A stretch of DNA of 64,000 nt, from the IMG/VR virus record IMGVR_UViG_3300047546_001733, positions 8,157 to 72,156 of that record; one strand, written 5' to 3'. This document shows, piece by piece, positions 1-64,000 of this stretch. Made by a program: the position numbers and the translations under genes. Each line of letters begins with the position of its first letter. Position 1 is the stretch's first letter. The DNA is from a virus. The notes beneath the pieces are model-generated. The model made no database searches. It was not told the DNA's origin and saw only the letters and a program-made list of their open reading frames with translations.

Positions 1-136
1 GATTACACTTTATTATAACATTGATTTTTCAATTTTAGTATTAAAATTAGATAAGAAATCTGCATTTTTGCAAATATATAAGTGCTAGTAAATTGAACGA
101 GGGGGCAGGGGGACCCCCTACCCCCTACCGTAGCGA

Positions 137-412
137 TTACACAGCGCATCCGGTACAGAGTCGTTCTCCAAAACGTGCATATGCTTCAGGTGACAAGTCA
201 GTGAGTTCACCACAACGGACACACTCACCATACAGTACCATTGTCGCACGCAGTTTCTGGTACTCCTCGCTCGCTTTTTTCTCCGCTTCCGCAGAGATTA
301 ATGGAGCGTGTAATCCTACACCACTGCGATAAGCATTTGCATCAAACCCATGAGGATTGCGAAAAATCCGCCGAGTAATTGACCGATTCATTCGCCATGT
401 ACGTTTACCCAT
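137..412 (-). CDS. Small Zn-finger protein (CxxC...CxxC), cassette gene
   Basis: ATG at 412 preceded by AGGAAAGGA RBS and GTGGTATACT -10 (436-441); CVRC...CTGC. Confidence 0.75.
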   Translation of the reverse strand: MGKRTWRMNRSITRRIFRNPHGFDANAYRSGVGLHAPLISAEAEKKASEEYQKLRATMVLYGECVRCGELTDLSPEAYARFGERLCTGCAV

Positions 413-517
413 AACACATCCTTTCCTACATATGTAGTATACCACAGATTACCTCTTTTTTACATTAAAGTAACATGAGAGTTGTAGGGGGTAGGGGGTG
501 ACCCACGCATGAAGACA

Positions 518-706
518 CTACTGAGTAAAGTCTTCTGGGCTTGGCTCGTGCACACTAAGAAAAGAAAAAGCCTCGTCCATATCATCAAAAAATTCTTCTA
601 GTTCTAATCCACATGAAGCGCAACAATCCCACGCACTACCATCACCAAATGTAATACCGCAGTGCAAACAAGTAAAATTAACGCCCGGTATTTCTACAGT
701 GGTCAT
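518..706 (-). CDS. Small Zn-ribbon protein with acidic tail
   Basis: CLHC...CASC; GGGAGAG RBS; second gene of its cassette. Confidence 0.75.
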   Translation of the reverse strand: MTTVEIPGVNFTCLHCGITFGDGSAWDCCASCGLELEEFFDDMDEAFSFLSVHEPSPEDFTQ

Positions 707-716
707 ACTTCTCTCC

Positions 717-800
717 CTACTTCCACATCAAATAAATAAAAATGACAAATAACGGTTTAATCAGCAGTAGCAACACAATCGCAGTTGAAAGTAGTAGCAC
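717..800 (-). CDS. 27-aa membrane micropeptide (family A)
   Basis: GTG start, AGGAG RBS; MLLLSTAIVLLLLIKPLFVIFIYLMWK; paralog of 5253-5336 and 2670-2753. Confidence 0.8.
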   Translation of the reverse strand: MLLLSTAIVLLLLIKPLFVIFIYLMWK

Positions 801-965
801 AGTGACTCCTTTACTTGATTACAATTTATTATAACACAGGTTTACTGGGGATTATATGAGAAATAGATAAGAGGCAACTCGCAATAACGCAAATAACTAA
901 GTGCGGGGTTTTTGGTCGATAAGGGGGTAGGGGGTCCCCCTACCCCCTAGTGTAAAGACTTTACA

Positions 966-1157
966 CTAGGCTTGCCGGAGGAGCTTGTGAAGTTCGTGTT
1001 CACAGCGGTGGATAGCGTCGATAGTCGGACCCGTTTCCCCACAGCACGGACACAGGAAAGGAAGGAGAAGGTCAAGCTTGCGGATTTCACGCTTTAGGGC
1101 GATGATGAGTAGGCGACGCTTCAGTGCCTTTTGTTGCTTGACGGTCTTCTTGTGCAT
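966..1157 (-). CDS. Basic helical protein with CPCC motif (family B)
   Basis: ORF track; GAAGGGGG RBS; TTGACA/TACAAT promoter; paralog of 4287-4466. Confidence 0.8.
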   Translation of the reverse strand: MHKKTVKQQKALKRRLLIIALKREIRKLDLLLPFLCPCCGETGPTIDAIHRCEHELHKLLRQA

Positions 1158-1320
1158 AGTAAACCCCCTTCATCTAACTTGATAATTTATTGTATCACGA
1201 ACGGAGCAGTTTGTCAATAGGCAATTTATTGTTTACAGCCCACCTAAAAGGTGTAAAGTGTTTCGCGGGGGAGGGGGACCCCCTACCCCCTACTGTAAAG
1301 TGTTTACAGCAGGGTTGTGC

Positions 1321-1488
1321 CTACAGATTGGGGATATGCTTGATGTTGTCAACACAGCCCAACAACACGCCGATGATGAAGCGGAAAACCGCAAAGACAC
1401 CACGCACAGCCACAAAACACAGTTTTAACGTGAGCATGATAGGGAACATGAGAACGTCGGCTACGGCACGGGTTGCGTTACTCTGCAT
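1321..1488 (-). CDS. 55-aa hydrophobic protein (family C)
   Basis: MQSNATRAVADVLMFPIMLTLKLCF...; AGGAG RBS; paralog of 4911-5081. Confidence 0.8.
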   Translation of the reverse strand: MQSNATRAVADVLMFPIMLTLKLCFVAVRGVFAVFRFIIGVLLGCVDNIKHIPNL

Positions 1489-1652
1489 TTGAGCACTCCT
1501 TGATTAACTTGATTACATCCTATTTTAGCACGGTTATAAAGGAATTGCAATAGACTTTTATGAAAATTAGATGAGAGAAAATATTTAACACGGTGTAAAC
1601 AGTTTAGGGGGTAGGGGGTGCCCCACTGTAAACACTTTACAGTGGGAGTCGA

Positions 1653-1859
1653 TTACGGGTTGAAGCGGATGCGCTTGTAGCCCGTGATGGTGAAGCCCTT
1701 CGACAACAAATCCCGCAACAGGAATTGCCCACGAGCGTCTGCCTCTTCCCGAGTCTTGAATGCGGCAGTCGTGATGCTGGTGCGCTCGCCGTTGAAAACA
1801 AACGACACTTTCACACCAAACATACCTACACCGTGAACACGATTCGCATATACCATCAT
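1653..1859 (-). CDS. Hypothetical cassette protein
   Basis: ORF track; AAGGAGAG RBS; GTGGTATAAT -10 at 1891-1896. Confidence 0.8.
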   Translation of the reverse strand: MMVYANRVHGVGMFGVKVSFVFNGERTSITTAAFKTREEADARGQFLLRDLLSKGFTITGYKRIRFNP

Positions 1860-2004
1860 AAAAACTCTCCTTAACTTCTCTTACATACGTATTATACCAC
1901 GGATAAGGGAAAACTTTTATGAGAACTAGATGAGAAATAATGCTTTACACCGTGTAAACAATTTAGGGGGGAGGGGGGACCCCATACCCCCTAGTGTAAA
2001 GTGT

Positions 2005-2157
2005 TTACTCCATCTTGGTAGCACAGTCAGGACAGAACAAGTAGGTTGCCTCACCTTGATGCTCGGGGTCATCTGGCAACAAATCAACCGCTACTAACTC
2101 ATCAAGGTCGAAGAGTTTCTCACAGTAATGGCAAGGAGTCAAAGAATCAGCAGTCAT
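2005..2157 (-). CDS. 50-aa acidic Zn-finger protein
   Basis: MTADSLTPCHYCEKLF...FCPDCATKME; GAAGGA RBS; TTGACA-17-TACAAT promoter. Confidence 0.8.
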   Translation of the reverse strand: MTADSLTPCHYCEKLFDLDELVAVDLLPDDPEHQGEATYLFCPDCATKME

Positions 2158-2297
2158 TGGAAAATCCTTCTATCTAACTTGATAATTCATTGTATCATGA
2201 ATTGGTACTGTTGTCAAGGGGTTTTTATGAGAATTACCTGATATTTATCTGATAAATAATTATTTACAATCCACCTAAAAGGTGTAAAGTGTTTACA

Positions 2298-2492
2298 CTA
2301 GCGGAGTTTCATGCGGGAAGCGGACTCCATGCACAGCGCACAACCGCACAAAATTTTGCTGACCAGCTTATGACGGCGAGCCTTGCGTTGTAACGCCACA
2401 AACTCCTCCCGAGTCATTTGCTCAAAGCCGTGCATGGTCAAAAACACCTTAAAGATGGTGTCACGCACAAGACGCATTTTTAATTCTTCCAC
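2298..2492 (-). CDS. Small basic protein with CGCALC motif
   Basis: GTG start, AAGGAG RBS, TTGACA/TAAAAT promoter. Confidence 0.75.
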   Translation of the reverse strand: MEELKMRLVRDTIFKVFLTMHGFEQMTREEFVALQRKARRHKLVSKILCGCALCMESASRMKLR

Positions 2493-2669
2493 AAAAAACT
2501 CCTTACCACCAAAAATTCAATTACATCCTATTTTAGCACGTAATCGGTGACTTGTCAATAGACTTTTATGAGAATTAGATGAGAAAAAATATTTGACAAG
2601 GTGTAAACAATTTAGGGGGTAGGGGGACCCCCTACCCCCTACTGTAAAGACTTTACAGCGGGGTGAGGA

Positions 2670-2753
2670 TTAGTCACGCCATAGTAAGCAGATTACAAGC
2701 ACAGCAAGCGGTTTTGAGATGATTACTAAGACCAAAAGCAGTTCGAGGCTCAT
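2670..2753 (-). CDS. 27-aa membrane micropeptide (family A)
   Basis: MSLELLLVLVIISKPLAVLVICLLWRD; AAGGAG RBS. Confidence 0.75.
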   Translation of the reverse strand: MSLELLLVLVIISKPLAVLVICLLWRD

Positions 2754-2763
2754 TCGGAACTCC

Positions 2764-2994
2764 TTACAGCTCAACGAACTTGAATCCGCCCTCGTCAATC
2801 ATTACCGCTTGCGAGTGAGTTGTGCCCCCGTCGGTTTCGAACTTGATGTCGAACACGCTACAGGTGGGGTCAGCGTGAAAAGAACCCCGCAATTCGTATT
2901 CAAGGTCTTCACGAAAACCGCCCACGTCGTCAATCTCACCTTGCAGGATGAACTCGAACTTTCCCTCACGGGTCACGGTTGCCTTCATGTACAT
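2764..2994 (-). CDS. Acidic alpha/beta protein (family D)
   Basis: ORF track; aligns by eye with 3153-3401 (MxMxAxVTxxGKF...DxxFE). Confidence 0.8.
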   Translation of the reverse strand: MYMKATVTREGKFEFILQGEIDDVGGFREDLEYELRGSFHADPTCSVFDIKFETDGGTTHSQAVMIDEGGFKFVEL

Positions 2995-3152
2995 AATGCG
3001 CCCTTTCTCTCGGCTACACAGTAATTATACCACAGATTTTTCAATTTTAAAATGAGAATTACATGAGAAATAATTCTTTACAAGGTGTAAACAATTTAGG
3101 GGGTAGGGGGTCCCCCTACCCCCTAGTGTAAAGGGTTTACACTAGGAGACGG

Positions 3153-3401
3153 TTAGCGATGGAGAAACTCGACGTCGCCCCTACCTGCACCATGTACCAC
3201 CGCTTTAAACTCGCTGACAAACGTACCAGTGGCGTCGGTGAACTCGAAGCGGACATCGACCAGACCGACCTCGCCACCTGTGGCAAAGGAAATCTCGTCC
3301 GCCAACGTTTGGGAGAACTCGGCGACATCTCCCTTAAACTCCTCGCAACGAACTTCAACGACAAATTTCCCGCCCTTGGTGACTACCGCACGCATACGCA
3401 T
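3153..3401 (-). CDS. Acidic alpha/beta protein (family D)
   Basis: ORF track; AAGGAG RBS; paralog of 2764-2994. Confidence 0.8.
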   Translation of the reverse strand: MRMRAVVTKGGKFVVEVRCEEFKGDVAEFSQTLADEISFATGGEVGLVDVRFEFTDATGTFVSEFKAVVHGAGRGDVEFLHR

Positions 3402-3414
3402 AATCTGGACTCCT

Positions 3415-3666
3415 TTATTTGATGTTTGCTTTTACGGAAAACTTCATTGAATCCATAGTTACTGAGATGACATGGTTTACATTTTTAATCACCAAATCAG
3501 TGTCGTTCACGTCATAGGCTGGTAACGCCATACCACCCAAGTAAATCGGCTCGTCGGTCATACGCACTAAGAACAGCGTCGTATACGTAGTATTTTCTTT
3601 TGTTTCTAGCGTTACTCGCAAATCGTGAAAACTTGCCGAAAATGGAAATTGATACTGTACTCGCAT
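3415..3666 (-). CDS. Hypothetical cassette protein
   Basis: ORF track; AAAGGGAG RBS; -10 at 3695-3700. Confidence 0.75.
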   Translation of the reverse strand: MRVQYQFPFSASFHDLRVTLETKENTTYTTLFLVRMTDEPIYLGGMALPAYDVNDTDLVIKNVNHVISVTMDSMKFSVKANIK

Positions 3667-3835
3667 AACACTCCCTTTCTGTCGGTTACATCTTATTATA
3701 CCATGCTTTTTCGATTTTGAATATGAGAATTAGATAAGAGATAATTCTTTACACAGTGTAAAGAGTTTTGCGGGGCGGGGGCACCCCCTACCCCCTAGTG
3801 TAAAGGGTTTACACCAGAAGATGAAACTCCTTACA

Positions 3836-4147
3836 CTATTCGCACTCTGGTGTTGATTCCTCGATTGGCTCGAATTGCTCGATGGCTCTCATCATAGCAC
3901 GCACCTGCTTGCGAATGATGCGCTTTGCGTGTTTCATAGCCTTTGAATGGTCGTGAATGTCGAACGGACGAACACGCTCACCAGCAAAGAAAATTGAAGA
4001 ATCCTCCTCGATGATACCGTCCTTCTGGACGATGTCCACACGAACCATGACCTTCTTTTCTTCGGGAATCTCGATGGCGACAACAATCGCCTCTTTCCAG
4101 CCACCAGCGAAGACCACAACGTGAGCGACGTGTTGCTCTTTTGGCAT
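3836..4147 (-). CDS. Hypothetical cassette protein
   Basis: ORF track; AAGGAGG RBS; -10 at 4177-4182. Confidence 0.8.
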   Translation of the reverse strand: MPKEQHVAHVVVFAGGWKEAIVVAIEIPEEKKVMVRVDIVQKDGIIEEDSSIFFAGERVRPFDIHDHSKAMKHAKRIIRKQVRAMMRAIEQFEPIEESTPECE

Positions 4148-4286
4148 ACCAGCCTCCTTACTAACCTTACACTAGAATTATACCACACTTTAGATTAAAA
4201 TAGTATGAAAATTAGATGAGAAATAATTGTTTACACAGTGTAAAGCGTGGGGGTAGGGGGACCCCCTACCCCCTACTGTAAACCAT

Positions 4287-4466
4287 TTACAGTGAGAAGA
4301 AAAACTCACGACGCAGTTCCATCAAAAATTGATGCGCCTCGTCTGCTTCACAGCATGGGCAAGCCATCGAGAGCATAAACTCCGCCCGCTTAATTGCACG
4401 CTTTAACTGAATCAAGCGTAAACGCTTCCGCAGTGCGAGCATTTGCTTTTGTGACTTTTTCCGCAT
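4287..4466 (-). CDS. Basic helical protein with CPCC motif (family B)
   Basis: MRKKSQKQMLALRKRLRLIQLKRAIKRAEFMLSMACPCCE...; GGAGG RBS; below the ORF-track cutoff. Confidence 0.8.
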   Translation of the reverse strand: MRKKSQKQMLALRKRLRLIQLKRAIKRAEFMLSMACPCCEADEAHQFLMELRREFFFSL

Positions 4467-4495
4467 TTTAGCCTCCGTTAAATAATGGACACGTT

Positions 4496-4747
4496 TTACA
4501 CCTGCACAATGTGCGCTTTAGATGTAACCGTATCACGAACAGCCACGGAATGAACAGTACCGCCATGAGTAGACGTAACGAACACGTCCAAAGAATCCAC
4601 CAACGGGAACATCGAGAACAGGAAGGAAGCCTCATCACGGACTACTTCCATCAAGAAAACAAACTCGCCGAACGTGCACACATCTTGACCAAACTCGGCA
4701 AATGTCTTCTCACCACCAGCAAGGCGAACGGTCACAAAATCAGTCAT
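4496..4747 (-). CDS. Hypothetical protein (possible distant family D member)
   Basis: ATG at 4747 with GAGAAAGGG RBS; GGTVHSVA resembles GGTTHSQA of 2764-2994. Confidence 0.7.
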   Translation of the reverse strand: MTDFVTVRLAGGEKTFAEFGQDVCTFGEFVFLMEVVRDEASFLFSMFPLVDSLDVFVTSTHGGTVHSVAVRDTVTSKAHIVQV

Positions 4748-4910
4748 GGCAAGCCCTTTCTCTTGTCTTACAGGTAAATTATACCACAAATGAGCAACGT
4801 TGAACATGAGAATTAGATGAGAAACAATGTTTTACACGGTGTAAAGAATTTAGGGGGTAGGGGGTGCCCCACGCCCCCAGTGTAAAGACTTTACACTAGG
4901 GGTTTTGCGG

Positions 4911-5081
4911 TTACATCGACGGAATCACCTTGAGCAATTCCAAACAGCTCAACACGACACCGACCAAGAAACGCAAGAGCGCACCGACCAAACGGACACA
5001 CACGACCAAAACCTTACACACAAGCAAGAACGGAAACATGAGAACGGCGGCGACCATGCGAGTTGCGTCAGACTTGTACAT
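4911..5081 (-). CDS. 56-aa hydrophobic protein (family C)
   Basis: MYKSDATRMVAAVLMFPFLLVCK...; GAGGAG RBS; paralog of 1321-1488. Confidence 0.8.
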   Translation of the reverse strand: MYKSDATRMVAAVLMFPFLLVCKVLVVCVRLVGALLRFLVGVVLSCLELLKVIPSM

Positions 5082-5252
5082 GAAGTTATCTCTCCTCTTC
5101 TCGGTTACAGTTAATTATACCACGCTTTTTCGATTTTGAATATTAGAATTAGATGAGAGGTAATTATTTACACAGTGTAAAGAGTTCGGCGGGGCACCCC
5201 CTACCCCCTACTGTAAAGTGTTTACAGTAGATGAGCGTGAATTACGCCCGCC

Positions 5253-5336
5253 TTACTTCCACATCAAATACACAATAACAGCAATAATGGGCTTGATGAG
5301 CAACAGCAGAACAATGCCAAAGGTTAGACCGAGCAT
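5253..5336 (-). CDS. 27-aa membrane micropeptide (family A)
   Basis: MLGLTFGIVLLLLIKPIIAVIVYLMWK; GAGGT RBS; own promoter. Confidence 0.8.
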   Translation of the reverse strand: MLGLTFGIVLLLLIKPIIAVIVYLMWK

Positions 5337-5487
5337 ACGCACCTCTTCTATTCGGTTACAGTTAATTATACCACGGCTTTTGAATTTTGAATATTAGAGA
5401 AAGATGATAGGTATCTGTTGAGCAATTCTTTACACGGTGTAAAGCGTTTAGGGGGTAGGGGGTCCCCCTGCCCCAAGTGTAAATAAT

Positions 5488-5512
5488 AAAACCCGCCGAT
5501 TACTCGGCGAGT
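5488..5512 (-). terminator. Intrinsic terminator after RNA cassette A
   Basis: ACTCGCCGA-GTAA-TCGGCGGGT hairpin followed by TTTATTATTT; homologous hairpin at 6328-6353. Confidence 0.65.
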
Positions 5513-5522
5513 GTAAATAGTT

Positions 5523-5623
5523 TGGGTCCCTACTCTGGATTCGAACCAGCGTTCGCTCCGAGTGAGTATCTAGAATCAATCGGATTTACCGCACCCACGG
5601 AATTTATTAAGCGATGTTAGGGC
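5523..5623 (-). ncRNA. tRNA-like structured RNA, unit 2
   Basis: CTGG-TTCGAAT-CCAG T arm, imperfect acceptor stem, 3' CCA; inner TCGC/GCGA stem encloses the conserved domain. Confidence 0.8.
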
Positions 5624-5629
5624 AAGTGT

Positions 5630-5729
5630 TGGTAAGAGGTGGATTCGAACCACCATGACACTCTAATGAAGGGTCTAGAATCCATTAGATTTACCGCACC
5701 TACGGAATGGATTAAGTGTCGTTCAAACC
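5630..5729 (-). ncRNA. tRNA-like structured RNA, unit 1
   Basis: GGTGG-TTCGAAT-CCACC T arm; GGTTTGA/TCTTACC acceptor-like stem; inner GACAC/GTGTC stem. Confidence 0.8.
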
Positions 5730-5778
5730 GTAATTTAGGTTAGTTTTGGGAAAGACCATCACTCAACCTTATGTACTA

Positions 5779-5807
5779 AGTATACCACTGGCTAGATTTC
5801 TTGTCAA
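5779..5807 (-). promoter_or_regulatory. Consensus sigma70-type promoter for RNA cassette A
   Basis: TTGACA-17-(TG)nTATACT; no RBS or ORF downstream. Confidence 0.85.
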
Positions 5808-6028
5808 GGGGCAATTTGAATTTCAAAATGAGAATTAGATGAGAATTGTTTTTTTCGTATCTGCATCTTTGCGGGCAGATGTGGTAGGGGGTAGGGGGTG
5901 CCCCTACCTGTACTGTATTTATTTTGATGTAATTTTTGTTTTTAAATTGAAATTTCAATTTTATTTTTTTTTCTTTTATATTTAAAACAAAGTTTGCACT
6001 CAGATAAAAACTGAGAATAAAAGTATTG

Positions 6029-6165
6029 TGGTCTCTCTGAAGTTAACCCCCCTCAGAGACTCAGGGACCAAGTTAAGAGAGTGACTCTTCTGAGAGGGGT
6101 ATTTCACCCTCACGTCGGTACGAAGTAGTGAGTCCGTGGACTACTTACCGCTCTCTTAACTTGAT
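6029..6165 (-). ncRNA. Structured non-coding RNA cassette
   Basis: TTGACA-17-TACAAT promoter (6171-6199); a perfect 13-bp stem (6069-6081 / 6151-6163) encloses two hairpins; 3' hairpin ends GACCA; no ORF. Confidence 0.7.
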
Positions 6166-6363
6166 AATTCATTGTATCATGAATGAACAACCTTGTCAAG
6201 AGAGTTTTATGAGAATTAGATGAGTTTCTCTCATATGTTGGTGGGGCGGCGTGAGAATGACTCTATAACCGAGTGTAAAGAGTTTTAGGGGCGGGGGGAC
6301 CCCCTACCCCCACACCAGTGTAAATAATAAACCCGCCGGATTTACCGACGGGTGTAAATAGTT

Positions 6364-6469
6364 TGGTCTCTCCCAACAGGATTCGAACCTGCTTGCTGGT
6401 CTTACAGAGTATCTAGAATCCATAAGATTTACCGTACCCACGGATTTGGTTTAACCAGCATTAGGAGGA
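6364..6469 (-). ncRNA. tRNA-like structured RNA, unit 4
   Basis: GCAGG-TTCGAAT-CCTGT T arm, CTCCTA/TGGGAG stem, 3' ACCA; inner TGCTGG/CCAGCA stem. Confidence 0.8.
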
Positions 6470-6474
6470 TGGTC

Positions 6475-6573
6475 TGGTCTGAGGTGGAATCGAACCACCG
6501 TTCCGGTCTTGTCAGAGTCTAGAATCCACAAGAGGTACCGCACCTACGGTATGTTTTAACCGGAGTTCAGTCC
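6475..6573 (-). ncRNA. tRNA-like structured RNA, unit 3
   Basis: GGTGG-TTCGATT-CCACC T arm; GGACTGA/TCAGACC acceptor-like stem; inner TCCGG/CCGGA stem. Confidence 0.8.
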
Positions 6574-6622
6574 ACAAATTAGGCAGTTAGCGGGGAAACC
6601 GTTCACTTAACCTTATGTACTA

Positions 6623-6651
6623 AGTATACCACGGTTAATGTGCTGTGTCAA
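6623..6651 (-). promoter_or_regulatory. Consensus sigma70-type promoter for RNA cassette B
   Basis: TTGACA-17-(TG)nTATACT; same leader TAGTACATAAGGTT as cassette A. Confidence 0.85.
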
Positions 6652-6978
6652 GTGACTATTATGAGAATTACATGAGAATGGCGCGCGTTACATACAGTAA
6701 TTATCCGCCCGCCACATACCTAAGTGCATTACCATAGGGGGTAGGGGGTACCCTCTTTATTCTTCTACCGCTTCCAGATGCTGTATATTGGCAAATATAT
6801 ATTAAGCCATTGTAATAAGTGCCTTTTTTTAGGGGGTAGGGGGTGTCCGCTGGTTGCGAACCGCGCTTCGTTATGTCGAGTGGGGTTTATGGCTTCCTAA
6901 TGCGGTAAAATGCTTATTGACATGTTCGATATAACACGTTATACTGCATACATCGCACATAGAGAGGAGGTGAGCACG

Positions 6979-7122
6979 ATGGTTTGCGACATATGCGGGG
7001 AAAAAGTCACAGCAAACGAGATTGATGACAGGGTATCAACACCATTTTTTACATGCTGTGATTTTTGCTCAAATTCTTGCGTAATGGTAGAACAAGATGA
7101 CGACATGGGTGATGATGAGTAG
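6979..7122 (+). CDS. Small acidic Zn-finger protein
   Basis: TTGACA-17-TATACT at 6917-6945, GAGGAGG RBS; CDIC...CDFC. Confidence 0.7.
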   Translation: MVCDICGEKVTANEIDDRVSTPFFTCCDFCSNSCVMVEQDDDMGDDE

Positions 7123-7137
7123 TAGTAATGCAGAGGA

Positions 7138-7866
7138 GTGTGTATCATGGGTATTCTTGAATTCGTGGTAGTTTTGGCATTATCGTTGTTTGTGGCATTG
7201 AATGCCACGGCAAACACGCCAAAAGAGTACAAACCGGCATTGTTCACAGTGGTTTTCTTGTTGTGTATGTGTGTGTCGTCTTTCGTGGTGGTCATCATGT
7301 TAGAAAGTGAGTATATGATGGGTGGCATTCCGATTACCGGTGTGATATTGCGTAACATGTGGCATGCATGTGTCTATGCTAGTGTAAGCGACGCCAATGG
7401 TGGTCTGTCGCATACAAGTGTAATGACCCGTCTCCTAATGAAAAATGACATGTCCGAACTGCATACGCCATATGGCGTCCTTTGCGGTAAAGATGCGTTT
7501 AGGGGTGTAGAAAGCATTTTCGGTAAAAAGGATACTACGTCCATAAAACGACTGTTATATGGGACAGAGATGGTAGAATGCAGTATCCACGGTTTACAAC
7601 GGGGTGACTTTGGGCACGTCTTTCCACGTAGTTTAGGCGGTGTTATGAGACTTGAGCATAAAAGTATGAATGGCTATTGGTTTGAATTGCAACAAGTGAT
7701 GCCCCATAACAATGCCGACAATCTACGATTAGTCAATACTGTTCTTGAATGCTCTATCTGTAATCGCATAAAACGTGAACAAGTCTCACATGATGCGCAA
7801 CTTTACCTATCTAATCTACCAATCGTCATCAACGGTAAGATATACGAAGGTTTTAAGGTGTCATAG
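7138..7866 (+). CDS. HNH-family endonuclease with N-terminal hydrophobic segments
   Basis: GHVFPRSLGG...NTVLECSICNRIK resembles the HNH motif; two predicted TM helices at the N-terminus. Confidence 0.6.
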   Translation: MCIMGILEFVVVLALSLFVALNATANTPKEYKPALFTVVFLLCMCVSSFVVVIMLESEYMMGGIPITGVILRNMWHACVYASVSDANGGLSHTSVMTRLLMKNDMSELHTPYGVLCGKDAFRGVESIFGKKDTTSIKRLLYGTEMVECSIHGLQRGDFGHVFPRSLGGVMRLEHKSMNGYWFELQQVMPHNNADNLRLVNTVLECSICNRIKREQVSHDAQLYLSNLPIVINGKIYEGFKVS

Positions 7867-7889
7867 ACGCAACACACACAAAACACGGT

Positions 7890-7918
7890 TTGCCCCCATG
7901 CGCAAGCATGGGGGCATA
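7890..7918. terminator. Hairpin between convergent transcription units
   Basis: TGCCCCCATGC-GCAA-GCATGGGGGCA followed by an A run (U tract on the minus strand). Confidence 0.7.
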
Positions 7919-8000
7919 AAAATGCTCAAAAAGTATCTGTTGGCGACCATGCACAGACCCTTACAAATTTTTAAAAGGTACCCTTTGGTTTTAGCACTCA

Positions 8001-8040
8001 CAACCCCTCACAACCCCTCACAATCCCTTACAATCCCTTA
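8001..8040. repeat. 4 x 10-bp tandem repeat CAA(C/T)CCCT(C/T)A
   Basis: Read directly from the sequence. Confidence 0.9.
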
Positions 8041-8261
8041 CGGATACTCACGAGGAGCAAGGGAGTACGGAATGACCAGCGATAGCAAAAGTGTACCAGT
8101 GAAATAGGAAAAAAAGAGTGCACACGCTTCCATTGGTACAAAACTTGTCGTATCAAAGTATGCAAGAAGAATACCGGCTACCACCGTATACCGAGTAAAT
8201 AAAAACGGTACTTGAAGTAAAAAAAGAGGGTCACTCTGGTAGTCTGGTAGCCAGTCATACA

Positions 8262-8834
8262 CTAGCGCATAGTAAACCGAGAACCCTGTAAGAAGAAGGG
8301 ATGCGACGAGGATGCTATAAGTTGATATTCCCCCACCGTAGACAAAAGCGAGAAGGTGATTGCTGTATCGCTCGTATTGCGTAGTAATAAATCTTGTAAT
8401 TGCCCACGCATTCCAGTTTCGTTCCATATCGAGACGTTGTCCTGCCTTTCTACCCGTAATAACGGGGTACTGTGAATTACAAAGGTACGCTCAAGTCCAA
8501 GTTTTCGTGCTAACTCCGCATATCGAGATGCGACATCACACCACCCACCCCCATACACGCCGTATACAGTCACCAGTTGATACCGGTCTGGGTGACCTAC
8601 CGCTTCGTTAAACGACCATTCCTCACCCGGCTGTATGGTAAATTGAGACAGGGCGGGCAGGATAGCCTCAATGTTATGGTCAATCCCCGACCCTTTCGGA
8701 ATAGGGGTTGCCGTTACTGAATGCGTATGTGGGAGAATACTCACCACAAATAAACTAAGGAAACAGAAGGCGAAGAATATCAACCGTGGGCGTAAAGTGA
8801 ATGTCTGAGCATCCATACGTCTTAGAAAATTCAC
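8262..8834 (-). CDS. VanW-like exported/membrane protein
   Basis: N-terminal TM helix; IQPGEEWSFNEAVG and YGGGWCDVAS match VanW family motifs. Confidence 0.7.
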   Translation of the reverse strand: MNFLRRMDAQTFTLRPRLIFFAFCFLSLFVVSILPHTHSVTATPIPKGSGIDHNIEAILPALSQFTIQPGEEWSFNEAVGHPDRYQLVTVYGVYGGGWCDVASRYAELARKLGLERTFVIHSTPLLRVERQDNVSIWNETGMRGQLQDLLLRNTSDTAITFSLLSTVGEYQLIASSSHPFFLQGSRFTMR

Positions 8835-9060
8835 GCCAATACTCCAAATCTAGCGGAATATCTATGTATACGGTAAACATAAGCGACGTATCGCTAAGGC
8901 GACTCTCTACCGGTTTACTTGACCTCCGCTGTAAATCAAGTGTTATCTTGCGAACGTCCCTTTGGTCGTCCACGCTTTTTAGGGGAATGCGAATTGTCAG
9001 GACTCCATTCTGGCTTTTCTTCAAAATATCCCAAGTAAATTGCTCGTGTTCCGTCTGCAT
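8755..9060 (-). CDS. Hypothetical protein
   Basis: ORF track; AAGGAG RBS. Confidence 0.6.
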   Translation of the reverse strand: MQTEHEQFTWDILKKSQNGVLTIRIPLKSVDDQRDVRKITLDLQRRSSKPVESRLSDTSLMFTVYIDIPLDLEYWREFSKTYGCSDIHFTPTVDILRLLFP

Positions 9061-9145
9061 TTTTCACTGCTCCTTTTCCACATAATCCAACAAGTTGTTT
9101 ATTTCCCCACTTATCAATCGCTTCGTAGTAGTGCACTGATTACTC

Positions 9146-9529
9146 CTAATGCCCGAGGATTTCTTTAATGATAACTCGGTTAATGCGGGTATATTTATAG
9201 CCACCAAAGGCGGATAATCGCTCTCGAATTCGTTCTGCGAGATAATTATAGACCTCTTTTGTTGACACCATATTCTTTGTGACTGCGGTGTGCACCGTAG
9301 CACAGTCTCCGTATACTTTTAAATAAACCTTACTCATGTCTTCGACGTTGATGTGTAACCAGCGGAGCGCACGTAATAACACGGTAAACTCCGCTTGGTT
9401 ACTATCACCAATCCCATCCATCTCATACGTTTGATGATGTCTCAGACATTCTTCCTTTACACTGTCAATGTAGACCTTAAAGCTCCCATGGACAGTTCCC
9501 CCATCAAAATAGAGATGAATCGTTTTCAT
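9146..9529 (-). CDS. Ribonuclease HI-like protein
   Basis: LYFDGG, SNQAEF..LLRAL, VYGDC motifs; the C-terminal catalytic Asp helix is not evident. Confidence 0.7.
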   Translation of the reverse strand: MKTIHLYFDGGTVHGSFKVYIDSVKEECLRHHQTYEMDGIGDSNQAEFTVLLRALRWLHINVEDMSKVYLKVYGDCATVHTAVTKNMVSTKEVYNYLAERIRERLSAFGGYKYTRINRVIIKEILGH

Positions 9530-9531
9530 CC

Positions 9532-10686
9532 TTACTGACCGTCAATGCCCTTCAACAACTGTGTCTGATACCATACGGTCTTCGTGTCACCAGTTGCACC
9601 TGCGGGAATAAATGTACTTCCATCCTTGTACATCAACGGACCAGTCCACAAATTCAAGCCGTCCTTAAGTGCGGTAAGGAACATTCCAAGTGACTTTGTT
9701 TGTGTTAGACCAGCACCCATCATAAATCCAATACCGCTCGTGTCATGATTGTTCAAGTCAGCGAAGTTTGGACCAAACAAGACAAAACCGGGCTTCCATG
9801 TTCCTGCGATGTGTGCTTGTACCATCTTCTTGTATTCGGGGTACCAGTTAAAGTATGGTACGCCAATACACGGGGCGGGACCCTTATCACACGCTCCCTT
9901 AAAGTCATAGGGAATACTCTTGACTGCCTTACCGCTTGCGTGTGCCTTTGCAACTTCTGTGACAACTTCGGGTGTGTCAATACCTGACATAATCACATCA
10001 TACCCTTGCGTAATGTAATCGTTAATCACCAACGTTGGGTCAAGAGTTACACCCGGGATGTTGAACCAGAATCCAATCCACTTGACCGAGAACCGAAGTA
10101 GTGCTGGGTCTTGTGCTTTGTAGGATGTCCAACAGTATTGTGCACCCAAATAAGCGGCATTTACCAAACGCCGAGTTTCGTCGTTAATCAGGGGACCAAC
10201 ATAAGCAATCTTCCCTGTGTTCGACTCCAGAGCCGCCGCACACCCGGCAATCATCTTCCCATACTCCATTTGCCCCATCATGTTACCAAGATTTGCCGGT
10301 GCCTTACCGGTCATTACGTCGTCACCTGATGCGTGCAAGAAAGATACGTTGGGGTAATTAACTGCCGCCTCTCGAATGCTGTCTTTAAAGTCATCCGAAT
10401 TAGCGATAATCATGGTCGCCCCTTGGGAAATAAGTTCGCTGGCTACCTTTTCTGCGCTGACGTTGGGTCGGTCGGCTGGATTCACCTTGTCAACGTAAAT
10501 AAATGTTACGTTCTCTTCCGCTTCGACTTGCTTCATCGCCTCATAATGGGCTTGGCTCCAGCCACCGTCGTTCTTTGGACCAACCAGAATCATACCAATT
10601 GTAGGTTTCTGCGCTTCTACTGGCGCACCACATGATGCAAGCATAAGCACTGCAAATGCAAGCAACGCAAATTTCCAAACTGACAT
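9532..10686 (-). CDS. BMP-family ABC transporter substrate-binding lipoprotein
   Basis: Lipobox LASC; VGPKNDGGWSQAH, IGFWF motifs typical of the BMP/PnrA family. Confidence 0.85.
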   Translation of the reverse strand: MSVWKFALLAFAVLMLASCGAPVEAQKPTIGMILVGPKNDGGWSQAHYEAMKQVEAEENVTFIYVDKVNPADRPNVSAEKVASELISQGATMIIANSDDFKDSIREAAVNYPNVSFLHASGDDVMTGKAPANLGNMMGQMEYGKMIAGCAAALESNTGKIAYVGPLINDETRRLVNAAYLGAQYCWTSYKAQDPALLRFSVKWIGFWFNIPGVTLDPTLVINDYITQGYDVIMSGIDTPEVVTEVAKAHASGKAVKSIPYDFKGACDKGPAPCIGVPYFNWYPEYKKMVQAHIAGTWKPGFVLFGPNFADLNNHDTSGIGFMMGAGLTQTKSLGMFLTALKDGLNLWTGPLMYKDGSTFIPAGATGDTKTVWYQTQLLKGIDGQ

Positions 10687-10743
10687 AGCATCTCCTCGAG
10701 TGATGTTAGCACTTGTTTGTGCTACTTAGGTAGTATACCATAA

Positions 10744-11850
10744 TTATTTTTGTCTGTCAAGCCAGTACTTAATACGAGCCTCTGCAATTTCATTGTACTC
10801 AGCACTAAGGTCAACACCTATATAAGAAAATCCTGCATTAACAGCCGCACAACCCGTTGTACCACTTCCAGAAAACGGGTCAAGTACTGTACCAGACGGT
10901 GGAGTAATCATGCGAATAAGGTACTCCATAAGGGTAACTGGCTTCACTGTTGGGTGCTTGTTGCTTTGTGCTTCTTCAAGACCAGCCGATTTTTCTGTAG
11001 GTGACGGCTTAGCTACATAGAAAAAACGTGAGGCTGTATTACTTTGCTCATCAAGTATTTTTGCAGATTCCTCATCAAATATCACATTGGCAGTCCATCT
11101 CCCAAGTGGAGACGCTGGATTTGAAAAAGTGTATTCGTCGCTTTTTATACCAACGTAACCCCTAGTTCTTGGGGTAAGTCCCTTTCTACCGTAGTCTTCG
11201 TCGGTTGCAATTCGTGTTCCATCAATGTTAAGAGCACCAACACCCCACTCAAGTAAATTACTTGCTACCGTACCTAAAAATGGTTTACGAGCGAGCACTG
11301 CGGGTTCATTGGCGGGCTTCAACGCCGTGCCCCAGCCGTGCCACTGCTGAGCTTCGGGCGTGACGGGAATATTACTGTCGTGTTCGTGATAGCCCTGTTG
11401 TCGTGCTTTGGTTAACCATGGTCTTGCGTCTAATTCATTAGAACTGCCCTTACCTGCTGTAGAATGTGGTGTAATTGGCGTTTTTACTTTCTCCCGCATC
11501 GCCCCCGCTTGCCTATCCAATGCCTTGCTGACATCAAGCGATTTCGGAAACCCCGAGCCATAAATCCATTGAATGCAGTCCCGTATTTCAAATCCTGCGT
11601 CTTCAATAGCGCAGGTCATGCGATGGTACGTTCGTGCTCCACCGAAAGAAATTAAATGACCCCCCGGCTTTAATACACGAAGTACCTCTTTCCAGAGGTC
11701 GGTATTGTTTGCAATACCTGATTTATCCCACCCCTTATTCATAAATCCTATTTCATACGGAGGGTCAGTAACTACACTGTCGATAGAATTGTCTGGTAGT
11801 GTTCTTAAAACATTTATTGAATTACCCGTGTATAGTTCGTATTTTACCAT
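10744..11850 (-). CDS. N4-C/N6-A DNA methyltransferase (beta class)
   Basis: TDPPY, HPTVKP, DPFSGSGTTG. Confidence 0.92.
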   Translation of the reverse strand: MVKYELYTGNSINVLRTLPDNSIDSVVTDPPYEIGFMNKGWDKSGIANNTDLWKEVLRVLKPGGHLISFGGARTYHRMTCAIEDAGFEIRDCIQWIYGSGFPKSLDVSKALDRQAGAMREKVKTPITPHSTAGKGSSNELDARPWLTKARQQGYHEHDSNIPVTPEAQQWHGWGTALKPANEPAVLARKPFLGTVASNLLEWGVGALNIDGTRIATDEDYGRKGLTPRTRGYVGIKSDEYTFSNPASPLGRWTANVIFDEESAKILDEQSNTASRFFYVAKPSPTEKSAGLEEAQSNKHPTVKPVTLMEYLIRMITPPSGTVLDPFSGSGTTGCAAVNAGFSYIGVDLSAEYNEIAEARIKYWLDRQK

Positions 11851-11882
11851 AGTCTTTTCCTTATATTTTTTTTTACTGTTGA

Positions 11883-11996
11883 TTACTCAAAACTTTCAAG
11901 TACGTAGAGTTCTTTTAGTAGGTCTACAATATCTAAAAAATAATCGGCAACCACAAGAATAGCCGTGATGAATACTATTTTTTCATACCATTTCAT
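11883..11996 (-). CDS. 37-aa membrane peptide
   Basis: MKWYEKIVFITAILVVADYFLD...; GGAGGA RBS. Confidence 0.55.
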   Translation of the reverse strand: MKWYEKIVFITAILVVADYFLDIVDLLKELYVLESFE

Positions 11997-12013
11997 AAAT
12001 CCTCCAAAAAAAG

Positions 12014-12040
12014 TCTAGCCCCCCTTACGGAGGGCTAGAA
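12014..12040 (-). terminator. Terminator after lysis genes
   Basis: TCTAGCCCTCC-GTAA-GGGGGCTAGA followed by CTTTTTT. Confidence 0.75.
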
Positions 12041-12045
12041 ATACA

Positions 12046-12468
12046 TTAACCGTCAGCTTTTGTAATATCTACACTGATACTGAGTTGTTCCGGCTTTCGC
12101 TCATCAATAATTTGCTGAGCCAGTACGGGGTCAACCATAGCCTCAATACTCGATGCGACCGAATCCTTTGATTTGTTCACAAGCGCATCTTGTGGGAATA
12201 GCCCAGCGTGTAGGTTCAGTGTGCGGAAAAATGTGTGATATACTGTCTGCGAGATAGTGAGAATAGTGGTAAAATTGGTTAGGGTTGCCTGAGGCGTTAC
12301 CTCGTTATCAATTACCGCCATAAGAGTCGCCACAATAATCGAAAGAGCGGCGGCAAGACCGAATTTGTAATACGGCTTCCACGACACTCGCTGTAGGTAC
12401 AGCACCGCAAAGGGAATAATTGTACCCGTAACAAACTGTAAAATAACAGTCAATGAATCATTTTCCAT
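12046..12468 (-). CDS. Holin-like membrane protein
   Basis: 2-3 TM segments; adjacent to endolysin. Confidence 0.65.
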   Translation of the reverse strand: MENDSLTVILQFVTGTIIPFAVLYLQRVSWKPYYKFGLAAALSIIVATLMAVIDNEVTPQATLTNFTTILTISQTVYHTFFRTLNLHAGLFPQDALVNKSKDSVASSIEAMVDPVLAQQIIDERKPEQLSISVDITKADG

Positions 12469-12841
12469 GAGATTCTCCTCCTAGTTTACGTAATAGTTCT
12501 GCCATACGTCGTTCAAGTATGTCCATATCAGTAAGTCGTTGCTCCAAATACGCAAGGCGATTTTTTGTGCTATCTCGTTCTTTTTGTAATTCGCTTATGT
12601 CAAGAATAAGTTTATCTCGTTCTTTTCGCAGTTCTTGGTTTTCTGCGTGTAGTGTTTTATTTTCCTGCTCAAGAGCAGAAATACGTGCTGAATGATGTTG
12701 TACAAGTTGAAGTAAGTCGGTGCGTAAATCACTCTCTGCATCTTGATTTTTACTTCGTAAGGCGACAATAGAGCCGATAATACCAGCAACAGCACCGGCA
12801 ATTGCAGAAATAATACTCGTGGAATCTACTTGATTTGACAT
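12458..12841 (-). CDS. TM + coiled-coil lysis-module protein
   Basis: N-terminal TM helix then a heptad-rich region. Confidence 0.6.
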   Translation of the reverse strand: MSNQVDSTSIISAIAGAVAGIIGSIVALRSKNQDAESDLRTDLLQLVQHHSARISALEQENKTLHAENQELRKERDKLILDISELQKERDSTKNRLAYLEQRLTDMDILERRMAELLRKLGGESHGK

Positions 12842-13545
12842 TACGACCTCGCTTTAAGAAGTGGTTCAAAAATATATCCTAGACCAACAGCGTAACGCCA
12901 GCGACTCACTCCATTAATTGTCTCCCCAAAAAATATGTCGGCATCAAAAGACATTACAGGAGTACCTGCCTCGAGGGTAGTAACTACGGCGGAGTCTCTT
13001 GTGACTGATTTACGAATATTTGCACGAGTCGTTGTCGTGTATATCTTATAGGGCGTTAAACGCATCTTCTTCCAGTGGGCAAACCCAGCGTCAGTAACGC
13101 CACTTGGGTCTATTTTTCTCCCCGCTGGGGCGGCAATACTTCGGTGCATCTGTGGATTTAATCCCGGGTAGGTGCGTGCGAGTCTCGTTATTTCTTCCCA
13201 CATTAACCCATTCCAAAATCCCTCTAAAGGAGAGAAATGGACTTCAACACCAATTGCAGACGGGTTTGCTGTATCTGGAGTAAATGTTTTCCCAGTGTGC
13301 CATGCTACGTATTCCGCAGGATTCAGTAATTGAAACGTGTCACCCGTTTTTGATACAAGGTAGTGAGCACTTACATCTTTTGACATAATCAGAAAGTTTC
13401 GTTCTGCCCCGATGCTACTATTAGCTCTTCCATTTGTTGTATGAATAACAAGTGTCTTGTATTCAATATTTTTGTTTCGAAGTGAGTACCCCTCATTCGC
13501 TCTGAGGTAATTGTTCTTCTGGTACTCCTCCTTGATTATTATCAT
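12841..13545 (-). CDS. Endolysin, N-acetylmuramoyl-L-alanine amidase (Amidase_2) with SH3-like C-terminus
   Basis: LVIHTT, VSAHYLV, AWHTG, IGVE, H...RKIDP. Confidence 0.85.
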   Translation of the reverse strand: MIIIKEEYQKNNYLRANEGYSLRNKNIEYKTLVIHTTNGRANSSIGAERNFLIMSKDVSAHYLVSKTGDTFQLLNPAEYVAWHTGKTFTPDTANPSAIGVEVHFSPLEGFWNGLMWEEITRLARTYPGLNPQMHRSIAAPAGRKIDPSGVTDAGFAHWKKMRLTPYKIYTTTTRANIRKSVTRDSAVVTTLEAGTPVMSFDADIFFGETINGVSRWRYAVGLGYIFEPLLKARS

Positions 13546-14908
13546 TCGTCAGTTCCTCCAGTGTGTTACTCTCTGTGTCGATTTTTTCCTGCTCGTCTTC
13601 ATAGGTAGTACCATAGAGTGAGGCAATTGTGTCCTTAGAAATGGCTCCAATTTGTTGTGCTTGAATAGCGAGTTGTGTCAGTGCAGTAATATCTTGAAGT
13701 GCAATTGGGCTGAAAGAGGGCTTCGGGTGCCACGGAAAATCATTCTTTACCGCAATTTCTTTGTAGAAACCTTCAACCCAGAGAAGTATTGCCTCTCTTA
13801 GTTCATTTAACGTGGACACCGGACCAAGACTCGCTGTTTTATTATCTGACGCATTACTTCGTAATGTTTCACCTACAGCAAGAATTCTCGGAAATCCGAG
13901 TGCAAGAAAAATATCTGCATTCGGCTCAACATATTTTGCTTCATTGAGTAGTGCCTCGAGTGGTGGTGTAATCCACGAAACTTCAATTGTATGGTTCGTG
14001 AAGAAGTTGAAGACTCGGTCGCCTGTGACAGCGGCTGTTGCCAACACTGTTTCTGTTGACTTAATATCGTCATCAGTTGCAGGGAACTTATCCGAACCAA
14101 TTCGCACATGACGTAAAAGTTCACTTGCTCTAGCGGCGATACTTCTATCCATAATTTTCAAGTAGTATTTATGCTGTAGAGCAAATAGTGCATTTTGTAA
14201 ATATGGCTTTGGGTAATCTTCGTAAGAACGTAGTCTCCGGTATATTGGGCGTGCGTTTGGTAGAGGGAATATTGTGACACCCTTCTGTATTGCTTTTACA
14301 TAACTAGGAAACTCACGAACTAACTCATTGTACGCCTCGGTGTCTACTGCACCATCGGTACGATTTCCCTTGTTCATAATGAAGTCAATATCTTCTTTCG
14401 GGACTTTAACAAATACACTCCGCTCCATACCTATCAATTTTTTACGTAAAATAATATTTTCTGGATTTCTTACCCAGAAGGAGTTTGGGAAAAAGACACG
14501 CTTTCTCCCAAGAGTTGGGTCAACCCGATTTCCCATAATAACTCCATAAGTTACTTCTGGTACTGCCATACCGTGGAGAATGTAATCGAGTGCGACTACT
14601 TTAAGATACGGTTGAATGTAGTCTGCCACCGCATCGTAAAATTCTACGTATGCCTCTGGATTATCTTTATCCTTGCGATTCCGTAGTTTTGTAATTGCCA
14701 TGTCAACCATACGGTCAACAACTGTACCTGCGATTGTGTCCTGTTCATAAAAATATCGGCAGAACTTTATAATCTCATGATACGTGTATTTTTTCGAATT
14801 GTCAAATGGTAGCATGGTTGGGTCATAATAACCGGCTACAAATTGATTATTCACAAGAAACGGCGACGGCATATATGCTGATGTCGCTTTTGCTAATGGT
14901 TTATCCAT
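13493..14908 (-). CDS. Portal protein
   Basis: 471 aa directly downstream of the terminase; helical; acidic C-terminus. Confidence 0.7.
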   Translation of the reverse strand: MDKPLAKATSAYMPSPFLVNNQFVAGYYDPTMLPFDNSKKYTYHEIIKFCRYFYEQDTIAGTVVDRMVDMAITKLRNRKDKDNPEAYVEFYDAVADYIQPYLKVVALDYILHGMAVPEVTYGVIMGNRVDPTLGRKRVFFPNSFWVRNPENIILRKKLIGMERSVFVKVPKEDIDFIMNKGNRTDGAVDTEAYNELVREFPSYVKAIQKGVTIFPLPNARPIYRRLRSYEDYPKPYLQNALFALQHKYYLKIMDRSIAARASELLRHVRIGSDKFPATDDDIKSTETVLATAAVTGDRVFNFFTNHTIEVSWITPPLEALLNEAKYVEPNADIFLALGFPRILAVGETLRSNASDNKTASLGPVSTLNELREAILLWVEGFYKEIAVKNDFPWHPKPSFSPIALQDITALTQLAIQAQQIGAISKDTIASLYGTTYEDEQEKIDTESNTLEELTNDNNQGGVPEEQLPQSE

Positions 14909-14910
14909 TT

Positions 14911-17520
14911 TTACCTCACTGTTGTATTACTTACTGGTTTTGCGAGAATGGGTAACACTGACTGAGAAACTGCTGTTTTACCTCGTAGCGCATAAATAAA
15001 ACACAAGTAACTTGCAAAGATATGGTCATCGTCAGAGGCACCAACACCCCGTTCATTCATGATGTAGTAGTGGTCATTTCCGGTGATACGTTTCTGACGA
15101 GTAAGTCGCTCTAACTGACTTACACCCTCAGTGTCTATCTCAGAAAATAAGAGCGTACCCTCTGAGACCATTCGTGCGATTTCCTTCGAACCCCAACTGC
15201 GAAATACCTCAGTAAGTTCAGTATCGTCGTCTGTTCTACCAACTGACACACGCTCATTAAAAAGCACAGGAATAATTCTTTCAGCATATTTGTAAACAGT
15301 ATATTCCTCCCGACTACAAAGTGATTGGTAGATACCCGCACCACCACCACCTGCGCCTACGTCAATTGCAATCTTTGTGGGATTATAAAACTGAGTAAGG
15401 TAATGGATAATTGACTCTTGTTCAGGATAATCAATCTTAGTAATTCGGTATCGTACAAGTGTAATATATTTATTATTCTTCGCCGCAACCACCTGTATAA
15501 CGGTTGGGTCTGAAAATCCAGTGTCTATAGAAAAAATAACATAATCATAACCAGTAACTTTATGTAACTTTAGTACGTCCTTAAATGACTTCCCCTTTAG
15601 TTTATCATTGTTAGAAAAACGATAACTAAAAAAATCAACCTGCTCAAGGGTAAATGCGTCTCTAGGAATTACTTGAAAACTTGCTGACCCATGACGACCA
15701 AGTACAAGTTGTTGAAAAATGTCTTCCTCGATACCTCCGTACTTGCGGAGTGCGTCATTCCAGTCATCTAGTGTAAAGTATGGATTGTTTGGTGACGGGA
15801 TGCGATACTTTTTATACTTTGGGCGACGGATGTCTAGGTCGTAAAGCGCACTGTTTCGTAATCCGTTAGGTACACCACAGTAAATTTCCTGTATCTTTGG
15901 TTCCCACGTATTTAGTGTAGGCTGGAGTTGATTAAAAGCGGTCATGGGAAACAACTGCATCTCATCGCCAGCAATACGTGGAATATGTAAACCTACTAAG
16001 TTATTACTTTCTTTTGTACCCGCAATACGGGCATTAAACCGGTGATTTCGCGAGCCAAACTTGAAATCTAGCGTACCTTTCGAGCGATTAATGTTATTAC
16101 CCAGAAAGTCTTTTAGTAACGGGCTTGTAGTAAATTTAAGTACAAGTCTGTCAAGTAACGGTGTTAACTGATTTGAGTTTGGGGTTACAAGAAGTTGTTC
16201 AGACGTTTTTGGGAATTCAATGTCATTGTTAACAATCTGGTAAGTCAGTAAGTCTTCAATAATCACCGAATTATGCACAACAATATAGTTAGAAATATAC
16301 GTCTCGTCAGTATAAACGTGTACTGCATAAGTGGGCATATTGTAGGAACGACTTTTCCTGTGCTCAATCGCCTCCCAACGTATATTATCTGGTGGTTCTA
16401 CGTTACTAAGGTCTAGGTTGACTTTAATACCAGGTACAGTGAATGTAGACCAGAAGCGTAGTGCATTTTCTTTATCTAGCGTGGTTATTTCCCAGATAGA
16501 AAAGTCGCCGGTATATCCGTGGGTTTTTTGTACAACATCACCAGTCTTTTTTCTGGTTGTGCTTATACCAAAGTATAACAAAATTTCTTGAAACTCTTTT
16601 GTAAAATTTTCGTTTGGTACTCTCAGAGATACTTCGGTACTTGAGAAAGCACCATACTGAGCAAAAACTGCCTCTAGAAAAACTTTAATATTCTCGAGAC
16701 GTTGAGTTTTTAAAAAGTCTAAATTTTGTTTCTTGCGTCCGTTGCTTTTTGTGTTAATACCACACTCACGCCACAATTGACGAATGTAGTGCCGTGTCTG
16801 CCCAGTTTTAATGCGGTCGAGATAATACTTACCATCCTCAATTCGTAAATTAAGAAACATATTCTTAGCAATAAATTCGAGTTCTTCTGCAACTTGTTTA
16901 AACCGTGGTTTGATTCCCATATATCCAATGACCTTTAGGTCGTTGAGAATATCATAACCCATCGCACGTAATTCAAACCATGAGAATGTATTTAATACGC
17001 AGTGGTCAGTTGGTAAAATGTTTGTGACTGCAACTAAGTCGCCCACAACCAAGTCACCTGCAAGTACAAAGCCACGAGGCGTAAGTATCGGATGGTTATA
17101 CGTACATTCAATTTCTTGAGTAGCTGTTTTAAATTTATGTAACTTTGCCCATTTATCCTTTGTAATAGTAGCCCGCCGCTGTTTAAATTTACCGTCGGTG
17201 GAATACGCATAAGTAACAAAAGAGTCTTTACGCAATAATTCACCGATAGTTTTAAAGCCCTCAGTGGTATATACCGTGGACGATGTTGGCTGACATTTAC
17301 CAATTGAGCGACCGCCGGTGATAACAATATGTTTATTTTGGTCTGTAAGAATTTCGCGTTGGTATGGGCGGTGCTTAAATTCATCTGATGACCAGTTATT
17401 TTTATTCATGTCCCCGTTATTTGTTGAGCGAAGGAATTCACTAAACCACACAGGGTCTTCTATAATCTCGAGTAAGGCTAACTCCGATTCATCAATTTTC
17501 TTCTGTAGAGCCATCCTCAT
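14911..17520 (-). CDS. terL: Terminase large subunit with intein
   Basis: YQ...GGRSIGK|S Walker A, IAGDE Walker B, SIDTG...D and DDHIFA nuclease motifs. Confidence 0.9.
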   Translation of the reverse strand: MRMALQKKIDESELALLEIIEDPVWFSEFLRSTNNGDMNKNNWSSDEFKHRPYQREILTDQNKHIVITGGRSIGKCQPTSSTVYTTEGFKTIGELLRKDSFVTYAYSTDGKFKQRRATITKDKWAKLHKFKTATQEIECTYNHPILTPRGFVLAGDLVVGDLVAVTNILPTDHCVLNTFSWFELRAMGYDILNDLKVIGYMGIKPRFKQVAEELEFIAKNMFLNLRIEDGKYYLDRIKTGQTRHYIRQLWRECGINTKSNGRKKQNLDFLKTQRLENIKVFLEAVFAQYGAFSSTEVSLRVPNENFTKEFQEILLYFGISTTRKKTGDVVQKTHGYTGDFSIWEITTLDKENALRFWSTFTVPGIKVNLDLSNVEPPDNIRWEAIEHRKSRSYNMPTYAVHVYTDETYISNYIVVHNSVIIEDLLTYQIVNNDIEFPKTSEQLLVTPNSNQLTPLLDRLVLKFTTSPLLKDFLGNNINRSKGTLDFKFGSRNHRFNARIAGTKESNNLVGLHIPRIAGDEMQLFPMTAFNQLQPTLNTWEPKIQEIYCGVPNGLRNSALYDLDIRRPKYKKYRIPSPNNPYFTLDDWNDALRKYGGIEEDIFQQLVLGRHGSASFQVIPRDAFTLEQVDFFSYRFSNNDKLKGKSFKDVLKLHKVTGYDYVIFSIDTGFSDPTVIQVVAAKNNKYITLVRYRITKIDYPEQESIIHYLTQFYNPTKIAIDVGAGGGGAGIYQSLCSREEYTVYKYAERIIPVLFNERVSVGRTDDDTELTEVFRSWGSKEIARMVSEGTLLFSEIDTEGVSQLERLTRQKRITGNDHYYIMNERGVGASDDDHIFASYLCFIYALRGKTAVSQSVLPILAKPVSNTTVR
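16270..17295 (-). mobile_element. Intein (342 aa) with degenerate LAGLIDADG-like domain
   Basis: Starts CQPTSS, block B TYNHPILT, ends IVVHN followed by S; splits the Walker A motif. Confidence 0.92.
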
Positions 17521-18142
17521 CCTCCATTATTACAACATCTTCATCACTTTCGATTTCTGGTACATCGCTGGATTTTGCGGGTTGTATAACCTCGTAAAGA
17601 TATTGTTTTCTCCACTTGTAATCTTTAATATCAAAAAATATACCCTCACTAGCACTCTTTCTGGTCATCGTAACTCTTCGATTACACTGACTGCATTGTG
17701 TTTCGAAGTGAAATGCAGTGTGCTCCATTACAGGTGAAAACCGTGCCAGTAGTATTTTACAGTCAGGGCAATATACTTTTACTAATCGTTTTTCTATAAA
17801 ATTTTGAGCAGTTACTTTTAATGTTGTTAAATAACTTGAGATACTATCAGAATTCTCAGACTTTCTGGTCTTTCGGTCAAGGGCAAGTGCCCGCTCTACC
17901 TGTAGATTTCTTTCAATAAGGTCACGGATAGAATTACCGACACGCTGTATTGACTCAATATTTTCCATGATAGAAGACGACTCAGTAAGGAGTAGCATCT
18001 CTTGTTGTAATCTTTCAATAAGTACTTGATTTTGTATTAAAATCTCGAGATTAGCCCTGTCATTCGGAGAGTTAAGTGTCTCCAAGTCGTATTTATCACT
18101 ATAATCCTTTAAAATCTCTTGAAACCTTGATTTTTTCGTCAT
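17492..18142 (-). CDS. Putative terminase small subunit with Zn ribbon
   Basis: Overlaps the terL start; coiled helices plus CPDC/CSQC. Confidence 0.5.
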   Translation of the reverse strand: MTKKSRFQEILKDYSDKYDLETLNSPNDRANLEILIQNQVLIERLQQEMLLLTESSSIMENIESIQRVGNSIRDLIERNLQVERALALDRKTRKSENSDSISSYLTTLKVTAQNFIEKRLVKVYCPDCKILLARFSPVMEHTAFHFETQCSQCNRRVTMTRKSASEGIFFDIKDYKWRKQYLYEVIQPAKSSDVPEIESDEDVVIMEDEDGSTEEN

Positions 18143-18242
18143 AAATCTCCCTTAACACAATAAAAGCGGGGTAGTATACCGTGTCTAACCAGAGTCAAAC
18201 TTGTGGTAAACTACCCCTCTACTATTATACCCTATTTTTGTG

Positions 18243-20387
18243 TCAGCGTACTGGGCAAGCCCCACCAACACAATCAGGGTCAAACTCATCTTCATCTGTA
18301 GCCGTTGATTCACGGGCATACAAAGCTTTCACAATATCCTGCCATGTGATGTGAGCAACATTGAGGTGATGCCATGCCCACTGGGCTTCATCAATTTCCT
18401 CGTATGGCATAAGCGGGTACGCACCACTGTATTTTGGTAGGAATGATACCCCGATGTAATCATCCCAGTTTGACATAATTAGGTCAATAATATCATTCAC
18501 CTCATCGTTATTAAACGTGATGGTAATTGACGTATTGTGGTCAGTCCAATACTTTTGGAGCGTGAAATACCGTTTTAGTTGTTCAACAGCGGATTCCTCA
18601 TTTGCAGAGCGGGTTGCGCTTGTGCGAATAGGAAATTCAATCACCCACGTCTGTGCTTTATCCAATACCAACATTTTTTCGTAGTCGCCGAGAAGTTTAA
18701 ATTCCTCTGGCATCATGACTGATGCTTCTGGGTATGTTGGATAACCGACGGCAAGCATCGCCTTCGCAAGCGGGTCAAAACTAGAAATACGAACACGACG
18801 AATGTAATATGGCGCATACGATGCGTGAGCACCACTTGACACAGTCGGTAGTTGTGCAATAGTACCACTTGGTTTTTGTGTAGTAACCAGCAGGGGAACG
18901 GGAATACGAAGTTCACTTGCATACTCCTGAGCCGCTTTATTTGCAATTTTATTCAACTCACCCAAGAACATCGCCAACGGGTACTGCATAAGACTGCCGT
19001 CGCTATTTAAGATGGGAACGAGTGCAGTTTCATCAGTAGAGTCCACACCACAGGCGTCCATAGCCTCAACATACCCCGTGAAAGATACCCCAGTCAAACG
19101 GTCACGCTTCTGTACTTCATCCCAATGGGGAAGTTCTAGTGTAACCGTAGTCATACGCAGTCCAATACGTGTGGCAAGAATAACTGCGTTTGCAAGCGCA
19201 TTATAGTCAATCTTACCATTTTTCACATACCCAGCCATGTTGATTTCTGACAAATTACATACACCATTGTCCGCAAGTAATATTTCGGCACATGGATTTG
19301 TACCAGCATAATTTGGGCGACGTTTTGAAGCCGCCTCGGCATTGATAAAGCCCGGCTCACCATTATCCGCAATACGGGAAAAAATATCCTTGAGTTGCTC
19401 TCTGGTTGGCTTCTTTTGAAAATAAACCGAGTTGTTACTCATTGAGCGATACCGAAATTCTGCCTTGTTTGGGTCACTCCAAAGATTTGACTTTGCGTCA
19501 AGTACATCTTTGTCGGTAATATCAAACAACGTAATTTCACTAGAACGACGTACCCCACCAACGACAACACACGAGCCGATAATATTCATAATATCCATCG
19601 CCTGTACGGTGGTTAGTTTATTATTACCACGACACATAACACGGTGAATCTGTTTGAACATATCACGCAGTGCGGTATGACCAGATGCACGTCCACCAAA
19701 AGTTTTGAGTACTTCACCCTGTTGACGCACATTATCGTAGTTAATCATAATGGACTCAACATACTTCTCTGAGCGCATAGTCTCAAAGTACGCATTCAAA
19801 GCAGAAACCCAACCCTCTTTCGAATCACCAACAATAATATAAACACCACCAGAATCTTCATAAACCTGTGTTTCATCAATACGTTGTTCAGCCTTCTTTG
19901 GGTGATACGGCTTATGAGCAACAACTACGTTGGTTTTAATTTCTGCAAGTTGGCTCACATCACTTGGAAGAACACGAAATCCAACACCAGTACCCAACAT
20001 CATCAAGTAAAAAGCATCCACAAATGCAGTGAATGAGTCCACTACAGTAAAAGAACAATTAAAATTAGCCAGAGGAAACTTGCGAGCGGCTTCAGTTCCA
20101 CCAATCCACATAGTACGCCCTGCGGTGAACAAACGTAAGTTAAACATCTCATCAAAGAAATGCTCCGCTTCTTGACGAAGTAGAGCAGTATCTGTAGGAT
20201 TGGAATGTAAACTCATAGAATACTCAACAACACGGTGACACGTTTCTTTCCAGTGTTCTCTCCGACCTAACTCGGGAATAAACCTCGAGTAAGTACGCAA
20301 ATAAACAAATTGCCCAAGAATAGAATTCCACTCAGGATTGTCAGCATACTTGCTAAGAAAAGAATCGCTCAAATAACTAGTTTTCAT
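18243..20387 (-). CDS. nrdJ: Class II (B12-dependent) ribonucleotide reductase
   Basis: TNPCAEI, CNLSE, KPSGT, C-terminal CVGGAC; no small subunit present. Confidence 0.9.
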   Translation of the reverse strand: MKTSYLSDSFLSKYADNPEWNSILGQFVYLRTYSRFIPELGRREHWKETCHRVVEYSMSLHSNPTDTALLRQEAEHFFDEMFNLRLFTAGRTMWIGGTEAARKFPLANFNCSFTVVDSFTAFVDAFYLMMLGTGVGFRVLPSDVSQLAEIKTNVVVAHKPYHPKKAEQRIDETQVYEDSGGVYIIVGDSKEGWVSALNAYFETMRSEKYVESIMINYDNVRQQGEVLKTFGGRASGHTALRDMFKQIHRVMCRGNNKLTTVQAMDIMNIIGSCVVVGGVRRSSEITLFDITDKDVLDAKSNLWSDPNKAEFRYRSMSNNSVYFQKKPTREQLKDIFSRIADNGEPGFINAEAASKRRPNYAGTNPCAEILLADNGVCNLSEINMAGYVKNGKIDYNALANAVILATRIGLRMTTVTLELPHWDEVQKRDRLTGVSFTGYVEAMDACGVDSTDETALVPILNSDGSLMQYPLAMFLGELNKIANKAAQEYASELRIPVPLLVTTQKPSGTIAQLPTVSSGAHASYAPYYIRRVRISSFDPLAKAMLAVGYPTYPEASVMMPEEFKLLGDYEKMLVLDKAQTWVIEFPIRTSATRSANEESAVEQLKRYFTLQKYWTDHNTSITITFNNDEVNDIIDLIMSNWDDYIGVSFLPKYSGAYPLMPYEEIDEAQWAWHHLNVAHITWQDIVKALYARESTATDEDEFDPDCVGGACPVR

Positions 20388-20408
20388 TCTGTATATTCTC
20401 CATTGTTT

Positions 20409-20714
20409 TTATTCTCCGACTACACTGATGATTGCATTAAAATCCAGATTTTGCGTAAATCTATAATTCTTCAATGCTTCCGCAGTTTGTTGTGTTAACC
20501 ATTCATTACGAAAGTTAGTCATAATCTCAGTCTGCATAATCTCCATAAACTGACTCACCGAGTTAACCCATTTAGTACTTTGGGTTACAATTCCCGTATG
20601 GAAAAACTCTGAGTCACTGTGCGTCACTGAGTAGTTAATAGTAAAAAACCCGCTCTCGTTTACTGTAAACGCAATAATAGCAAAAGTAAAATTACCTGAA
20701 CTTGGTATATTCAT
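20409..20714 (-). CDS. Hypothetical protein
   Basis: ORF in operon, TAATG junction with upstream gene. Confidence 0.65.
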   Translation of the reverse strand: MNIPSSGNFTFAIIAFTVNESGFFTINYSVTHSDSEFFHTGIVTQSTKWVNSVSQFMEIMQTEIMTNFRNEWLTQQTAEALKNYRFTQNLDFNAIISVVGE

Positions 20715-21088
20715 TAGCGGTTGTCTCCATTTCCCTTAATAACCCCTCGTTGGGCACGGCTCTTAATTTTTACGAAGTTCTCATAAAATACATCACTAAT
20801 AGAAACACCAAGGTCATCTGCAACAGCAGTAACATACCAAAGCACATCGCCAAGCTCGGAAACAATATCATCAAATCTCTCCTGTGTTAATTGACCATCA
20901 TCATCACGCATAAGTTTCTTTACCTTACCCGCAACTTCCCCGGCTTCATTGACGAGACCCAATACTGGGTAGATTAGATGGTGTTCTTCTGCATACACCT
21001 TTGTACTCCGCACAAACAACTGATAGTTATGTAAACTCTCTACATTCTCAGTTTCTGACTCTTTACCTTGAATAGATTCATCACTCAT
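20714..21088 (-). CDS. mazG: MazG-like NTP pyrophosphohydrolase
   Basis: LGLVNEAGEV...ELGDVLWY. Confidence 0.88.
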   Translation of the reverse strand: MSDESIQGKESETENVESLHNYQLFVRSTKVYAEEHHLIYPVLGLVNEAGEVAGKVKKLMRDDDGQLTQERFDDIVSELGDVLWYVTAVADDLGVSISDVFYENFVKIKSRAQRGVIKGNGDNR

Positions 21089-21091
21089 TTG

Positions 21092-21451
21092 TTATTTACC
21101 CCACTTACCTTTCATTAAGATTAATGCTATAATAGCATAGTTTGCCAAATCTGTCAAATTGTCTTCAATTGACTCGTTCTTGGGGGATTTCTTTCCAGAA
21201 AAAGTGCCTGTAGAAATATCAAATCCGTAAAGATTCATTAGGCGTGCTGTTTTGTCCCAGATACGTACAATTGCGCCAAATTCTCCTGTCCCTAACATAT
21301 TGTGCGGTGAATAATCCTGCATCTTTTCAGCGTGTACTCTGTAGAGTGTTTCTGTAATCTCTTTGAACATAGCGTATTGTTCAGGATATTTCTCCCTGTC
21401 AATAATGTTTTCGGGATATGCTGTTTTTTTACTTAACATAATCTTCCTCAT
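21092..21451 (-). CDS. Nucleotide-modification-associated (DUF1599-like) protein
   Basis: K..DY, RIWDKTARL, ESIEDNLTDLANYAII. Confidence 0.75.
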   Translation of the reverse strand: MRKIMLSKKTAYPENIIDREKYPEQYAMFKEITETLYRVHAEKMQDYSPHNMLGTGEFGAIVRIWDKTARLMNLYGFDISTGTFSGKKSPKNESIEDNLTDLANYAIIALILMKGKWGK

Positions 21452-21538
21452 TACTATATATATAATTATAATAACTAAATACTTTTATTATATTCTATTT
21501 ATATATAGTATAATATATTCCCCTCGGGGGGTAATTTG

Positions 21539-21619
21539 ATTATACCACACCGTGAAAAGTTTGTCAAGTCCCCCTTAATTTGCGGTTGTATTGACAATTC
21601 ACTCCGCCCATGGTATAAT
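21539..21619. promoter_or_regulatory. Back-to-back consensus promoters at the main strand switch
   Basis: Minus strand TTGACA-17-TATAAT (21567-21539); plus strand TTGACA-17-TATAAT (21591-21619); AT-rich flank 21450-21520. Confidence 0.85.
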
Positions 21620-21663
21620 TTTATTGGGTATATGTATACCCTATTTATTTGTCAGAGGTACCT

Positions 21664-22035
21664 ATGAGTCAATTATGTTGTGTGTGTGATAATTACGCCA
21701 AAAGAAACAGTAGATTTTGTGTAAGTTGTAAGGCAATCTACTCTGTTGTTAACAAAGAACCCTGGTTTGAAGAATTATGTAATCTTATGAAACGTCAAAG
21801 ACGCATTGATGATATTGAAAAATATTCTATCTACGATAGTAACACAAAGTCACTTCAAAGTAAAGTACGAAGAGGTAGAGGGAGACCTGTTACGTCAAAA
21901 GTAGTTCGTGAACTTGTACTTAGTTTAAAGGACACATCGCCAAATTCCTCTATAAGAGAGATTGAAACATTGTGCGCTTCTGCGGGTGTAAATGTTTCGC
22001 GAGAAACAATTCGTAGAATTTTGACACAAAAATAG
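21664..22035 (+). CDS. Zn-finger + HTH DNA-binding protein (possible late regulator)
   Basis: CCVC...CVSC, GRGRP, SIREI...VSRETIRRIL. Confidence 0.65.
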   Translation: MSQLCCVCDNYAKRNSRFCVSCKAIYSVVNKEPWFEELCNLMKRQRRIDDIEKYSIYDSNTKSLQSKVRRGRGRPVTSKVVRELVLSLKDTSPNSSIREIETLCASAGVNVSRETIRRILTQK

Positions 22036-22076
22036 TATATACTAATAGAGAGTATTTTTTTTTTCTAGGAGGTTTT

Positions 22077-22865
22077 ATGGGAATACCCGTACCGAGTTCA
22101 ACCGTAATCACCTTGGCGGCGCAAACAATTAGCAGTGAATACTACCAAGAGTTTATGCTCAGTGATGAGAATGGTAACATACTTGGTGGAATTAATCCCG
22201 CCTCGGTTTCAGTAGCAGTAACAGGTTATAATTCAACCGCTACTTCTTATCAAGGGACAAGTTTCCCTATTGGCGGTGTTCATATATCAGATTTAACTGG
22301 TACAGATTTCACGGAGATGGTAGATGGTGAAACTGCAACAGTTCGTTTAAATAATCGCCGGGCTATAATGACCGCTACTGATGGTCAAGTAACGACACTC
22401 GTAGAATCATTACCTAATAACTATCACGACACTGTTGTGTGTAGTGGTGCAGTATTTACCACAGCCCTGACTAATGCGTATGCGTCTTTCTTTGACTACA
22501 ATGCACAAAGTAACGTGCGCTACATCTACGTACCATTAAGTAAAAGCGGTTGGAGACGTGCGACAGTTTACATTCGTCATAACTTGATTAATGTATCTGA
22601 TTCACAACCAACAGTTCTACCCATAACTTTATCCGCAGATTTTGGTCAACTTGATGATGATTTCACTATCAAGTCAGACACAATTAGCGGTGTTGTCTCT
22701 GCATACGCATCCAAAGCGTACACTTGTTATTCTTTCAGTGGTACGTCAAATGCCAAGGAGTACATTCCAGAATTAGATTCACCCCTTGCTGGAATTATTG
22801 TTACTGTTGCACCAAATCAATCAGTAACTGGTAACTATGAAATTTACATTAGCAAGGGGGCTTAA
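22077..22865 (+). CDS. Putative virion protein
   Basis: AGGAGG RBS; beta-rich; start of head operon. Confidence 0.55.
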   Translation: MGIPVPSSTVITLAAQTISSEYYQEFMLSDENGNILGGINPASVSVAVTGYNSTATSYQGTSFPIGGVHISDLTGTDFTEMVDGETATVRLNNRRAIMTATDGQVTTLVESLPNNYHDTVVCSGAVFTTALTNAYASFFDYNAQSNVRYIYVPLSKSGWRRATVYIRHNLINVSDSQPTVLPITLSADFGQLDDDFTIKSDTISGVVSAYASKAYTCYSFSGTSNAKEYIPELDSPLAGIIVTVAPNQSVTGNYEIYISKGA

Positions 22866-23413
22866 TGAAAAAAGGTCAATTTGTTGAGTGGGATTCTTCA
22901 GGTGGTACTGCCCGTGGTAAGATTGTAGCAATTGTGCGTAACGGAGACGTTCCGAATATTGATGCAAAAGTCACGGGAAGTCCAGAAGAACCCGCCGCTC
23001 GAATTCAAGTATACCGAAAAGATGGTGATGACAACTACGAAGCAACTGATACTTTTGTAGGACACAAACTAACGGAACTACGCAGTATTAAATCACTTGC
23101 ATCTTTAGAAGAACTATCGCCCCGACAGCAATACTTAGTAGAGTCATATCTAAATACAGTCGAGATGTTCGGTATGTTTAGTAGAGATACTACGTCCGAA
23201 GGTGCTCATTATATTGATGCGAGTCAGAATGTATTCGCCTCAGAGGGACTAGCTTGTAAAAATTGTGCATTTTACGCTGAAGACAGTGGCTCCTGCTCAA
23301 TTGTTTCAGGTCCCGTTGAGGAAAACGCAGTTTGTAAACTTTGGATAATTGAAAACGAGTATTTAGGCGAATCTCCTGAAACTACTGACGATGAAGAGGT
23401 CATGGATGAATAA
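22865..23413 (+). CDS. Tudor-like (DUF2945) + HiPIP-like Cys4 domain protein
   Basis: KGQFVEW..SGG.ARGKI...GHK; CKNCAFY...CSIVSG.V....CKLW. Confidence 0.65.
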   Translation: MKKGQFVEWDSSGGTARGKIVAIVRNGDVPNIDAKVTGSPEEPAARIQVYRKDGDDNYEATDTFVGHKLTELRSIKSLASLEELSPRQQYLVESYLNTVEMFGMFSRDTTSEGAHYIDASQNVFASEGLACKNCAFYAEDSGSCSIVSGPVEENAVCKLWIIENEYLGESPETTDDEEVMDE

Positions 23414-24983
23414 AAATTTTTCAGAAGGTCAGTGGAAAGTAAGTGGTTCAAGCCGACTTCCTGTTGCTAACGATGAGCAGTGGGATGGTGATAGTGCTCA
23501 GAATCAGATATTTTCATTGGCTGGTTTCGACACAGACAATCCTAAAATAGAGATTGCTAAGCGAGGTTTTCTTGTATATGATGCAAGTAATCCTACGCTT
23601 AAAGGTTCATACAAGTTGCCATTCGCAATTGTGCGTGACGGAGAATTATACGCATCAACTGCCGGATTGCGAGCCGCATCTCAAAGACTACCACAAACTG
23701 ATATTCCTACCTCCGTTATGGAAAGTGCCCAACGTGTTCTTGATATGTACAAAAGTAAGGCAGATTCTGCCGCTAAGTACGCAAACATAAACTTTTCACC
23801 ACCTGATGGAGTTGCATCGGCCGCTAAAAGAGGGCTAGAACTTCACGAAAAGGGGTTGAGCGGTTCTGGGTTGGAGTCAGCTACCGTCCTATGGGCAAGA
23901 AAGTATGTGAATGGTGAGTCTGTTAGTCCAGCACGGGCGAGAATGGGTAACCGATTTTTCGGTAGAAATGCCCGTTTTGCTAACGCCCCTAAAGACTCTC
24001 CCGCATGGGTTTCATGGCTTCTTTGGGGTGGTAGTGCTGGTAAGTCGTGGTTTTCAAAACTTGTGGCACAAATGGATGCCGCAGATAAAAAAACATCTGC
24101 CACTATTCATGGTTTTATAAAAGTTGCCGAATTAAATATACAAAATCCATTTTTAAAAGAAGTAGAATTAATACTTACCGACTTCGAGCCAAACTCTAAT
24201 CGTGAGGGTATTCGTCGTAGTGAGGCACAAAATATTATAAAAACCGCCCTCTACACCCCAATTAAAATTGCAATTTCAGATACTGATTATGCTGGTCATA
24301 AAGATGCGGTTCCCATTGGACCAATTACCAGTGTGTACGAAGATACGCACGACGGTAAACCAGTAATTAAAGCAAAAGCCGTTATATGGACTGACGAGTA
24401 TAATGACGTTTATGAAATCCTAAAAGCCCAGTCTAGCGAACGAGAGTATATCGGAACTTCGTGGGAAATTTACTACGAATCCGCCACAGCAGAAAACGGC
24501 GTTAACTGGCTTAATAATGTTATATTTGCAGGAACTTGTATTGTCGATGTCCCTGCATACGGTGACAGAACTAAACTTCTTAGTAAGGTAGCAGAAAAAC
24601 AAATGAATGAACTAAATGAACAACTCGAGCAGTTGCAGAAGCAACTAGCCGAAAGGGAGACTGAACTCGATGAGCTACGGAAAGAAATCAATGCCTACAA
24701 AGCAGAAGCCGATGCCAAAGCCCAAGCCGAAAAGCGGCAAAATGTAGTTGTAAAACTACTTAAGGCTGGATTTACGCAAGCTGAGGTTGACGAAAAAATT
24801 GAATTTTATACAAGTCTTGAAGATTCTCTTTTTGATAAGATTATTGTAGATTTTGTGCGTAATCGCACCGAAGCCTCACAAAGTTCAAATCAAGTCCCGG
24901 TAATTCCTGAGGTAGGTGGTTCACATACACCCCTTTCACCGAAGCAAATTGCCCAAGAGTTTAAGAAACTCAAAGCTAAGTAA
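23406..24983 (+). CDS. Prohead protease/scaffold fusion
   Basis: GH..A.PIG, TSWEI, PAYG protease-like core; C-terminal coiled coil; upstream of capsid genes. Confidence 0.65.
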   Translation: MNKNFSEGQWKVSGSSRLPVANDEQWDGDSAQNQIFSLAGFDTDNPKIEIAKRGFLVYDASNPTLKGSYKLPFAIVRDGELYASTAGLRAASQRLPQTDIPTSVMESAQRVLDMYKSKADSAAKYANINFSPPDGVASAAKRGLELHEKGLSGSGLESATVLWARKYVNGESVSPARARMGNRFFGRNARFANAPKDSPAWVSWLLWGGSAGKSWFSKLVAQMDAADKKTSATIHGFIKVAELNIQNPFLKEVELILTDFEPNSNREGIRRSEAQNIIKTALYTPIKIAISDTDYAGHKDAVPIGPITSVYEDTHDGKPVIKAKAVIWTDEYNDVYEILKAQSSEREYIGTSWEIYYESATAENGVNWLNNVIFAGTCIVDVPAYGDRTKLLSKVAEKQMNELNEQLEQLQKQLAERETELDELRKEINAYKAEADAKAQAEKRQNVVVKLLKAGFTQAEVDEKIEFYTSLEDSLFDKIIVDFVRNRTEASQSSNQVPVIPEVGGSHTPLSPKQIAQEFKKLKAK

Positions 24984-25010
24984 TTATAATAAACGAGGTA
25001 TAACAAAAAA

Positions 25011-25541
25011 ATGGCTGTACTAGTAACTACTCTACGTTCTCGCCAAGCCGTGGCTAACTCGACTCTTATTGAGGGTCGTGCCGTCGTGGTTGGTACAAGT
25101 GGCGTTCGAGAAGACCTTCCAATTGCTTCATATGCAAGTGCAAATACAACTCAGGGAGTTTACGTGGCATTTTTCCCGCCCGATAATTTCCCCCGTCCTA
25201 CATATGCAAGTATGTACACTGCTCCATATAAGCAGACCTACAATCTAAACAACAACGCTCTTTACGGTAGCCCCACATTCAACGAGTTGCAATATCTTGT
25301 TCCTCGCAGTCAGTGGAAAGAGCCTTCAATTTACTCAGGCGAACTAGTTGCCTTACACTGGGGTAGAGTTGGCATAACATCTAGTTGTTTCACAAACGAG
25401 GCAGACATTCGCGTGCCCGGTAACAAAGTGAAGGTCGGTACAAGCGGACTATTCATTCACGCAAACAACGGTACAAATGCCTGTGGTGAAGTTGAGCGAT
25501 ACGACGCTGATAACGGCGTGCTTTACATAATTCTTTACTAA
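25011..25541 (+). CDS. Capsid decoration/cement protein
   Basis: Position between scaffold and MCP; size. Confidence 0.55.
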   Translation: MAVLVTTLRSRQAVANSTLIEGRAVVVGTSGVREDLPIASYASANTTQGVYVAFFPPDNFPRPTYASMYTAPYKQTYNLNNNALYGSPTFNELQYLVPRSQWKEPSIYSGELVALHWGRVGITSSCFTNEADIRVPGNKVKVGTSGLFIHANNGTNACGEVERYDADNGVLYIILY

Positions 25542-25567
25542 CTAAACTTGGAGAAAACATAAAATAA

Positions 25568-26515
25568 ATGGATAACAAAGAACTACAAAAGGCGATTGCT
25601 GAAACAGCAAAGACCGCTGGTCAGAGTGCCACTAAGCGTTCAGCTTACGCTGAGTTGATGATTGAGCTTGTGGAGCCTAATCACCTAACCTTAGAACTCT
25701 TCCGAACATTCATGCCAGCACGCCAAGCAAATCTAGGTGATGTACCTGTAAAGCGTGTGCGTCGTGGGCGATACCCAGTGCAGAGTATGGTGCCCAACAC
25801 TGCTCACTTGGTTGCTAACCCACCGGATGTGCAGGATTACCACACGTTCATCTTTGACCGCTTGATTACTGGTGTGCGTGAGTCAACGTGGAATCTTGAA
25901 AACAACCCAATTACGACAACAGAGAATATCCGTAACGGTATGCGGGCTGACCTCAGCGATGCAGTAATCGCTAAGATTTTCTCACTACTTTCGACAACAT
26001 GGAATGCTACCGACACACCTTCAAATTATTCGACCACTTCGGCACTTACATACACTCAACTGGACACCATGATTGAGAACGTTATGTATACCGCAGGTGA
26101 TGTGAAGGCTATTATCGGTACAAGACGTGCCGTGCGTGACATCTACGAATTCGCAGGTTTCCGTGAGTACGCCTATGCCGCAGGTGGGCAGAATAACATC
26201 GCTTACCCAGTGAATCCTTTCCTACTTGAATACCTAAACACAAACAGAGTATCAGTCTATAAGGGCGTGCCCATTATCGAACTTCCTCAGGTGTTTAGAA
26301 ACAGACTACCCAATCTACGTGAGGCACTTATCCCTGAGGATAAGATTCTAGTGATTGGCGCAGATGCTGGTGAAATTTTGATGTACGGTGACATTACGTA
26401 CCAAGATTATACTGATATGACTGTTCAACCTGCTGACTACGTTCTTCATGGATGGATGCAGTATGGTTTGGTTGTGGATATGCCCGAAAACATTGGTGTA
26501 ATTAAACTTACTTAA
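25568..26515 (+). CDS. Major capsid protein
   Basis: 315 aa; YKGVPIIEL, C-terminal GLVV..PENIGVIKL; followed by a terminator hairpin (26531-26555). Confidence 0.8.
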   Translation: MDNKELQKAIAETAKTAGQSATKRSAYAELMIELVEPNHLTLELFRTFMPARQANLGDVPVKRVRRGRYPVQSMVPNTAHLVANPPDVQDYHTFIFDRLITGVRESTWNLENNPITTTENIRNGMRADLSDAVIAKIFSLLSTTWNATDTPSNYSTTSALTYTQLDTMIENVMYTAGDVKAIIGTRRAVRDIYEFAGFREYAYAAGGQNNIAYPVNPFLLEYLNTNRVSVYKGVPIIELPQVFRNRLPNLREALIPEDKILVIGADAGEILMYGDITYQDYTDMTVQPADYVLHGWMQYGLVVDMPENIGVIKLT

Positions 26516-26565
26516 CCATAATGAAAGGATGAGGGGGTTTTACCACCCCCTCTTTAAGGAAGAAT

Positions 26566-27069
26566 ATGTCTACTAACAATATTTATGTGGGTATTGACAA
26601 CACTATTCATACAAAGTACGCAAAAGTACCTTTGCATATGGTAGGTGGTGTTCGTTTAAATCCCAACGACCTTACTCAAAAAGTTCCTTGGATTTTACAG
26701 ACAAGTCCACTGAATTATGACCCAGTAACAAAAAAAGTTAATTTTGTGTATGAAGACGAGGTTATTGAGTTGTACTCAAAAAAAGAGCATGATGCGTTTC
26801 TCCGTCTTAATCAAAAATTACTTGAACAAGGACTGCTTAAAGTTTTTGAGGAAAGTCAAGAATCTGTGAATGTGGAAAACACTATTCCAGACAGCGAACT
26901 AGAAAAGATTGCGAGCCTTCGCTCCACATTCAACGACACAGTCGATAAACTTACTAGTGTAGTAACACTAGAGCGTTTGAAAAAAATCGCTATAAATTCC
27001 GGTAAGTCAATTAAAAAAATCCAGTATATTGACTCCCGAATTGAGGCACTAACAGATGGGGATAGTTAA
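26566..27069 (+). CDS. Hypothetical protein
   Basis: ORF track, RBS. Confidence 0.7.
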   Translation: MSTNNIYVGIDNTIHTKYAKVPLHMVGGVRLNPNDLTQKVPWILQTSPLNYDPVTKKVNFVYEDEVIELYSKKEHDAFLRLNQKLLEQGLLKVFEESQESVNVENTIPDSELEKIASLRSTFNDTVDKLTSVVTLERLKKIAINSGKSIKKIQYIDSRIEALTDGDS

Positions 27070-27436
27070 TCCAAACGACATACTTTTAATACGCCAGAAA
27101 GCAGAAGATTTTCTTCTTAGTACTGCTTCCTTAGTGAAATTTACAGGAGTTTCTTCAGTAGATGGCGCAATTGTAAATACCTATTCTGCTCCTGAGTCAA
27201 TAGCTTGTAGAATTTTAAACCGTTCAGGTGACGTTACCTCATCGGTATCTGCTCAGTTTCGAGCATTACAGCAAAGTACATCAAGGCAGTTATATAGATT
27301 GCAGATTCCATACGCAACTACCGTTACCACAAAAGATAAAATTATCTATAATAATAAAACGTATTTAATTAAATACGTACCAATTAAACACGAAATGATG
27401 GGTGCCCAGATTGTCTTCATCGAGGAACTTGACTAA
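27056..27436 (+). CDS. Head closure/adaptor protein
   Basis: Position; C-terminal DKIIYNNKTY.I pattern. Confidence 0.6.
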   Translation: MGIVNPNDILLIRQKAEDFLLSTASLVKFTGVSSVDGAIVNTYSAPESIACRILNRSGDVTSSVSAQFRALQQSTSRQLYRLQIPYATTVTTKDKIIYNNKTYLIKYVPIKHEMMGAQIVFIEELD

Positions 27437-28437
27437 TGGCTAAACTTTCTGTTGACATAAGAGCAAGGTCAGCTAACATGGACAATGCAAGAATAATTGT
27501 TCAAAATTTAGTACAAATAATTCCGGTAATAATAAACACATACAAAAGCACTGCTTTTTACTCAGCTAAGGCTATTGCACCGCAAGGACCAGAGCAACGA
27601 GAGGGGTATGAAGCACTTTTAAATTATACAATACGGAAACCAAAAAATAGGTCTACATCTTTGGTAAATAGTATATTTTTACGAAGTGCTCCCGATAATT
27701 TATCATTTTCTATAGGTGCAGAAAATAATGCGCCGGACGGTGTTAAAGTTATTATGCAGGAATACGGGTACCCGTATGATACGACTGACGATAGTAGTGA
27801 AGACGACGATGACACCGACTCCGAGAAAACTGGATTAAGAAGAGGTTTTAAACCATACCCACCAAATCCTAAAAATTCAAAAAAATACAGAAAATTAGAA
27901 AACGCTGATATTCGTGGCGTAGGTTATCTTCGCGCCGGTCTTGTTTCTGCCTCAAAAGCCCTTGCATTTGGTAATGCCGGCTCTGCTAACAGAAGTGACT
28001 CTCTCAGAGTACCCTATGTTAGTAAAGCTGACGTAGTAAACTATCAAAACATTGTTAAAGATAATATTGCACTGGCTATTCAGAAATTTGTAATAGATTA
28101 CGCAAAAGGAAGGGTTAACTTTAGCGGAGTTGGACTTGGTACAATAAAAGAACCTACGACATCAAGCACCGGTGCCTCTAAAGTACCATTTTCGCAAGGT
28201 CTAATTGACGACGCAAAAACCAGATTAGGTTATTTTGTGGGTCCCTATAATAAACTGAACCTTCAAGAGTTTACACCTATATCTAAGTACACAAGTAAAT
28301 TCGGTACAGTTATAATAGACTTTGATGGATTACTCGATATAGCAAGTAACTTTGGCGCATTTAATACTCGAACTCTTAGTCGTAGAACTAGTTTTACGGG
28401 TAGAGAAAAAGCACCCCGAAGAGATTTTTTAATTTAG
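27436..28437 (+). CDS. Neck/tail-completion-like protein
   Basis: A...AP...L..SI, QEYG motifs reminiscent of HK97 gp10. Confidence 0.45.
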   Translation: MAKLSVDIRARSANMDNARIIVQNLVQIIPVIINTYKSTAFYSAKAIAPQGPEQREGYEALLNYTIRKPKNRSTSLVNSIFLRSAPDNLSFSIGAENNAPDGVKVIMQEYGYPYDTTDDSSEDDDDTDSEKTGLRRGFKPYPPNPKNSKKYRKLENADIRGVGYLRAGLVSASKALAFGNAGSANRSDSLRVPYVSKADVVNYQNIVKDNIALAIQKFVIDYAKGRVNFSGVGLGTIKEPTTSSTGASKVPFSQGLIDDAKTRLGYFVGPYNKLNLQEFTPISKYTSKFGTVIIDFDGLLDIASNFGAFNTRTLSRRTSFTGREKAPRRDFLI

Positions 28438-28447
28438 GAAAATATAA

Positions 28448-28879
28448 ATGTTCGACCCAAAATTATACGCAAATATATGGCAGTTTATTGGGCGTTCGTT
28501 GAGCGGTGTTTACCCAGTGTATAGCGGTCGAGTATACTATCAAGCCGCCCCGATTAATACAGAATTTCCAATTCTAGTGTATCAACCGCTTGTCAATCAA
28601 TCCTACGCAAACCTTATGCTTAATGATAGTTACTGGGAGGGAATGATAACCTTTCGTTCTATCGGGACAAGTTTTCAAGAAGCTCAACAAAAACTCACGC
28701 AAGTGGTAAACGCACTTTCCACCGTACAAACAATAACTGTTAGCGGAGTAGATGTTCCACACACAGTTAAATACTGTGTTTCTGAAGTACCAAGTTTTCC
28801 AGTAGAGCGGCTAAGTGAAGGATATGTTTACACAGCGGCTGTTACGATGGAATCTTACATATTCCCAAATGATTACTAG
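28448..28879 (+). CDS. Tail terminator protein
   Basis: GRVY..AP....P.LVY pattern; precedes tail tube. Confidence 0.6.
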   Translation: MFDPKLYANIWQFIGRSLSGVYPVYSGRVYYQAAPINTEFPILVYQPLVNQSYANLMLNDSYWEGMITFRSIGTSFQEAQQKLTQVVNALSTVQTITVSGVDVPHTVKYCVSEVPSFPVERLSEGYVYTAAVTMESYIFPNDY

Positions 28880-28893
28880 GAGAATCACAAACA

Positions 28894-29337
28894 ATGACAA
28901 TTATCAAAGGTCTAGACGGTTGGCTTAAAATTAAGACGAGCGCAACTGGTTACGAAAATGCTCGATTTGTTTCTCAGTGGCAAGCAACTCTTAATGCCAC
29001 GTCGGTAGACGCTGGACCATTTCTTAACGATGACGGTAAGATTTACTCTTTCACCACGTCAAAGAGAATCACAGGTTCATTTGATGTTACACTACCAACA
29101 AACCGCACAGAAGTTCACACAGCACTAATTAATGCGGCAAACAGTGGTATTGAGGTAGGTCTGAGACTTATTTCAAAAGGTGGTTACACTTGGGATGTTC
29201 CGAGTGGTATTCTAGGCAGTTACAATATTACAAATGCTGCCGGGGGAGCCGTTACAATGTCATTTAATTTCACTGATAACGGTGGTTTTACGGTGTATAA
29301 CTCAACAACAACCAACTCTAATACAGAGAACCCGTAA
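28894..29337 (+). CDS. Major tail tube protein
   Basis: KGLDG, SQW, GSFD pattern; followed by a terminator (29349-29375). Confidence 0.7.
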   Translation: MTIIKGLDGWLKIKTSATGYENARFVSQWQATLNATSVDAGPFLNDDGKIYSFTTSKRITGSFDVTLPTNRTEVHTALINAANSGIEVGLRLISKGGYTWDVPSGILGSYNITNAAGGAVTMSFNFTDNGGFTVYNSTTTNSNTENP

Positions 29338-29396
29338 CTCATATTATAAAACCCCCCAATATTTTTGGGGGGTTAAAATTTTTTTAAGGAGAGCTT

Positions 29397-29801
29397 ATGA
29401 TTGACTTTGCAGTCGGTTCAGGTGATTACTATGATGACGTAGGGGAGTTTTTGCGAGATGACCCCACAATTGAGACTGACATTACTATTATCGGTATGAG
29501 TAAAAGATTGAGAATTCGTGCCCTATCTTTTGCACAGATGGAAAGAGTGAATAAACTCGCCACTAATTCAGAGGGCACTATTGATAATACTGAATTTGTT
29601 TTACATACAATTGTAGAAGGAGTCGTGCGCCCTAAGATGAACTACGCCCAAGTTCAATCACTTGTAAATGCACACGGAGAAACGGTGAAAACACTTGCAG
29701 AAAACATTTGGCAAATTGGAAAAATTTCAAAAGGAACTTTCCAGCAATATATCCAGTCAGTACAAGAGCTTAAAACCGTATCGGATGCTGAAAAACAATA
29801 A
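29397..29801 (+). CDS. Tail assembly chaperone
   Basis: Position between tube and tape measure; LRIRALS. Confidence 0.7.
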   Translation: MIDFAVGSGDYYDDVGEFLRDDPTIETDITIIGMSKRLRIRALSFAQMERVNKLATNSEGTIDNTEFVLHTIVEGVVRPKMNYAQVQSLVNAHGETVKTLAENIWQIGKISKGTFQQYIQSVQELKTVSDAEKQ

Positions 29802-30072
29802 TGGTATTCATTTAACGGTTTCATACGCAAAATACGTTTTTGATGAAGTCTGCTCTTGGATAGCTTTTTTTACTGAAGACGATAAAGTAAATACTCTTCA
29901 CGCAAAAAGAATTGGTAAACTAAACACACTTGATATAGACGTATTACTATCGGTTACAACCCGAGTAAATCAATATAACACAAATCGTAAAAAACGAGAA
30001 CTTGAACAGCAAGAGCAGAAGGAAATACAGGAAGAGGAGATGCTGGTTCAGTCATTGTTAACGGAGAAATAA
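29786..30072 (+). CDS. Second tail assembly chaperone ORF
   Basis: Overlaps the chaperone end in the +1 frame; ends 2 nt before the TMP. Confidence 0.5.
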
Positions 30073-30073
30073 A

Positions 30074-33000
30074 ATGGCTGGTATAAATATACCCATATCA
30101 TTTACTACTGCTGGTGCAGAGGATGTTTTAAGAGCAATTTCTTCAATAGAAACGAAGTTAAAATCATTGTCTGTACCCTCCTCATCAAAATTATTTGGTG
30201 GCGGTATTGACAAGGCATTTCCTGCGGCAACAACAATTACCGGTGGTATACTTGATGCAAGCGGACAAACGGGTGAAAAAAGAAAACAACTCTTTGATAT
30301 ACTTAGTGCGTCCAGTACAAGAACACTGAGCACTGGTGAACTCTCTCAAGTTGAAACCCTATTAAAAACGCTCTCTGGAAAACTTAGTGCTACCCAGAAA
30401 AAATTCCTTGAAGAGGTTATACAAAATCAAAAGAGCACTATAAATTCTTTTGTAAGAGCCGCAGAAGCCGGTGGTTTTTCAGTTTTAGAAGGAAAAGATG
30501 GTAAGCGTAAACTAAACTTTGAAAATTTAAAAAAGGCTATTTTAGCAAATATACAAAGTTTACGTGAGGCGTATGTATTAAGTGAAAAAGACATCGCTGA
30601 AATAGACGCACTCATCTCAAAAAATGACACCGCCGGTATTATAGGATTACTCGAGAAAGTACGAAGTTCTGACCGTATAACTGAACGACTTAAAAATGAC
30701 CCAAAGTCAGGTCAAGACCCTCAGTTTAATCAAGACATAGCCAATTTCAAAGCAAAACTTACCCCTCAATCACGTAAGGCTTTTCAAAAGGCACTTGACG
30801 AGATAATAGACGCTTTTCTTGCAGAGGCTATTAAAGCAGCTAAAGAAACAAAAGCAGACCCAGCTACTAAACCTAAAAGAAGCGAACGCAAGAAAGTAGC
30901 AAAAGAAGTACCGGTAGCTGAAGAAGAAACGCCGGTAGTAACACCACCAGAACCCAAACGCCGTCCAAAAAGAATAGACTCTTCTACTTCTGGAGTAAGA
31001 TACGGTAGGTTTGATACTTCAGGAATGGGTGGTGGTGGTAGTGGTGGTGGTATTGTTCCACCCACAGGTGGTGGTGGTTACAATTTTGACGGCGGCGAGA
31101 TTGAAGATTATTTTGACCGTGTTCGAAGACGCTTCGGAAGAATCACAGCCAGTTTTCAAGCCGCTAATGCAGTAGCAAGAGATAGCCTTCGCACAATTAC
31201 ACCCGAATCAGTTGAGGAGTTCTTAACTGTTTTTCGAAAAAACCTTGTACAATTTCGTCAGGGAACTGAGCAAATTCTTGTTGAGGAAGGACCACTTCGG
31301 GACTTAGACCCCGAAGTAAGTCGTCGTTTATCCGAAAGAATTGTGGGTGTGGCAACCTCAGCAGAGTTTGGTAATCTTAGTCAAGAACAACAGGCTCAAA
31401 GAGCAAGAGTACTGGGAAGAGAGTCACTTGACGAATTCTTTCCTGATTTGGACTCTGAAACTGCTGAACGTGCACTTAGGGTCTTTAGTCAACAAGTTCT
31501 AGCAACGACAAAAGAGTTTAAGGTTGTTACAGAAACTATTGACAATATTAATGCTGAACTTTCAAGAACTGCAAGGATTGAGGCGGAGGAGTTAATTCAA
31601 CAAGGTCGTGCTACAGGAGACCAACGATATTTTGAAGAAGCCCGCCGCCGTAACCGTCAGAGAAGAGTTCTTTTTGTTGGTAAAGACTTAGAAGTACAAT
31701 CTAAAGCCGAAGAAGACTTAACAGATGAGGAACGCGCTTCTCTACCATCTAAAGTAAACTACGATATTGAGTCAAATAAAAGAACAGTAAATCGTGGTAT
31801 TCTACAAGCGATGGGCAGACCAAGGGGTATTTTTGAACAGGTAGCTACGTTAGGTGGGCGAGTTGCGGCTATTTTCTCGTTAGTACAGTTTACAATTGGT
31901 AACGCAGTGATGCAGTTACAGCAGTTCACTGAACAAGCAAATCAACTCGAACGTGTTTCAGCAACAGTTGGAGCTTTAGCAGGAAATTTTGAAAGTTTTT
32001 CTGGTGCATTGGACTTAGCGGCTACACAGCAACGTAAGTTTGGTGGTACTCTAGAAGAAAACCTACAAGGTCTTACGTCGCTTATACCTGTGTCAAAGCG
32101 GTACAACGCAGACTTAGAACAGTTAGATAATATTGCACGCAGACTCGCTATTGTTGACCCATTACAGGGATTTAGCGGGGCGGCAATTGCTCTTAAAGAA
32201 TTCTTTTCAGGTGACATTACATCCCTATCCCGTAGATTTGAAATTGACCGTGCCACACTTAATAGCATTAAAGAAGCCGGCGATAAAACAGCGCAGTTAC
32301 AGAAACTAGACGAAGTTCTTAATAAACTTGGTATTTCCAATGAAGTGCTAAATGCAAGAACACAAACAACTGCCGCAGTTTTTGATAGATTAGGTGGAAC
32401 AACATCTAACCTAAGTGCATCTTTTGGCTTCTTAATTCAAGAGGCAATTGCCCCGAGTGCAGGAGCACTAGACCGCTGGCTTGGTCAATGGTCATACTTG
32501 ACTGCTCAGATAGTAGAAGACAAAGCACTTCTTTTAGAAGTTTCTAAGGGATTTGCTGAAATAAACAAAATAGTCCGTGAGTACCTAAATCTCCCCGTTG
32601 GTGACCGCACTGTAAAGCAACTAGAGGAAATTCAAATTGCTCAGAATGAAGTTATACGAAAGTATAACGAGGCAAGAGATACCCAAGTTAAGTTTATTAA
32701 AGATGCAGAAACCGCCCTCCAGCTAGCACGAATAGCCGCCGAAGGTGGACCAAACAACATTTTAGCAGACTTAGCAAATGTTTATAGCGAGGATGAAGTC
32801 TTTGGATTAGTTGGGATGGATGACCGCCAGTTCCGCACAATGGTTTTACAAGCCGAGGCTTTGACATCCTTAAGAGATGAACTGATTGGCTGGTTAAATA
32901 CTCCTTGGGGTTTACAAGGGGCTATTATTAATGAAAATTTTAGTCCGGAACAAAGTGCCTTACTTGTAGAAATACTTGACCAGCTGGTAACCAAAAGAAA

Positions 33001-35017
33001 TGACCTGAGTGAGGCTGACCGTGAAACATTATTTGCAGACGTTACTCAAGCTACTGAAGACTTAGTTAATCTGAATCTAACCGCAAAAGAGTATCTAGAC
33101 GTTTTAATAAAAATTAGAGATACAAACTACGAGATAGAACAGAATAAGCCCCGAGCGGACCCTGAATACATTGGTGGTGGTGGTGGTAATTCAGACGATG
33201 CTGGGTACGGAAAAAGTGCTACTTTACGAAGTAGAATTGGTTCCGAAATTAAGGCAGTTAACGATGCAATAAGAGAACAACGCAGGTTACTAGAAGACTT
33301 AGAAGACGACGGTGGCGAAATGTCACCAGAACTCAAAGCGTTGATGGACAATCTTGATGCTCTTAATGTAAAAGTTGGAGATTACACAAGTAGCCTTGAA
33401 CTAGCAAAAAAGACTGTTGAAGGAATTAACGAATTAACAGCAAAACAAACTCAAGCGCAATTAGAGCAGTTTGCAATAGCTCAGGGTTTAGGTTCTGAGT
33501 ACTCCGCACAGGCTACCGCTAAGATGGACGAATTTAAACAAACCTCAGAATATTTAAAGTCTGAAGAATTTGAAAGATTTGCCCTTCTTGCTCGTGTGAG
33601 AGAAGCACTCAAACTACAGCAAGGTCTTGCATTTGAGCAGAATAAGTCTGTAAGTGCTATTACACTGATGAAAAATAATATGCTTGGGTATAATATTACT
33701 TTTAAAGAAGCCGTAGAGTTAGCAAAAGACTTTCAAAATTCCCTCAGAAGTCTTGCTACAGGAACTTTATTAAGTAAATTATCCCTAGAAGACCAATTAA
33801 CCTACCAAACAAATCGCTTATCCCTAACAGGTCCAAATGCACCACAGAATCAAGGTGACCTTTTTGACGCACTAAATAGTTCTTTAAACTTGTATTTCCA
33901 AAAAACAAATGAAGGACAGAAAAACACCGGAAATAGACTCGTTGATATTGCTAAGGACGATGCTGCTCGTCGTCAAGAAATTACCGAGCAGTACAATGAA
34001 GATTTGCTTGATATGCAGGAAGACTATGAGAAGAGAAAACTAGAGTTACTTAAAAATAGTGAGATAGAAAAGCGTCAAGGTAAAGTAGACTTTTATGATA
34101 CCTTGTTTAATGCAGATAGTTTAACTCCACAACAGATGCAAGAAGCATCAGCAAAGTACGAACAACTCTTCACAGAAGTCAGTGACTTACGCAATAAAGG
34201 TGAGTTTGAAAAAGCAACTGCCCTACTAGAGGCTGGTACATCCCAGATTGTTAACGAAATTAACTATCAACAGGAAGTAGCAGAAAACCAAAACAAAATA
34301 AAAGAAGCTGACGCAGATATTGCAGAACTTCGAAGAGAATACAACGAGGCAGATTCCTCAGAAGAACGCCGCTCAATACTACAAAAAATTGAGAAAATAA
34401 CAAAAGATAAAGAAATTGCAGAAAATCGCATAAAGCAGATTAATGAAATTCGCACCCTTCAGATTGATGCAGACAATGAGCGGGTTACGCAAGCACGGAA
34501 AAATGAAGATACAATTACAAGTGACTACCTGAAATCTGTAGATGAGAGAAAACAAGCGTATCTTGATGCACTTGCAGAACAGGACGCCGCCTATAAAAAA
34601 TCTGTTGATGAGGCAAAATCTCAATTTGACGACATAGGTAGAAAATCACTTGTCACACTCACGTTTATTCAAGGTATTTTAAAGTATGCGGACGAAATTC
34701 CAAAACTTTTTGAGGCGGCTACTAATGGTACAGCGATGGGTCAGGATTACTTACTAAAGACTATCGACTATCGTAAGCAAGTACTACTAGACCAAACCCC
34801 TGTTGAACTAAGACCATTTCTTGATAAATTTTTTACAAGTGTTGAGCGATTAGAGCCGGGCTTTGGTCAACAATTAGGTGTTTTGGGGAAGACACTAGAA
34901 TTGGACAAAACACTACTAGACACTAATCTTAAGCTGTCACTGTTAAATCAGACACTTACAAGGACAAATGAGATATTCTCCACAATGCCCCTATTTCTAC
35001 AGAGAGGTAACACGTAA
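30074..35017 (+). CDS. Tape measure protein
   Basis: 1647 aa, helical; DPLQGFSGAAIALKEFFSGD..SL..RFEI tape-measure motif. Confidence 0.9.
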   Translation: MAGINIPISFTTAGAEDVLRAISSIETKLKSLSVPSSSKLFGGGIDKAFPAATTITGGILDASGQTGEKRKQLFDILSASSTRTLSTGELSQVETLLKTLSGKLSATQKKFLEEVIQNQKSTINSFVRAAEAGGFSVLEGKDGKRKLNFENLKKAILANIQSLREAYVLSEKDIAEIDALISKNDTAGIIGLLEKVRSSDRITERLKNDPKSGQDPQFNQDIANFKAKLTPQSRKAFQKALDEIIDAFLAEAIKAAKETKADPATKPKRSERKKVAKEVPVAEEETPVVTPPEPKRRPKRIDSSTSGVRYGRFDTSGMGGGGSGGGIVPPTGGGGYNFDGGEIEDYFDRVRRRFGRITASFQAANAVARDSLRTITPESVEEFLTVFRKNLVQFRQGTEQILVEEGPLRDLDPEVSRRLSERIVGVATSAEFGNLSQEQQAQRARVLGRESLDEFFPDLDSETAERALRVFSQQVLATTKEFKVVTETIDNINAELSRTARIEAEELIQQGRATGDQRYFEEARRRNRQRRVLFVGKDLEVQSKAEEDLTDEERASLPSKVNYDIESNKRTVNRGILQAMGRPRGIFEQVATLGGRVAAIFSLVQFTIGNAVMQLQQFTEQANQLERVSATVGALAGNFESFSGALDLAATQQRKFGGTLEENLQGLTSLIPVSKRYNADLEQLDNIARRLAIVDPLQGFSGAAIALKEFFSGDITSLSRRFEIDRATLNSIKEAGDKTAQLQKLDEVLNKLGISNEVLNARTQTTAAVFDRLGGTTSNLSASFGFLIQEAIAPSAGALDRWLGQWSYLTAQIVEDKALLLEVSKGFAEINKIVREYLNLPVGDRTVKQLEEIQIAQNEVIRKYNEARDTQVKFIKDAETALQLARIAAEGGPNNILADLANVYSEDEVFGLVGMDDRQFRTMVLQAEALTSLRDELIGWLNTPWGLQGAIINENFSPEQSALLVEILDQLVTKRNDLSEADRETLFADVTQATEDLVNLNLTAKEYLDVLIKIRDTNYEIEQNKPRADPEYIGGGGGNSDDAGYGKSATLRSRIGSEIKAVNDAIREQRRLLEDLEDDGGEMSPELKALMDNLDALNVKVGDYTSSLELAKKTVEGINELTAKQTQAQLEQFAIAQGLGSEYSAQATAKMDEFKQTSEYLKSEEFERFALLARVREALKLQQGLAFEQNKSVSAITLMKNNMLGYNITFKEAVELAKDFQNSLRSLATGTLLSKLSLEDQLTYQTNRLSLTGPNAPQNQGDLFDALNSSLNLYFQKTNEGQKNTGNRLVDIAKDDAARRQEITEQYNEDLLDMQEDYEKRKLELLKNSEIEKRQGKVDFYDTLFNADSLTPQQMQEASAKYEQLFTEVSDLRNKGEFEKATALLEAGTSQIVNEINYQQEVAENQNKIKEADADIAELRREYNEADSSEERRSILQKIEKITKDKEIAENRIKQINEIRTLQIDADNERVTQARKNEDTITSDYLKSVDERKQAYLDALAEQDAAYKKSVDEAKSQFDDIGRKSLVTLTFIQGILKYADEIPKLFEAATNGTAMGQDYLLKTIDYRKQVLLDQTPVELRPFLDKFFTSVERLEPGFGQQLGVLGKTLELDKTLLDTNLKLSLLNQTLTRTNEIFSTMPLFLQRGNT

Positions 35018-35413
35018 ATGGCAGTAATTCAAATTAGCGGTTATCTACCAGATAATACAACAGCGTTTAGTTACGAAATACGCCCGAATGAAATTCAGGA
35101 AAGTATAAGAAATTATACTGAAGACATTCAGGCTTTGGACGGTACCTTTCATAGATTTCATCGTAATTACAAGCGTCAGTTTAAACTTGTGTTTAACAAT
35201 GTTCAGTCTGGTACAGCAAATACTCTTCGCACGATATTTATGACACCAATTCAGATGAGTTTTCAAAACATAGACGGGGTAAAATTTACCGTATTTACAG
35301 AGGCTGGTTCTTTCTCAGCTAACTTAAACGGCGGTTCTGTTGCCCTAAAAAAAGACACGAATAATGAGAGGATTAAACTCTACAATGTGGGATTAAATTT
35401 GGTGGAAAAATGA
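35018..35413 (+). CDS. Distal tail protein-like
   Basis: Directly after the TMP; ALDG motif. Confidence 0.55.
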   Translation: MAVIQISGYLPDNTTAFSYEIRPNEIQESIRNYTEDIQALDGTFHRFHRNYKRQFKLVFNNVQSGTANTLRTIFMTPIQMSFQNIDGVKFTVFTEAGSFSANLNGGSVALKKDTNNERIKLYNVGLNLVEK

Positions 35414-37104
35414 GTACAATACAACAAAAACTTTATATTATTAATAATGGTACTCAGATTGAGATACCAGACTCCTACATTATCTCATTAGATGGTGGCT
35501 ACAATACTAGTTTTGAAGACACTAATCAGTTTACTCTTGGATTAGCCGCACCCACAACATCCAGAGTGAAACTAGTAAAACCAACGTCAGGGCAGTTTCC
35601 TGCCCTGACACAAATACTAGAAAGAGATTATAACTGGCGTATGTTACGGATTAAAATAACGTCGTCTATAGATGGTGGGGTGTTTACTACTACATTTGAT
35701 GGACTTTTTTTTGAGAGGAGTGAGGACACTGCTACGGTATCATTTATCTGTCGTGGTCCTCTAGACCTCATAAACATCATTAAAATACAGACGCCATTAC
35801 TGAGAAATCGGAAAGTAGCCACGTCGATTACAGACGTACCGAATGGGGCTACTAATCCGCAGATAGATAACTTACTAAATCAACAAAACCCAACAATTGC
35901 AAGTGGTTCATCTGTGGGTATAATAAATAGTATTCTCTGGTTAGCCGGTGGTAGACCACACAAATACGCCTCGCTATATACAGAACAATATACTACAGTG
36001 TCAAGTCAATTCCCTAAGTTTTACTTTGATTGTGAAAATTCAATAGTAAATCCCGAATGGATTTGGTTTAACTACGAGAATCTTTACAGCGACCTTTCTC
36101 AATTATGTAAATCTTCAGGTGGTGTATTAAAACAAGACACCGACGGGGTAGTTCGCTACTCAAATGTGTACTCCTTCCGAAAAGCATGGAGTGGTTTTAC
36201 ACTTACTGATAGTAATGCCACCAGTTTTACTTTAGGCGAGTCTGGTACTGAACCGTACTCGAAAGTAATTGTAACATTTACTCCCCGCTTTCTTTCCGGA
36301 AGTAAAGAAATCTATAAACAGAATTTTTCTGAATTTATACAGGCAGGTCAGTCAGTTGAGAGAGAAATTCAGTTTAGTCAACCTGTTTTTTCTTTGTTAA
36401 ACAAAACAGTTTCTGGGCAACTTTCAGACAGCATAGTCAATAACTCCTTTAATTCGGTAAAAGACTTTATTTCTGCGCTAGATGTTAAAGGTACAAAAAG
36501 GGTAGTTTACGCACGGGTACAACCGTATAGTGGACTATATATTGATAAGTATATAGCGACAAGCGGTATCGGTAACTTTGTAAAAGCACAAAATACAAAT
36601 GCGGTACCAAGTCAATCTATTAATTTGTATGTGGTAAACTCGGGATTAGCAGACTCTCCCACACTCTTTGTCGCCGATGTAACTTTATTTGGGAGAACGT
36701 TAGAGGCTTCAAAAACAGAAAACTATATTGACACGATAAATCAGTACCCGTCAATATCTGGATTTAAGCAGTTAACAATTCCGGACAATCCGTACATCCA
36801 GACAAAAAACGATGCAAAGCGTGTAGTGGATTTAACAAAGTATCTTTTAGAAAATCCAAGGCAAAAAATAACGGCTAACGACGTACCATACACAAGTGGA
36901 GTTTCTTTAGGTGACACCATATATGTAGACAGTGTCTCAACCACCGTGTCTGGTTATTTTAAGGTAACTAGTCTAAACTACACTCGTAATGGAGCCGCTA
37001 TGAATTTAGGACTAGTTTCTGTTTCAGGATTGTATCAATCTTCAGATTTTTTCACTATTGGTACAGCCTATAATGATAGTGACACAAAACGCTTGTCATT
37101 TTAA
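35410..37104 (+). CDS. Tail hub/minor tail protein
   Basis: DNPYIQ, LGDTI.V C-terminal hub pattern. Confidence 0.6.
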   Translation: MSTIQQKLYIINNGTQIEIPDSYIISLDGGYNTSFEDTNQFTLGLAAPTTSRVKLVKPTSGQFPALTQILERDYNWRMLRIKITSSIDGGVFTTTFDGLFFERSEDTATVSFICRGPLDLINIIKIQTPLLRNRKVATSITDVPNGATNPQIDNLLNQQNPTIASGSSVGIINSILWLAGGRPHKYASLYTEQYTTVSSQFPKFYFDCENSIVNPEWIWFNYENLYSDLSQLCKSSGGVLKQDTDGVVRYSNVYSFRKAWSGFTLTDSNATSFTLGESGTEPYSKVIVTFTPRFLSGSKEIYKQNFSEFIQAGQSVEREIQFSQPVFSLLNKTVSGQLSDSIVNNSFNSVKDFISALDVKGTKRVVYARVQPYSGLYIDKYIATSGIGNFVKAQNTNAVPSQSINLYVVNSGLADSPTLFVADVTLFGRTLEASKTENYIDTINQYPSISGFKQLTIPDNPYIQTKNDAKRVVDLTKYLLENPRQKITANDVPYTSGVSLGDTIYVDSVSTTVSGYFKVTSLNYTRNGAAMNLGLVSVSGLYQSSDFFTIGTAYNDSDTKRLSF

Positions 37105-37113
37105 GAGGTTTAG

Positions 37114-39492
37114 ATGCAATTTACGTTTGATTATCCCTCAAGATTCGAGGATGGACAGGCACTATCTGCCTACGATATTAATAAGTACAGACAAAACAAC
37201 GCACTTATCCGCAAGTTACTGTATAGTCCGCAACAACTTCCTATGGATTCTAATATATACTCACCTAAGTCAGTTCCTTTGCGTAGCTTATCTCTAGTTA
37301 AATCGCAGGAAACTCTTTGGATTGGTTCTTTCATGTATCGTACCGGTATGAAAAAAGCATACCTCGGTATGAGTATTTCTTTAGAAAACGCAATCACAAT
37401 TAACTCAGATATAAGTGTTAGTGCGAACACGGAATTATTCAACACAATGGGTCTAGGAATAATACTAAAGTACACTAATCTTACATATAAGCAAATACTT
37501 GCTAAAGGTGCTTCTCACTTCGGCTACTTCGATGCAGTTAATATACGCACGGCAATCGATACAGGAACTCCAATCTCAAACGGAAAAGGTATCGACTTTT
37601 TTGTAAAGAACGGGAGGGCATCTGCAAATGTAACCCCTAGTGGAACAGCGTGGCAAACGTTAGACCCCTCAAAAAGAATTACAACTATTGAGGTTGACCT
37701 CGAGGGCTATTCACGCGTTTTTCAAGACGGTGAGATTGTTCCTGTAAGTATTTTATTACTTGCCAGCACTAGTAATACTGATGCGGTGTTTTCTCAATCA
37801 ACCCCCGCAAATTTTCCAGATAGTGTATTAGTATATCCTTATGTTAAGCATACTATGTTTTATGCGGAGACTGATGGAGACCTGTCGTACAGTAAAAACT
37901 GGAGTGAAATACCCGCAGTAGTTACTTCTGGAACCTCAGTACTTTCGAAAAACAATCTAAATGCACTAAGTGATAAACAAACATACATAATTGAGCGTCT
38001 AAGTAATCGTCCCGGAATACTAACAGGCTCTGTAATGTATTATGGTACCTATGCAGGTACAATGGCACAGCGGTACATAAGCTATGACTTTGATAATCTG
38101 GATGAGTATTTTACGAAGAGTACCAATGTAGCTGAGGCTGGTACATCTCAGTCACAGGTAGCAAGAGCAACAACAACAAACGCAGAAACTACTCTGGCAA
38201 CTTTTGCGTGGAATCCATATTTAGATTATTACAATCAAATACTAGTTGACTACAAATTCTACGGTAATACCGACACAAAGCAGTTCATGATAGTTGAAAT
38301 ACCCAGTGCCCCGGTCGCCCAACCCCATTTACGTCAAACTGACGGCGATAATGGTTCTGGCGGTAAAATACTGGCTGGTAATCTATTTGGCGGTGCTAAA
38401 TATGTCAAAAGTCCCGAAGCCGCAACCCTTGCAGATGTTTCTTGGTCTTACCCAGCGACCGCCGTAAAAAATATATACGACGCTATCTACACAACTAGTT
38501 CTATCAGCAATCCTCTTTACAAAATATATCCATTTCAAGTAAGAATACCAAGCCCTTCTACGCCGGTGTTTAAACTTGAAGACGATGAGTATAAATATGA
38601 TTCCTATTTTCGTAAGGGATTCTATCAGGACACTACCGCAATTACATTCACTTCTGGAGAGACTTCAGGCTCCTACCGAAAGTGGAAACTTCCAAAGGCG
38701 TTTGATGAAACAACCTCAGGTACATTTACTTCTCAAATAGGGTTTATTGCAGAAATTTCTGGTAATCTACTTCCATTTCCTCTTTCAGAATCGTATGAAT
38801 ACCAGAGAGTTGCGAACTACAATAACTCTGAATGGTCTTGGGTCGCACCCGTAAGTGGTACTGCTGGCTACCGCCCAATATACATAAATCTGTACGACCA
38901 TAGTTTTAATAAAATTGCTAAGAAGGCAAATTACATTTCTTTTATGCACCTAATCAGTGCCTCTGCATTTAATTCGGTTAATCTTGTCTATTCAGTTGAC
39001 TCGGAGTTAGATGGTAATTCACTTACAACATACTCAGGTCTAAGAACAACTATATCCGGAATTAATAGTGACTTAGACACATTTTATACAAATTTATTCC
39101 AGAGTAATCCACATTTTTCTCGATATCAGATGTTCTGGGGAGCACCTCAAAGTTTTGTGAATAGTCAAAATATTATTCAGGAATACACTAAGAAATTTTT
39201 TATGTTTACTCAATCAAGAAAAGGTGACATACTTATTGTACGTGGGAGAAATGTTAATTTAAATTACGGCTCATTGAATCAAATAACTCGTTCTGGTGAC
39301 CCAGCAGGTTCATTTATCTCTCCCAATGACGTTGATGTTTCTTTTGAGAAAACACAAAATTTAATTAGTAGCGATACAGAACAAACAATTATCTATAACT
39401 TAAGTAACGCCGATGGACTTGCTTACGGACAGCAATATTATCTTACAGGTGACATTATTTATGCCGCCGAGTTTTTTGAGGAGCCATCATGA
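37114..39492 (+). CDS. Minor tail protein
   Basis: 792 aa S/T/Y-rich ORF in the tail operon. Confidence 0.55.
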   Translation: MQFTFDYPSRFEDGQALSAYDINKYRQNNALIRKLLYSPQQLPMDSNIYSPKSVPLRSLSLVKSQETLWIGSFMYRTGMKKAYLGMSISLENAITINSDISVSANTELFNTMGLGIILKYTNLTYKQILAKGASHFGYFDAVNIRTAIDTGTPISNGKGIDFFVKNGRASANVTPSGTAWQTLDPSKRITTIEVDLEGYSRVFQDGEIVPVSILLLASTSNTDAVFSQSTPANFPDSVLVYPYVKHTMFYAETDGDLSYSKNWSEIPAVVTSGTSVLSKNNLNALSDKQTYIIERLSNRPGILTGSVMYYGTYAGTMAQRYISYDFDNLDEYFTKSTNVAEAGTSQSQVARATTTNAETTLATFAWNPYLDYYNQILVDYKFYGNTDTKQFMIVEIPSAPVAQPHLRQTDGDNGSGGKILAGNLFGGAKYVKSPEAATLADVSWSYPATAVKNIYDAIYTTSSISNPLYKIYPFQVRIPSPSTPVFKLEDDEYKYDSYFRKGFYQDTTAITFTSGETSGSYRKWKLPKAFDETTSGTFTSQIGFIAEISGNLLPFPLSESYEYQRVANYNNSEWSWVAPVSGTAGYRPIYINLYDHSFNKIAKKANYISFMHLISASAFNSVNLVYSVDSELDGNSLTTYSGLRTTISGINSDLDTFYTNLFQSNPHFSRYQMFWGAPQSFVNSQNIIQEYTKKFFMFTQSRKGDILIVRGRNVNLNYGSLNQITRSGDPAGSFISPNDVDVSFEKTQNLISSDTEQTIIYNLSNADGLAYGQQYYLTGDIIYAAEFFEEPS

Positions 39493-41357
39493 CCGACATA
39501 AAAAATAAACCACTTTCAGTGATAGATGCCGCTCTTGATAAAGAGGCTTCATACCCACCAACTAATAAATCTATTTTTAATCCGTACACTGGTGGTATAA
39601 TTAAAATAGACTCTGTTGACTCTATAGCCTCCTCATTCAGTATTTTTACGGGGAAAACATTTACCCCATCAACAGTACTACTTAAAGATAATGTTACACT
39701 GCGTTTAGGCATCCCTACTTTTATCGTGCGCTTAAAGAAAGTAAATACTCTTTACTATAAATTTCGAATTTTTTTCAGTTTGTCGCCTACTGACTTTTAT
39801 GGTACTCTCGGTAACTCTAGTAAAGAAACATACTGCGATGTGAATTTGTTTACTGACATCACTGGTACTAACGTACTCCCTTCACTAGGTTATGTAGCCC
39901 AGACAGAAGTAAGCAACGCAAAAGTATTAACGAGTTTACTTAGTCTGTATACTATTGACGAAATTATTAGTAAAATCGACACCATAAAAAATAATACGTA
40001 CACAACACTTAATGATAAGGTAGCGGCTATATATGCAAACTTAGATTTTCTTCAAATATATGCACAAATATCGCCTTTAACAATTAATCCAAATCCAGCG
40101 GGAGTTGATGCTGATTACCATAACTCTTACCGAGAGCCTACATTATTAGCCGCCCAGTTTACTCTTATTGAGTCTGGTTTATCCATGCCATCATTACCAA
40201 CATTGTCCGCAAATAAACTTAAGTTTTCTTTAAAGACAAAAAACATAAAGTCAGTGAAACTTAAGATAAGCCTAGGAAATTCCACAGGAACATCCGCAAC
40301 ATTTTTAGACTCGGTAACGAGAGTAATTAAACTTGACTTAAATAGTCCATATGTTACATTGACTACAAGTAATGACGGTTTTAATTTAGCATCGGTAGTA
40401 TACCCACTTGAGAACCTAAGCACTGCCGAACTCGACGGCGGTATTCTTTTTGATGTAAATAAACTCACCACAGCGTTTAACTACCAACTTGATGGGTTAC
40501 CAGTAGATTCTTTTAATACTAATCTACTTCAACTCAAAAATGTAATTGTAGAATTTGAGAGTGCTGACTCTGCAAATGGTGTTGTGCTAACAAATTTAGC
40601 CCCGTACTTCAGTGGCGTGGTAAAGTACGTATTGTCTATGTCGGCGTTAAATGCGGTAAACTCTATAGGAAAACCAGCAATTATTGCTCAGCGAAAGTCT
40701 AATTTTATTTATGTTTCAAATAGTAGTGTAACCCAATCTACACGAGGTGCGGCTTCGTTAAAAATAAACGTAAACAGTAGCACGCAACTAAAAGATTTTC
40801 TCGGTTTTTTAGTCGTGTTAAAAAACGCCGCAGGTACTTTAGTATACTCTAAGATATTTACCGTAAGTGAGATGGTGTCAACAAACAAAACTCAGACAAA
40901 TTTTTCATTGTCTATGCCAATAGACACGGCAGTAAACTATGTAGGTAATGTTTCCATCTACTCACTGGGTACTATATTTTCAACATCCACCGAATACTTT
41001 GCTGGTCTGCCGAAGATAACACTTAGTACACTCATTACAAAAGGAAATATTGTTTACAATACCAAAAAAAACTTCCTTAGTTTTAAAGGTCTCGCAACAG
41101 CACTTCCATTTGAAGGATTAGTTCGTATGCGGGTAACATACCCACCACGAGAAAAATCAACTATTAAAACACCGGTAGAGCGTGATTTTAGTATTCTACC
41201 GTCGTTAGCATTTCAGTACCCAACTGGACTAGAAGGAACTACTTGGAGTAATGTACTTGTTTACCCAACAGTAACGTTTGCATTTACAATACCCTCGGTA
41301 AATTACTCGAGTTCATTTATCAACACAAACAATTTAGGGAGTATAACATGGACATAG
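39489..41357 (+). CDS. Minor tail protein
   Basis: 622 aa beta-rich ORF, ATGA overlap. Confidence 0.55.
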   Translation: MTDIKNKPLSVIDAALDKEASYPPTNKSIFNPYTGGIIKIDSVDSIASSFSIFTGKTFTPSTVLLKDNVTLRLGIPTFIVRLKKVNTLYYKFRIFFSLSPTDFYGTLGNSSKETYCDVNLFTDITGTNVLPSLGYVAQTEVSNAKVLTSLLSLYTIDEIISKIDTIKNNTYTTLNDKVAAIYANLDFLQIYAQISPLTINPNPAGVDADYHNSYREPTLLAAQFTLIESGLSMPSLPTLSANKLKFSLKTKNIKSVKLKISLGNSTGTSATFLDSVTRVIKLDLNSPYVTLTTSNDGFNLASVVYPLENLSTAELDGGILFDVNKLTTAFNYQLDGLPVDSFNTNLLQLKNVIVEFESADSANGVVLTNLAPYFSGVVKYVLSMSALNAVNSIGKPAIIAQRKSNFIYVSNSSVTQSTRGAASLKINVNSSTQLKDFLGFLVVLKNAAGTLVYSKIFTVSEMVSTNKTQTNFSLSMPIDTAVNYVGNVSIYSLGTIFSTSTEYFAGLPKITLSTLITKGNIVYNTKKNFLSFKGLATALPFEGLVRMRVTYPPREKSTIKTPVERDFSILPSLAFQYPTGLEGTTWSNVLVYPTVTFAFTIPSVNYSSSFINTNNLGSITWT

Positions 41358-43216
41358 ACCCAGATATTTATGTACCGAGTGAATCGCCTGAGAGAGAGTT
41401 TATTTATAACAACGAGACTCAGGAACTTATTTATCAAGTTCCGCTTGCCTTCACTCGGTACAATATAAAAAGAAACGCCGATGAACTCTACAACGATGAC
41501 TCATCACAGTATTTTACATATAGTGGTAGTTGGAATGTTACTACTGTTTCGAGAGAAAAAGATAATAGATATAAGAATATTAGCTTAAAAGCGTACTCTG
41601 GTGATTCTTTTAAGTTTTATTTAAACGTAGGCGCAGTAATTACTGAGTCTGGATTCTACCTAAGCGGTCCAGTAACTACTTCAGGAGTTTATAAAACTTT
41701 CACAGCGTATTCTGGAGAAAATGATGCAGTTACTAATGCAGTTACATTTACTGCCCCGACAGATAACACAAGTGTGTACACAATGCCGTCGGTTGAAAAC
41801 CTACGCTATATGCGCTTGTATCACTCCCCAATAACTGCGAGTGGTACATACCGTATCTATCAGTTTCTTCCACGCACGCTTATCCAAGTAGATGATTTAG
41901 AGGCGGACGTAATTGACACAGTTACACTACGAGTATCTGATAGCATTGTTATCGGACCAAATCTTATTGAAGATAAGTCTATCCTTGGTCGTAAGATTGC
42001 TGACGGTACCGTATCAGGTGTGTTAATTACAGATGGTACAGTAACCGGAAGTAAGATTGTTGCAAACACAATCTCGGGCGCACTCATTACTGCGGGTACA
42101 ATTACAGGAGATAAAATAACCGCCTCAACTATATCCGGCAGTCTTATAGCGGCGAACACAATTACCGCCAATAAACTGTCAGTAAGTCAATTAGATGCCG
42201 TTGCAGGTAATATGGGTACTCTTGTAGTTAACAGCGGGATAACTGTCTCCGCAAGCGGATATATATCTGCCGGTAAAACAACAATTAATGCAAGCGGTAT
42301 TACTATCGGCAATCTCTCTTCTACAAATGACGTTGTAGACTCATTAAAAATTATTGGTTCAGGTACTGTTGGGGACATAGTAGGTATTGCATTCTTCAAC
42401 GGTGCTCAAAGCCCTACGATACCAGTAGCATCCTTGCGGTTAGACGGTGTAAACACTCTTGAAATTGCAAACGAAGTTTCGAGTAATAACGCCTCGATTC
42501 ACATGAATTTCAATGAAAACTACACCGGTGCGTTTCGTGTAATTAACGGAGACATTGACATATCAAGGACACCGAGCAGTCCTTCCGACATCGCTCCGGG
42601 TGCAGTACGTGGTTACGATTCAGATGGCACTAACCTGTACGAACTGAGTGCCGATGGGATATATTTAATGTCTACGGCTGGTGCATCTGTATTTAGTGTC
42701 GCTACAAGCACTGGGGCGGTCACGGTTACGGGGGACGTAGCCGTTAACACAAACAAAGTAAGTATCACAGCGTCAAATGGAAATACCAATATTCGTGGTA
42801 ATGTAACAGTAAGTGGGAGTATCTCGCATAGGGACGCAGGAATTTTATCAAGGTCTGCGGGGCAGACTGTCAATGCTGGTACTTCTGCAAGAGTGCAACT
42901 AAACGTTGCTGGTACCGGCAATATTTTAGGGAACGCAACAACATACGAAGTTACTGTTACTAATGCCGGTCTTTACATTGTAAACGCCGCCGTGACTTCT
43001 ACTACCACTAACTTACCATGGAATGTGCGCCAAAACGCCACCAGCTTTACAACGGGTACGCAAATGTTACCCGGTCTTACATTTAGCGACGGGCGGTCAC
43101 TTAATACAACTATATTTTATTTAAGTGCTAATGATACTGTAGGGCTTTTTGTAAATAATACTGGCGGTAGTTCTGCTAGCGTAACTGGTGCCTTAAGAGT
43201 AGTGAGGTTAACATGA
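41348..43216 (+). CDS. Tail fiber / receptor-binding protein
   Basis: 10-aa IxxxT[IV]xGxx beta-helix repeats; C1q-like C-terminal tip (GLYIVNA...LSANDTVGL). Confidence 0.75.
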   Translation: MDIDPDIYVPSESPEREFIYNNETQELIYQVPLAFTRYNIKRNADELYNDDSSQYFTYSGSWNVTTVSREKDNRYKNISLKAYSGDSFKFYLNVGAVITESGFYLSGPVTTSGVYKTFTAYSGENDAVTNAVTFTAPTDNTSVYTMPSVENLRYMRLYHSPITASGTYRIYQFLPRTLIQVDDLEADVIDTVTLRVSDSIVIGPNLIEDKSILGRKIADGTVSGVLITDGTVTGSKIVANTISGALITAGTITGDKITASTISGSLIAANTITANKLSVSQLDAVAGNMGTLVVNSGITVSASGYISAGKTTINASGITIGNLSSTNDVVDSLKIIGSGTVGDIVGIAFFNGAQSPTIPVASLRLDGVNTLEIANEVSSNNASIHMNFNENYTGAFRVINGDIDISRTPSSPSDIAPGAVRGYDSDGTNLYELSADGIYLMSTAGASVFSVATSTGAVTVTGDVAVNTNKVSITASNGNTNIRGNVTVSGSISHRDAGILSRSAGQTVNAGTSARVQLNVAGTGNILGNATTYEVTVTNAGLYIVNAAVTSTTTNLPWNVRQNATSFTTGTQMLPGLTFSDGRSLNTTIFYLSANDTVGLFVNNTGGSSASVTGALRVVRLT

Positions 43217-43485
43217 GAGTTATTGAAATTTTCCCTGTGGTACGCTGGATTGAGATTGATTCTACGGGAGTAGAGCGTATTGAACCCCATGAACAGTGGG
43301 CTTTGGACGTAATTAGAAAAGAGCGGAACCGACTTCTTAGTGAGTCAGACTGGAGAGTTCTACCAGACTCCCCAATAACTAATAAAAATGAATGGTATGC
43401 GTATCGACAAGCCCTTCGTGATTTTCCTGAATTAGTTCTACAGAACAAATTTAATGAAGTCCAGTGGGCAACACCACCGAGTTGA
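43213..43485 (+). CDS. Tail fiber assembly chaperone
   Basis: IRKERNRLLSESDW..LPDSP...W..YRQALRD.P. Confidence 0.85.
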   Translation: MRVIEIFPVVRWIEIDSTGVERIEPHEQWALDVIRKERNRLLSESDWRVLPDSPITNKNEWYAYRQALRDFPELVLQNKFNEVQWATPPS

Positions 43486-43518
43486 CAAAAACAAAAAACA
43501 GAGGTATAATACAGTATA

Positions 43519-44094
43519 ATGATAACAACAGCTACTAACATGGACTACTTTATTGATTCGGTTCGCCTGAGGCTTGGTGACTTTGATGGCACAGCGTACT
43601 CAGACGCATTAATACGCACCGCAATTATCAGCGCAGTAAAGTTTCTCCAAAAACAGTGGAGAAGTAAATATCAGGTTGTCGCATCCGGAACATACGTAGT
43701 TAATCATGATGCACCGCCCGGATTTACTTATGCCTCAACAGTGAATGGATTTGCTTTTATTCCATCGGGGTTAAACGTCAACGATGTTTTCCGTAACCCT
43801 TATATTGAATTTACGCAACCCGAGCCACCGCTTATCGAGCAAAATGATGAAGACGCAATTGTTCTTGCCACGGCGTACATTGTACATCTTGCAAAACTAA
43901 CAAACTCGTCTTCGGCGTTTGTTTCGTGGAGCACAGAGGATATTCGTTTTACGAACACCACAGCGGCTAACACTATGAAATCAGTGCTGGACACATTCCA
44001 AAAAGAATTGGACACAATGTTTAAGACAAGAATTGCCATGCCTATTGTAAGTCGCCAGCCACTAAATATTATTACGGGTACAAAAGTGTACTAA
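43519..44094 (+). CDS. Head-tail connector-like protein
   Basis: IDSVRLRLGD....SD..I pattern; own TTGACA/TATAAT promoter at 43482-43510. Confidence 0.55.
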   Translation: MITTATNMDYFIDSVRLRLGDFDGTAYSDALIRTAIISAVKFLQKQWRSKYQVVASGTYVVNHDAPPGFTYASTVNGFAFIPSGLNVNDVFRNPYIEFTQPEPPLIEQNDEDAIVLATAYIVHLAKLTNSSSAFVSWSTEDIRFTNTTAANTMKSVLDTFQKELDTMFKTRIAMPIVSRQPLNIITGTKVY

Positions 44095-44105
44095 AAGGAG
44101 AATGT

Positions 44106-45290
44106 ATGTCAAGGAAAGTACAAAAAATGTTGTATGTGGGGGATTTTCCAGTTCCAACTGGGTTCGGGGTAGTTTCTAAAAATCTGGTTTCTCATTTTAA
44201 AAAGCATTATGATATGCACATTATTGGAATCAACTATTACGGAGACTACGACCCAGAAATTGAAGGTCTAAAAGTATATCCCGCATCGGCTGGTAACGGT
44301 GATGTCTTTGGTGTAGACAAGTTTTTTCAAATTCTTCAGCAGGTTCGTCCAGATGTTTGTTTTATTCTAAACGACGTGTGGATTGGTATGGAGTATGGTG
44401 CTAAAATCAAAGAATTCAAAACCGATAATCCAGAAGCAAAAACAATGTTTGTACTCTATACACCTATTGATGCAGAGAATATTAAACCAATGTTTGTTGA
44501 GGGCATTTCCCCGTATGATAAAGTTATAACATACACAAACTTTGGTAAAACTCAGTTAGAATTAGGTGGGTACAAAGGTAAAATTGATGTAGTTCCGCAT
44601 GGTGTAGACACCAGTGTTTTTAAACCAATGGATAAAAAAGAAGTTCGCAAAGCGATGAACATTGGTGTTGACGATTATATCGTGCTTAATGTAAGTAGAA
44701 ATCAGCCCCGAAAAAAACTAGACTTGTTCTTTTTTATTTTCTCTGAGTGGGTGAAACGGTATAATCTACCTCCTAATGTACGTTGTTATTATCACGGCGC
44801 ACTTCGGGACGTAGGTATTGATATTATGCAGTGGGTTGAGTATCTTGGAATTCAAGATAGATTGGTAATTTCAAACCCAAATCTCACAGCAAATCGAGGT
44901 CTTTCTGAACAAAGCATGAACATGGTATACAACAGTGCCGATGTATTTTTTACAACAACAGCGGCTGAGGGTTGGGGGTTACCAATTGCGGAGGCTATGT
45001 CTACTGGAGTTCCCGCAATTCTACCGAATCACTCTGCTCTTCCGGAGTGGACAGCGGGTAAAGCTCAGTTTGTCCCAGTGTACCCATTTCCTAGTTTAGC
45101 TGACAGGGGTCTTAATACTATTCATCACATTATTAACGTGGACGAAGCGGTTAAGTCACTTCAGTTTATGTACGCAAACGAGGAAGCAAGAAAAAATCTA
45201 GGTCGTGATTCCTACAAACACATGACTCGTGGAGAGTTTAATTGGAAAAATATAGCGGCTAGGTTTATGGAGATTTTCAAGAATGGTTGA
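44106..45290 (+). CDS. GT4-family glycosyltransferase
   Basis: PTGFG, PHGVD, RNQPRK, EGWGLPIAEAM. Confidence 0.9.
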   Translation: MSRKVQKMLYVGDFPVPTGFGVVSKNLVSHFKKHYDMHIIGINYYGDYDPEIEGLKVYPASAGNGDVFGVDKFFQILQQVRPDVCFILNDVWIGMEYGAKIKEFKTDNPEAKTMFVLYTPIDAENIKPMFVEGISPYDKVITYTNFGKTQLELGGYKGKIDVVPHGVDTSVFKPMDKKEVRKAMNIGVDDYIVLNVSRNQPRKKLDLFFFIFSEWVKRYNLPPNVRCYYHGALRDVGIDIMQWVEYLGIQDRLVISNPNLTANRGLSEQSMNMVYNSADVFFTTTAAEGWGLPIAEAMSTGVPAILPNHSALPEWTAGKAQFVPVYPFPSLADRGLNTIHHIINVDEAVKSLQFMYANEEARKNLGRDSYKHMTRGEFNWKNIAARFMEIFKNG

Positions 45291-45438
45291 TTACGAAGGT
45301 ATAACTAAGAAGTATGCAAGACGGCTCTTGACAAAGTTGGAAGAACTTGGTATACTTAATAGTGTTGTACGGAAATATATTCTGGATGAGTTAAATAACC
45401 TTGCCCGTGAATTATCCGCAAACAATAAATCTAATTAA
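45283..45438 (+). CDS. 51-aa hypothetical protein containing an internal promoter
   Basis: GGAG RBS; TTGACA-17-TATACT at ~45328-45356 inside the ORF. Confidence 0.55.
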   Translation: MVDYEGITKKYARRLLTKLEELGILNSVVRKYILDELNNLARELSANNKSN

Positions 45439-45463
45439 TTAATGTAGAGGAGTATGTAATCGT

Positions 45464-46294
45464 ATGGGATTTGGTAAAATGTTGAACAATGCTGTAAGTG
45501 GAGCATCTTCAGGTGGCTCAAGCAATCGTATGCCAAATGCGTTTTTGGATGTTCGTGAGGGTAAGCGAACTTTCCGATTTATCCCTGACCCAAGTAATCC
45601 GCAGGAACCCCTGCAAGGTGAGATTGTGCTCAGTCTCTGGATGCCAGTAAAGCGGGCAGAAGTCATGCAGGAACGGCGTGTATTCATTGATGACTCGATG
45701 CGTAAAATTATCCCTGATGGTTTGAAGGAAAAGATTAAGCGTCGTTTCTTCCTTAATGTTTACGACCGGACTCGGGTGGTCAAGTTGGATGATGGAACTA
45801 TTGTGTACCCTAATTTGCAAAATGCGTACTTTCATAAAGATAGCGCAACCCAGCAAATGAAGCAACTTACTGGCGCACAACCAAAACCAAATAACACAGT
45901 AATGGTACTCGAGGGTAGTGTGAGTCTTCGGACGACTTCTTCCCGTGGTGGTTTGTTGAATGAGATTGACGACCTTAGTCGTACTATCTATAACGAGGAT
46001 GGTACATCGCTTATTCCTATTACCAGTGTTGACATCGAGATGGTTACCCGTGGTACAGGATTGGCTACATCTCGTTCAGTACACCCCGGTATGAATCGAG
46101 AACCGTTTCCGGTAGACTCGGCTACTTTGCAGGTGTACGATTTGGCAAACTACACACGTCCCTACCCAGTAGATGCAATTAATGCACTACTCAGTGGTGT
46201 TGACTACAACGAAGTTATGAAGTCCTACAATATACCGATGATGCCTCAGTTAATTTCGGCGGGGACATCTGAATCTGACGATTCAATCTTTTGA
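45464..46294 (+). CDS. Single-stranded DNA-binding protein (gp32-like)
   Basis: G.RTFRFIP, RFFLNVYDR, acidic C-terminus ending in F; terminator at 46314-46343. Confidence 0.65.
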   Translation: MGFGKMLNNAVSGASSGGSSNRMPNAFLDVREGKRTFRFIPDPSNPQEPLQGEIVLSLWMPVKRAEVMQERRVFIDDSMRKIIPDGLKEKIKRRFFLNVYDRTRVVKLDDGTIVYPNLQNAYFHKDSATQQMKQLTGAQPKPNNTVMVLEGSVSLRTTSSRGGLLNEIDDLSRTIYNEDGTSLIPITSVDIEMVTRGTGLATSRSVHPGMNREPFPVDSATLQVYDLANYTRPYPVDAINALLSGVDYNEVMKSYNIPMMPQLISAGTSESDDSIF

Positions 46295-46354
46295 TTAGTG
46301 TGTTACAATTTAGTGGGGTGCCGAAAGGCACCCCATCTATTTTAGTTAGAAGGA

Positions 46355-47242
46355 GTGTTTGTGAGTTATAAGACTACTTGTCCTAAATGTGGTGGTAATG
46401 ATTTCTACGTTACCCCAAACAATGGTCTCTCATACTGCTTTCACTGTGCATACTCAGAGAAAGATGGTAATAAGTCAAACGACGACCGCAAACTGGTTAA
46501 TTCTATTGAGACTCTTCAAACATTTTACACAAGCATAACAGATTACTATCATTCTTGTGTGACAAGTAAGGTTCGTGTGTACTTAAATAGTCGTGGTTAC
46601 GATGATAACATGATTAGTCACTTTAAACTAGGCTATATTCCAAATGAGGCAATTACACACATCAACCAAGACTTGCTTCGGGATAGTGGTTTGTACATTT
46701 ATGACAGAGCAGTGCTTGGGGATAGAATAGCCTTTCCATACATTGTAGACGGTAAGGTAACCGATATCCGCGGGAGAACAATGGATAAAAACGACCCCAC
46801 ACGATACAAGTCGCCGTTAGGTTCAGCAACAAATCGTGGTGCAATATACCCATATAACTTCTCGGACTCGACAGAAGAACACATTGTGACCGAGGGCGAG
46901 ATTAAAGCGGGTATTGCAAGTCAATTTGGATTTAAATGTGTCGCACTACCCGGTATTGCATCGTGGAGAATGATGACATCAACTTCTACCTTTAAGCAAA
47001 CAATTGTGTTTGACTCTGCACGAGGTAAAGCGGGGCGTGAGCATACCTTACGAGCAATTGACAATATTTCTAAAAAATTGTATAATCCGTATGTAGCGAT
47101 GCTCCCACTTGGGAAAGAAGATAAGATGGATATAGACACATTCATTATGACAAAAGGCACAGCCGAGTTTCGCACAATTATTAATAATGCCCTTCCGTAT
47201 AGTGAGTGGGCAAAAATACAGAGGAGAGTAAATGTATACTGA
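46355..47242 (+). CDS. dnaG: DNA primase
   Basis: CPKC...CFHC Zn finger, YL.SRG, GR, TOPRIM VTEGE, FD, DID. Confidence 0.88.
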   Translation: MFVSYKTTCPKCGGNDFYVTPNNGLSYCFHCAYSEKDGNKSNDDRKLVNSIETLQTFYTSITDYYHSCVTSKVRVYLNSRGYDDNMISHFKLGYIPNEAITHINQDLLRDSGLYIYDRAVLGDRIAFPYIVDGKVTDIRGRTMDKNDPTRYKSPLGSATNRGAIYPYNFSDSTEEHIVTEGEIKAGIASQFGFKCVALPGIASWRMMTSTSTFKQTIVFDSARGKAGREHTLRAIDNISKKLYNPYVAMLPLGKEDKMDIDTFIMTKGTAEFRTIINNALPYSEWAKIQRRVNVY

Positions 47243-48425
47243 CACGATTGCAGAGTGGCGACTTCTTTCTAGTTTTATTGATAGCCCAGACTTTATTCAC
47301 AGAGTCACTGAAGAAATTTTTACTGACGAGCGAAAAGACATTCTTAATGCTATGAAGCAAACGTACATTAAGTACGGTGAACTTACTTACGAGGGATTGC
47401 GGATTGCGTTAAACGGTGACATCCCACCACAGCTTACGAGTGGTGTGGTAGTTAATCAACAGGCAGTGGTAGATGAACTAGTGCTTATTGCTCGCCGTAG
47501 GCAGTTGAAGTCCGCTTCACTGGTACTTGATGAGCAGAGTAAGAAGTTTGCGCCTAGTGAAGTTGAAGTACAGCAAGCACTTACTTTCGAACCGCTCGCA
47601 CCTACATCAGATACTACAATTATTCCGGGTGCCCAAAAGATGTTGGGAGACTTGTTTCAAAAGGTGCACGGTAAGTATCAGTTTGTTCACACCGGTATTA
47701 AATTTCTTGATACAATGATGGGCGGTGAATGGATGCCAAAAACACTTACTGTTATTATGGCAAAACCGGGGACTGGTAAAACAGCCCTTGTTGGTCAGTC
47801 AATGTATGAAATGGCTAGTAAGCACGGGATTCAGTCGTTACTCATTTCACTTGAAATGGCTAAAGAACAACTGGTACTACGCTGGGTTTCTTATATGTTA
47901 GAGATTGATTCTAGTAATCTACTAGTGGGTAGAATTACTCAGGAGCAGGGAAGAAAGGTAGAGGATGCTGTAGTTAGACTGCAACAACTTCCCTTGCGAG
48001 TCATTGATAACCCATCACTTCGTCTTGACCAGATTAAAAAGGAAATCAAAGATTTTGCTTATTCGGGTGGTAAGGTTGTTTTTCTGGACTATCTACAAAT
48101 AGTGAACCACGTAAACACGGGTATTCGCAACTACGACCTCGGTGAAGTTGCACAGGCACTAAAAGAAAGCGCAAAAGAAAACGATATTGCTGTTGTAGCA
48201 TTGTCACAAATGAACAAAGGTGGCGATGGGTTGGACTCAATCCGTGACTCAGGAGAAATTGCCCAGATTGCAGATTCTGTTCTTGAACTTTGCCCGATTG
48301 ATGAATTTGTTGACGACACAGGAATGCGTGGTATATCCATTAAGTTCCATAAAAATCGTAATGGGAGGCTTGGGACGGCATCGGTTGCCTTTAATGGTGC
48401 GTTTCAAAAGTTTATTAGTTCATGA
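47232..48425 (+). CDS. dnaB: DnaB-like replicative helicase
   Basis: AKPGTGKT, SLEM, DYLQ, LSQ, RDSGEI.Q.AD, KNRNG. Confidence 0.93.
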   Translation: MYTDTIAEWRLLSSFIDSPDFIHRVTEEIFTDERKDILNAMKQTYIKYGELTYEGLRIALNGDIPPQLTSGVVVNQQAVVDELVLIARRRQLKSASLVLDEQSKKFAPSEVEVQQALTFEPLAPTSDTTIIPGAQKMLGDLFQKVHGKYQFVHTGIKFLDTMMGGEWMPKTLTVIMAKPGTGKTALVGQSMYEMASKHGIQSLLISLEMAKEQLVLRWVSYMLEIDSSNLLVGRITQEQGRKVEDAVVRLQQLPLRVIDNPSLRLDQIKKEIKDFAYSGGKVVFLDYLQIVNHVNTGIRNYDLGEVAQALKESAKENDIAVVALSQMNKGGDGLDSIRDSGEIAQIADSVLELCPIDEFVDDTGMRGISIKFHKNRNGRLGTASVAFNGAFQKFISS

Positions 48426-49030
48426 AAAAAGTAGTTCACACTCCAGTCCCAATTACAAGCCCTGCGAAGTTTAAGCAGATTGACAACCGAAGAAAAGAAA
48501 TAAACAGACTGAATCGTCAGCGGGCAAAAGCCATGGAAAAGCGAGTAGCCCGCTATTTGGATGGTACACAAACACCGCAATCGGGGGCTGGCTCTGCAAA
48601 AGGAGACATCCTCATTGACTTCACAAACCGCCCCGGAAAATACATGATTGAGTGTAAATTAAGTTCAGTTCGTGTCAAGGGCGTGCCGATGATGCAGTTG
48701 TTAAAAAAATGGATTCCAAAAATGAACCGAGACGCAACGTCGATGAGGGCACAATTCCCAATCTTGGTTTTTCATTTTCACGATGTGTCTGGTGATTGGG
48801 TTGTCGTTGAGACCAGTAATTTACATAAGATTGGAGTATTTCCAGCGGTTATAGACCCCACTGAACCGAAAGTCGCCCACTATGATACTGTCGCTAAATC
48901 AGCAAAGGTATATTTGACACAAGCAAAATATGCAGAAGACCGCCCTTACTACGCTTTACTTTCTGTTGATTCTGTGTTATACTATTTCATGACGTTAGAA
49001 TACTTCAAAGACATTATGAAGGAGATTTAA
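48422..49030 (+). CDS. PD-(D/E)XK nuclease, Holliday junction resolvase-like
   Basis: E..VA, SGA...KGD, IECK. Confidence 0.75.
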   Translation: MKKVVHTPVPITSPAKFKQIDNRRKEINRLNRQRAKAMEKRVARYLDGTQTPQSGAGSAKGDILIDFTNRPGKYMIECKLSSVRVKGVPMMQLLKKWIPKMNRDATSMRAQFPILVFHFHDVSGDWVVVETSNLHKIGVFPAVIDPTEPKVAHYDTVAKSAKVYLTQAKYAEDRPYYALLSVDSVLYYFMTLEYFKDIMKEI

Positions 49031-49031
49031 G

Positions 49032-49373
49032 GTGAGTAAGATTCCTGAGTCTGAAATGAGTTTATTGGTGTCTATGTTCGAGACCTGTATTGGATGTCCC
49101 GTGGTAGTTACTATATCAGATACTGAACGGGGTGACGTGGCGAAGTTTGAGGGAATCACACTTACTGCTGTCGTACCTCAGAAATCAACTGGTATGAAAA
49201 ATGCACCTGACAAGAGAATTAAGGACGGTAAGGCATACACACCGCCAATGTTTGCACTTGTATTCGGAAACGACCGTCTAGTTTTCGTTAATGAAGACAC
49301 GACCACCTGCGTTATCTACAACGGGGTGAGGCTTGTACTTGACAAAACTATAGTGAGTGTGGTAAAATTATAG
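49032..49373 (+). CDS. Hypothetical protein
   Basis: ORF in operon with RBS. Confidence 0.65.
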   Translation: MSKIPESEMSLLVSMFETCIGCPVVVTISDTERGDVAKFEGITLTAVVPQKSTGMKNAPDKRIKDGKAYTPPMFALVFGNDRLVFVNEDTTTCVIYNGVRLVLDKTIVSVVKL

Positions 49374-49374
49374 T

Positions 49375-51309
49375 ATGAACTATGAATTAATCACAACTAC
49401 AGACCAATTACGCTTAGCGGTTTCAAGACTGCTATCATCCGAGATTGTCTACGTAGACACAGAAACTACCAGTCTTGACCCACATCAGGCAAAGTTACTT
49501 ACAATTCAGATTCACGCAGAACCTGCTACAATCATTGTAGATTGTACAAAGTCGATTGATTTAACACCGCTAGGCAGTATCTGGGAGTCTCCAAACATCA
49601 CTAAAGTTTTTCACAATGCCTCGTATGACCTTAAAATTATCTACAAATTTTTTGGCATATTAATACGAAACGTGTACGACACAATGGTTACCGAGCGCAT
49701 GATTACTGCCGGCTATAGTAAGTTGCAGGGGCAGAGTTCTTTACAAGCGGTTGCAGAGCGACGGCTTAAGATAAAACTAGACAAAAGTATACGAGCAACC
49801 TTTACAGTAGGGGAATTTGTTGAGTTGTCACACGAGCAACTGGAGTACGCAATTAAAGACGTACTTGTGCTACCTGAAATACGTAATCAGCAGTTGCAGG
49901 ATATTGCAGAGCATTCTTTGAGTGCTGTGCACAATCTAGAAATGCAGTTATGTCCTGTTGTAGCACTTATTGAGTACACAGGTATGCCGTTTGAGGCTAA
50001 CCACTTACTCGAACTTGAGCCTAAGTTTGTACGTATCATTAAAGAAGCAGAGCGTGTATTTCAGGATATGTTTATTCACGCCGGGGTTTGTACGCAGATT
50101 GTATTTAGTAAAGAAGGTTACAGCGCATTTAATCCTGCGTCTACTCAACAAATGGTTGAGATGTTTAACGCCGTAGGTATTAATATACCCAGTCTGAACG
50201 CACGCATCGTAATGCAGTGGGACTTTAAAAACAGGAAGAAGGCAAAGAACTTTGACGTTGACTTCTCTGAATTAAGTGATGATGCAGATATTAGCGACGC
50301 AATTGAGAAGTTTGGTAGTTTTGAAAACAAGTACATTCAAGCCTATTCGTTCTTAAGTGCGGTGCGGAAGATTTATAACACGTATGTTAAGTCGTTACCA
50401 ACAATGGAAAATCCAGTAACAGGGCGGATTCATTGTTCATTTAATCAGTACGGTACCGCAACTGGTCGATTTTCAAGTTCATCACCGAACTTACAGAATA
50501 TCCCATCTGACCAGAAAATGAAAAACATTGGGGTTGATTCAAGTATTCGCCACTCCTTTAAGGTAAAAGAAGGGCGTAAACTGATTATTGCTGACTACTC
50601 AACTATCGAACTTGTCATTATTGCAGACGCTAGCGGTGACCGTGGTCTTATTGATAACATGGATGATTTACATACCTATGTTGCTCGGGAAGTTCTTGGT
50701 GTTGCAGACATTACAAATAAGAATAAAAAAGAACACCCGTACAAGATATGGCGGGATGTAGCGAAGATGGTAAACTACTCGATTGCCTATAATGTAGGCG
50801 GTGATAGTCTTGGTAAGCAGATGAGTATTTCGCTTTCTCCTTTGGGAATTAAGATAGACGCACAAAAAGCAGAGAGGATAATTGAGGACTGGAAGGGAAG
50901 GTTCCCTCAAGCCGCATCTTGGCTTAGAAATAGCGCACGCTCAGTTATTCTATACGGTTTTGTCGCTGATAGTTTTGGTAGAAAACGGTTCTGGGATAGA
51001 GACGAGTTTCATAACAAGTGGAAGCGTGCTTCCGCTGAACGAGAGGCTATGAATTTTCCCATTCAAGCATTATCAGCGACGATGGTTAAAATGGCTCTTA
51101 TTAACACGTTTAACCGACTCGACCCCAAAAGGGCACGCATCGTTTCCACAGTTCACGATGAAATAATTGTGGAGAGTAGTGAACTATATGCACCAATTGC
51201 CAGTGAGATTTTAAAGGAAGAGATGGAGAAATCCGCACAGGCTGTACTACCAAACCTAGGTAACACAGTCATTGTAGAACCATCTATCTCGGATAAATAC
51301 GATAAATAA
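49375..51309 (+). CDS. polA: Family A DNA polymerase with 3'-5' exonuclease
   Basis: DTET, HNASYD, TATGRFSSSSPNLQNIP, ADYSTIEL, R..AK.VNY, VHDE. Confidence 0.95.
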   Translation: MNYELITTTDQLRLAVSRLLSSEIVYVDTETTSLDPHQAKLLTIQIHAEPATIIVDCTKSIDLTPLGSIWESPNITKVFHNASYDLKIIYKFFGILIRNVYDTMVTERMITAGYSKLQGQSSLQAVAERRLKIKLDKSIRATFTVGEFVELSHEQLEYAIKDVLVLPEIRNQQLQDIAEHSLSAVHNLEMQLCPVVALIEYTGMPFEANHLLELEPKFVRIIKEAERVFQDMFIHAGVCTQIVFSKEGYSAFNPASTQQMVEMFNAVGINIPSLNARIVMQWDFKNRKKAKNFDVDFSELSDDADISDAIEKFGSFENKYIQAYSFLSAVRKIYNTYVKSLPTMENPVTGRIHCSFNQYGTATGRFSSSSPNLQNIPSDQKMKNIGVDSSIRHSFKVKEGRKLIIADYSTIELVIIADASGDRGLIDNMDDLHTYVAREVLGVADITNKNKKEHPYKIWRDVAKMVNYSIAYNVGGDSLGKQMSISLSPLGIKIDAQKAERIIEDWKGRFPQAASWLRNSARSVILYGFVADSFGRKRFWDRDEFHNKWKRASAEREAMNFPIQALSATMVKMALINTFNRLDPKRARIVSTVHDEIIVESSELYAPIASEILKEEMEKSAQAVLPNLGNTVIVEPSISDKYDK

Positions 51310-51319
51310 GAGGAGACAC

Positions 51320-52282
51320 ATGGCTAAGAACGTTACATTTGAGGGATTGATGATGGGTACATTTAGTAAGGAACACACGTATTTCCCGTCGAGTATGCCA
51401 TCAGTAAACAGAGCACTCGGGAATATGCAGGGTATTCAAGGTGGAAGTATTGTGCAATTACTTGCTGAACCGGGTCACGGTAAGACTACACTCGCCTTAG
51501 ACTTTATTGCACAGGCACAAAAATCAGGAGTGCGTTCGATTACTATCAAAATGGGTAAAGTCGAGCAAGAGATTAATGCTGTTTTCGTAGACCTAGAACG
51601 CACATTCGACCCTGAATACGCCCAGCGTATAGGAGTAGACTTGAATAAACTCGCCGTGTATAAACCAGACTTCGCAGAAAAAGCACTACCAACTCTGGAG
51701 CACTTGCTCGAGCAAGGTTTGCAACTGATTGTATTTGATAGTGTACCAGCGATGATTACAAAGGATGAATTCGAAAAGGATGTTGACGAACCAGCCCGTA
51801 TGGCAGGTAGCGCAAATATTCTTTCTCGTTGGCTTATCCGCTTGATTGGTCTGGTAGATAATTCGGACGCACTGTTTATTTTTATTAATCAGTACCGTGC
51901 AAATCTTAGTCCAATGGCACGGAGCGAAAAGAAACCGTTTGGTCCTAGAGCACTTCGGTACTTCTGTAAAATTATTTTGGAACTGGTTAAAATTAAAACA
52001 GAAGAAGACCGCTCGACAATTCAGTTAACGGTGAGTAAAAATAAACAAGCACCTGAAGGTATGAAAGTAGACTATCTTATGCTTAAAGGTAAGGGGTGCT
52101 CACAAGCACATGACATTTTCTACCTCGCTGTGGAAATGGGCATTGTAACAAAGAGCGGTTCTTGGTATGAGTACAAGGGACAAAAATCACAGGGAATTGA
52201 CTCTGCAATAGGCGCATTCCCAATGGACGAAATAAAAGCCAAAGTAGAGCAGGAGTTAGAAAATGAACTTAGCCCACGATAA
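51320..52282 (+). CDS. recA: RecA/UvsX-like recombinase
   Basis: EPGHGKTT, DLE, FDSVPAM, FINQ.R, G.RAL, KNK, SGSWY. Confidence 0.9.
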   Translation: MAKNVTFEGLMMGTFSKEHTYFPSSMPSVNRALGNMQGIQGGSIVQLLAEPGHGKTTLALDFIAQAQKSGVRSITIKMGKVEQEINAVFVDLERTFDPEYAQRIGVDLNKLAVYKPDFAEKALPTLEHLLEQGLQLIVFDSVPAMITKDEFEKDVDEPARMAGSANILSRWLIRLIGLVDNSDALFIFINQYRANLSPMARSEKKPFGPRALRYFCKIILELVKIKTEEDRSTIQLTVSKNKQAPEGMKVDYLMLKGKGCSQAHDIFYLAVEMGIVTKSGSWYEYKGQKSQGIDSAIGAFPMDEIKAKVEQELENELSPR

Positions 52283-52634
52283 TACCGAAGGACATCGTGC
52301 TGATGCGTGGATTGATAATGTACCAGATTATTATGACATGACAGAAGCATACAGAAACCTTGCTAATGCTAAAGCGGCAATAATTCGCGCCAAGCGTAAT
52401 ATTGAGCGTATTGAAGAGCAAATAGCAGTAGACGCAGACAGACCACGTTCCAACGAAACTCGTCAACGTCGCTTACAGGCTACACAGAAACTCAAGGACG
52501 AACTAGCTGAATTTGAGAGTGAACTCGCCTACGCCGAGTCAGCAGTAAAAATTCTTGAGTACAAAAAATCAATGTTTGCTTCAGTATCGTACACAACTAA
52601 GTTGCGGTTTGAATCAATCGGGAGAGAAATATGA
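52263..52634 (+). CDS. Coiled-coil protein (possible recombination mediator)
   Basis: All-helical, follows recA. Confidence 0.5.
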   Translation: MNLAHDNTEGHRADAWIDNVPDYYDMTEAYRNLANAKAAIIRAKRNIERIEEQIAVDADRPRSNETRQRRLQATQKLKDELAEFESELAYAESAVKILEYKKSMFASVSYTTKLRFESIGREI

Positions 52635-53350
52635 GTAAGAACGAGTTTAGTGCTTCCCGAATTACAACCTATAAAACCTGTCCCCGGCTATACAAGTATC
52701 AATATATCGAGCGTATCGAGGAGCCTAAACACGTTTTAACCATTATGGGTAGCGCATTACACAAAGCAATTGAACTATACTACAAAAAGGGAATAAATGT
52801 TCAAGCGACGTTTAGTCGAGAATTTTATAATGGTGTGAGTTTTGCCGAAGGTAACTTGGGAGTTCGTGGTAAAGAGTCGCCTGTACAGGTATTTTTAATC
52901 GGTGAGGAAATTCTTAAAAATGTGGACTGGTCACTCAAGCCAATAGAAATTGAGAAATCTTTTTCACTTCCGTTTCCCTCAAAAGAAAACCCCGTATGTA
53001 TCATGCGGGGTATCATAGACATGGTAGTAGACGGTGGTATTATCATAGACCATAAATCTACAAAGACAAAACCGACTAAGAAAAAACTATCTGAGAACTA
53101 TCAGTTTGCTATTTATGCGTGGGCACACCGAGAAATTTATGGTGAATTACCTGTCAAAGTTTATTGGAATCATTTGCGAACTGGAGAATTAATTGAAGCA
53201 GATGTTCTTAAAAATTTAGACAAAACAATAAGCTTAATTGCCTCGGATATTTTGACAATTATTTCTGATACTGAATTTGAAAAAATTGAGCAAAACGGTT
53301 TTTGCAGAAATGTCTGTAATTTTTACGATAAGTGTTGGGGTGGAGGATAG
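52631..53350 (+). CDS. Cas4/RecB-like PD-(D/E)XK exonuclease
   Basis: SAS....CP, GSALH, GIID, IIDHKS, Q..IY, C...C....C. Confidence 0.85.
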   Translation: MSKNEFSASRITTYKTCPRLYKYQYIERIEEPKHVLTIMGSALHKAIELYYKKGINVQATFSREFYNGVSFAEGNLGVRGKESPVQVFLIGEEILKNVDWSLKPIEIEKSFSLPFPSKENPVCIMRGIIDMVVDGGIIIDHKSTKTKPTKKKLSENYQFAIYAWAHREIYGELPVKVYWNHLRTGELIEADVLKNLDKTISLIASDILTIISDTEFEKIEQNGFCRNVCNFYDKCWGGG

Positions 53351-53351
53351 T

Positions 53352-53714
53352 ATGTCAAAATTAGTTGTTAGGGAAAAACTTCGGGACTTCTATAAAAACC
53401 GACTTAGTTTTGAGGAAGAACTTGAAATCAAGGATGCTTACGAATCTTTATATGGTATTCTGTTAGATGTGCATCCATTTGCACCTCCGATTCTCACACG
53501 ATATTCAGAGGGCTACTACCTCGACGAACTTAGTGAAATGTACGGTCTTACCCAAGAAGAGGTTATTGGGATATTACATTCATGTTTTGCGCTTATTGGT
53601 GAAGTACTCCAGTTGGACGACGCAGTGATTGTACGTAGGGTGCAAAAATCTCTACAAGATTCAGCAAGGACTCTTTTCTCTAGAATGTACAAAGAATTAA
53701 CGGAGATAGAATAA
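53352..53714 (+). CDS. Hypothetical protein, sigma-region-4-like HTH
   Basis: RYSEGY.LDELS..YGLTQEEV; GGAGG RBS. Confidence 0.55.
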   Translation: MSKLVVREKLRDFYKNRLSFEEELEIKDAYESLYGILLDVHPFAPPILTRYSEGYYLDELSEMYGLTQEEVIGILHSCFALIGEVLQLDDAVIVRRVQKSLQDSARTLFSRMYKELTEIE

Positions 53715-54697
53715 TGAGCGAGCAATTTAAAATTACGCAAGAGATACTGGAACAGGTTAGGCAGGAGAGGTCAGAAAATCCTCGGATTACGTATCGTCAA
53801 ATATCCGCAAAATTATTCGGTACAGAAGATTACGCAACTGTACTTAAAAAATCTATTATGGACTCATACAGAGAGGCTGAGGTTGCGGCACAGTCACGGG
53901 TTCGCAGGAATATTTTACCACCGCCGTATTCAGGTAAAGTCGAACTTCCGCCTCAGTACAAATTAAAATTAGCCGATGTTACTGAGGTAGATACCAAGAG
54001 CGCAATTATTTTATCTGACTTGCATCTTCCTCATGTAGATAGAAACCTTATTGAACATATTATGGAAGTATCTCGTGTAAAAAATATAGAAACGCTAGTA
54101 CTTGCCGGAGATTTACTTGATGGTCAATTCACAGGTAGACATAAAAATCCTGAGCAATATGTTGCTTCGGCAACTGATGAACTAAGGTACTTTCAAGATT
54201 ATCTCATGTTCTTTGAACAGAACTTTCAAGAGGTGGTCGTGATGCCCGGTAATCATGACGAGTGGGTAATGGACTATTTTGAATGCTCTTTCTCAGATTT
54301 AGTACGGTTTGTTGCCCCAGAAGCAAAATTAACTATTTCTGAATACTCGTATGTGTTTCTTAATGACAACCTTGTTGTCGGTCACTTAGAAGAATGGAAT
54401 GAGGTACCCGGTTATCTAGCGTGGAAGATTGGTACTGTGCACAACCGAAATGCTCTTGTAGGGCATGACCATATTAGAGGTGTATACACAGAAAATAAAT
54501 CAAATATCTGGGGGGCTTCAATTGGCGCAAGTTTGATACCAGACAACATCTACTATAAGAGAGCCGCTTTTAATTCTTTCCCCGCCATTCAGTGTGGGTA
54601 TGCGGAACTTTTAGACCGTAGCGAAGTAACACTTTATGCTTGGGATGGTCAACAAGCAAAACCTGAGAATATACTCACCGCAAAAGTACTTAAGTAG
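53714..54697 (+). CDS. Calcineurin-like metallophosphoesterase with N-terminal HTH
   Basis: SDLH, GDLLD, GNHD, GHDH. Confidence 0.85.
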   Translation: MSEQFKITQEILEQVRQERSENPRITYRQISAKLFGTEDYATVLKKSIMDSYREAEVAAQSRVRRNILPPPYSGKVELPPQYKLKLADVTEVDTKSAIILSDLHLPHVDRNLIEHIMEVSRVKNIETLVLAGDLLDGQFTGRHKNPEQYVASATDELRYFQDYLMFFEQNFQEVVVMPGNHDEWVMDYFECSFSDLVRFVAPEAKLTISEYSYVFLNDNLVVGHLEEWNEVPGYLAWKIGTVHNRNALVGHDHIRGVYTENKSNIWGASIGASLIPDNIYYKRAAFNSFPAIQCGYAELLDRSEVTLYAWDGQQAKPENILTAKVLK

Positions 54698-54765
54698 TCA
54701 AGTATCTCTTGACAACTACGTTTATCTGTGGTATACTTCAAAGGTAATACATTTTAGGAGACGAT

Positions 54766-55197
54766 TTGATAAAACTATTACTTATTGCAAGCCTTTGGTG
54801 TTCAACCGGTTTTTGTATATCCCCCGAAGCGCAAGCGATAGCGACGTGCGAGAGCGGTGATACCGTTACCCTTGGCACCATCAGTTACACCGCCGTCAAC
54901 GTCAACCGTGATGGCACGATAGACACTGGCGCATGGCAGTTCAATTCCTACTGGGTGTGGTCACCCGACGATAGATGGGCTATCATACCGGTTGCAAACA
55001 ATATCTATAATATGTCATCAAAGGATTTTATTAATTTATACCCAGACGCAACAAAAGCACCGCCTAGCGTACAGTATGAAATGTTTAAAAGTTTATGGAA
55101 CAATGGGTATGGGTGGAGACACTGGTCAGCAAGTAAACCGTGTTGGGATAAATGGATGGTTATAAAAAATAATCGGGCAATATTTGTCGGAGAATAA
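54766..55197 (+). CDS. Secreted lysozyme-like transglycosylase
   Basis: Signal peptide, AIATCESG, GAWQF, GWRHW; promoter at 54709-54737. Confidence 0.7.
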   Translation: MIKLLLIASLWCSTGFCISPEAQAIATCESGDTVTLGTISYTAVNVNRDGTIDTGAWQFNSYWVWSPDDRWAIIPVANNIYNMSSKDFINLYPDATKAPPSVQYEMFKSLWNNGYGWRHWSASKPCWDKWMVIKNNRAIFVGE

Positions 55198-55465
55198 TAT
55201 GTTAGAAAAAACAATGTACATGGTCACTGCATCGTGGTGTAGTTCATGTAAAATGATAAAACCAAAAGTTGAGGCGACTGCACTTCGGTATAATGTACCG
55301 TTAGTAATGCTAGATGTTGACCAAAAAGAAGTTAGGGACTTCGTTGAAGTTAACTTTATTATGGCTGTCCCTCAACTAGTTTTTATCATGGGTAACCATT
55401 TTGAAATTCGAAGTCCCCTTGAAAACGGTGCAATTGAGCAAGCGTTTAAAGACTTGACTTCATAA
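55184..55465 (+). CDS. Thioredoxin-like protein
   Basis: ASWCSSCK, DVD, VP. Confidence 0.8.
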   Translation: MSENNMLEKTMYMVTASWCSSCKMIKPKVEATALRYNVPLVMLDVDQKEVRDFVEVNFIMAVPQLVFIMGNHFEIRSPLENGAIEQAFKDLTS

Positions 55466-55484
55466 AAATCCCCGCAAGGGGTAC

Positions 55485-55568
55485 GCCGAGGTGGTGAAAT
55501 GGCAGACACGTTAGTCTTAGAAGCTAATGACGCAAGTCATGAGGGTTCAAGTCCCTCTCTCGGCACCA
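55485..55568 (+). tRNA. tRNA-Leu(TAG)
   Basis: Cloverleaf with long variable arm, CT-TAG-AA loop, encoded CCA. Confidence 0.93.
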
Positions 55569-55570
55569 AA

Positions 55571-55753
55571 GCCACAAGATGCGAGTTGAAAACCTATCTA
55601 GTGTTCGCCTAAAGATTTTTAGAAAATCTTTACCCAGCTGGATTTCTAGAAGTTGCATCTCTACAACTTACTAGTAGGGTATTCTTGGCTATCGCGGGTG
55701 CCGTTGCACCTGAGAGAAATCTCGTGCAGGTTCGAATCCTGTCTGTGGCACCA
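55571..55753 (+). ncRNA. 183-nt tRNA-like RNA (acceptor + T arm, large inserted domain)
   Basis: GCCACA/TGTGGC-ACCA, GCAGG-TTCGAAT-CCTGT, GCGAG/CTCGT stem; no D arm. Confidence 0.75.
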
Positions 55754-55775
55754 TTTTATTATAGAAAGAGATACT

Positions 55776-56117
55776 ATGACGAAGTCAGTGAACGTTTTTT
55801 TTCAGCAGTACAGTGAGGGTATTGACACGTATTTTGGTAAATTTGTTCTTGAGCCTAAAACTGATGTTAATTATTTTTTCAAGGTACATCTATATAAAAA
55901 CAGCCCACAAGGTATTGCATTTAATTATATTTTTTATCATACCGCAGAAAATTACTACACATCACACCCGCTTAATCCTCTACACGCTAACATAGGTCAA
56001 TATTACACAGAGCGTTTAGAGTGGTTACCTGCTGATATGGTTTATTGTTTCCGTGCAATATTTGACATACCTCCGGTTACCATGACAACTAACTGGTCTG
56101 AGTTTATGTTAAAATAG
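55776..56117 (+). CDS. Hypothetical protein
   Basis: ATG after GAAAGAGA, downstream of the RNA element. Confidence 0.6.
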   Translation: MTKSVNVFFQQYSEGIDTYFGKFVLEPKTDVNYFFKVHLYKNSPQGIAFNYIFYHTAENYYTSHPLNPLHANIGQYYTERLEWLPADMVYCFRAIFDIPPVTMTTNWSEFMLK

Positions 56118-56132
56118 TTCCTTCGGGAACAT

Positions 56133-56207
56133 GCCTTTATCGTATAGTGGTTATTACAACTGATTTGTAACCAGTTAACTACGGTTCGATTCCGTATAAA
56201 GGCTCCA
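56133..56207 (+). tRNA. tRNA-Thr(TGT)
   Basis: GCCTTTA/TAAAGGC, TT-TGT-AA loop, TTCGATT, CCA. Confidence 0.88.
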
Positions 56208-56268
56208 CATATATTGACAAAGACTAGTCAATGTGCTATACTGTCTAAGTAATAGAAAGGATTCTAGA

Positions 56269-56892
56269 GTGAATAGCAAGTATCAGGTTAAAAGAATTTC
56301 AGGAAAACAATCAAAAGAGTTTATTATTAAAAACCACTATACTCATGGATGTCATAATGGTCCTATGGGATTTGGTCTTTTTGACGAAGAAACTCTAATT
56401 GGTGTCTGTGCATTCGCCACACCTTGTTCTGAAAATGTTCGTGCTAGTATATTCGGAGTTGACTACAAAGACTCAGTTACAGAATTACATAGACTTTTTA
56501 TAGTAGATGGAACTCCTAAAAACACAGAAAGTTGGTTTGTCAGCCGTGCTTTACATATGTTAAAGCAAGAGAAACCTCATATTAATGCTGTAGTCTCTTT
56601 TGCCGATGGTACTCAAGGTCATGTTGGTATTATCTATCAAGCCCTAAATGCTTTATACTACGGTACGTCTGGTAAAGCAACCTTTTATAGAGATGATAGT
56701 GGGAGATTACGACATCCAAGACAAAACGGGATAAACATAACAAAGGAAACTGCCAAAATACTAAATTGGACCGCAGAAAAAAGGGATGCTAAACATCGTT
56801 ATATTTTTTTACTGGGAACTCCCCTACAGAAGAAAAAACTAGGTAAGCGCATTTTAGTTAAAGTACAGCCTTACCCAAAGTTAACTAAGTAA
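56269..56892 (+). CDS. Mom-like GNAT DNA-modification protein
   Basis: NHY.H, LIGVC.F..P, ELHRL, NTESWFV, SFAD..GH.G.IYQA.N. Confidence 0.75.
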   Translation: MNSKYQVKRISGKQSKEFIIKNHYTHGCHNGPMGFGLFDEETLIGVCAFATPCSENVRASIFGVDYKDSVTELHRLFIVDGTPKNTESWFVSRALHMLKQEKPHINAVVSFADGTQGHVGIIYQALNALYYGTSGKATFYRDDSGRLRHPRQNGINITKETAKILNWTAEKRDAKHRYIFLLGTPLQKKKLGKRILVKVQPYPKLTK

Positions 56893-56904
56893 CTCTAGTC
56901 AATT

Positions 56905-56980
56905 GCCGATATAGCTTAATGGATAAAGCAACAGCCTTCTAAGCTGTTTAGTAGGGGTTCGAGTCCCTTTATCGGTACCA
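56905..56980 (+). tRNA. tRNA-Arg(TCT)
   Basis: GCCGATA/TATCGGT, CT-TCT-AA loop, CCA. Confidence 0.92.
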
Positions 56981-57020
56981 ACCGCTGTAGCGGTAAATTC
57001 ACTAAAATTAAGGAAATTCA

Positions 57021-57566
57021 ATGACAACTGATAAGTATGCGCTCGGTTACATGAAGCACATCTACAATCCACTATTCTCAAAAACAGCCGAAGAAATATC
57101 CTCGGTACTGGAGATTGGTGTCAACCAAGGAGAATCTATTCTGGAGTGGAGAAATCAATTCCCGAACGCAAAGATTTACGGAGTAGACATTAATACAACT
57201 CCACTTACGACTTCAACTGTAGAGGGTATTTTAATTCTTGAGAGTACTGATGCCTATTCAACCAAGACTGTAGAGAATCTTCGCTTTATTTCCCCGTCTG
57301 GGTACGATATAATTATTGATGATGGTTCTCATGCGGCTAATCACCAAGAATTTTTTGTGGCACATTATCTAGATTTGCTTTCTGAAAATGGTACACTCAT
57401 TGTAGAGGATATTATTTACCCGGGAGTTACTCAGACACTAATTAATAAAATCGACCCCAATAAGTACGATGTATCTGTCTATGATATGCGAAGTAAACAG
57501 TTAGACCCGACGTTAAATGAACGCTGGAAGAGTGGTCTTGATGTTGTTGTCGTTACAAAAAGATAA
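57021..57566 (+). CDS. Class I SAM-dependent methyltransferase
   Basis: VLEIGV..G.S, GVDI, DIIIDDGSH, IVED. Confidence 0.85.
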   Translation: MTTDKYALGYMKHIYNPLFSKTAEEISSVLEIGVNQGESILEWRNQFPNAKIYGVDINTTPLTTSTVEGILILESTDAYSTKTVENLRFISPSGYDIIIDDGSHAANHQEFFVAHYLDLLSENGTLIVEDIIYPGVTQTLINKIDPNKYDVSVYDMRSKQLDPTLNERWKSGLDVVVVTKR

Positions 57567-57587
57567 AAAAAGGAAAGGCTAGTTTCT

Positions 57588-58274
57588 ATGTTGAACAAAG
57601 TTAAAATAGTAGGTATTACACAGCCAGAGGTATATACAGACCGTGGTGAATTACTTACTGTGGAGGAATTTCTTGCGTATGTGGCTCGGGTATCTAACCC
57701 AGATAATCAAATGAACACGCTAACAGCGTCTAAGTTACTTAGTTATCTGGCTACTCATAAACACTGGAGTCCATTTGAGATGGTCAATATTGTCATGGAA
57801 GTTGAAACTCCACGAGATATTGCACGACAAATTCTTCGGCATCGTAGTTTTGCATTTCAGGAGTTCAGTCAACGGTATGCAGACCCGACTACTTTGCTTG
57901 GATTTATCCACCGTGGTGCACGGCTACAAGACACAAAGAATCGTCAGAATAGTACAGAACTTACTGAAGATAGTGAACATCAATACATAAAGTACCAGTG
58001 GGATGCTATTCAAGACGAGTTGTTAGCAAAAGTTTCCTCTGCATATAAGTGGGCAATTGACCACGGGCTTGCAAAAGAAGTCGCCCGGGTTATTTTACCT
58101 GAAGGACTTACTAACTCGAGAATGTACATGAACGGCACGCTACGCTCATGGATTCACTACTGTCTACTTCGCACAGCGAACGGAACTCAAAAGGAACACC
58201 AAGACGTCGCTATTAAATGCTGGGAATTAATCTTACAGCGATTCCCAAGCTTATCTACTATAGAATTGCAATAG
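57588..58274 (+). CDS. thyX: FAD-dependent thymidylate synthase
   Basis: HWSPFE, RQILRHRSF.FQEFSQRY. Confidence 0.95.
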   Translation: MLNKVKIVGITQPEVYTDRGELLTVEEFLAYVARVSNPDNQMNTLTASKLLSYLATHKHWSPFEMVNIVMEVETPRDIARQILRHRSFAFQEFSQRYADPTTLLGFIHRGARLQDTKNRQNSTELTEDSEHQYIKYQWDAIQDELLAKVSSAYKWAIDHGLAKEVARVILPEGLTNSRMYMNGTLRSWIHYCLLRTANGTQKEHQDVAIKCWELILQRFPSLSTIELQ

Positions 58275-58281
58275 GAGTGCT

Positions 58282-58944
58282 ATGACTAATCCAAAAAACC
58301 AAGAAAAGCCAACAATGCTACCTAATCCAATGCCCGCCTACTCTGCGGGAAAAGCTTGGCATTATCATGACAAGACCGGTACATTGTATCAGTTGATTGT
58401 GGGGAGAATGGGTACAGGACAGCAGTGGGGTTTGCACTTGTGGCGTACCGCCCCTAATCAAAAACCAGAACTTATGTACTTAATTCCAGATGCCAACGGT
58501 AGCTTAATTATTGTAGACAAAGAACTCAGACTCTCGTGGGCGGACGACAAGGGACGACAAGGCTACCTGCCAGTTCCCGGGTTTATCCACTGGTCTGATA
58601 CACCAAGTAGTCAGGTGGTTAACGTAGATGAAGCACAAGTCAAGGTTATAAAAAGTGAAATAGCCACCACACAGAACATCGCTACACAAGCAAGGGTTAC
58701 CGCAAACACAGCAAAAAACACCGCCGATACAACTATGGCTCGTTTAGTTGCACTAGAAGCTAAGGTAGCCAGTATGGAAAAACAAATGCTTAGTAGGTCA
58801 CAAATTGAGGATATTGTATGGAGTAAAATTTGGGATGTAAATTATATGATTCGTATGGGTTTTATTCAAAGTACATCAGCAATTCGTGAGGTACAAGATT
58901 ACTTAAACGACTTAGCTGTCTACATTAAACGGATTGTCAAATGA
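58282..58944 (+). CDS. Hypothetical protein with coiled-coil C-terminus
   Basis: ORF track, AGGAG RBS. Confidence 0.7.
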   Translation: MTNPKNQEKPTMLPNPMPAYSAGKAWHYHDKTGTLYQLIVGRMGTGQQWGLHLWRTAPNQKPELMYLIPDANGSLIIVDKELRLSWADDKGRQGYLPVPGFIHWSDTPSSQVVNVDEAQVKVIKSEIATTQNIATQARVTANTAKNTADTTMARLVALEAKVASMEKQMLSRSQIEDIVWSKIWDVNYMIRMGFIQSTSAIREVQDYLNDLAVYIKRIVK

Positions 58945-59585
58945 ACGAACCGCACTATATACCTTATGTAAACTCATATGACCTACTTGAAAAAGCGTAT
59001 AATTCGACTCGTCATTACAAGTATACGACAATCATTGATAATCGAGAGCGACATAAGAATCAACCAAGCCCAAAAAGTCTAGAGAATGTTGGTAAAGTAA
59101 TGGAGATGCCGGTACATCAATCTACCGCCCAGATTATGAACATCATGACTTGGGATGCGGCTAGTATGGGTAAGCAGTATTTCACTTGGCAACATTGTGA
59201 CGCTCACTTTAATCCTAGTGTGTTCGATGAGTTCAAAGAGTTTGTTGATACCCGCAAGGGAACTGACTGGGGAATTATATACACCTACCATGATACGCTT
59301 GCCGCATATAACGTGGAGGCTATTCAAGCAATAGGCGGTTGGGATTCTCTGCGATTCCCGTGGTATTTTCTAGATAATGATATTGCCTACCGCCTACACA
59401 CAGCGGGATATAAAATGGTACAATCTCCCTGTGGTAGCCAGATAGTTCATGAGTACTCGAGTACGATTCGTAGGGACTCAGAAAGAAATCAGATTAACGA
59501 GGTGACCTTTAAAGCGTCACAAATTCTACTAAATTTAAAGCACCCAAATGGTACAGAAGTCCCATTAGTCGGTGACTACGTATAA
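58941..59585 (+). CDS. GT2-like glycosyltransferase
   Basis: HCD, IGGWD..F..YF.DND...R, H..SST. Confidence 0.65.
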   Translation: MNEPHYIPYVNSYDLLEKAYNSTRHYKYTTIIDNRERHKNQPSPKSLENVGKVMEMPVHQSTAQIMNIMTWDAASMGKQYFTWQHCDAHFNPSVFDEFKEFVDTRKGTDWGIIYTYHDTLAAYNVEAIQAIGGWDSLRFPWYFLDNDIAYRLHTAGYKMVQSPCGSQIVHEYSSTIRRDSERNQINEVTFKASQILLNLKHPNGTEVPLVGDYV

Positions 59586-60162
59586 GGAGCATACAATGCA
59601 CGGAGAGGCTATGGATTGGGTAACACAGTGTCGTACTAAGTTTGAAGTACGTCCTGAGGATAGAGTACTAGAGGTTGGCAGTTACAATCACAACGGAACA
59701 ATTCGCGGACTTTTTTCTGCGAGTAACACATATGTAGGTGTTGACATAATTAGTGGACCTTGTGTAGACATTGTTGGTAATATTAACGATGAGAATTTTC
59801 GCAATACTCTTCTAGAAACTTATGGGGGCTTTGATATCGTAGTGAGTACTGAGACACTTGAGCATACTCCTTGGCAACCGCTGATGGCTTCAATGCTCAA
59901 ACTTCTCGATTATACGAAGCCAGTTGTTCGTCTGGTACTTACTTGCGCCGGTGATAATCGCCCTTCACACAGTTACGATGGTAATCAACAACTAAAGCCC
60001 AATGAGTGGTATGCGAATGTAAATCAGAATGAACTACGGGATTTTGTAGGTAGTACACTGACTGAACTAACTGGAGAAACTCACCAGTCTACTGTTGTTG
60101 TTGTCTCGAACAGTGGTGACTACGATACGTATCTGTACGTGGAAGTGACACGATGCGCTTAG
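59572..60162 (+). CDS. SAM-dependent methyltransferase
   Basis: VLEVGSYN.NG, YVGVD...GP.VD, FD..VSTE.LEH. Confidence 0.8.
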   Translation: MTTYKEHTMHGEAMDWVTQCRTKFEVRPEDRVLEVGSYNHNGTIRGLFSASNTYVGVDIISGPCVDIVGNINDENFRNTLLETYGGFDIVVSTETLEHTPWQPLMASMLKLLDYTKPVVRLVLTCAGDNRPSHSYDGNQQLKPNEWYANVNQNELRDFVGSTLTELTGETHQSTVVVVSNSGDYDTYLYVEVTRCA

Positions 60163-60815
60163 GATATTTCATTCCAACATATAATCAGATAGACTGGGTT
60201 CTTGACAAACATCTACCCAGTCTTGATGCTTCTTTATTTGAGTATGTACACGTCCACCATAATTACTTGGTTGATACTAGTTCAGTAAGCAGGGTAGACT
60301 CTTTTAAACTTCGAGCACCTCTGTTATTTACGCACACTAGTCAAAACTTAGGTGTAGCGGCTACTTGGAATCTATTTTGTAATTTTGCAATAGAGCAAGG
60401 TATAGATGTGGCGTTTATTGCGAACGACGATATTATACTGAACGACCAGACACTACCAAGAATGTGCGATAAACTTCGTGAAACTCGTCTTGATGGTATT
60501 GTTTGTTACGGCGGTGATAATGAATTTTCACTTTTTGCAATTCCTCTCCGTGTATACAACATTATCGGAAAGTTTGATGAAAACTTTTTCCCAGCATACT
60601 TTGAAGATAATGATTACAGGTTCCGCATGAAGTTACATAAGATTCCGGTTTATTTACTTGAATCGCCGGGATATTTTCATCGTGGAAGTTCTACAATTAA
60701 TGCGTTCAATGAAGACGATATGAGACAACACCACGAAAACTTTCGCAAGAATGAGCGGTATTACATAAATAAGTGGGGCGGTCCTCCCGGAAAAGAAACG
60801 GTACCGACCTCTTGA
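60153..60815 (+). CDS. GT2 glycosyltransferase
   Basis: IPTYN, NLGVAA.WN, NDD, GKFDENF.PAYFEDND. Confidence 0.85.
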   Translation: MRLGYFIPTYNQIDWVLDKHLPSLDASLFEYVHVHHNYLVDTSSVSRVDSFKLRAPLLFTHTSQNLGVAATWNLFCNFAIEQGIDVAFIANDDIILNDQTLPRMCDKLRETRLDGIVCYGGDNEFSLFAIPLRVYNIIGKFDENFFPAYFEDNDYRFRMKLHKIPVYLLESPGYFHRGSSTINAFNEDDMRQHHENFRKNERYYINKWGGPPGKETVPTS

Positions 60816-60858
60816 CAACGTACTCGGCATATGGTAGAATACAAGCAAGGAGAAACAA

Positions 60859-61266
60859 ATGCAGACATTTCTACCATATGCTGACTTTAGAAAATCCATG
60901 CAGGTATTAGATTATCGTCGCTTAGGTAAGCAACGTGTTGAAGCGATGCAATTGATTAATGCCATTGAGTTTGTCCCAACACTCACTGGTAAACCGTACA
61001 AAGGCTGGGTCAATCACCCTGCAACTAAAATGTGGGCTAACTATGTAGATGCACTAAAGTTGTATCACAACGAGGCTATTCTTGAGTGGATTCGCCGAGG
61101 GTACAAAAACACAATGAAATTATACGATATTGACTATGTAGTTTATCCACACTGGTTAGGTAATGAAGAGTTTCATCGCTCACACCAGTCCAACCTATAT
61201 CATAAATCGCCCGCAGATTATCCTGAATTTGAAATGGAGTTTATCCCTTATGTATGGAATGATTAA
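60859..61266 (+). CDS. Pyrimidine-dimer DNA glycosylase family (MSMEG_6728-like)
   Basis: MQTFLPY..F....LD.RRLGKQRVEA, NHPA..MW, HRSHQSNL. Confidence 0.85.
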   Translation: MQTFLPYADFRKSMQVLDYRRLGKQRVEAMQLINAIEFVPTLTGKPYKGWVNHPATKMWANYVDALKLYHNEAILEWIRRGYKNTMKLYDIDYVVYPHWLGNEEFHRSHQSNLYHKSPADYPEFEMEFIPYVWND

Positions 61267-61283
61267 TAACCATGAGGTTAACA

Positions 61284-61415
61284 ATGAAGCGTAAGTCAAG
61301 TAAAGAGTACAAGTACGCAAAGCCAAAAGAACCCCGGCTGGTTACTCGAGCAGAAAAGAAAGAAAATAAATACAAAACATATCTAAGAGTAGATAAGAGA
61401 GAAGAAGAAGAATGA
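61284..61415 (+). CDS. 43-aa basic peptide
   Basis: GAGGT RBS; ATGA overlap with the next gene. Confidence 0.5.
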   Translation: MKRKSSKEYKYAKPKEPRLVTRAEKKENKYKTYLRVDKREEEE

Positions 61416-61750
61416 ATACTTTTGTTGTAGTGCCTATTTTTGATGGGGACTCTTTAGACCTGATGCCAGAAAGCTTTATATTTGATGTCCCTTACGACGG
61501 TGACTACTCTTTTGTAATAAGTGGTTCTACGTTGTCCGTAGTTCTATCTGGAAACACTACGAGTCCTACAAAAAAGGTAGAGGCACTAATTGTGGCTGAG
61601 CATGAAGAAATCCCGCCGGGATATACACTTCAGTTCGCATTTGAATTCGACAGTGAAGACAAAGACAGTACTACTGATGATGTAGCATGGTTTGCAATCT
61701 GCACTAAAGAACACAAGACGGTGGTGTACGAATGGAAAAATCAATTTTAA
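61412..61750 (+). CDS. Acidic hypothetical protein
   Basis: ORF track. Confidence 0.65.
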   Translation: MNTFVVVPIFDGDSLDLMPESFIFDVPYDGDYSFVISGSTLSVVLSGNTTSPTKKVEALIVAEHEEIPPGYTLQFAFEFDSEDKDSTTDDVAWFAICTKEHKTVVYEWKNQF

Positions 61751-61849
61751 GTTTTTCATTTTTAAATTTTGAATTTCTAATTTCCATTTTTGAATTTTGT
61801 TTTTGGATTTTTGGATTTTGGGTTATACTTACGCACAAGGAGTAATAAA

Positions 61850-62401
61850 TTGAACAAAGAAATTTTTGAGTTTCTGAAGTCTACTTCGAGTCACATTCCG
61901 AGGGGTGTTCAGATTCTCAACTCAATGAAAAACAACGGCTGGTATCTTCACTCGCTTATTGAGGTAGACCCATATCAAATATGGGCACCGACTATTTTTT
62001 GTATGAAGCGATACTACGCATCGAAGACAGGATTACGCCATATTTATTACTGGGTTGATTGTCGGCAATCGGTTCTTGAAGTAAACAACGATATACCTGT
62101 TGTAGTCTACGTTGAGTCATCTCAGCCTCAAATAATTCACACCGTGTACGAAGATTTTATTACCACGCTTATTAACCACGAAGCCGGTAATCTTTTTCTT
62201 TCATTACCAGTAAAAGTACAGGACTTTTACTACATGGATTTTATGAAGCGGTATTTTTCTAACAAGACGGGAATGGAAGTGTACGCAGTAGAGGAACATA
62301 CGTTGAAAGATGTGTCAGTCTATAGCACATTGTTTTCTTATCGTTTTAATCTTCTGCCTCCTCCTCCTCCTATTTTAAAAACCCCGCCGGATTATTACTA
62401 A
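61850..62401 (+). CDS. Hypothetical protein
   Basis: TTG start after AAGGAG. Confidence 0.6.
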   Translation: MNKEIFEFLKSTSSHIPRGVQILNSMKNNGWYLHSLIEVDPYQIWAPTIFCMKRYYASKTGLRHIYYWVDCRQSVLEVNNDIPVVVYVESSQPQIIHTVYEDFITTLINHEAGNLFLSLPVKVQDFYYMDFMKRYFSNKTGMEVYAVEEHTLKDVSVYSTLFSYRFNLLPPPPPILKTPPDYY

Positions 62402-62577
62402 TACACATATACACTATAGTGTATAACAAATAAGAGAATAATACACATAAGGATACACAGTAGCTATGGCTCCTTCTTTACCCTACTTGTATTATTGTAA
62501 AGTAACTGAGAGAGAATGTGGGATAATGTGGGATAATAAGGGATATAATGTAACTCCCCTTAAAGAAATTCCTCACG

Positions 62578-62608
62578 TTTTCCACATTTTCTCCACAGGT
62601 TATCCACA
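62578..62608 (+). promoter_or_regulatory. Three phased DnaA-box-like 9-mers
   Basis: TTTTCCACA, TTCTCCACA, TTATCCACA (perfect) at 11-bp period in a non-coding gap. Confidence 0.6.
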
Positions 62609-62687
62609 GGGAAATTCGTGAACTCGCATTAACATAAGTGCCTAGGAAACTCTCGGGGTTGCCATTATCATAAGTGCCTTCTATTTG

Positions 62688-62762
62688 GGACCGATAGTTC
62701 AAAGGCAGAGCACGTCGCTCATAACGACTTGGTTACAGGTTCGAATCCTGTTCGGTCCACCA
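62688..62762 (+). tRNA. tRNA with CAT anticodon (elongator Met or Ile2)
   Basis: GGACCGA/TCGGTCC, CT-CAT-AA loop, TTCGAAT, CCA; paired 1-72, so not an initiator. Confidence 0.9.
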
Positions 62763-62866
62763 CTACCGCATTAGGAAGGGAAATACCGAGGATTACTCGG
62801 TAGTTGACTTTTCCATCACACCATGGTATACTGCATAGGCAATCAAAAGAAAGCAGGTACTCATGA

Positions 62867-62989
62867 ATGGCAAAGTTCAATGGTATTATGGCTGTGTACG
62901 TCTTCATTTTCTGTGTGTTGCCCATTATTAAGGTATTGTTTTTGAGTATTTTCCTTTGGGATGTGCTTGGTAAGTTGGGACGTAAGTAG
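62867..62989 (+). CDS. 40-aa membrane peptide
   Basis: MAKFNGIMAVYVFIFCVLPIIKVLFLSIFLW...; TTGACT-17-TATACT promoter upstream. Confidence 0.55.
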   Translation: MAKFNGIMAVYVFIFCVLPIIKVLFLSIFLWDVLGKLGRK

Positions 62990-63053
62990 TTGACAACTGG
63001 GTGCAAAGTGTGGTATACTAGGCAAGTAATCAAATTATAAGGAGAAAGAGTGT

Positions 63054-63371
63054 ATGAAACTCAACATTATGTTGCACGCATTGACTTCAGGTATCATGTA
63101 TAAGGTACGTACAGTAGAATGTGGTAATCAGCAGTTTAGTGTATGGCGTGTATGGAACATTCCGCAGGGTATTTCTCGCTACGGCATCTCGAACAATGAC
63201 CGCACACCACAAACCTTTTACGACTGCCAAGAATCAGAAGTATTCTCTCGTGCTGTAGGTGATGCGTACAATGAACTCGCTAATACCACTCGTGACGTTT
63301 CGTACTATGAAAAACTTATCCGTGATTTACTTGTCGCTAGTCATCGCTACGCAAAAGAGGTGAGCCGATGA
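63054..63371 (+). CDS. Hypothetical protein
   Basis: TTGACA/TATACT promoter at ~62990-63019, AAGGAG RBS. Confidence 0.75.
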   Translation: MKLNIMLHALTSGIMYKVRTVECGNQQFSVWRVWNIPQGISRYGISNNDRTPQTFYDCQESEVFSRAVGDAYNELANTTRDVSYYEKLIRDLLVASHRYAKEVSR

Positions 63372-63622
63372 GCATAGAAAACCTTTTCGAATCTATCCGC
63401 AAATTGACTGATTACGAACTTATCGTACTCTTTGACCAAATAGAAGAAGATAGGAAGATGCTTATCTTCTCTTGTCTTCGGGGTGATGTGGAAATATTCA
63501 CTGATTGGGGTGATACCGAAGTCTTACGGCTTGCCTATGAACAATGGGATAATGGACGTATGCGTGAATATCTTCGTGAGCAGTTAATCAGTGCCGAAGC
63601 AGATTTCTTCGCTGATTTGTAA
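63368..63622 (+). CDS. Hypothetical protein
   Basis: GAGGTG RBS, ATGA overlap. Confidence 0.75.
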   Translation: MSIENLFESIRKLTDYELIVLFDQIEEDRKMLIFSCLRGDVEIFTDWGDTEVLRLAYEQWDNGRMREYLREQLISAEADFFADL

Positions 63623-63630
63623 GGAGCATT

Positions 63631-63867
63631 ATGAAACCTGTATTACTGAATGACTACGTGAAAGCGATTAAAAAGATTGACCCCGATTTTACACTTGAAA
63701 CGCAATTCTTCAGTGACTCTGTGGAAATTGGCATAAATGGTGAGCACTTGAATTATTCAGGCTATGATACGTTTACCATTACGTGGCGTGGTCAATCGAC
63801 GACATTCTACCACTATCAGAAGGCTTTGAAGTATTGTAGTGCGGTCTACGACTTTGTAACGCAGTAA
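63631..63867 (+). CDS. Hypothetical protein
   Basis: AAGGAG RBS. Confidence 0.75.
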   Translation: MKPVLLNDYVKAIKKIDPDFTLETQFFSDSVEIGINGEHLNYSGYDTFTITWRGQSTTFYHYQKALKYCSAVYDFVTQ

Positions 63868-63898
63868 ACGCTTTCCCTCTGCTTCCCCTTGAAAAAGT

Positions 63899-63995
63899 GG
63901 GAGGTAGGGGGTAGGGGGTAGGGGGTCCCCCTCCCCGCTCCGTAAGAAAACCCCCACGCCATTACTGGCTGGGGGCTTCTTTGTAGTGTAAAGGG
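63899..63995. repeat. Further copy of the cassette-boundary repeat
   Basis: GGGGGTAGGGGGTAGGGGGTCCCCCTCCCC plus AGTGTAAAG, same motifs as 1-6850. Confidence 0.8.
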
Positions 63996-64000
63996 TAGCG

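What the first reader, a model, noticed from the sequence alone, without database searches (positions are those of the whole stretch)
1..6850. Modular array of ~17 self-contained expression cassettes bounded by a composite palindromic repeat
Seen, in gene direction: stop codon, TAGTGTAAA-NNN-TTTACACTA hairpin, GGGGGTAGGGGG[A/T]CCCCCTACCCCC palindrome, TTTACAC-NN-TGTAAA, TCTCAT-N5-TCTCAT, extended -10, RBS, then 1-2 tiny genes or an ncRNA. The unit repeats every ~250-700 bp and all units are co-oriented. Promoter/leader subfamilies recur with unrelated cargo: TACAAT-RAATTATCAAGTTA heads the 966 ORF, the 2005 ORF and the 6029 ncRNA; TAAAAT-AGGATGTAAT heads the 1321 and 2298 ORFs. That implies cargo shuffling. 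Established precedent: PeSL (promoter-early stem-loop) cassettes in T4-type phages and integron arrays, though this repeat matches neither as far as I can tell. No site-specific recombinase is present in the window. Inference: an exchangeable early host-takeover/anti-defence platform reshuffled by the phage RecA via the repeats.
Basis: partly seen in the sequence, partly recalled or inferred. Interest (0 to 1): 0.85.

Follow-up and report, generated by a model that had tools for sequence, protein, structure and literature searches.

The report
Repeat-bounded gene cassette array in phage
A freshwater phage carries a 15-kb row of nearly 30 tiny self-contained gene units separated by one conserved promoter-plus-hairpin repeat, and related phages differ by whole units gained, lost or swapped at that repeat, which is the gene-shuffling design first described in T4-like phages.

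Summary
The window is part of a 72,156-bp phage genome. The array runs on the minus strand for about 15 kb, and the window holds its first 17 units. Each unit has four parts:
- an extended -10 promoter, preceded by a TCTCAT-N5-TCTCAT box;
- a strong ribosome-binding site;
- 1-2 ORFan genes or a tRNA-like RNA;
- a 3' boundary made of an AT-rich hairpin plus a G5TAG5/C5TAC5 palindrome.

All motifs are confined to the array and are far above chance.

Relatives support shuffling. One contig is 99% identical outside the array but lacks two whole cassettes, with crossovers inside the repeat. The two indels assort independently among contigs, and neighbouring cassettes carry 86-88% versus 99-100% alleles in different combinations. 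A further relative has a different cassette order. No tyrosine or serine recombinase is encoded. A RecA is.

Best reading: a PeSL-type promoter/terminator boundary that also provides portable homology for recombination, found here in a phage that is not T4-like. Early timing, terminator activity, cargo function and RecA's role are inferred, not shown. One feature is unexpected: the palindrome is conserved as sequence, with no compensatory changes and with half-sites that lack a hairpin. Verdict: a new variant of a known kind, of moderate interest.

The parts
6737..6843 (-). Two orphan C5TAC5 half-sites (6832-6843 and 6737-6748) at the head of the array. They sit next to the divergent plus-strand genes.
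6287..6677 (-). Unit 1.
- TCTCAT box 6661-6677
- TTGACA 6646-6651
- TGGTATACT 6623-6631
- tRNA-like pair B1 (6467-6581) and B2 (6358-6475)
- canonical terminator 6331-6353
- palindrome 6287-6311
5887..6225 (-). Unit 2.
- box 6209-6225
- TTGACA 6194-6199
- TGATACAAT 6171-6179
- structured RNA at about 5995-6165, with no ORF that has an SD
- AT-rich stretch
- shifted hairpin/half-site 5887-5908
5451..5844 (-). Unit 3.
- box 5828-5844
- TTGACA 5802-5807
- TGGTATACT 5779-5787
- tRNA-like pair A1 (5620-5740) and A2 (5515-5632)
- terminator 5491-5512
- palindrome 5451-5475
5197..5443 (-). Unit 4.
- AT-rich inverted repeat 5429-5443
- TGGTATAAT 5365-5373
- 27-aa hydrophobic peptide ORF 5253-5336
- hairpin 5212-5226
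- G5TAG5 arm 5197-5208, with a degenerate partner arm
4853..5181 (-). Unit 5.
- inverted repeat 5167-5181
- box 5142-5158
- -10 at 5114-5122
- 56-aa membrane-like ORF 4911-5081, a paralogue of 1321-1488
- hairpin 4881-4895
- palindrome 4853-4877
4249..4845 (-). Unit 6.
- box 4806-4822
- -10 at 4778-4786
- ORFs 4496-4747 (83 aa) and 4287-4466 (59 aa)
- hairpin 4277-4291
- palindrome 4249-4273

This whole cassette is absent from contig A and from one contig of run X12.
3771..4244 (-). Unit 7.
- box 4205-4221
- -10 at 4177-4185
- ORF 3836-4147 (103 aa, ORFan)
- hairpin 3799-3813
- palindrome 3771-3795

The cargo is 88% identical to contig A and L018, and 99.7% identical to L019.
3099..3762 (-). 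Unit 8.
- box 3723-3739
- -10 at 3695-3703
- ORFs 3415-3666 and 3153-3401
- hairpin 3127-3141
- palindrome 3099-3123

This whole cassette is absent from contigs A, L018 and L019. The crossover lies in the hairpin and left palindrome arm.
2615..3091 (-). Unit 9.
- box 3052-3068
- -10 at 3024-3032
- ORFs 2764-2994 (76 aa) and 2670-2753 (27 aa)
- hairpin 2643-2657
- palindrome 2615-2639

The cargo is 100% identical to contig A and 86% identical to L019.
2283..2584 (-). Unit 10.
- box 2568-2584
- TTGACA 2553-2558
- TGCTAAAAT 2530-2538
- ORF 2298-2492 (64 aa)
- hairpin 2283-2297

The palindrome is missing here but is present at this place in L019. The difference is a deletion between 12-nt direct repeats.
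1966..2243 (-). Unit 11.
- 11-bp phased ATCAG/TCTCAT repeats 2227-2265
- TTGACA 2212-2217
- TGATACAAT 2189-2197
- ORF 2005-2157 (50 aa, CxxC...CxxC)
- palindrome 1966-1991
1607..1958 (-). Unit 12.
- inverted repeat 1944-1958
- box 1919-1935
- -10 at 1891-1899
- ORF 1653-1859 (68 aa)
- hairpin 1627-1641
- C5TAC5 half-site 1607-1618, which stays unpaired in the RNA fold
1266..1576 (-). Unit 13.
- box 1560-1576
- TTGCAA 1545-1550
- TGCTAAAAT 1522-1530
- ORF 1321-1488 (55 aa)
- hairpin 1294-1308
- palindrome 1266-1290
923..1217 (-). Unit 14.
- TTGACA 1212-1217
- TGATACAAT 1189-1197
- ORF 966-1157 (63 aa, a paralogue of 4287-4466)
- hairpin 951-965
- palindrome 923-947

The promoter region is replaced in contigs A and L019 and in runs X6, X8 and X12.
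487..872 (-). Unit 15.
- box 856-872
- -10 at 828-836
- ORFs 717-800 (27 aa) and 518-706 (62 aa)
- an unrelated hairpin
- C5TAC5 half-site 487-498, unpaired in the RNA fold
101..444 (-). Unit 16.
- TGGTATACT 436-444
- ORF 137-412 (91 aa, C-terminal CxxC pairs)
- palindrome 101-125
1..56 (-). Unit 17 promoter: box 40-56 and TGTTATAAT 12-20. Its cargo and about 11 further units lie beyond the window's left edge, at genome 80-8156.
63900..63925 (-). The last boundary of the array, reached across the junction of the circular assembly. It is a tandem of G5TA units followed by a C-run. The two overlapping ends of the assembly carry 2 and 3 units respectively.
51320..52282 (+). Phage RecA (PF00154, E 4.5e-35). 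It is a candidate catalyst of repeat-to-repeat exchange, but that role is inferred only.

Best explanation
The minus-strand arm of this roughly 72-kb freshwater phage (genome 15000 down to 80; window 6850 down to 1 is its first part) is a tandem array of nearly 30 autonomous small transcription units.

**Shown by sequence**
- Each unit starts with a promoter of host sigma70 type, in one of two forms:
  - an extended -10 without a -35, with a TCTCAT-N5-TCTCAT box starting exactly 36 nt upstream of the TG;
  - a TTGACA-17-extended -10 promoter, with the same box one helical turn further upstream.
- A conserved leader and a strong SD follow.
- The unit carries 1-3 ORFan genes or a structured tRNA-like RNA.
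- It ends in a boundary: an AT-rich hairpin directly after the stop codon, followed by the G5TAG5-N-C5TAC5 hairpin.

**Inferred**
- The boundary terminates or attenuates read-through and stabilises the 3' end, so each unit is expressed on its own, probably early, by host RNA polymerase.

**Shown by comparison with relatives**
- The 60-150-bp boundary-plus-promoter block is repeated in direct orientation. It is the place where relatives have exchanged, lost, gained and re-ordered cassettes.

**Inferred**
- The exchanges are ordinary homologous recombination (phage RecA and nucleases, or the host's), together with slipped mispairing at the hairpins. No dedicated recombinase is needed.

This is the PeSL principle of T4-type phages, realised in an unrelated phage with its own very uniform repeat.
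For: **Anatomy and enrichment**
-.
- Promoter scan: 22 sites against 11.0 +/- 3.2 expected. The six best minus-strand sites are TTGACA-17-TAnAAT preceded by TG.
- Box phasing. Of 29 extended -10-like sites:
  - 14 have the box at 35-36 nt, and all 14 match a -35 in at most 4 of 6 positions;
  - 5 have it at 46 nt, with TTGACA in 4 and TTGCAA in 1;
  - 1 has it at 47 nt and 1 at 57 nt;
  - 8 have no box.
- Hairpin stability: full boundaries fold at -32 to -34 kcal/mol, against -19 to -23 for shuffles (z -3.5 to -4.2).

**Exchange at the repeats**
- Contig A is 99.1-99.4% identical to this genome over 10 kb outside the array. It lacks window 3142-3664 and 4291-4806, with 150-nt and 90-nt overlaps of the flanking alignments.
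- Crossover 1 falls in a 33-nt identical stretch of hairpin plus left palindrome arm.
- Crossover 2 falls in the TCTCAT box. A run-X12 contig with sides of 415 and 432 nt and 14 shared letters shows the same joint, while a run-X6 contig spans the cassette intact.
- The two indels assort independently: this genome +/+, L018 +/-, contig A -/-.
- Allele mosaic:
  - the 3836-4147 cassette is 88.1% identical to contig A and 99.7% to L019;
  - the 2764-2994 cassette is 100% identical to contig A and 86.4% to L019.
- L009 has a cassette order that deletions alone cannot derive from this genome.
- The box spacer differs by lineage: CTAAT in 6 of 10 boxes here, CTTCC in 4 of 7 in L003. That is concerted evolution.

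**Machinery**
- No PF00589, PF00239 or PF01797 match in the genome.
- A RecA and two PD-(D/E)XK nucleases are encoded.

**Precedent**
- PMC2839356, sections 13, 16 and 21.
Against: - There are no expression data. No listed run is RNA, so promoter use, early timing and termination are untested.
- The tail after the palindrome is a poor U-tract. Only 3 palindromes pass a simple terminator scan.
- The RNA-gene units have a canonical terminator in front of the palindrome. The palindrome may therefore not be the terminator.
- The palindrome shows no compensatory change in 36 distinct boundary elements. Six of 11 pairs never vary and 5 depart only by breaking the pair. Yet the neighbouring hairpin covaries (GC 16 versus CG 12 at one pair).
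- At window 487-498 and 1607-1618 the C-rich arm persists without a partner.
- The C5TAC5 arm on the gene strand is exact about twice as often as the G5TAG5 arm (22 versus 11).
- These last three points suggest a sequence-specific role that a plain hairpin model does not explain.
- Not every breakpoint lies in a repeat. The 88% allele of the 103-aa gene ends in mid-ORF.
- Paralogous cargo genes sit as first or second genes of different units.
Confidence: 0.7

Rival explanations
1. The G5TAG5/C5TAC5 element is a sequence-specific recognition site for a phage or host protein. It could be read as DNA, or as RNA through its C-rich arm. The protein would mark unit boundaries and actively target recombination or insulation, so the array would work as an integrase-free gene-capture platform rather than shuffling passively.
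For: - No compensatory change in the palindrome across 36 elements, while the adjacent hairpin covaries.
- Half-sites are kept without a hairpin.
- The two arms are conserved asymmetrically.
- The same core palindrome follows canonical terminators in this phage's RNA units.
- It also occurs about 12 times in L015, a 9-kb contig with no tblastx similarity to this genome.
- The PeSL authors proposed a GGGG...CCCC binding protein themselves (PMC2839356, section 21).
Against: - No candidate binding protein was identified.
- The elements for one search were selected by requiring at most 1 mismatch in the C5TAC5 arm, which limits what could vary.
- Concerted evolution by frequent repeat-to-repeat recombination would also keep the sequence uniform.
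- One crossover lies in the TCTCAT box, not in the palindrome.
Confidence: 0.17
2. The hairpins are mainly RNA processing or stability sites, as with the RNase III sites of the T7 early region (recalled). Transcripts would read through several units, and the hairpins would define stable 3' ends rather than terminate transcription.
For: - There are two adjacent stable hairpins directly after each stop codon.
- The U-tracts are weak.
- All units are co-oriented, so read-through is possible.
Against: - Almost every unit has its own strong promoter, so processing of a polycistron is not needed.
- This reading does not explain conservation of the sequence, as opposed to the structure.
- It is compatible with the recombination role and does not replace it.
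Confidence: 0.08
3. The palindrome is a selfish miniature palindromic element of REP/BIME or MITE type. It would have spread into intergenic sites, and the array structure would be a by-product.
For: - Its position is extragenic, just after stop codons.
- It contains a GTAG core, a feature of REP elements (recalled).
- It is present in an unrelated contig with different flanks (L015).
Against: - No Y1 transposase is encoded in the genome.
- No bacterial genome among 185,579 species representatives holds the exact palindrome.
- The palindrome always sits in one fixed order with the promoter module, at quantised distances of 40-43, 63-66 and 76-77 nt to the -10.
- It is absent from the other 57 kb of the genome.
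Confidence: 0.04
4. The apparent shuffling is an artefact of metagenome assembly across repeats.
For: - Logan contigs break at the repeats.
- Several joints have sides of only 22-30 nt.
Against: - The same junctions recur in independent records. The 4291-4806 deletion is seen in IMG/VR contig A and in a run-X12 contig with more than 400 nt on each side.
- The 3142-3664 deletion is seen in contig A, L018 and L019.
- Run X5 and run X6 contigs span the two cassettes intact.
- Allele differences of 12-14% inside cassettes cannot come from misjoining.
Confidence: 0.01

Closest known systems
PeSL (promoter-early stem-loop) cassettes of T4-type phages (Arbiol et al. 2010, PMC2839356, sections 13, 16 and 21 read; Comeau et al. 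2014, PMC4122927, abstract read)
   Same: - A composite repeat of a sigma70-type promoter plus a stable stem-loop, often a G-run followed by a C-run.
- It sits in front of ORFans in a hyperplastic region.
- Close relatives differ by ORFan insertions, deletions and replacements at the motif.
- No dedicated recombinase is known. Exchange is attributed to the phage's general recombination system.
   Different: - The host virus is not T4-like: a 72-kb genome with a family-A DNA polymerase whose best phage matches are at most 29% identical.
- The units form one contiguous co-oriented 15-kb array rather than scattered hyperplastic regions.
- The stem-loop lies upstream of the whole promoter instead of in five variable positions in or around it, and it is nearly invariant in sequence.
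- The repeat has extra modules: two AT-rich inverted repeats and a phased TCTCAT direct repeat.
- Mini-circles and promoter or terminator activity were shown for PeSLs but could not be tested here.
Conserved TATA-box-like motif plus inverted repeat before most ORFs on the left side of haloarchaeal virus HGTV-1 (as described in PMC3950731, one passage read, citing Sencilo et al. 2013)
   Same: - A promoter-plus-inverted-repeat motif precedes most ORFs of one genome arm.
- The authors interpreted it as PeSL-like regulation and shuffling.
   Different: - It is an archaeal virus with an archaeal promoter type.
- I saw no comparative breakpoint evidence in the passage I read.
Host-takeover module of Bacillus phage SPO1 (PMC6873191, passages read)
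   Same: - A region of about 12 kb holding some two dozen small, highly expressed early genes.
- The genes sit in many short operons, each with its own strong promoter and ribosome-binding site.
   Different: - The passages I read describe no conserved boundary repeat and no cassette exchange.
- SPO1 cargo proteins have shown toxicity or known host targets, whereas the cargo here is untested.
Integron cassette arrays
   Same: - A co-oriented row of small, exchangeable single-gene cassettes.
- Imperfect palindromes separate the cassettes.
   Different: - No IntI-type tyrosine recombinase is encoded.
- Each unit has its own promoter, rather than sharing a common Pc.
- The palindrome is conserved in sequence. 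By recall, attC sites are conserved in structure and vary in sequence.
REP/BIME extragenic palindromes of bacteria (recalled)
   Same: - GC-rich palindromes just after stop codons.
- They can stabilise 3' ends and serve as recombination substrates.
   Different: - The palindrome here is in a phage and is confined to one arm.
- It is fused to a promoter module.
- No RAYT transposase is encoded, and it is absent from the bacterial genomes scanned.

Membership tests
PeSL regulatory cassette | The repeat contains a sigma70-type (early) promoter. | tested here: met
   - Consensus scans only.
- 17 TGnTATAAT on the array's minus strand against 0 on its plus strand.
- Six TTGACA-17-extended -10 sites.
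-.
PeSL regulatory cassette | An adjacent stable stem-loop, often poly-G then poly-C. | tested here: met
   - An 11-12-bp G5TAG5/C5TAC5 stem.
- Full boundaries fold at -32 to -34 kcal/mol, z -3.5 to -4.2.
-.
PeSL regulatory cassette | Placed in front of ORFans in a hypervariable region. | tested here: met
   - 33 cargo ORFs give only DUF or weak matches.
- The 103-aa cargo has 2 clusters among 5.8 billion proteins.
- The array is 95-96% identical to contig A, against 99% for the flanking genome.
PeSL regulatory cassette | Indels and replacements between close relatives are bounded by the motif. | tested here: met
   Two cassette indels with crossovers in the repeat, one promoter replacement and an allele mosaic..
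PeSL regulatory cassette | Promoter and terminator activity shown by reporter assays; circular excision products. | not testable with these tools
   Only assembled contigs of DNA runs were available. No raw reads and no RNA run were available.
PeSL regulatory cassette | Resident in a T4-type myovirus genome (the family as originally defined). | tested here: not met
   - 72,156-bp genome.
- Family-A DNA polymerase (phrog_17). Its best phage matches are 26-29% identical and belong to Pseudanabaena and Thermus phages.
- It therefore works like a PeSL but is not a member of the T4-type set.
Integron | IntI tyrosine recombinase next to the array. | tested here: not met
   PF00589 has 0 matches in the genome, and the control hit all 14 of 14 genomes. 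PF00239 also has 0 matches.
Integron | Promoterless cassettes expressed from one common promoter. | tested here: not met
   28-29 promoter-like sites, about one per unit.
REP/BIME with RAYT | A cognate Y1 (RAYT) transposase. | tested here: not met
   PF01797 has 0 matches in the phage genome. The host is unknown, so a host-encoded enzyme could not be checked.
Intrinsic (Rho-independent) terminator | A GC-rich hairpin followed directly by a U-tract. | tested here: inconclusive
   - The hairpin requirement is met.
- Only 3 palindromes have at least 5 T in the 8 nt after the stem.
- The two RNA-gene units have separate canonical terminators upstream of the palindrome.

The most novel reading that the evidence does not exclude
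The invariant G5TAG5/C5TAC5 element is not just a terminator hairpin. It would be a recognition site for a dedicated factor, still unidentified, that marks cassette boundaries and directs recombination or insulation. On this reading the array is an integrase-free, integron-like gene-capture platform. The same signal would be used by unrelated freshwater phage lineages, as contig L015 suggests, and would move protein genes, tRNAs and a new class of paired tRNA-like RNAs alike.
Probability: 0.17. Interest if true: 0.8.

Novelty: new variant of a known kind. Interest (0 to 1): 0.55.

Why it matters
- PeSL-mediated shuffling was shown in T4-type phages and suggested for one archaeal virus. Here the same design appears in an unrelated, uncultured and widespread freshwater phage. 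Its array region is held, at 42% or more of sampled words, by 20 runs of 16 studies.
- The form is unusually pure: one 15-kb arm made only of such units.
- Natural-population evidence already shows single cassettes being gained, lost and exchanged at the repeat.
- This supports the view that promoter/terminator linkers are a general route by which phages trade accessory genes.
- The strict sequence conservation of the palindrome makes an open question from the PeSL work directly testable: does a specific protein act at the G-run/C-run stem?
- The cargo is a compact set of candidates for early phage functions: ORFans, 27-aa membrane peptides, small CxxC proteins and paired tRNA-like RNAs.

Tried and rejected
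**Searches that found nothing useful**
- blastn of window 1-7000 against 50,697 phage records: no match.
- Exact palindrome in one genome per 185,579 bacterial and archaeal species: 0. No host clue came from this.
- Rfam at gathering scores found only the 4 known tRNAs. At E up to 10 on window 5400-6900, only chance-level hits appeared, the best being tRNA at 19.5 bits against a 29-bit threshold.
- ARAGORN calls none of the four tRNA-like modules at default settings. At lowered thresholds its calls are inconsistent.
- TROVE/Ro60 (PF05731): 0 matches, so there is no support for a Y-RNA reading of the RNAs.
- PF04542 sigma region 2: 0 matches.
- PF00940 phage RNA polymerase: 0 matches, but the control hit nothing anywhere, so this is uninformative.
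- ESM Atlas for the 103-aa cargo: no usable hit.
- The L015-type palindrome in viral contigs: 0.
- The tRNA-like motif pair in viral contigs: only contig A plus two unrelated hits.

**Sequencing runs**
- No RNA holder is listed among the runs.
- Window 3277-3744 has no cover in runs X6, X8 and X12, and no contig joins across it there. I did not use this as evidence.
- Joints with sides under 31 nt (128>3095, 842>5815, 1903>4247, 2294>4250, 5525>5690) were not counted, because they may be repeat-induced assembly joins.

**Tools and files not available**
- The first try of a viral scan did not complete, and I repeated it.
- The supplementary figures of PMC2839356, which hold the reporter assays, were not seen.

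**Readings rejected**
- Integron: no integrase, and each unit has its own promoter.
- N4-type hairpin promoter for a virion RNA polymerase: every unit has a sigma70-type promoter, and the palindrome's distance to the start varies.
- Chi-like protective array: there is no way to test it without knowing the host.

Full report
**1. What the window is**

The window is bases 8157-72156 of a 72,156-bp virus record. The two ends of the record overlap by about 175 bp, so it was assembled as a circle. CheckV estimates it as 94% complete.

It encodes:
- a terminase, a portal and a ribonucleotide reductase;
- a family-A DNA polymerase;
- a DnaB helicase, a primase, RecA and two PD-(D/E)XK nucleases;
- Mom and ThyX, and DNA methyltransferases.

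It has no nucleotide match among 50,697 phage records. Its polymerase is at most 29% identical to any of them. Runs that hold the array region are almost all freshwater metagenomes: 20 runs of 16 studies, of which 4 may be the source. The host is unknown.

**2. The observation**

All genes in window 1-6850 lie on the minus strand.
- CCCCCTACCCCC with up to 1 mismatch occurs 26 times in the window, against 0.06 expected. Of these, 23 lie in 1-6850 and 3 at 63900-63925.
- In the whole genome, all 24 merged palindrome sites lie between 80 and 14988.
- The array is therefore about 15 kb long, and the window holds only its promoter-proximal 6.85 kb. The 63900-63925 site is the array's last boundary, reached across the assembly junction.
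- TGnTATAAT occurs 17 times on the minus strand of the array, 0 times on its plus strand, and 4 times in the other 57 kb.
- The TCTCAT-N5-TCTCAT box (up to 3 mismatches) occurs 20, 1 and 0 times in the same three compartments.
- The window has 17 co-oriented promoter-like sites spaced 251-671 bp.

The unit is modular. In the window:
- the post-stop hairpin (xGTGTAAA-N3-TTTACACx) is present in 10 of 17 units;
- the second inverted repeat (TTTACAC-N2-GTGTAAA) is present in 7 of 17;
- the box is present in 14 of 17;
- 11 boundaries have both palindrome arms, 6 sites keep one good arm, and one boundary (2297) has none.

A third subfamily, TTGACA-17-TGGTATACT-TAGTACATAAGGTT, heads two RNA units.

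**3. Promoter architecture**

One search examined 29 extended -10-like sites in the array.

| Box start, nt upstream of the TG | Sites | -35 element |
|---|---|---|
| 35-36 | 14 | at most 4 of 6 matches in every case |
| 46 | 5 | TTGACA in 4, TTGCAA in 1 |
| 47 | 1 | 4 of 6 (TGTACA) |
| 57 | 1 | TTGACA |
| no box | 8 | one of these lies inside a 240-aa ORF and is probably chance |

- The box thus abuts the -35 position where no -35 exists. Where a -35 does exist, the box sits one or two helical turns further upstream.
- Its two 6-mers are 11 bp apart.
- The 6-mers are conserved in the distant relative L003, while the spacer between them differs: CTTCC in 4 of 7 boxes there, CTAAT in 6 of 10 here.
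- This is what a protein-binding direct repeat would look like, whether for an activator, for an early shut-off repressor or as an UP-like element. The binder is unknown and this step is inference.
- Whether the units are immediate-early or need a factor cannot be told from sequence.

**4. The boundary**

- Full boundaries fold into two adjacent hairpins at -32 to -34 kcal/mol, against -19 to -23 for shuffles (z -3.5 to -4.2).
- In 36 distinct boundary elements from this genome and its relatives, the AT-rich hairpin covaries. One pair is G-C in 16 and C-G in 12, and the outer pairs also change on both sides.
- The palindrome shows no compensatory change. Six of 11 pairs never vary and 5 depart only by losing the pair. 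One caveat applies: the elements were collected by requiring at most 1 mismatch in the C-rich arm.
- The C5TAC5 arm on the gene strand is exact 22 times in the genome, and the G5TAG5 arm 11 times.
- At 487-498 and 1607-1618 the C-rich arm is kept without a partner and is unpaired in the fold.
- Only 3 palindromes are followed by a T-rich tail that passes a simple terminator scan.
- The two tRNA-like units have canonical terminators 20-40 nt before the palindrome.
- A hairpin-terminator or attenuator role, as shown experimentally for PeSL stem-loops (PMC2839356, section 13), is therefore the most economical reading. It does not explain the sequence invariance.

**5. Relatives**

The exact palindrome is found in 3 other IMG/VR contigs and 14 metagenome contigs, and in none of the bacterial genomes scanned.

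*Contig A (IMG/VR, 53.6 kb):*
- It is 99.1-99.4% identical to this genome over 10 kb beyond the array, but 95-97% identical inside it.
- It lacks window 3142-3664 (two ORFs) and 4291-4806 (two ORFs).
- It has another sequence in place of window 1157-1228.

*Crossovers:*
- The first deletion's crossover lies in a 33-nt stretch shared by the two flanking repeats, covering the hairpin plus the left palindrome arm.
- The second deletion's crossover lies in the TCTCAT box.
- An 847-nt contig of run X12 shows the same joint (4209>4811), with 415 and 432 nt on its sides and 14 shared letters.
- A 1448-nt contig of run X6 spans the cassette intact, and a 701-nt contig of run X5 spans 3113-3813.

*Independent assortment:* this genome has both cassettes, L018 has the first only, and contig A has neither.

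*Allele mosaic:*

| Cassette | Identity to contig A | Identity to L018 | Identity to L019 |
|---|---|---|---|
| 3836-4147 | 88.1% | 88.1% | 99.7% |
| 2764-2994 | 100% | 100% | 86.4% |

These combinations require recombination between the two cassettes. The divergent stretch of the 88% allele starts just after the -10 and leader but ends in mid-ORF. Breakpoints are therefore not confined to repeats.

*Further differences:*
- In contigs A and L019, and in contigs of runs X6, X8 and X12, the 63-aa gene (966-1157) is preceded by a promoter region of the type that heads the 2005 ORF here.
- At 2297 this genome lacks the palindrome that L019 has. The difference is a deletion between 12-nt direct repeats that flank the palindrome, the signature of slipped mispairing rather than of RecA.
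- L009 orders its shared cassettes so that the 68-aa and 64-aa units (here at 1653-1859 and beyond the window's left edge) stand before the 76-aa unit (here at 2764-2994). Deletions alone cannot produce that order.
- Other fragments place the 55/56-aa and 59/63-aa families next to different neighbours.
- L003, whose shared genes are 68-73% identical at the DNA level, has the same repeat architecture.

It is not met.

**6. Cargo**

- Of 33 array ORFs, Pfam gives 4 family matches at E up to 0.01: two DUFs, a weak zinc-finger and a weak GP88. Two of the four fall on the same 240-aa protein.
- PHROGs gives 9 family matches, none with a description; the five traced to individual proteins are all categorised 'unknown function'.
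- PADLOC gives 1 weak match.
- The 103-aa protein has 2 clusters among 5.8 billion proteins and no Atlas neighbour.
- Several cargo genes are paralogues inside the array:
  - three 27-aa hydrophobic peptides;
  - two 55/56-aa membrane-like proteins (50% identical);
  - two 59/63-aa CxxC proteins (49% identical);
  - a 76/82-aa pair (33% identical).
- These paralogues sit in different unit contexts.
- 'Host-takeover/anti-defence' is a reasonable guess by analogy with SPO1 (PMC6873191, passages read), but nothing here tests it.

**7. Machinery**

- The genome has no Phage_integrase, Resolvase or Y1 transposase match.
- RecA is encoded at window 51320-52282.
- The exchanges need nothing more than general homologous recombination over 60-150 bp of 80-100% identity, plus slippage. 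Which enzyme acts is inference.

**8. Comparison with what is known**

- That paper also speculates that the GGGG...CCCC stem may be the target of a specific DNA-binding protein.
- A PeSL-like motif was also noted in the haloarchaeal virus HGTV-1 (PMC3950731, one passage read).
- A full-text search for PeSL terms from 2011 onward found no report in other bacterial virus groups.
- A search for the 12-mers found no phage paper among the 10 of 46 listed.
- The present array works like a PeSL system but is not part of the T4-type set.
- It differs in four ways: it is one contiguous arm, it has a nearly invariant palindrome, it has extra modules, and it carries RNA genes as cargo.
- It is not an integron.

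**9. Verdict**

- The shuffling interpretation is supported by comparative and population data.
- The functional labels (early, host-takeover, RecA-driven) are untested.
- Novelty: a new variant of a known kind.
- The most novel reading not excluded is that the palindrome is a specific recognition signal that directs boundary function or recombination (probability about 0.17).

Noticed in passing
window 5515-5740 and 6358-6585 (minus strand): There are four copies, in two tandem pairs, of a tRNA-like RNA module of about 105 nt. Each pair has its own TTGACA promoter and a canonical terminator.
- Each module has an acceptor-like stem, a T-arm with a UUCGAAU loop, and a long arm that splits into two hairpins: a conserved CCG-UGGGUG-CGG hairpin, and a covarying hairpin with a conserved GAUUCUAGA loop.
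- 9 of 22 predicted pairs show compensatory changes among the 4 copies.
- A variant in contig A ends in a perfect 7-bp acceptor stem followed by ACCA and has a different loop.
- A homologue in L014 swaps a pair in the conserved hairpin.
- ARAGORN and Rfam do not call the modules.
- The function is unknown. By recall, they resemble the stable tRNA-like RNAs C and D of T4.
   Followed up: partly
- It has a 13-15-bp closing stem formed by its two ends, two internal hairpins, a further hairpin and a terminator-like end.
- Homologues in L011, L014 and L017 keep the closing stem and carry a true T-arm (GGTTCGAATCC) inside it.
- No Ro60/TROVE gene is in the genome, and there is no Rfam match.
   Followed up: partly
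L015 (metagenome contig, 9235 bp): This is an unrelated element, with no tblastx match to this genome at E 1e-4. It carries about 12 copies of a near-identical G5TAG6/C6TAC4-5 palindrome every 360-1500 bp. Read on its minus strand, each copy sits 9 nt after a canonical hairpin-plus-T8 terminator, and some are followed by ATTCCCTAGG-type tandem repeats. This could reflect convergence or a shared signal.
   Followed up: partly
window 6953-8041: The plus-strand genes next to the head of the array (the 70-aa and 242-aa ORFs) are only about 72% identical to contig A, or are unalignable. The genome beyond them is 99% identical. The hypervariable zone thus extends past the array.
   Followed up: no
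window 63900-63925 and genome 80-98: The two overlapping ends of the assembly differ by one G5TA unit, with 3 units at one end and 2 at the other. This suggests slippage or population heterogeneity in this G-run tandem.
   Followed up: no
L013 270-422: In a related array fragment the cargo of one unit is two ordinary tRNA-Glu genes (anticodons CTC and TTC), followed by the hairpin and the palindrome. In this genome the four tRNA genes lie elsewhere, at window 55485-62762.
   Followed up: no
window 2225-2265; also L006, L007, L014, L017: In some units the TCTCAT box is replaced or extended by 11-bp phased ATCAGGTAAAT-type direct repeats. This again points to a phased protein-binding array upstream of the promoters.
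   Followed up: no
window 56233-56892, 10744-11850, 57021-57566, 59572-60162, 57588-58274: The genome encodes a Mom-family protein (E 5.9e-41), several DNA methyltransferases and ThyX. The phage DNA is probably heavily modified.
   Followed up: no
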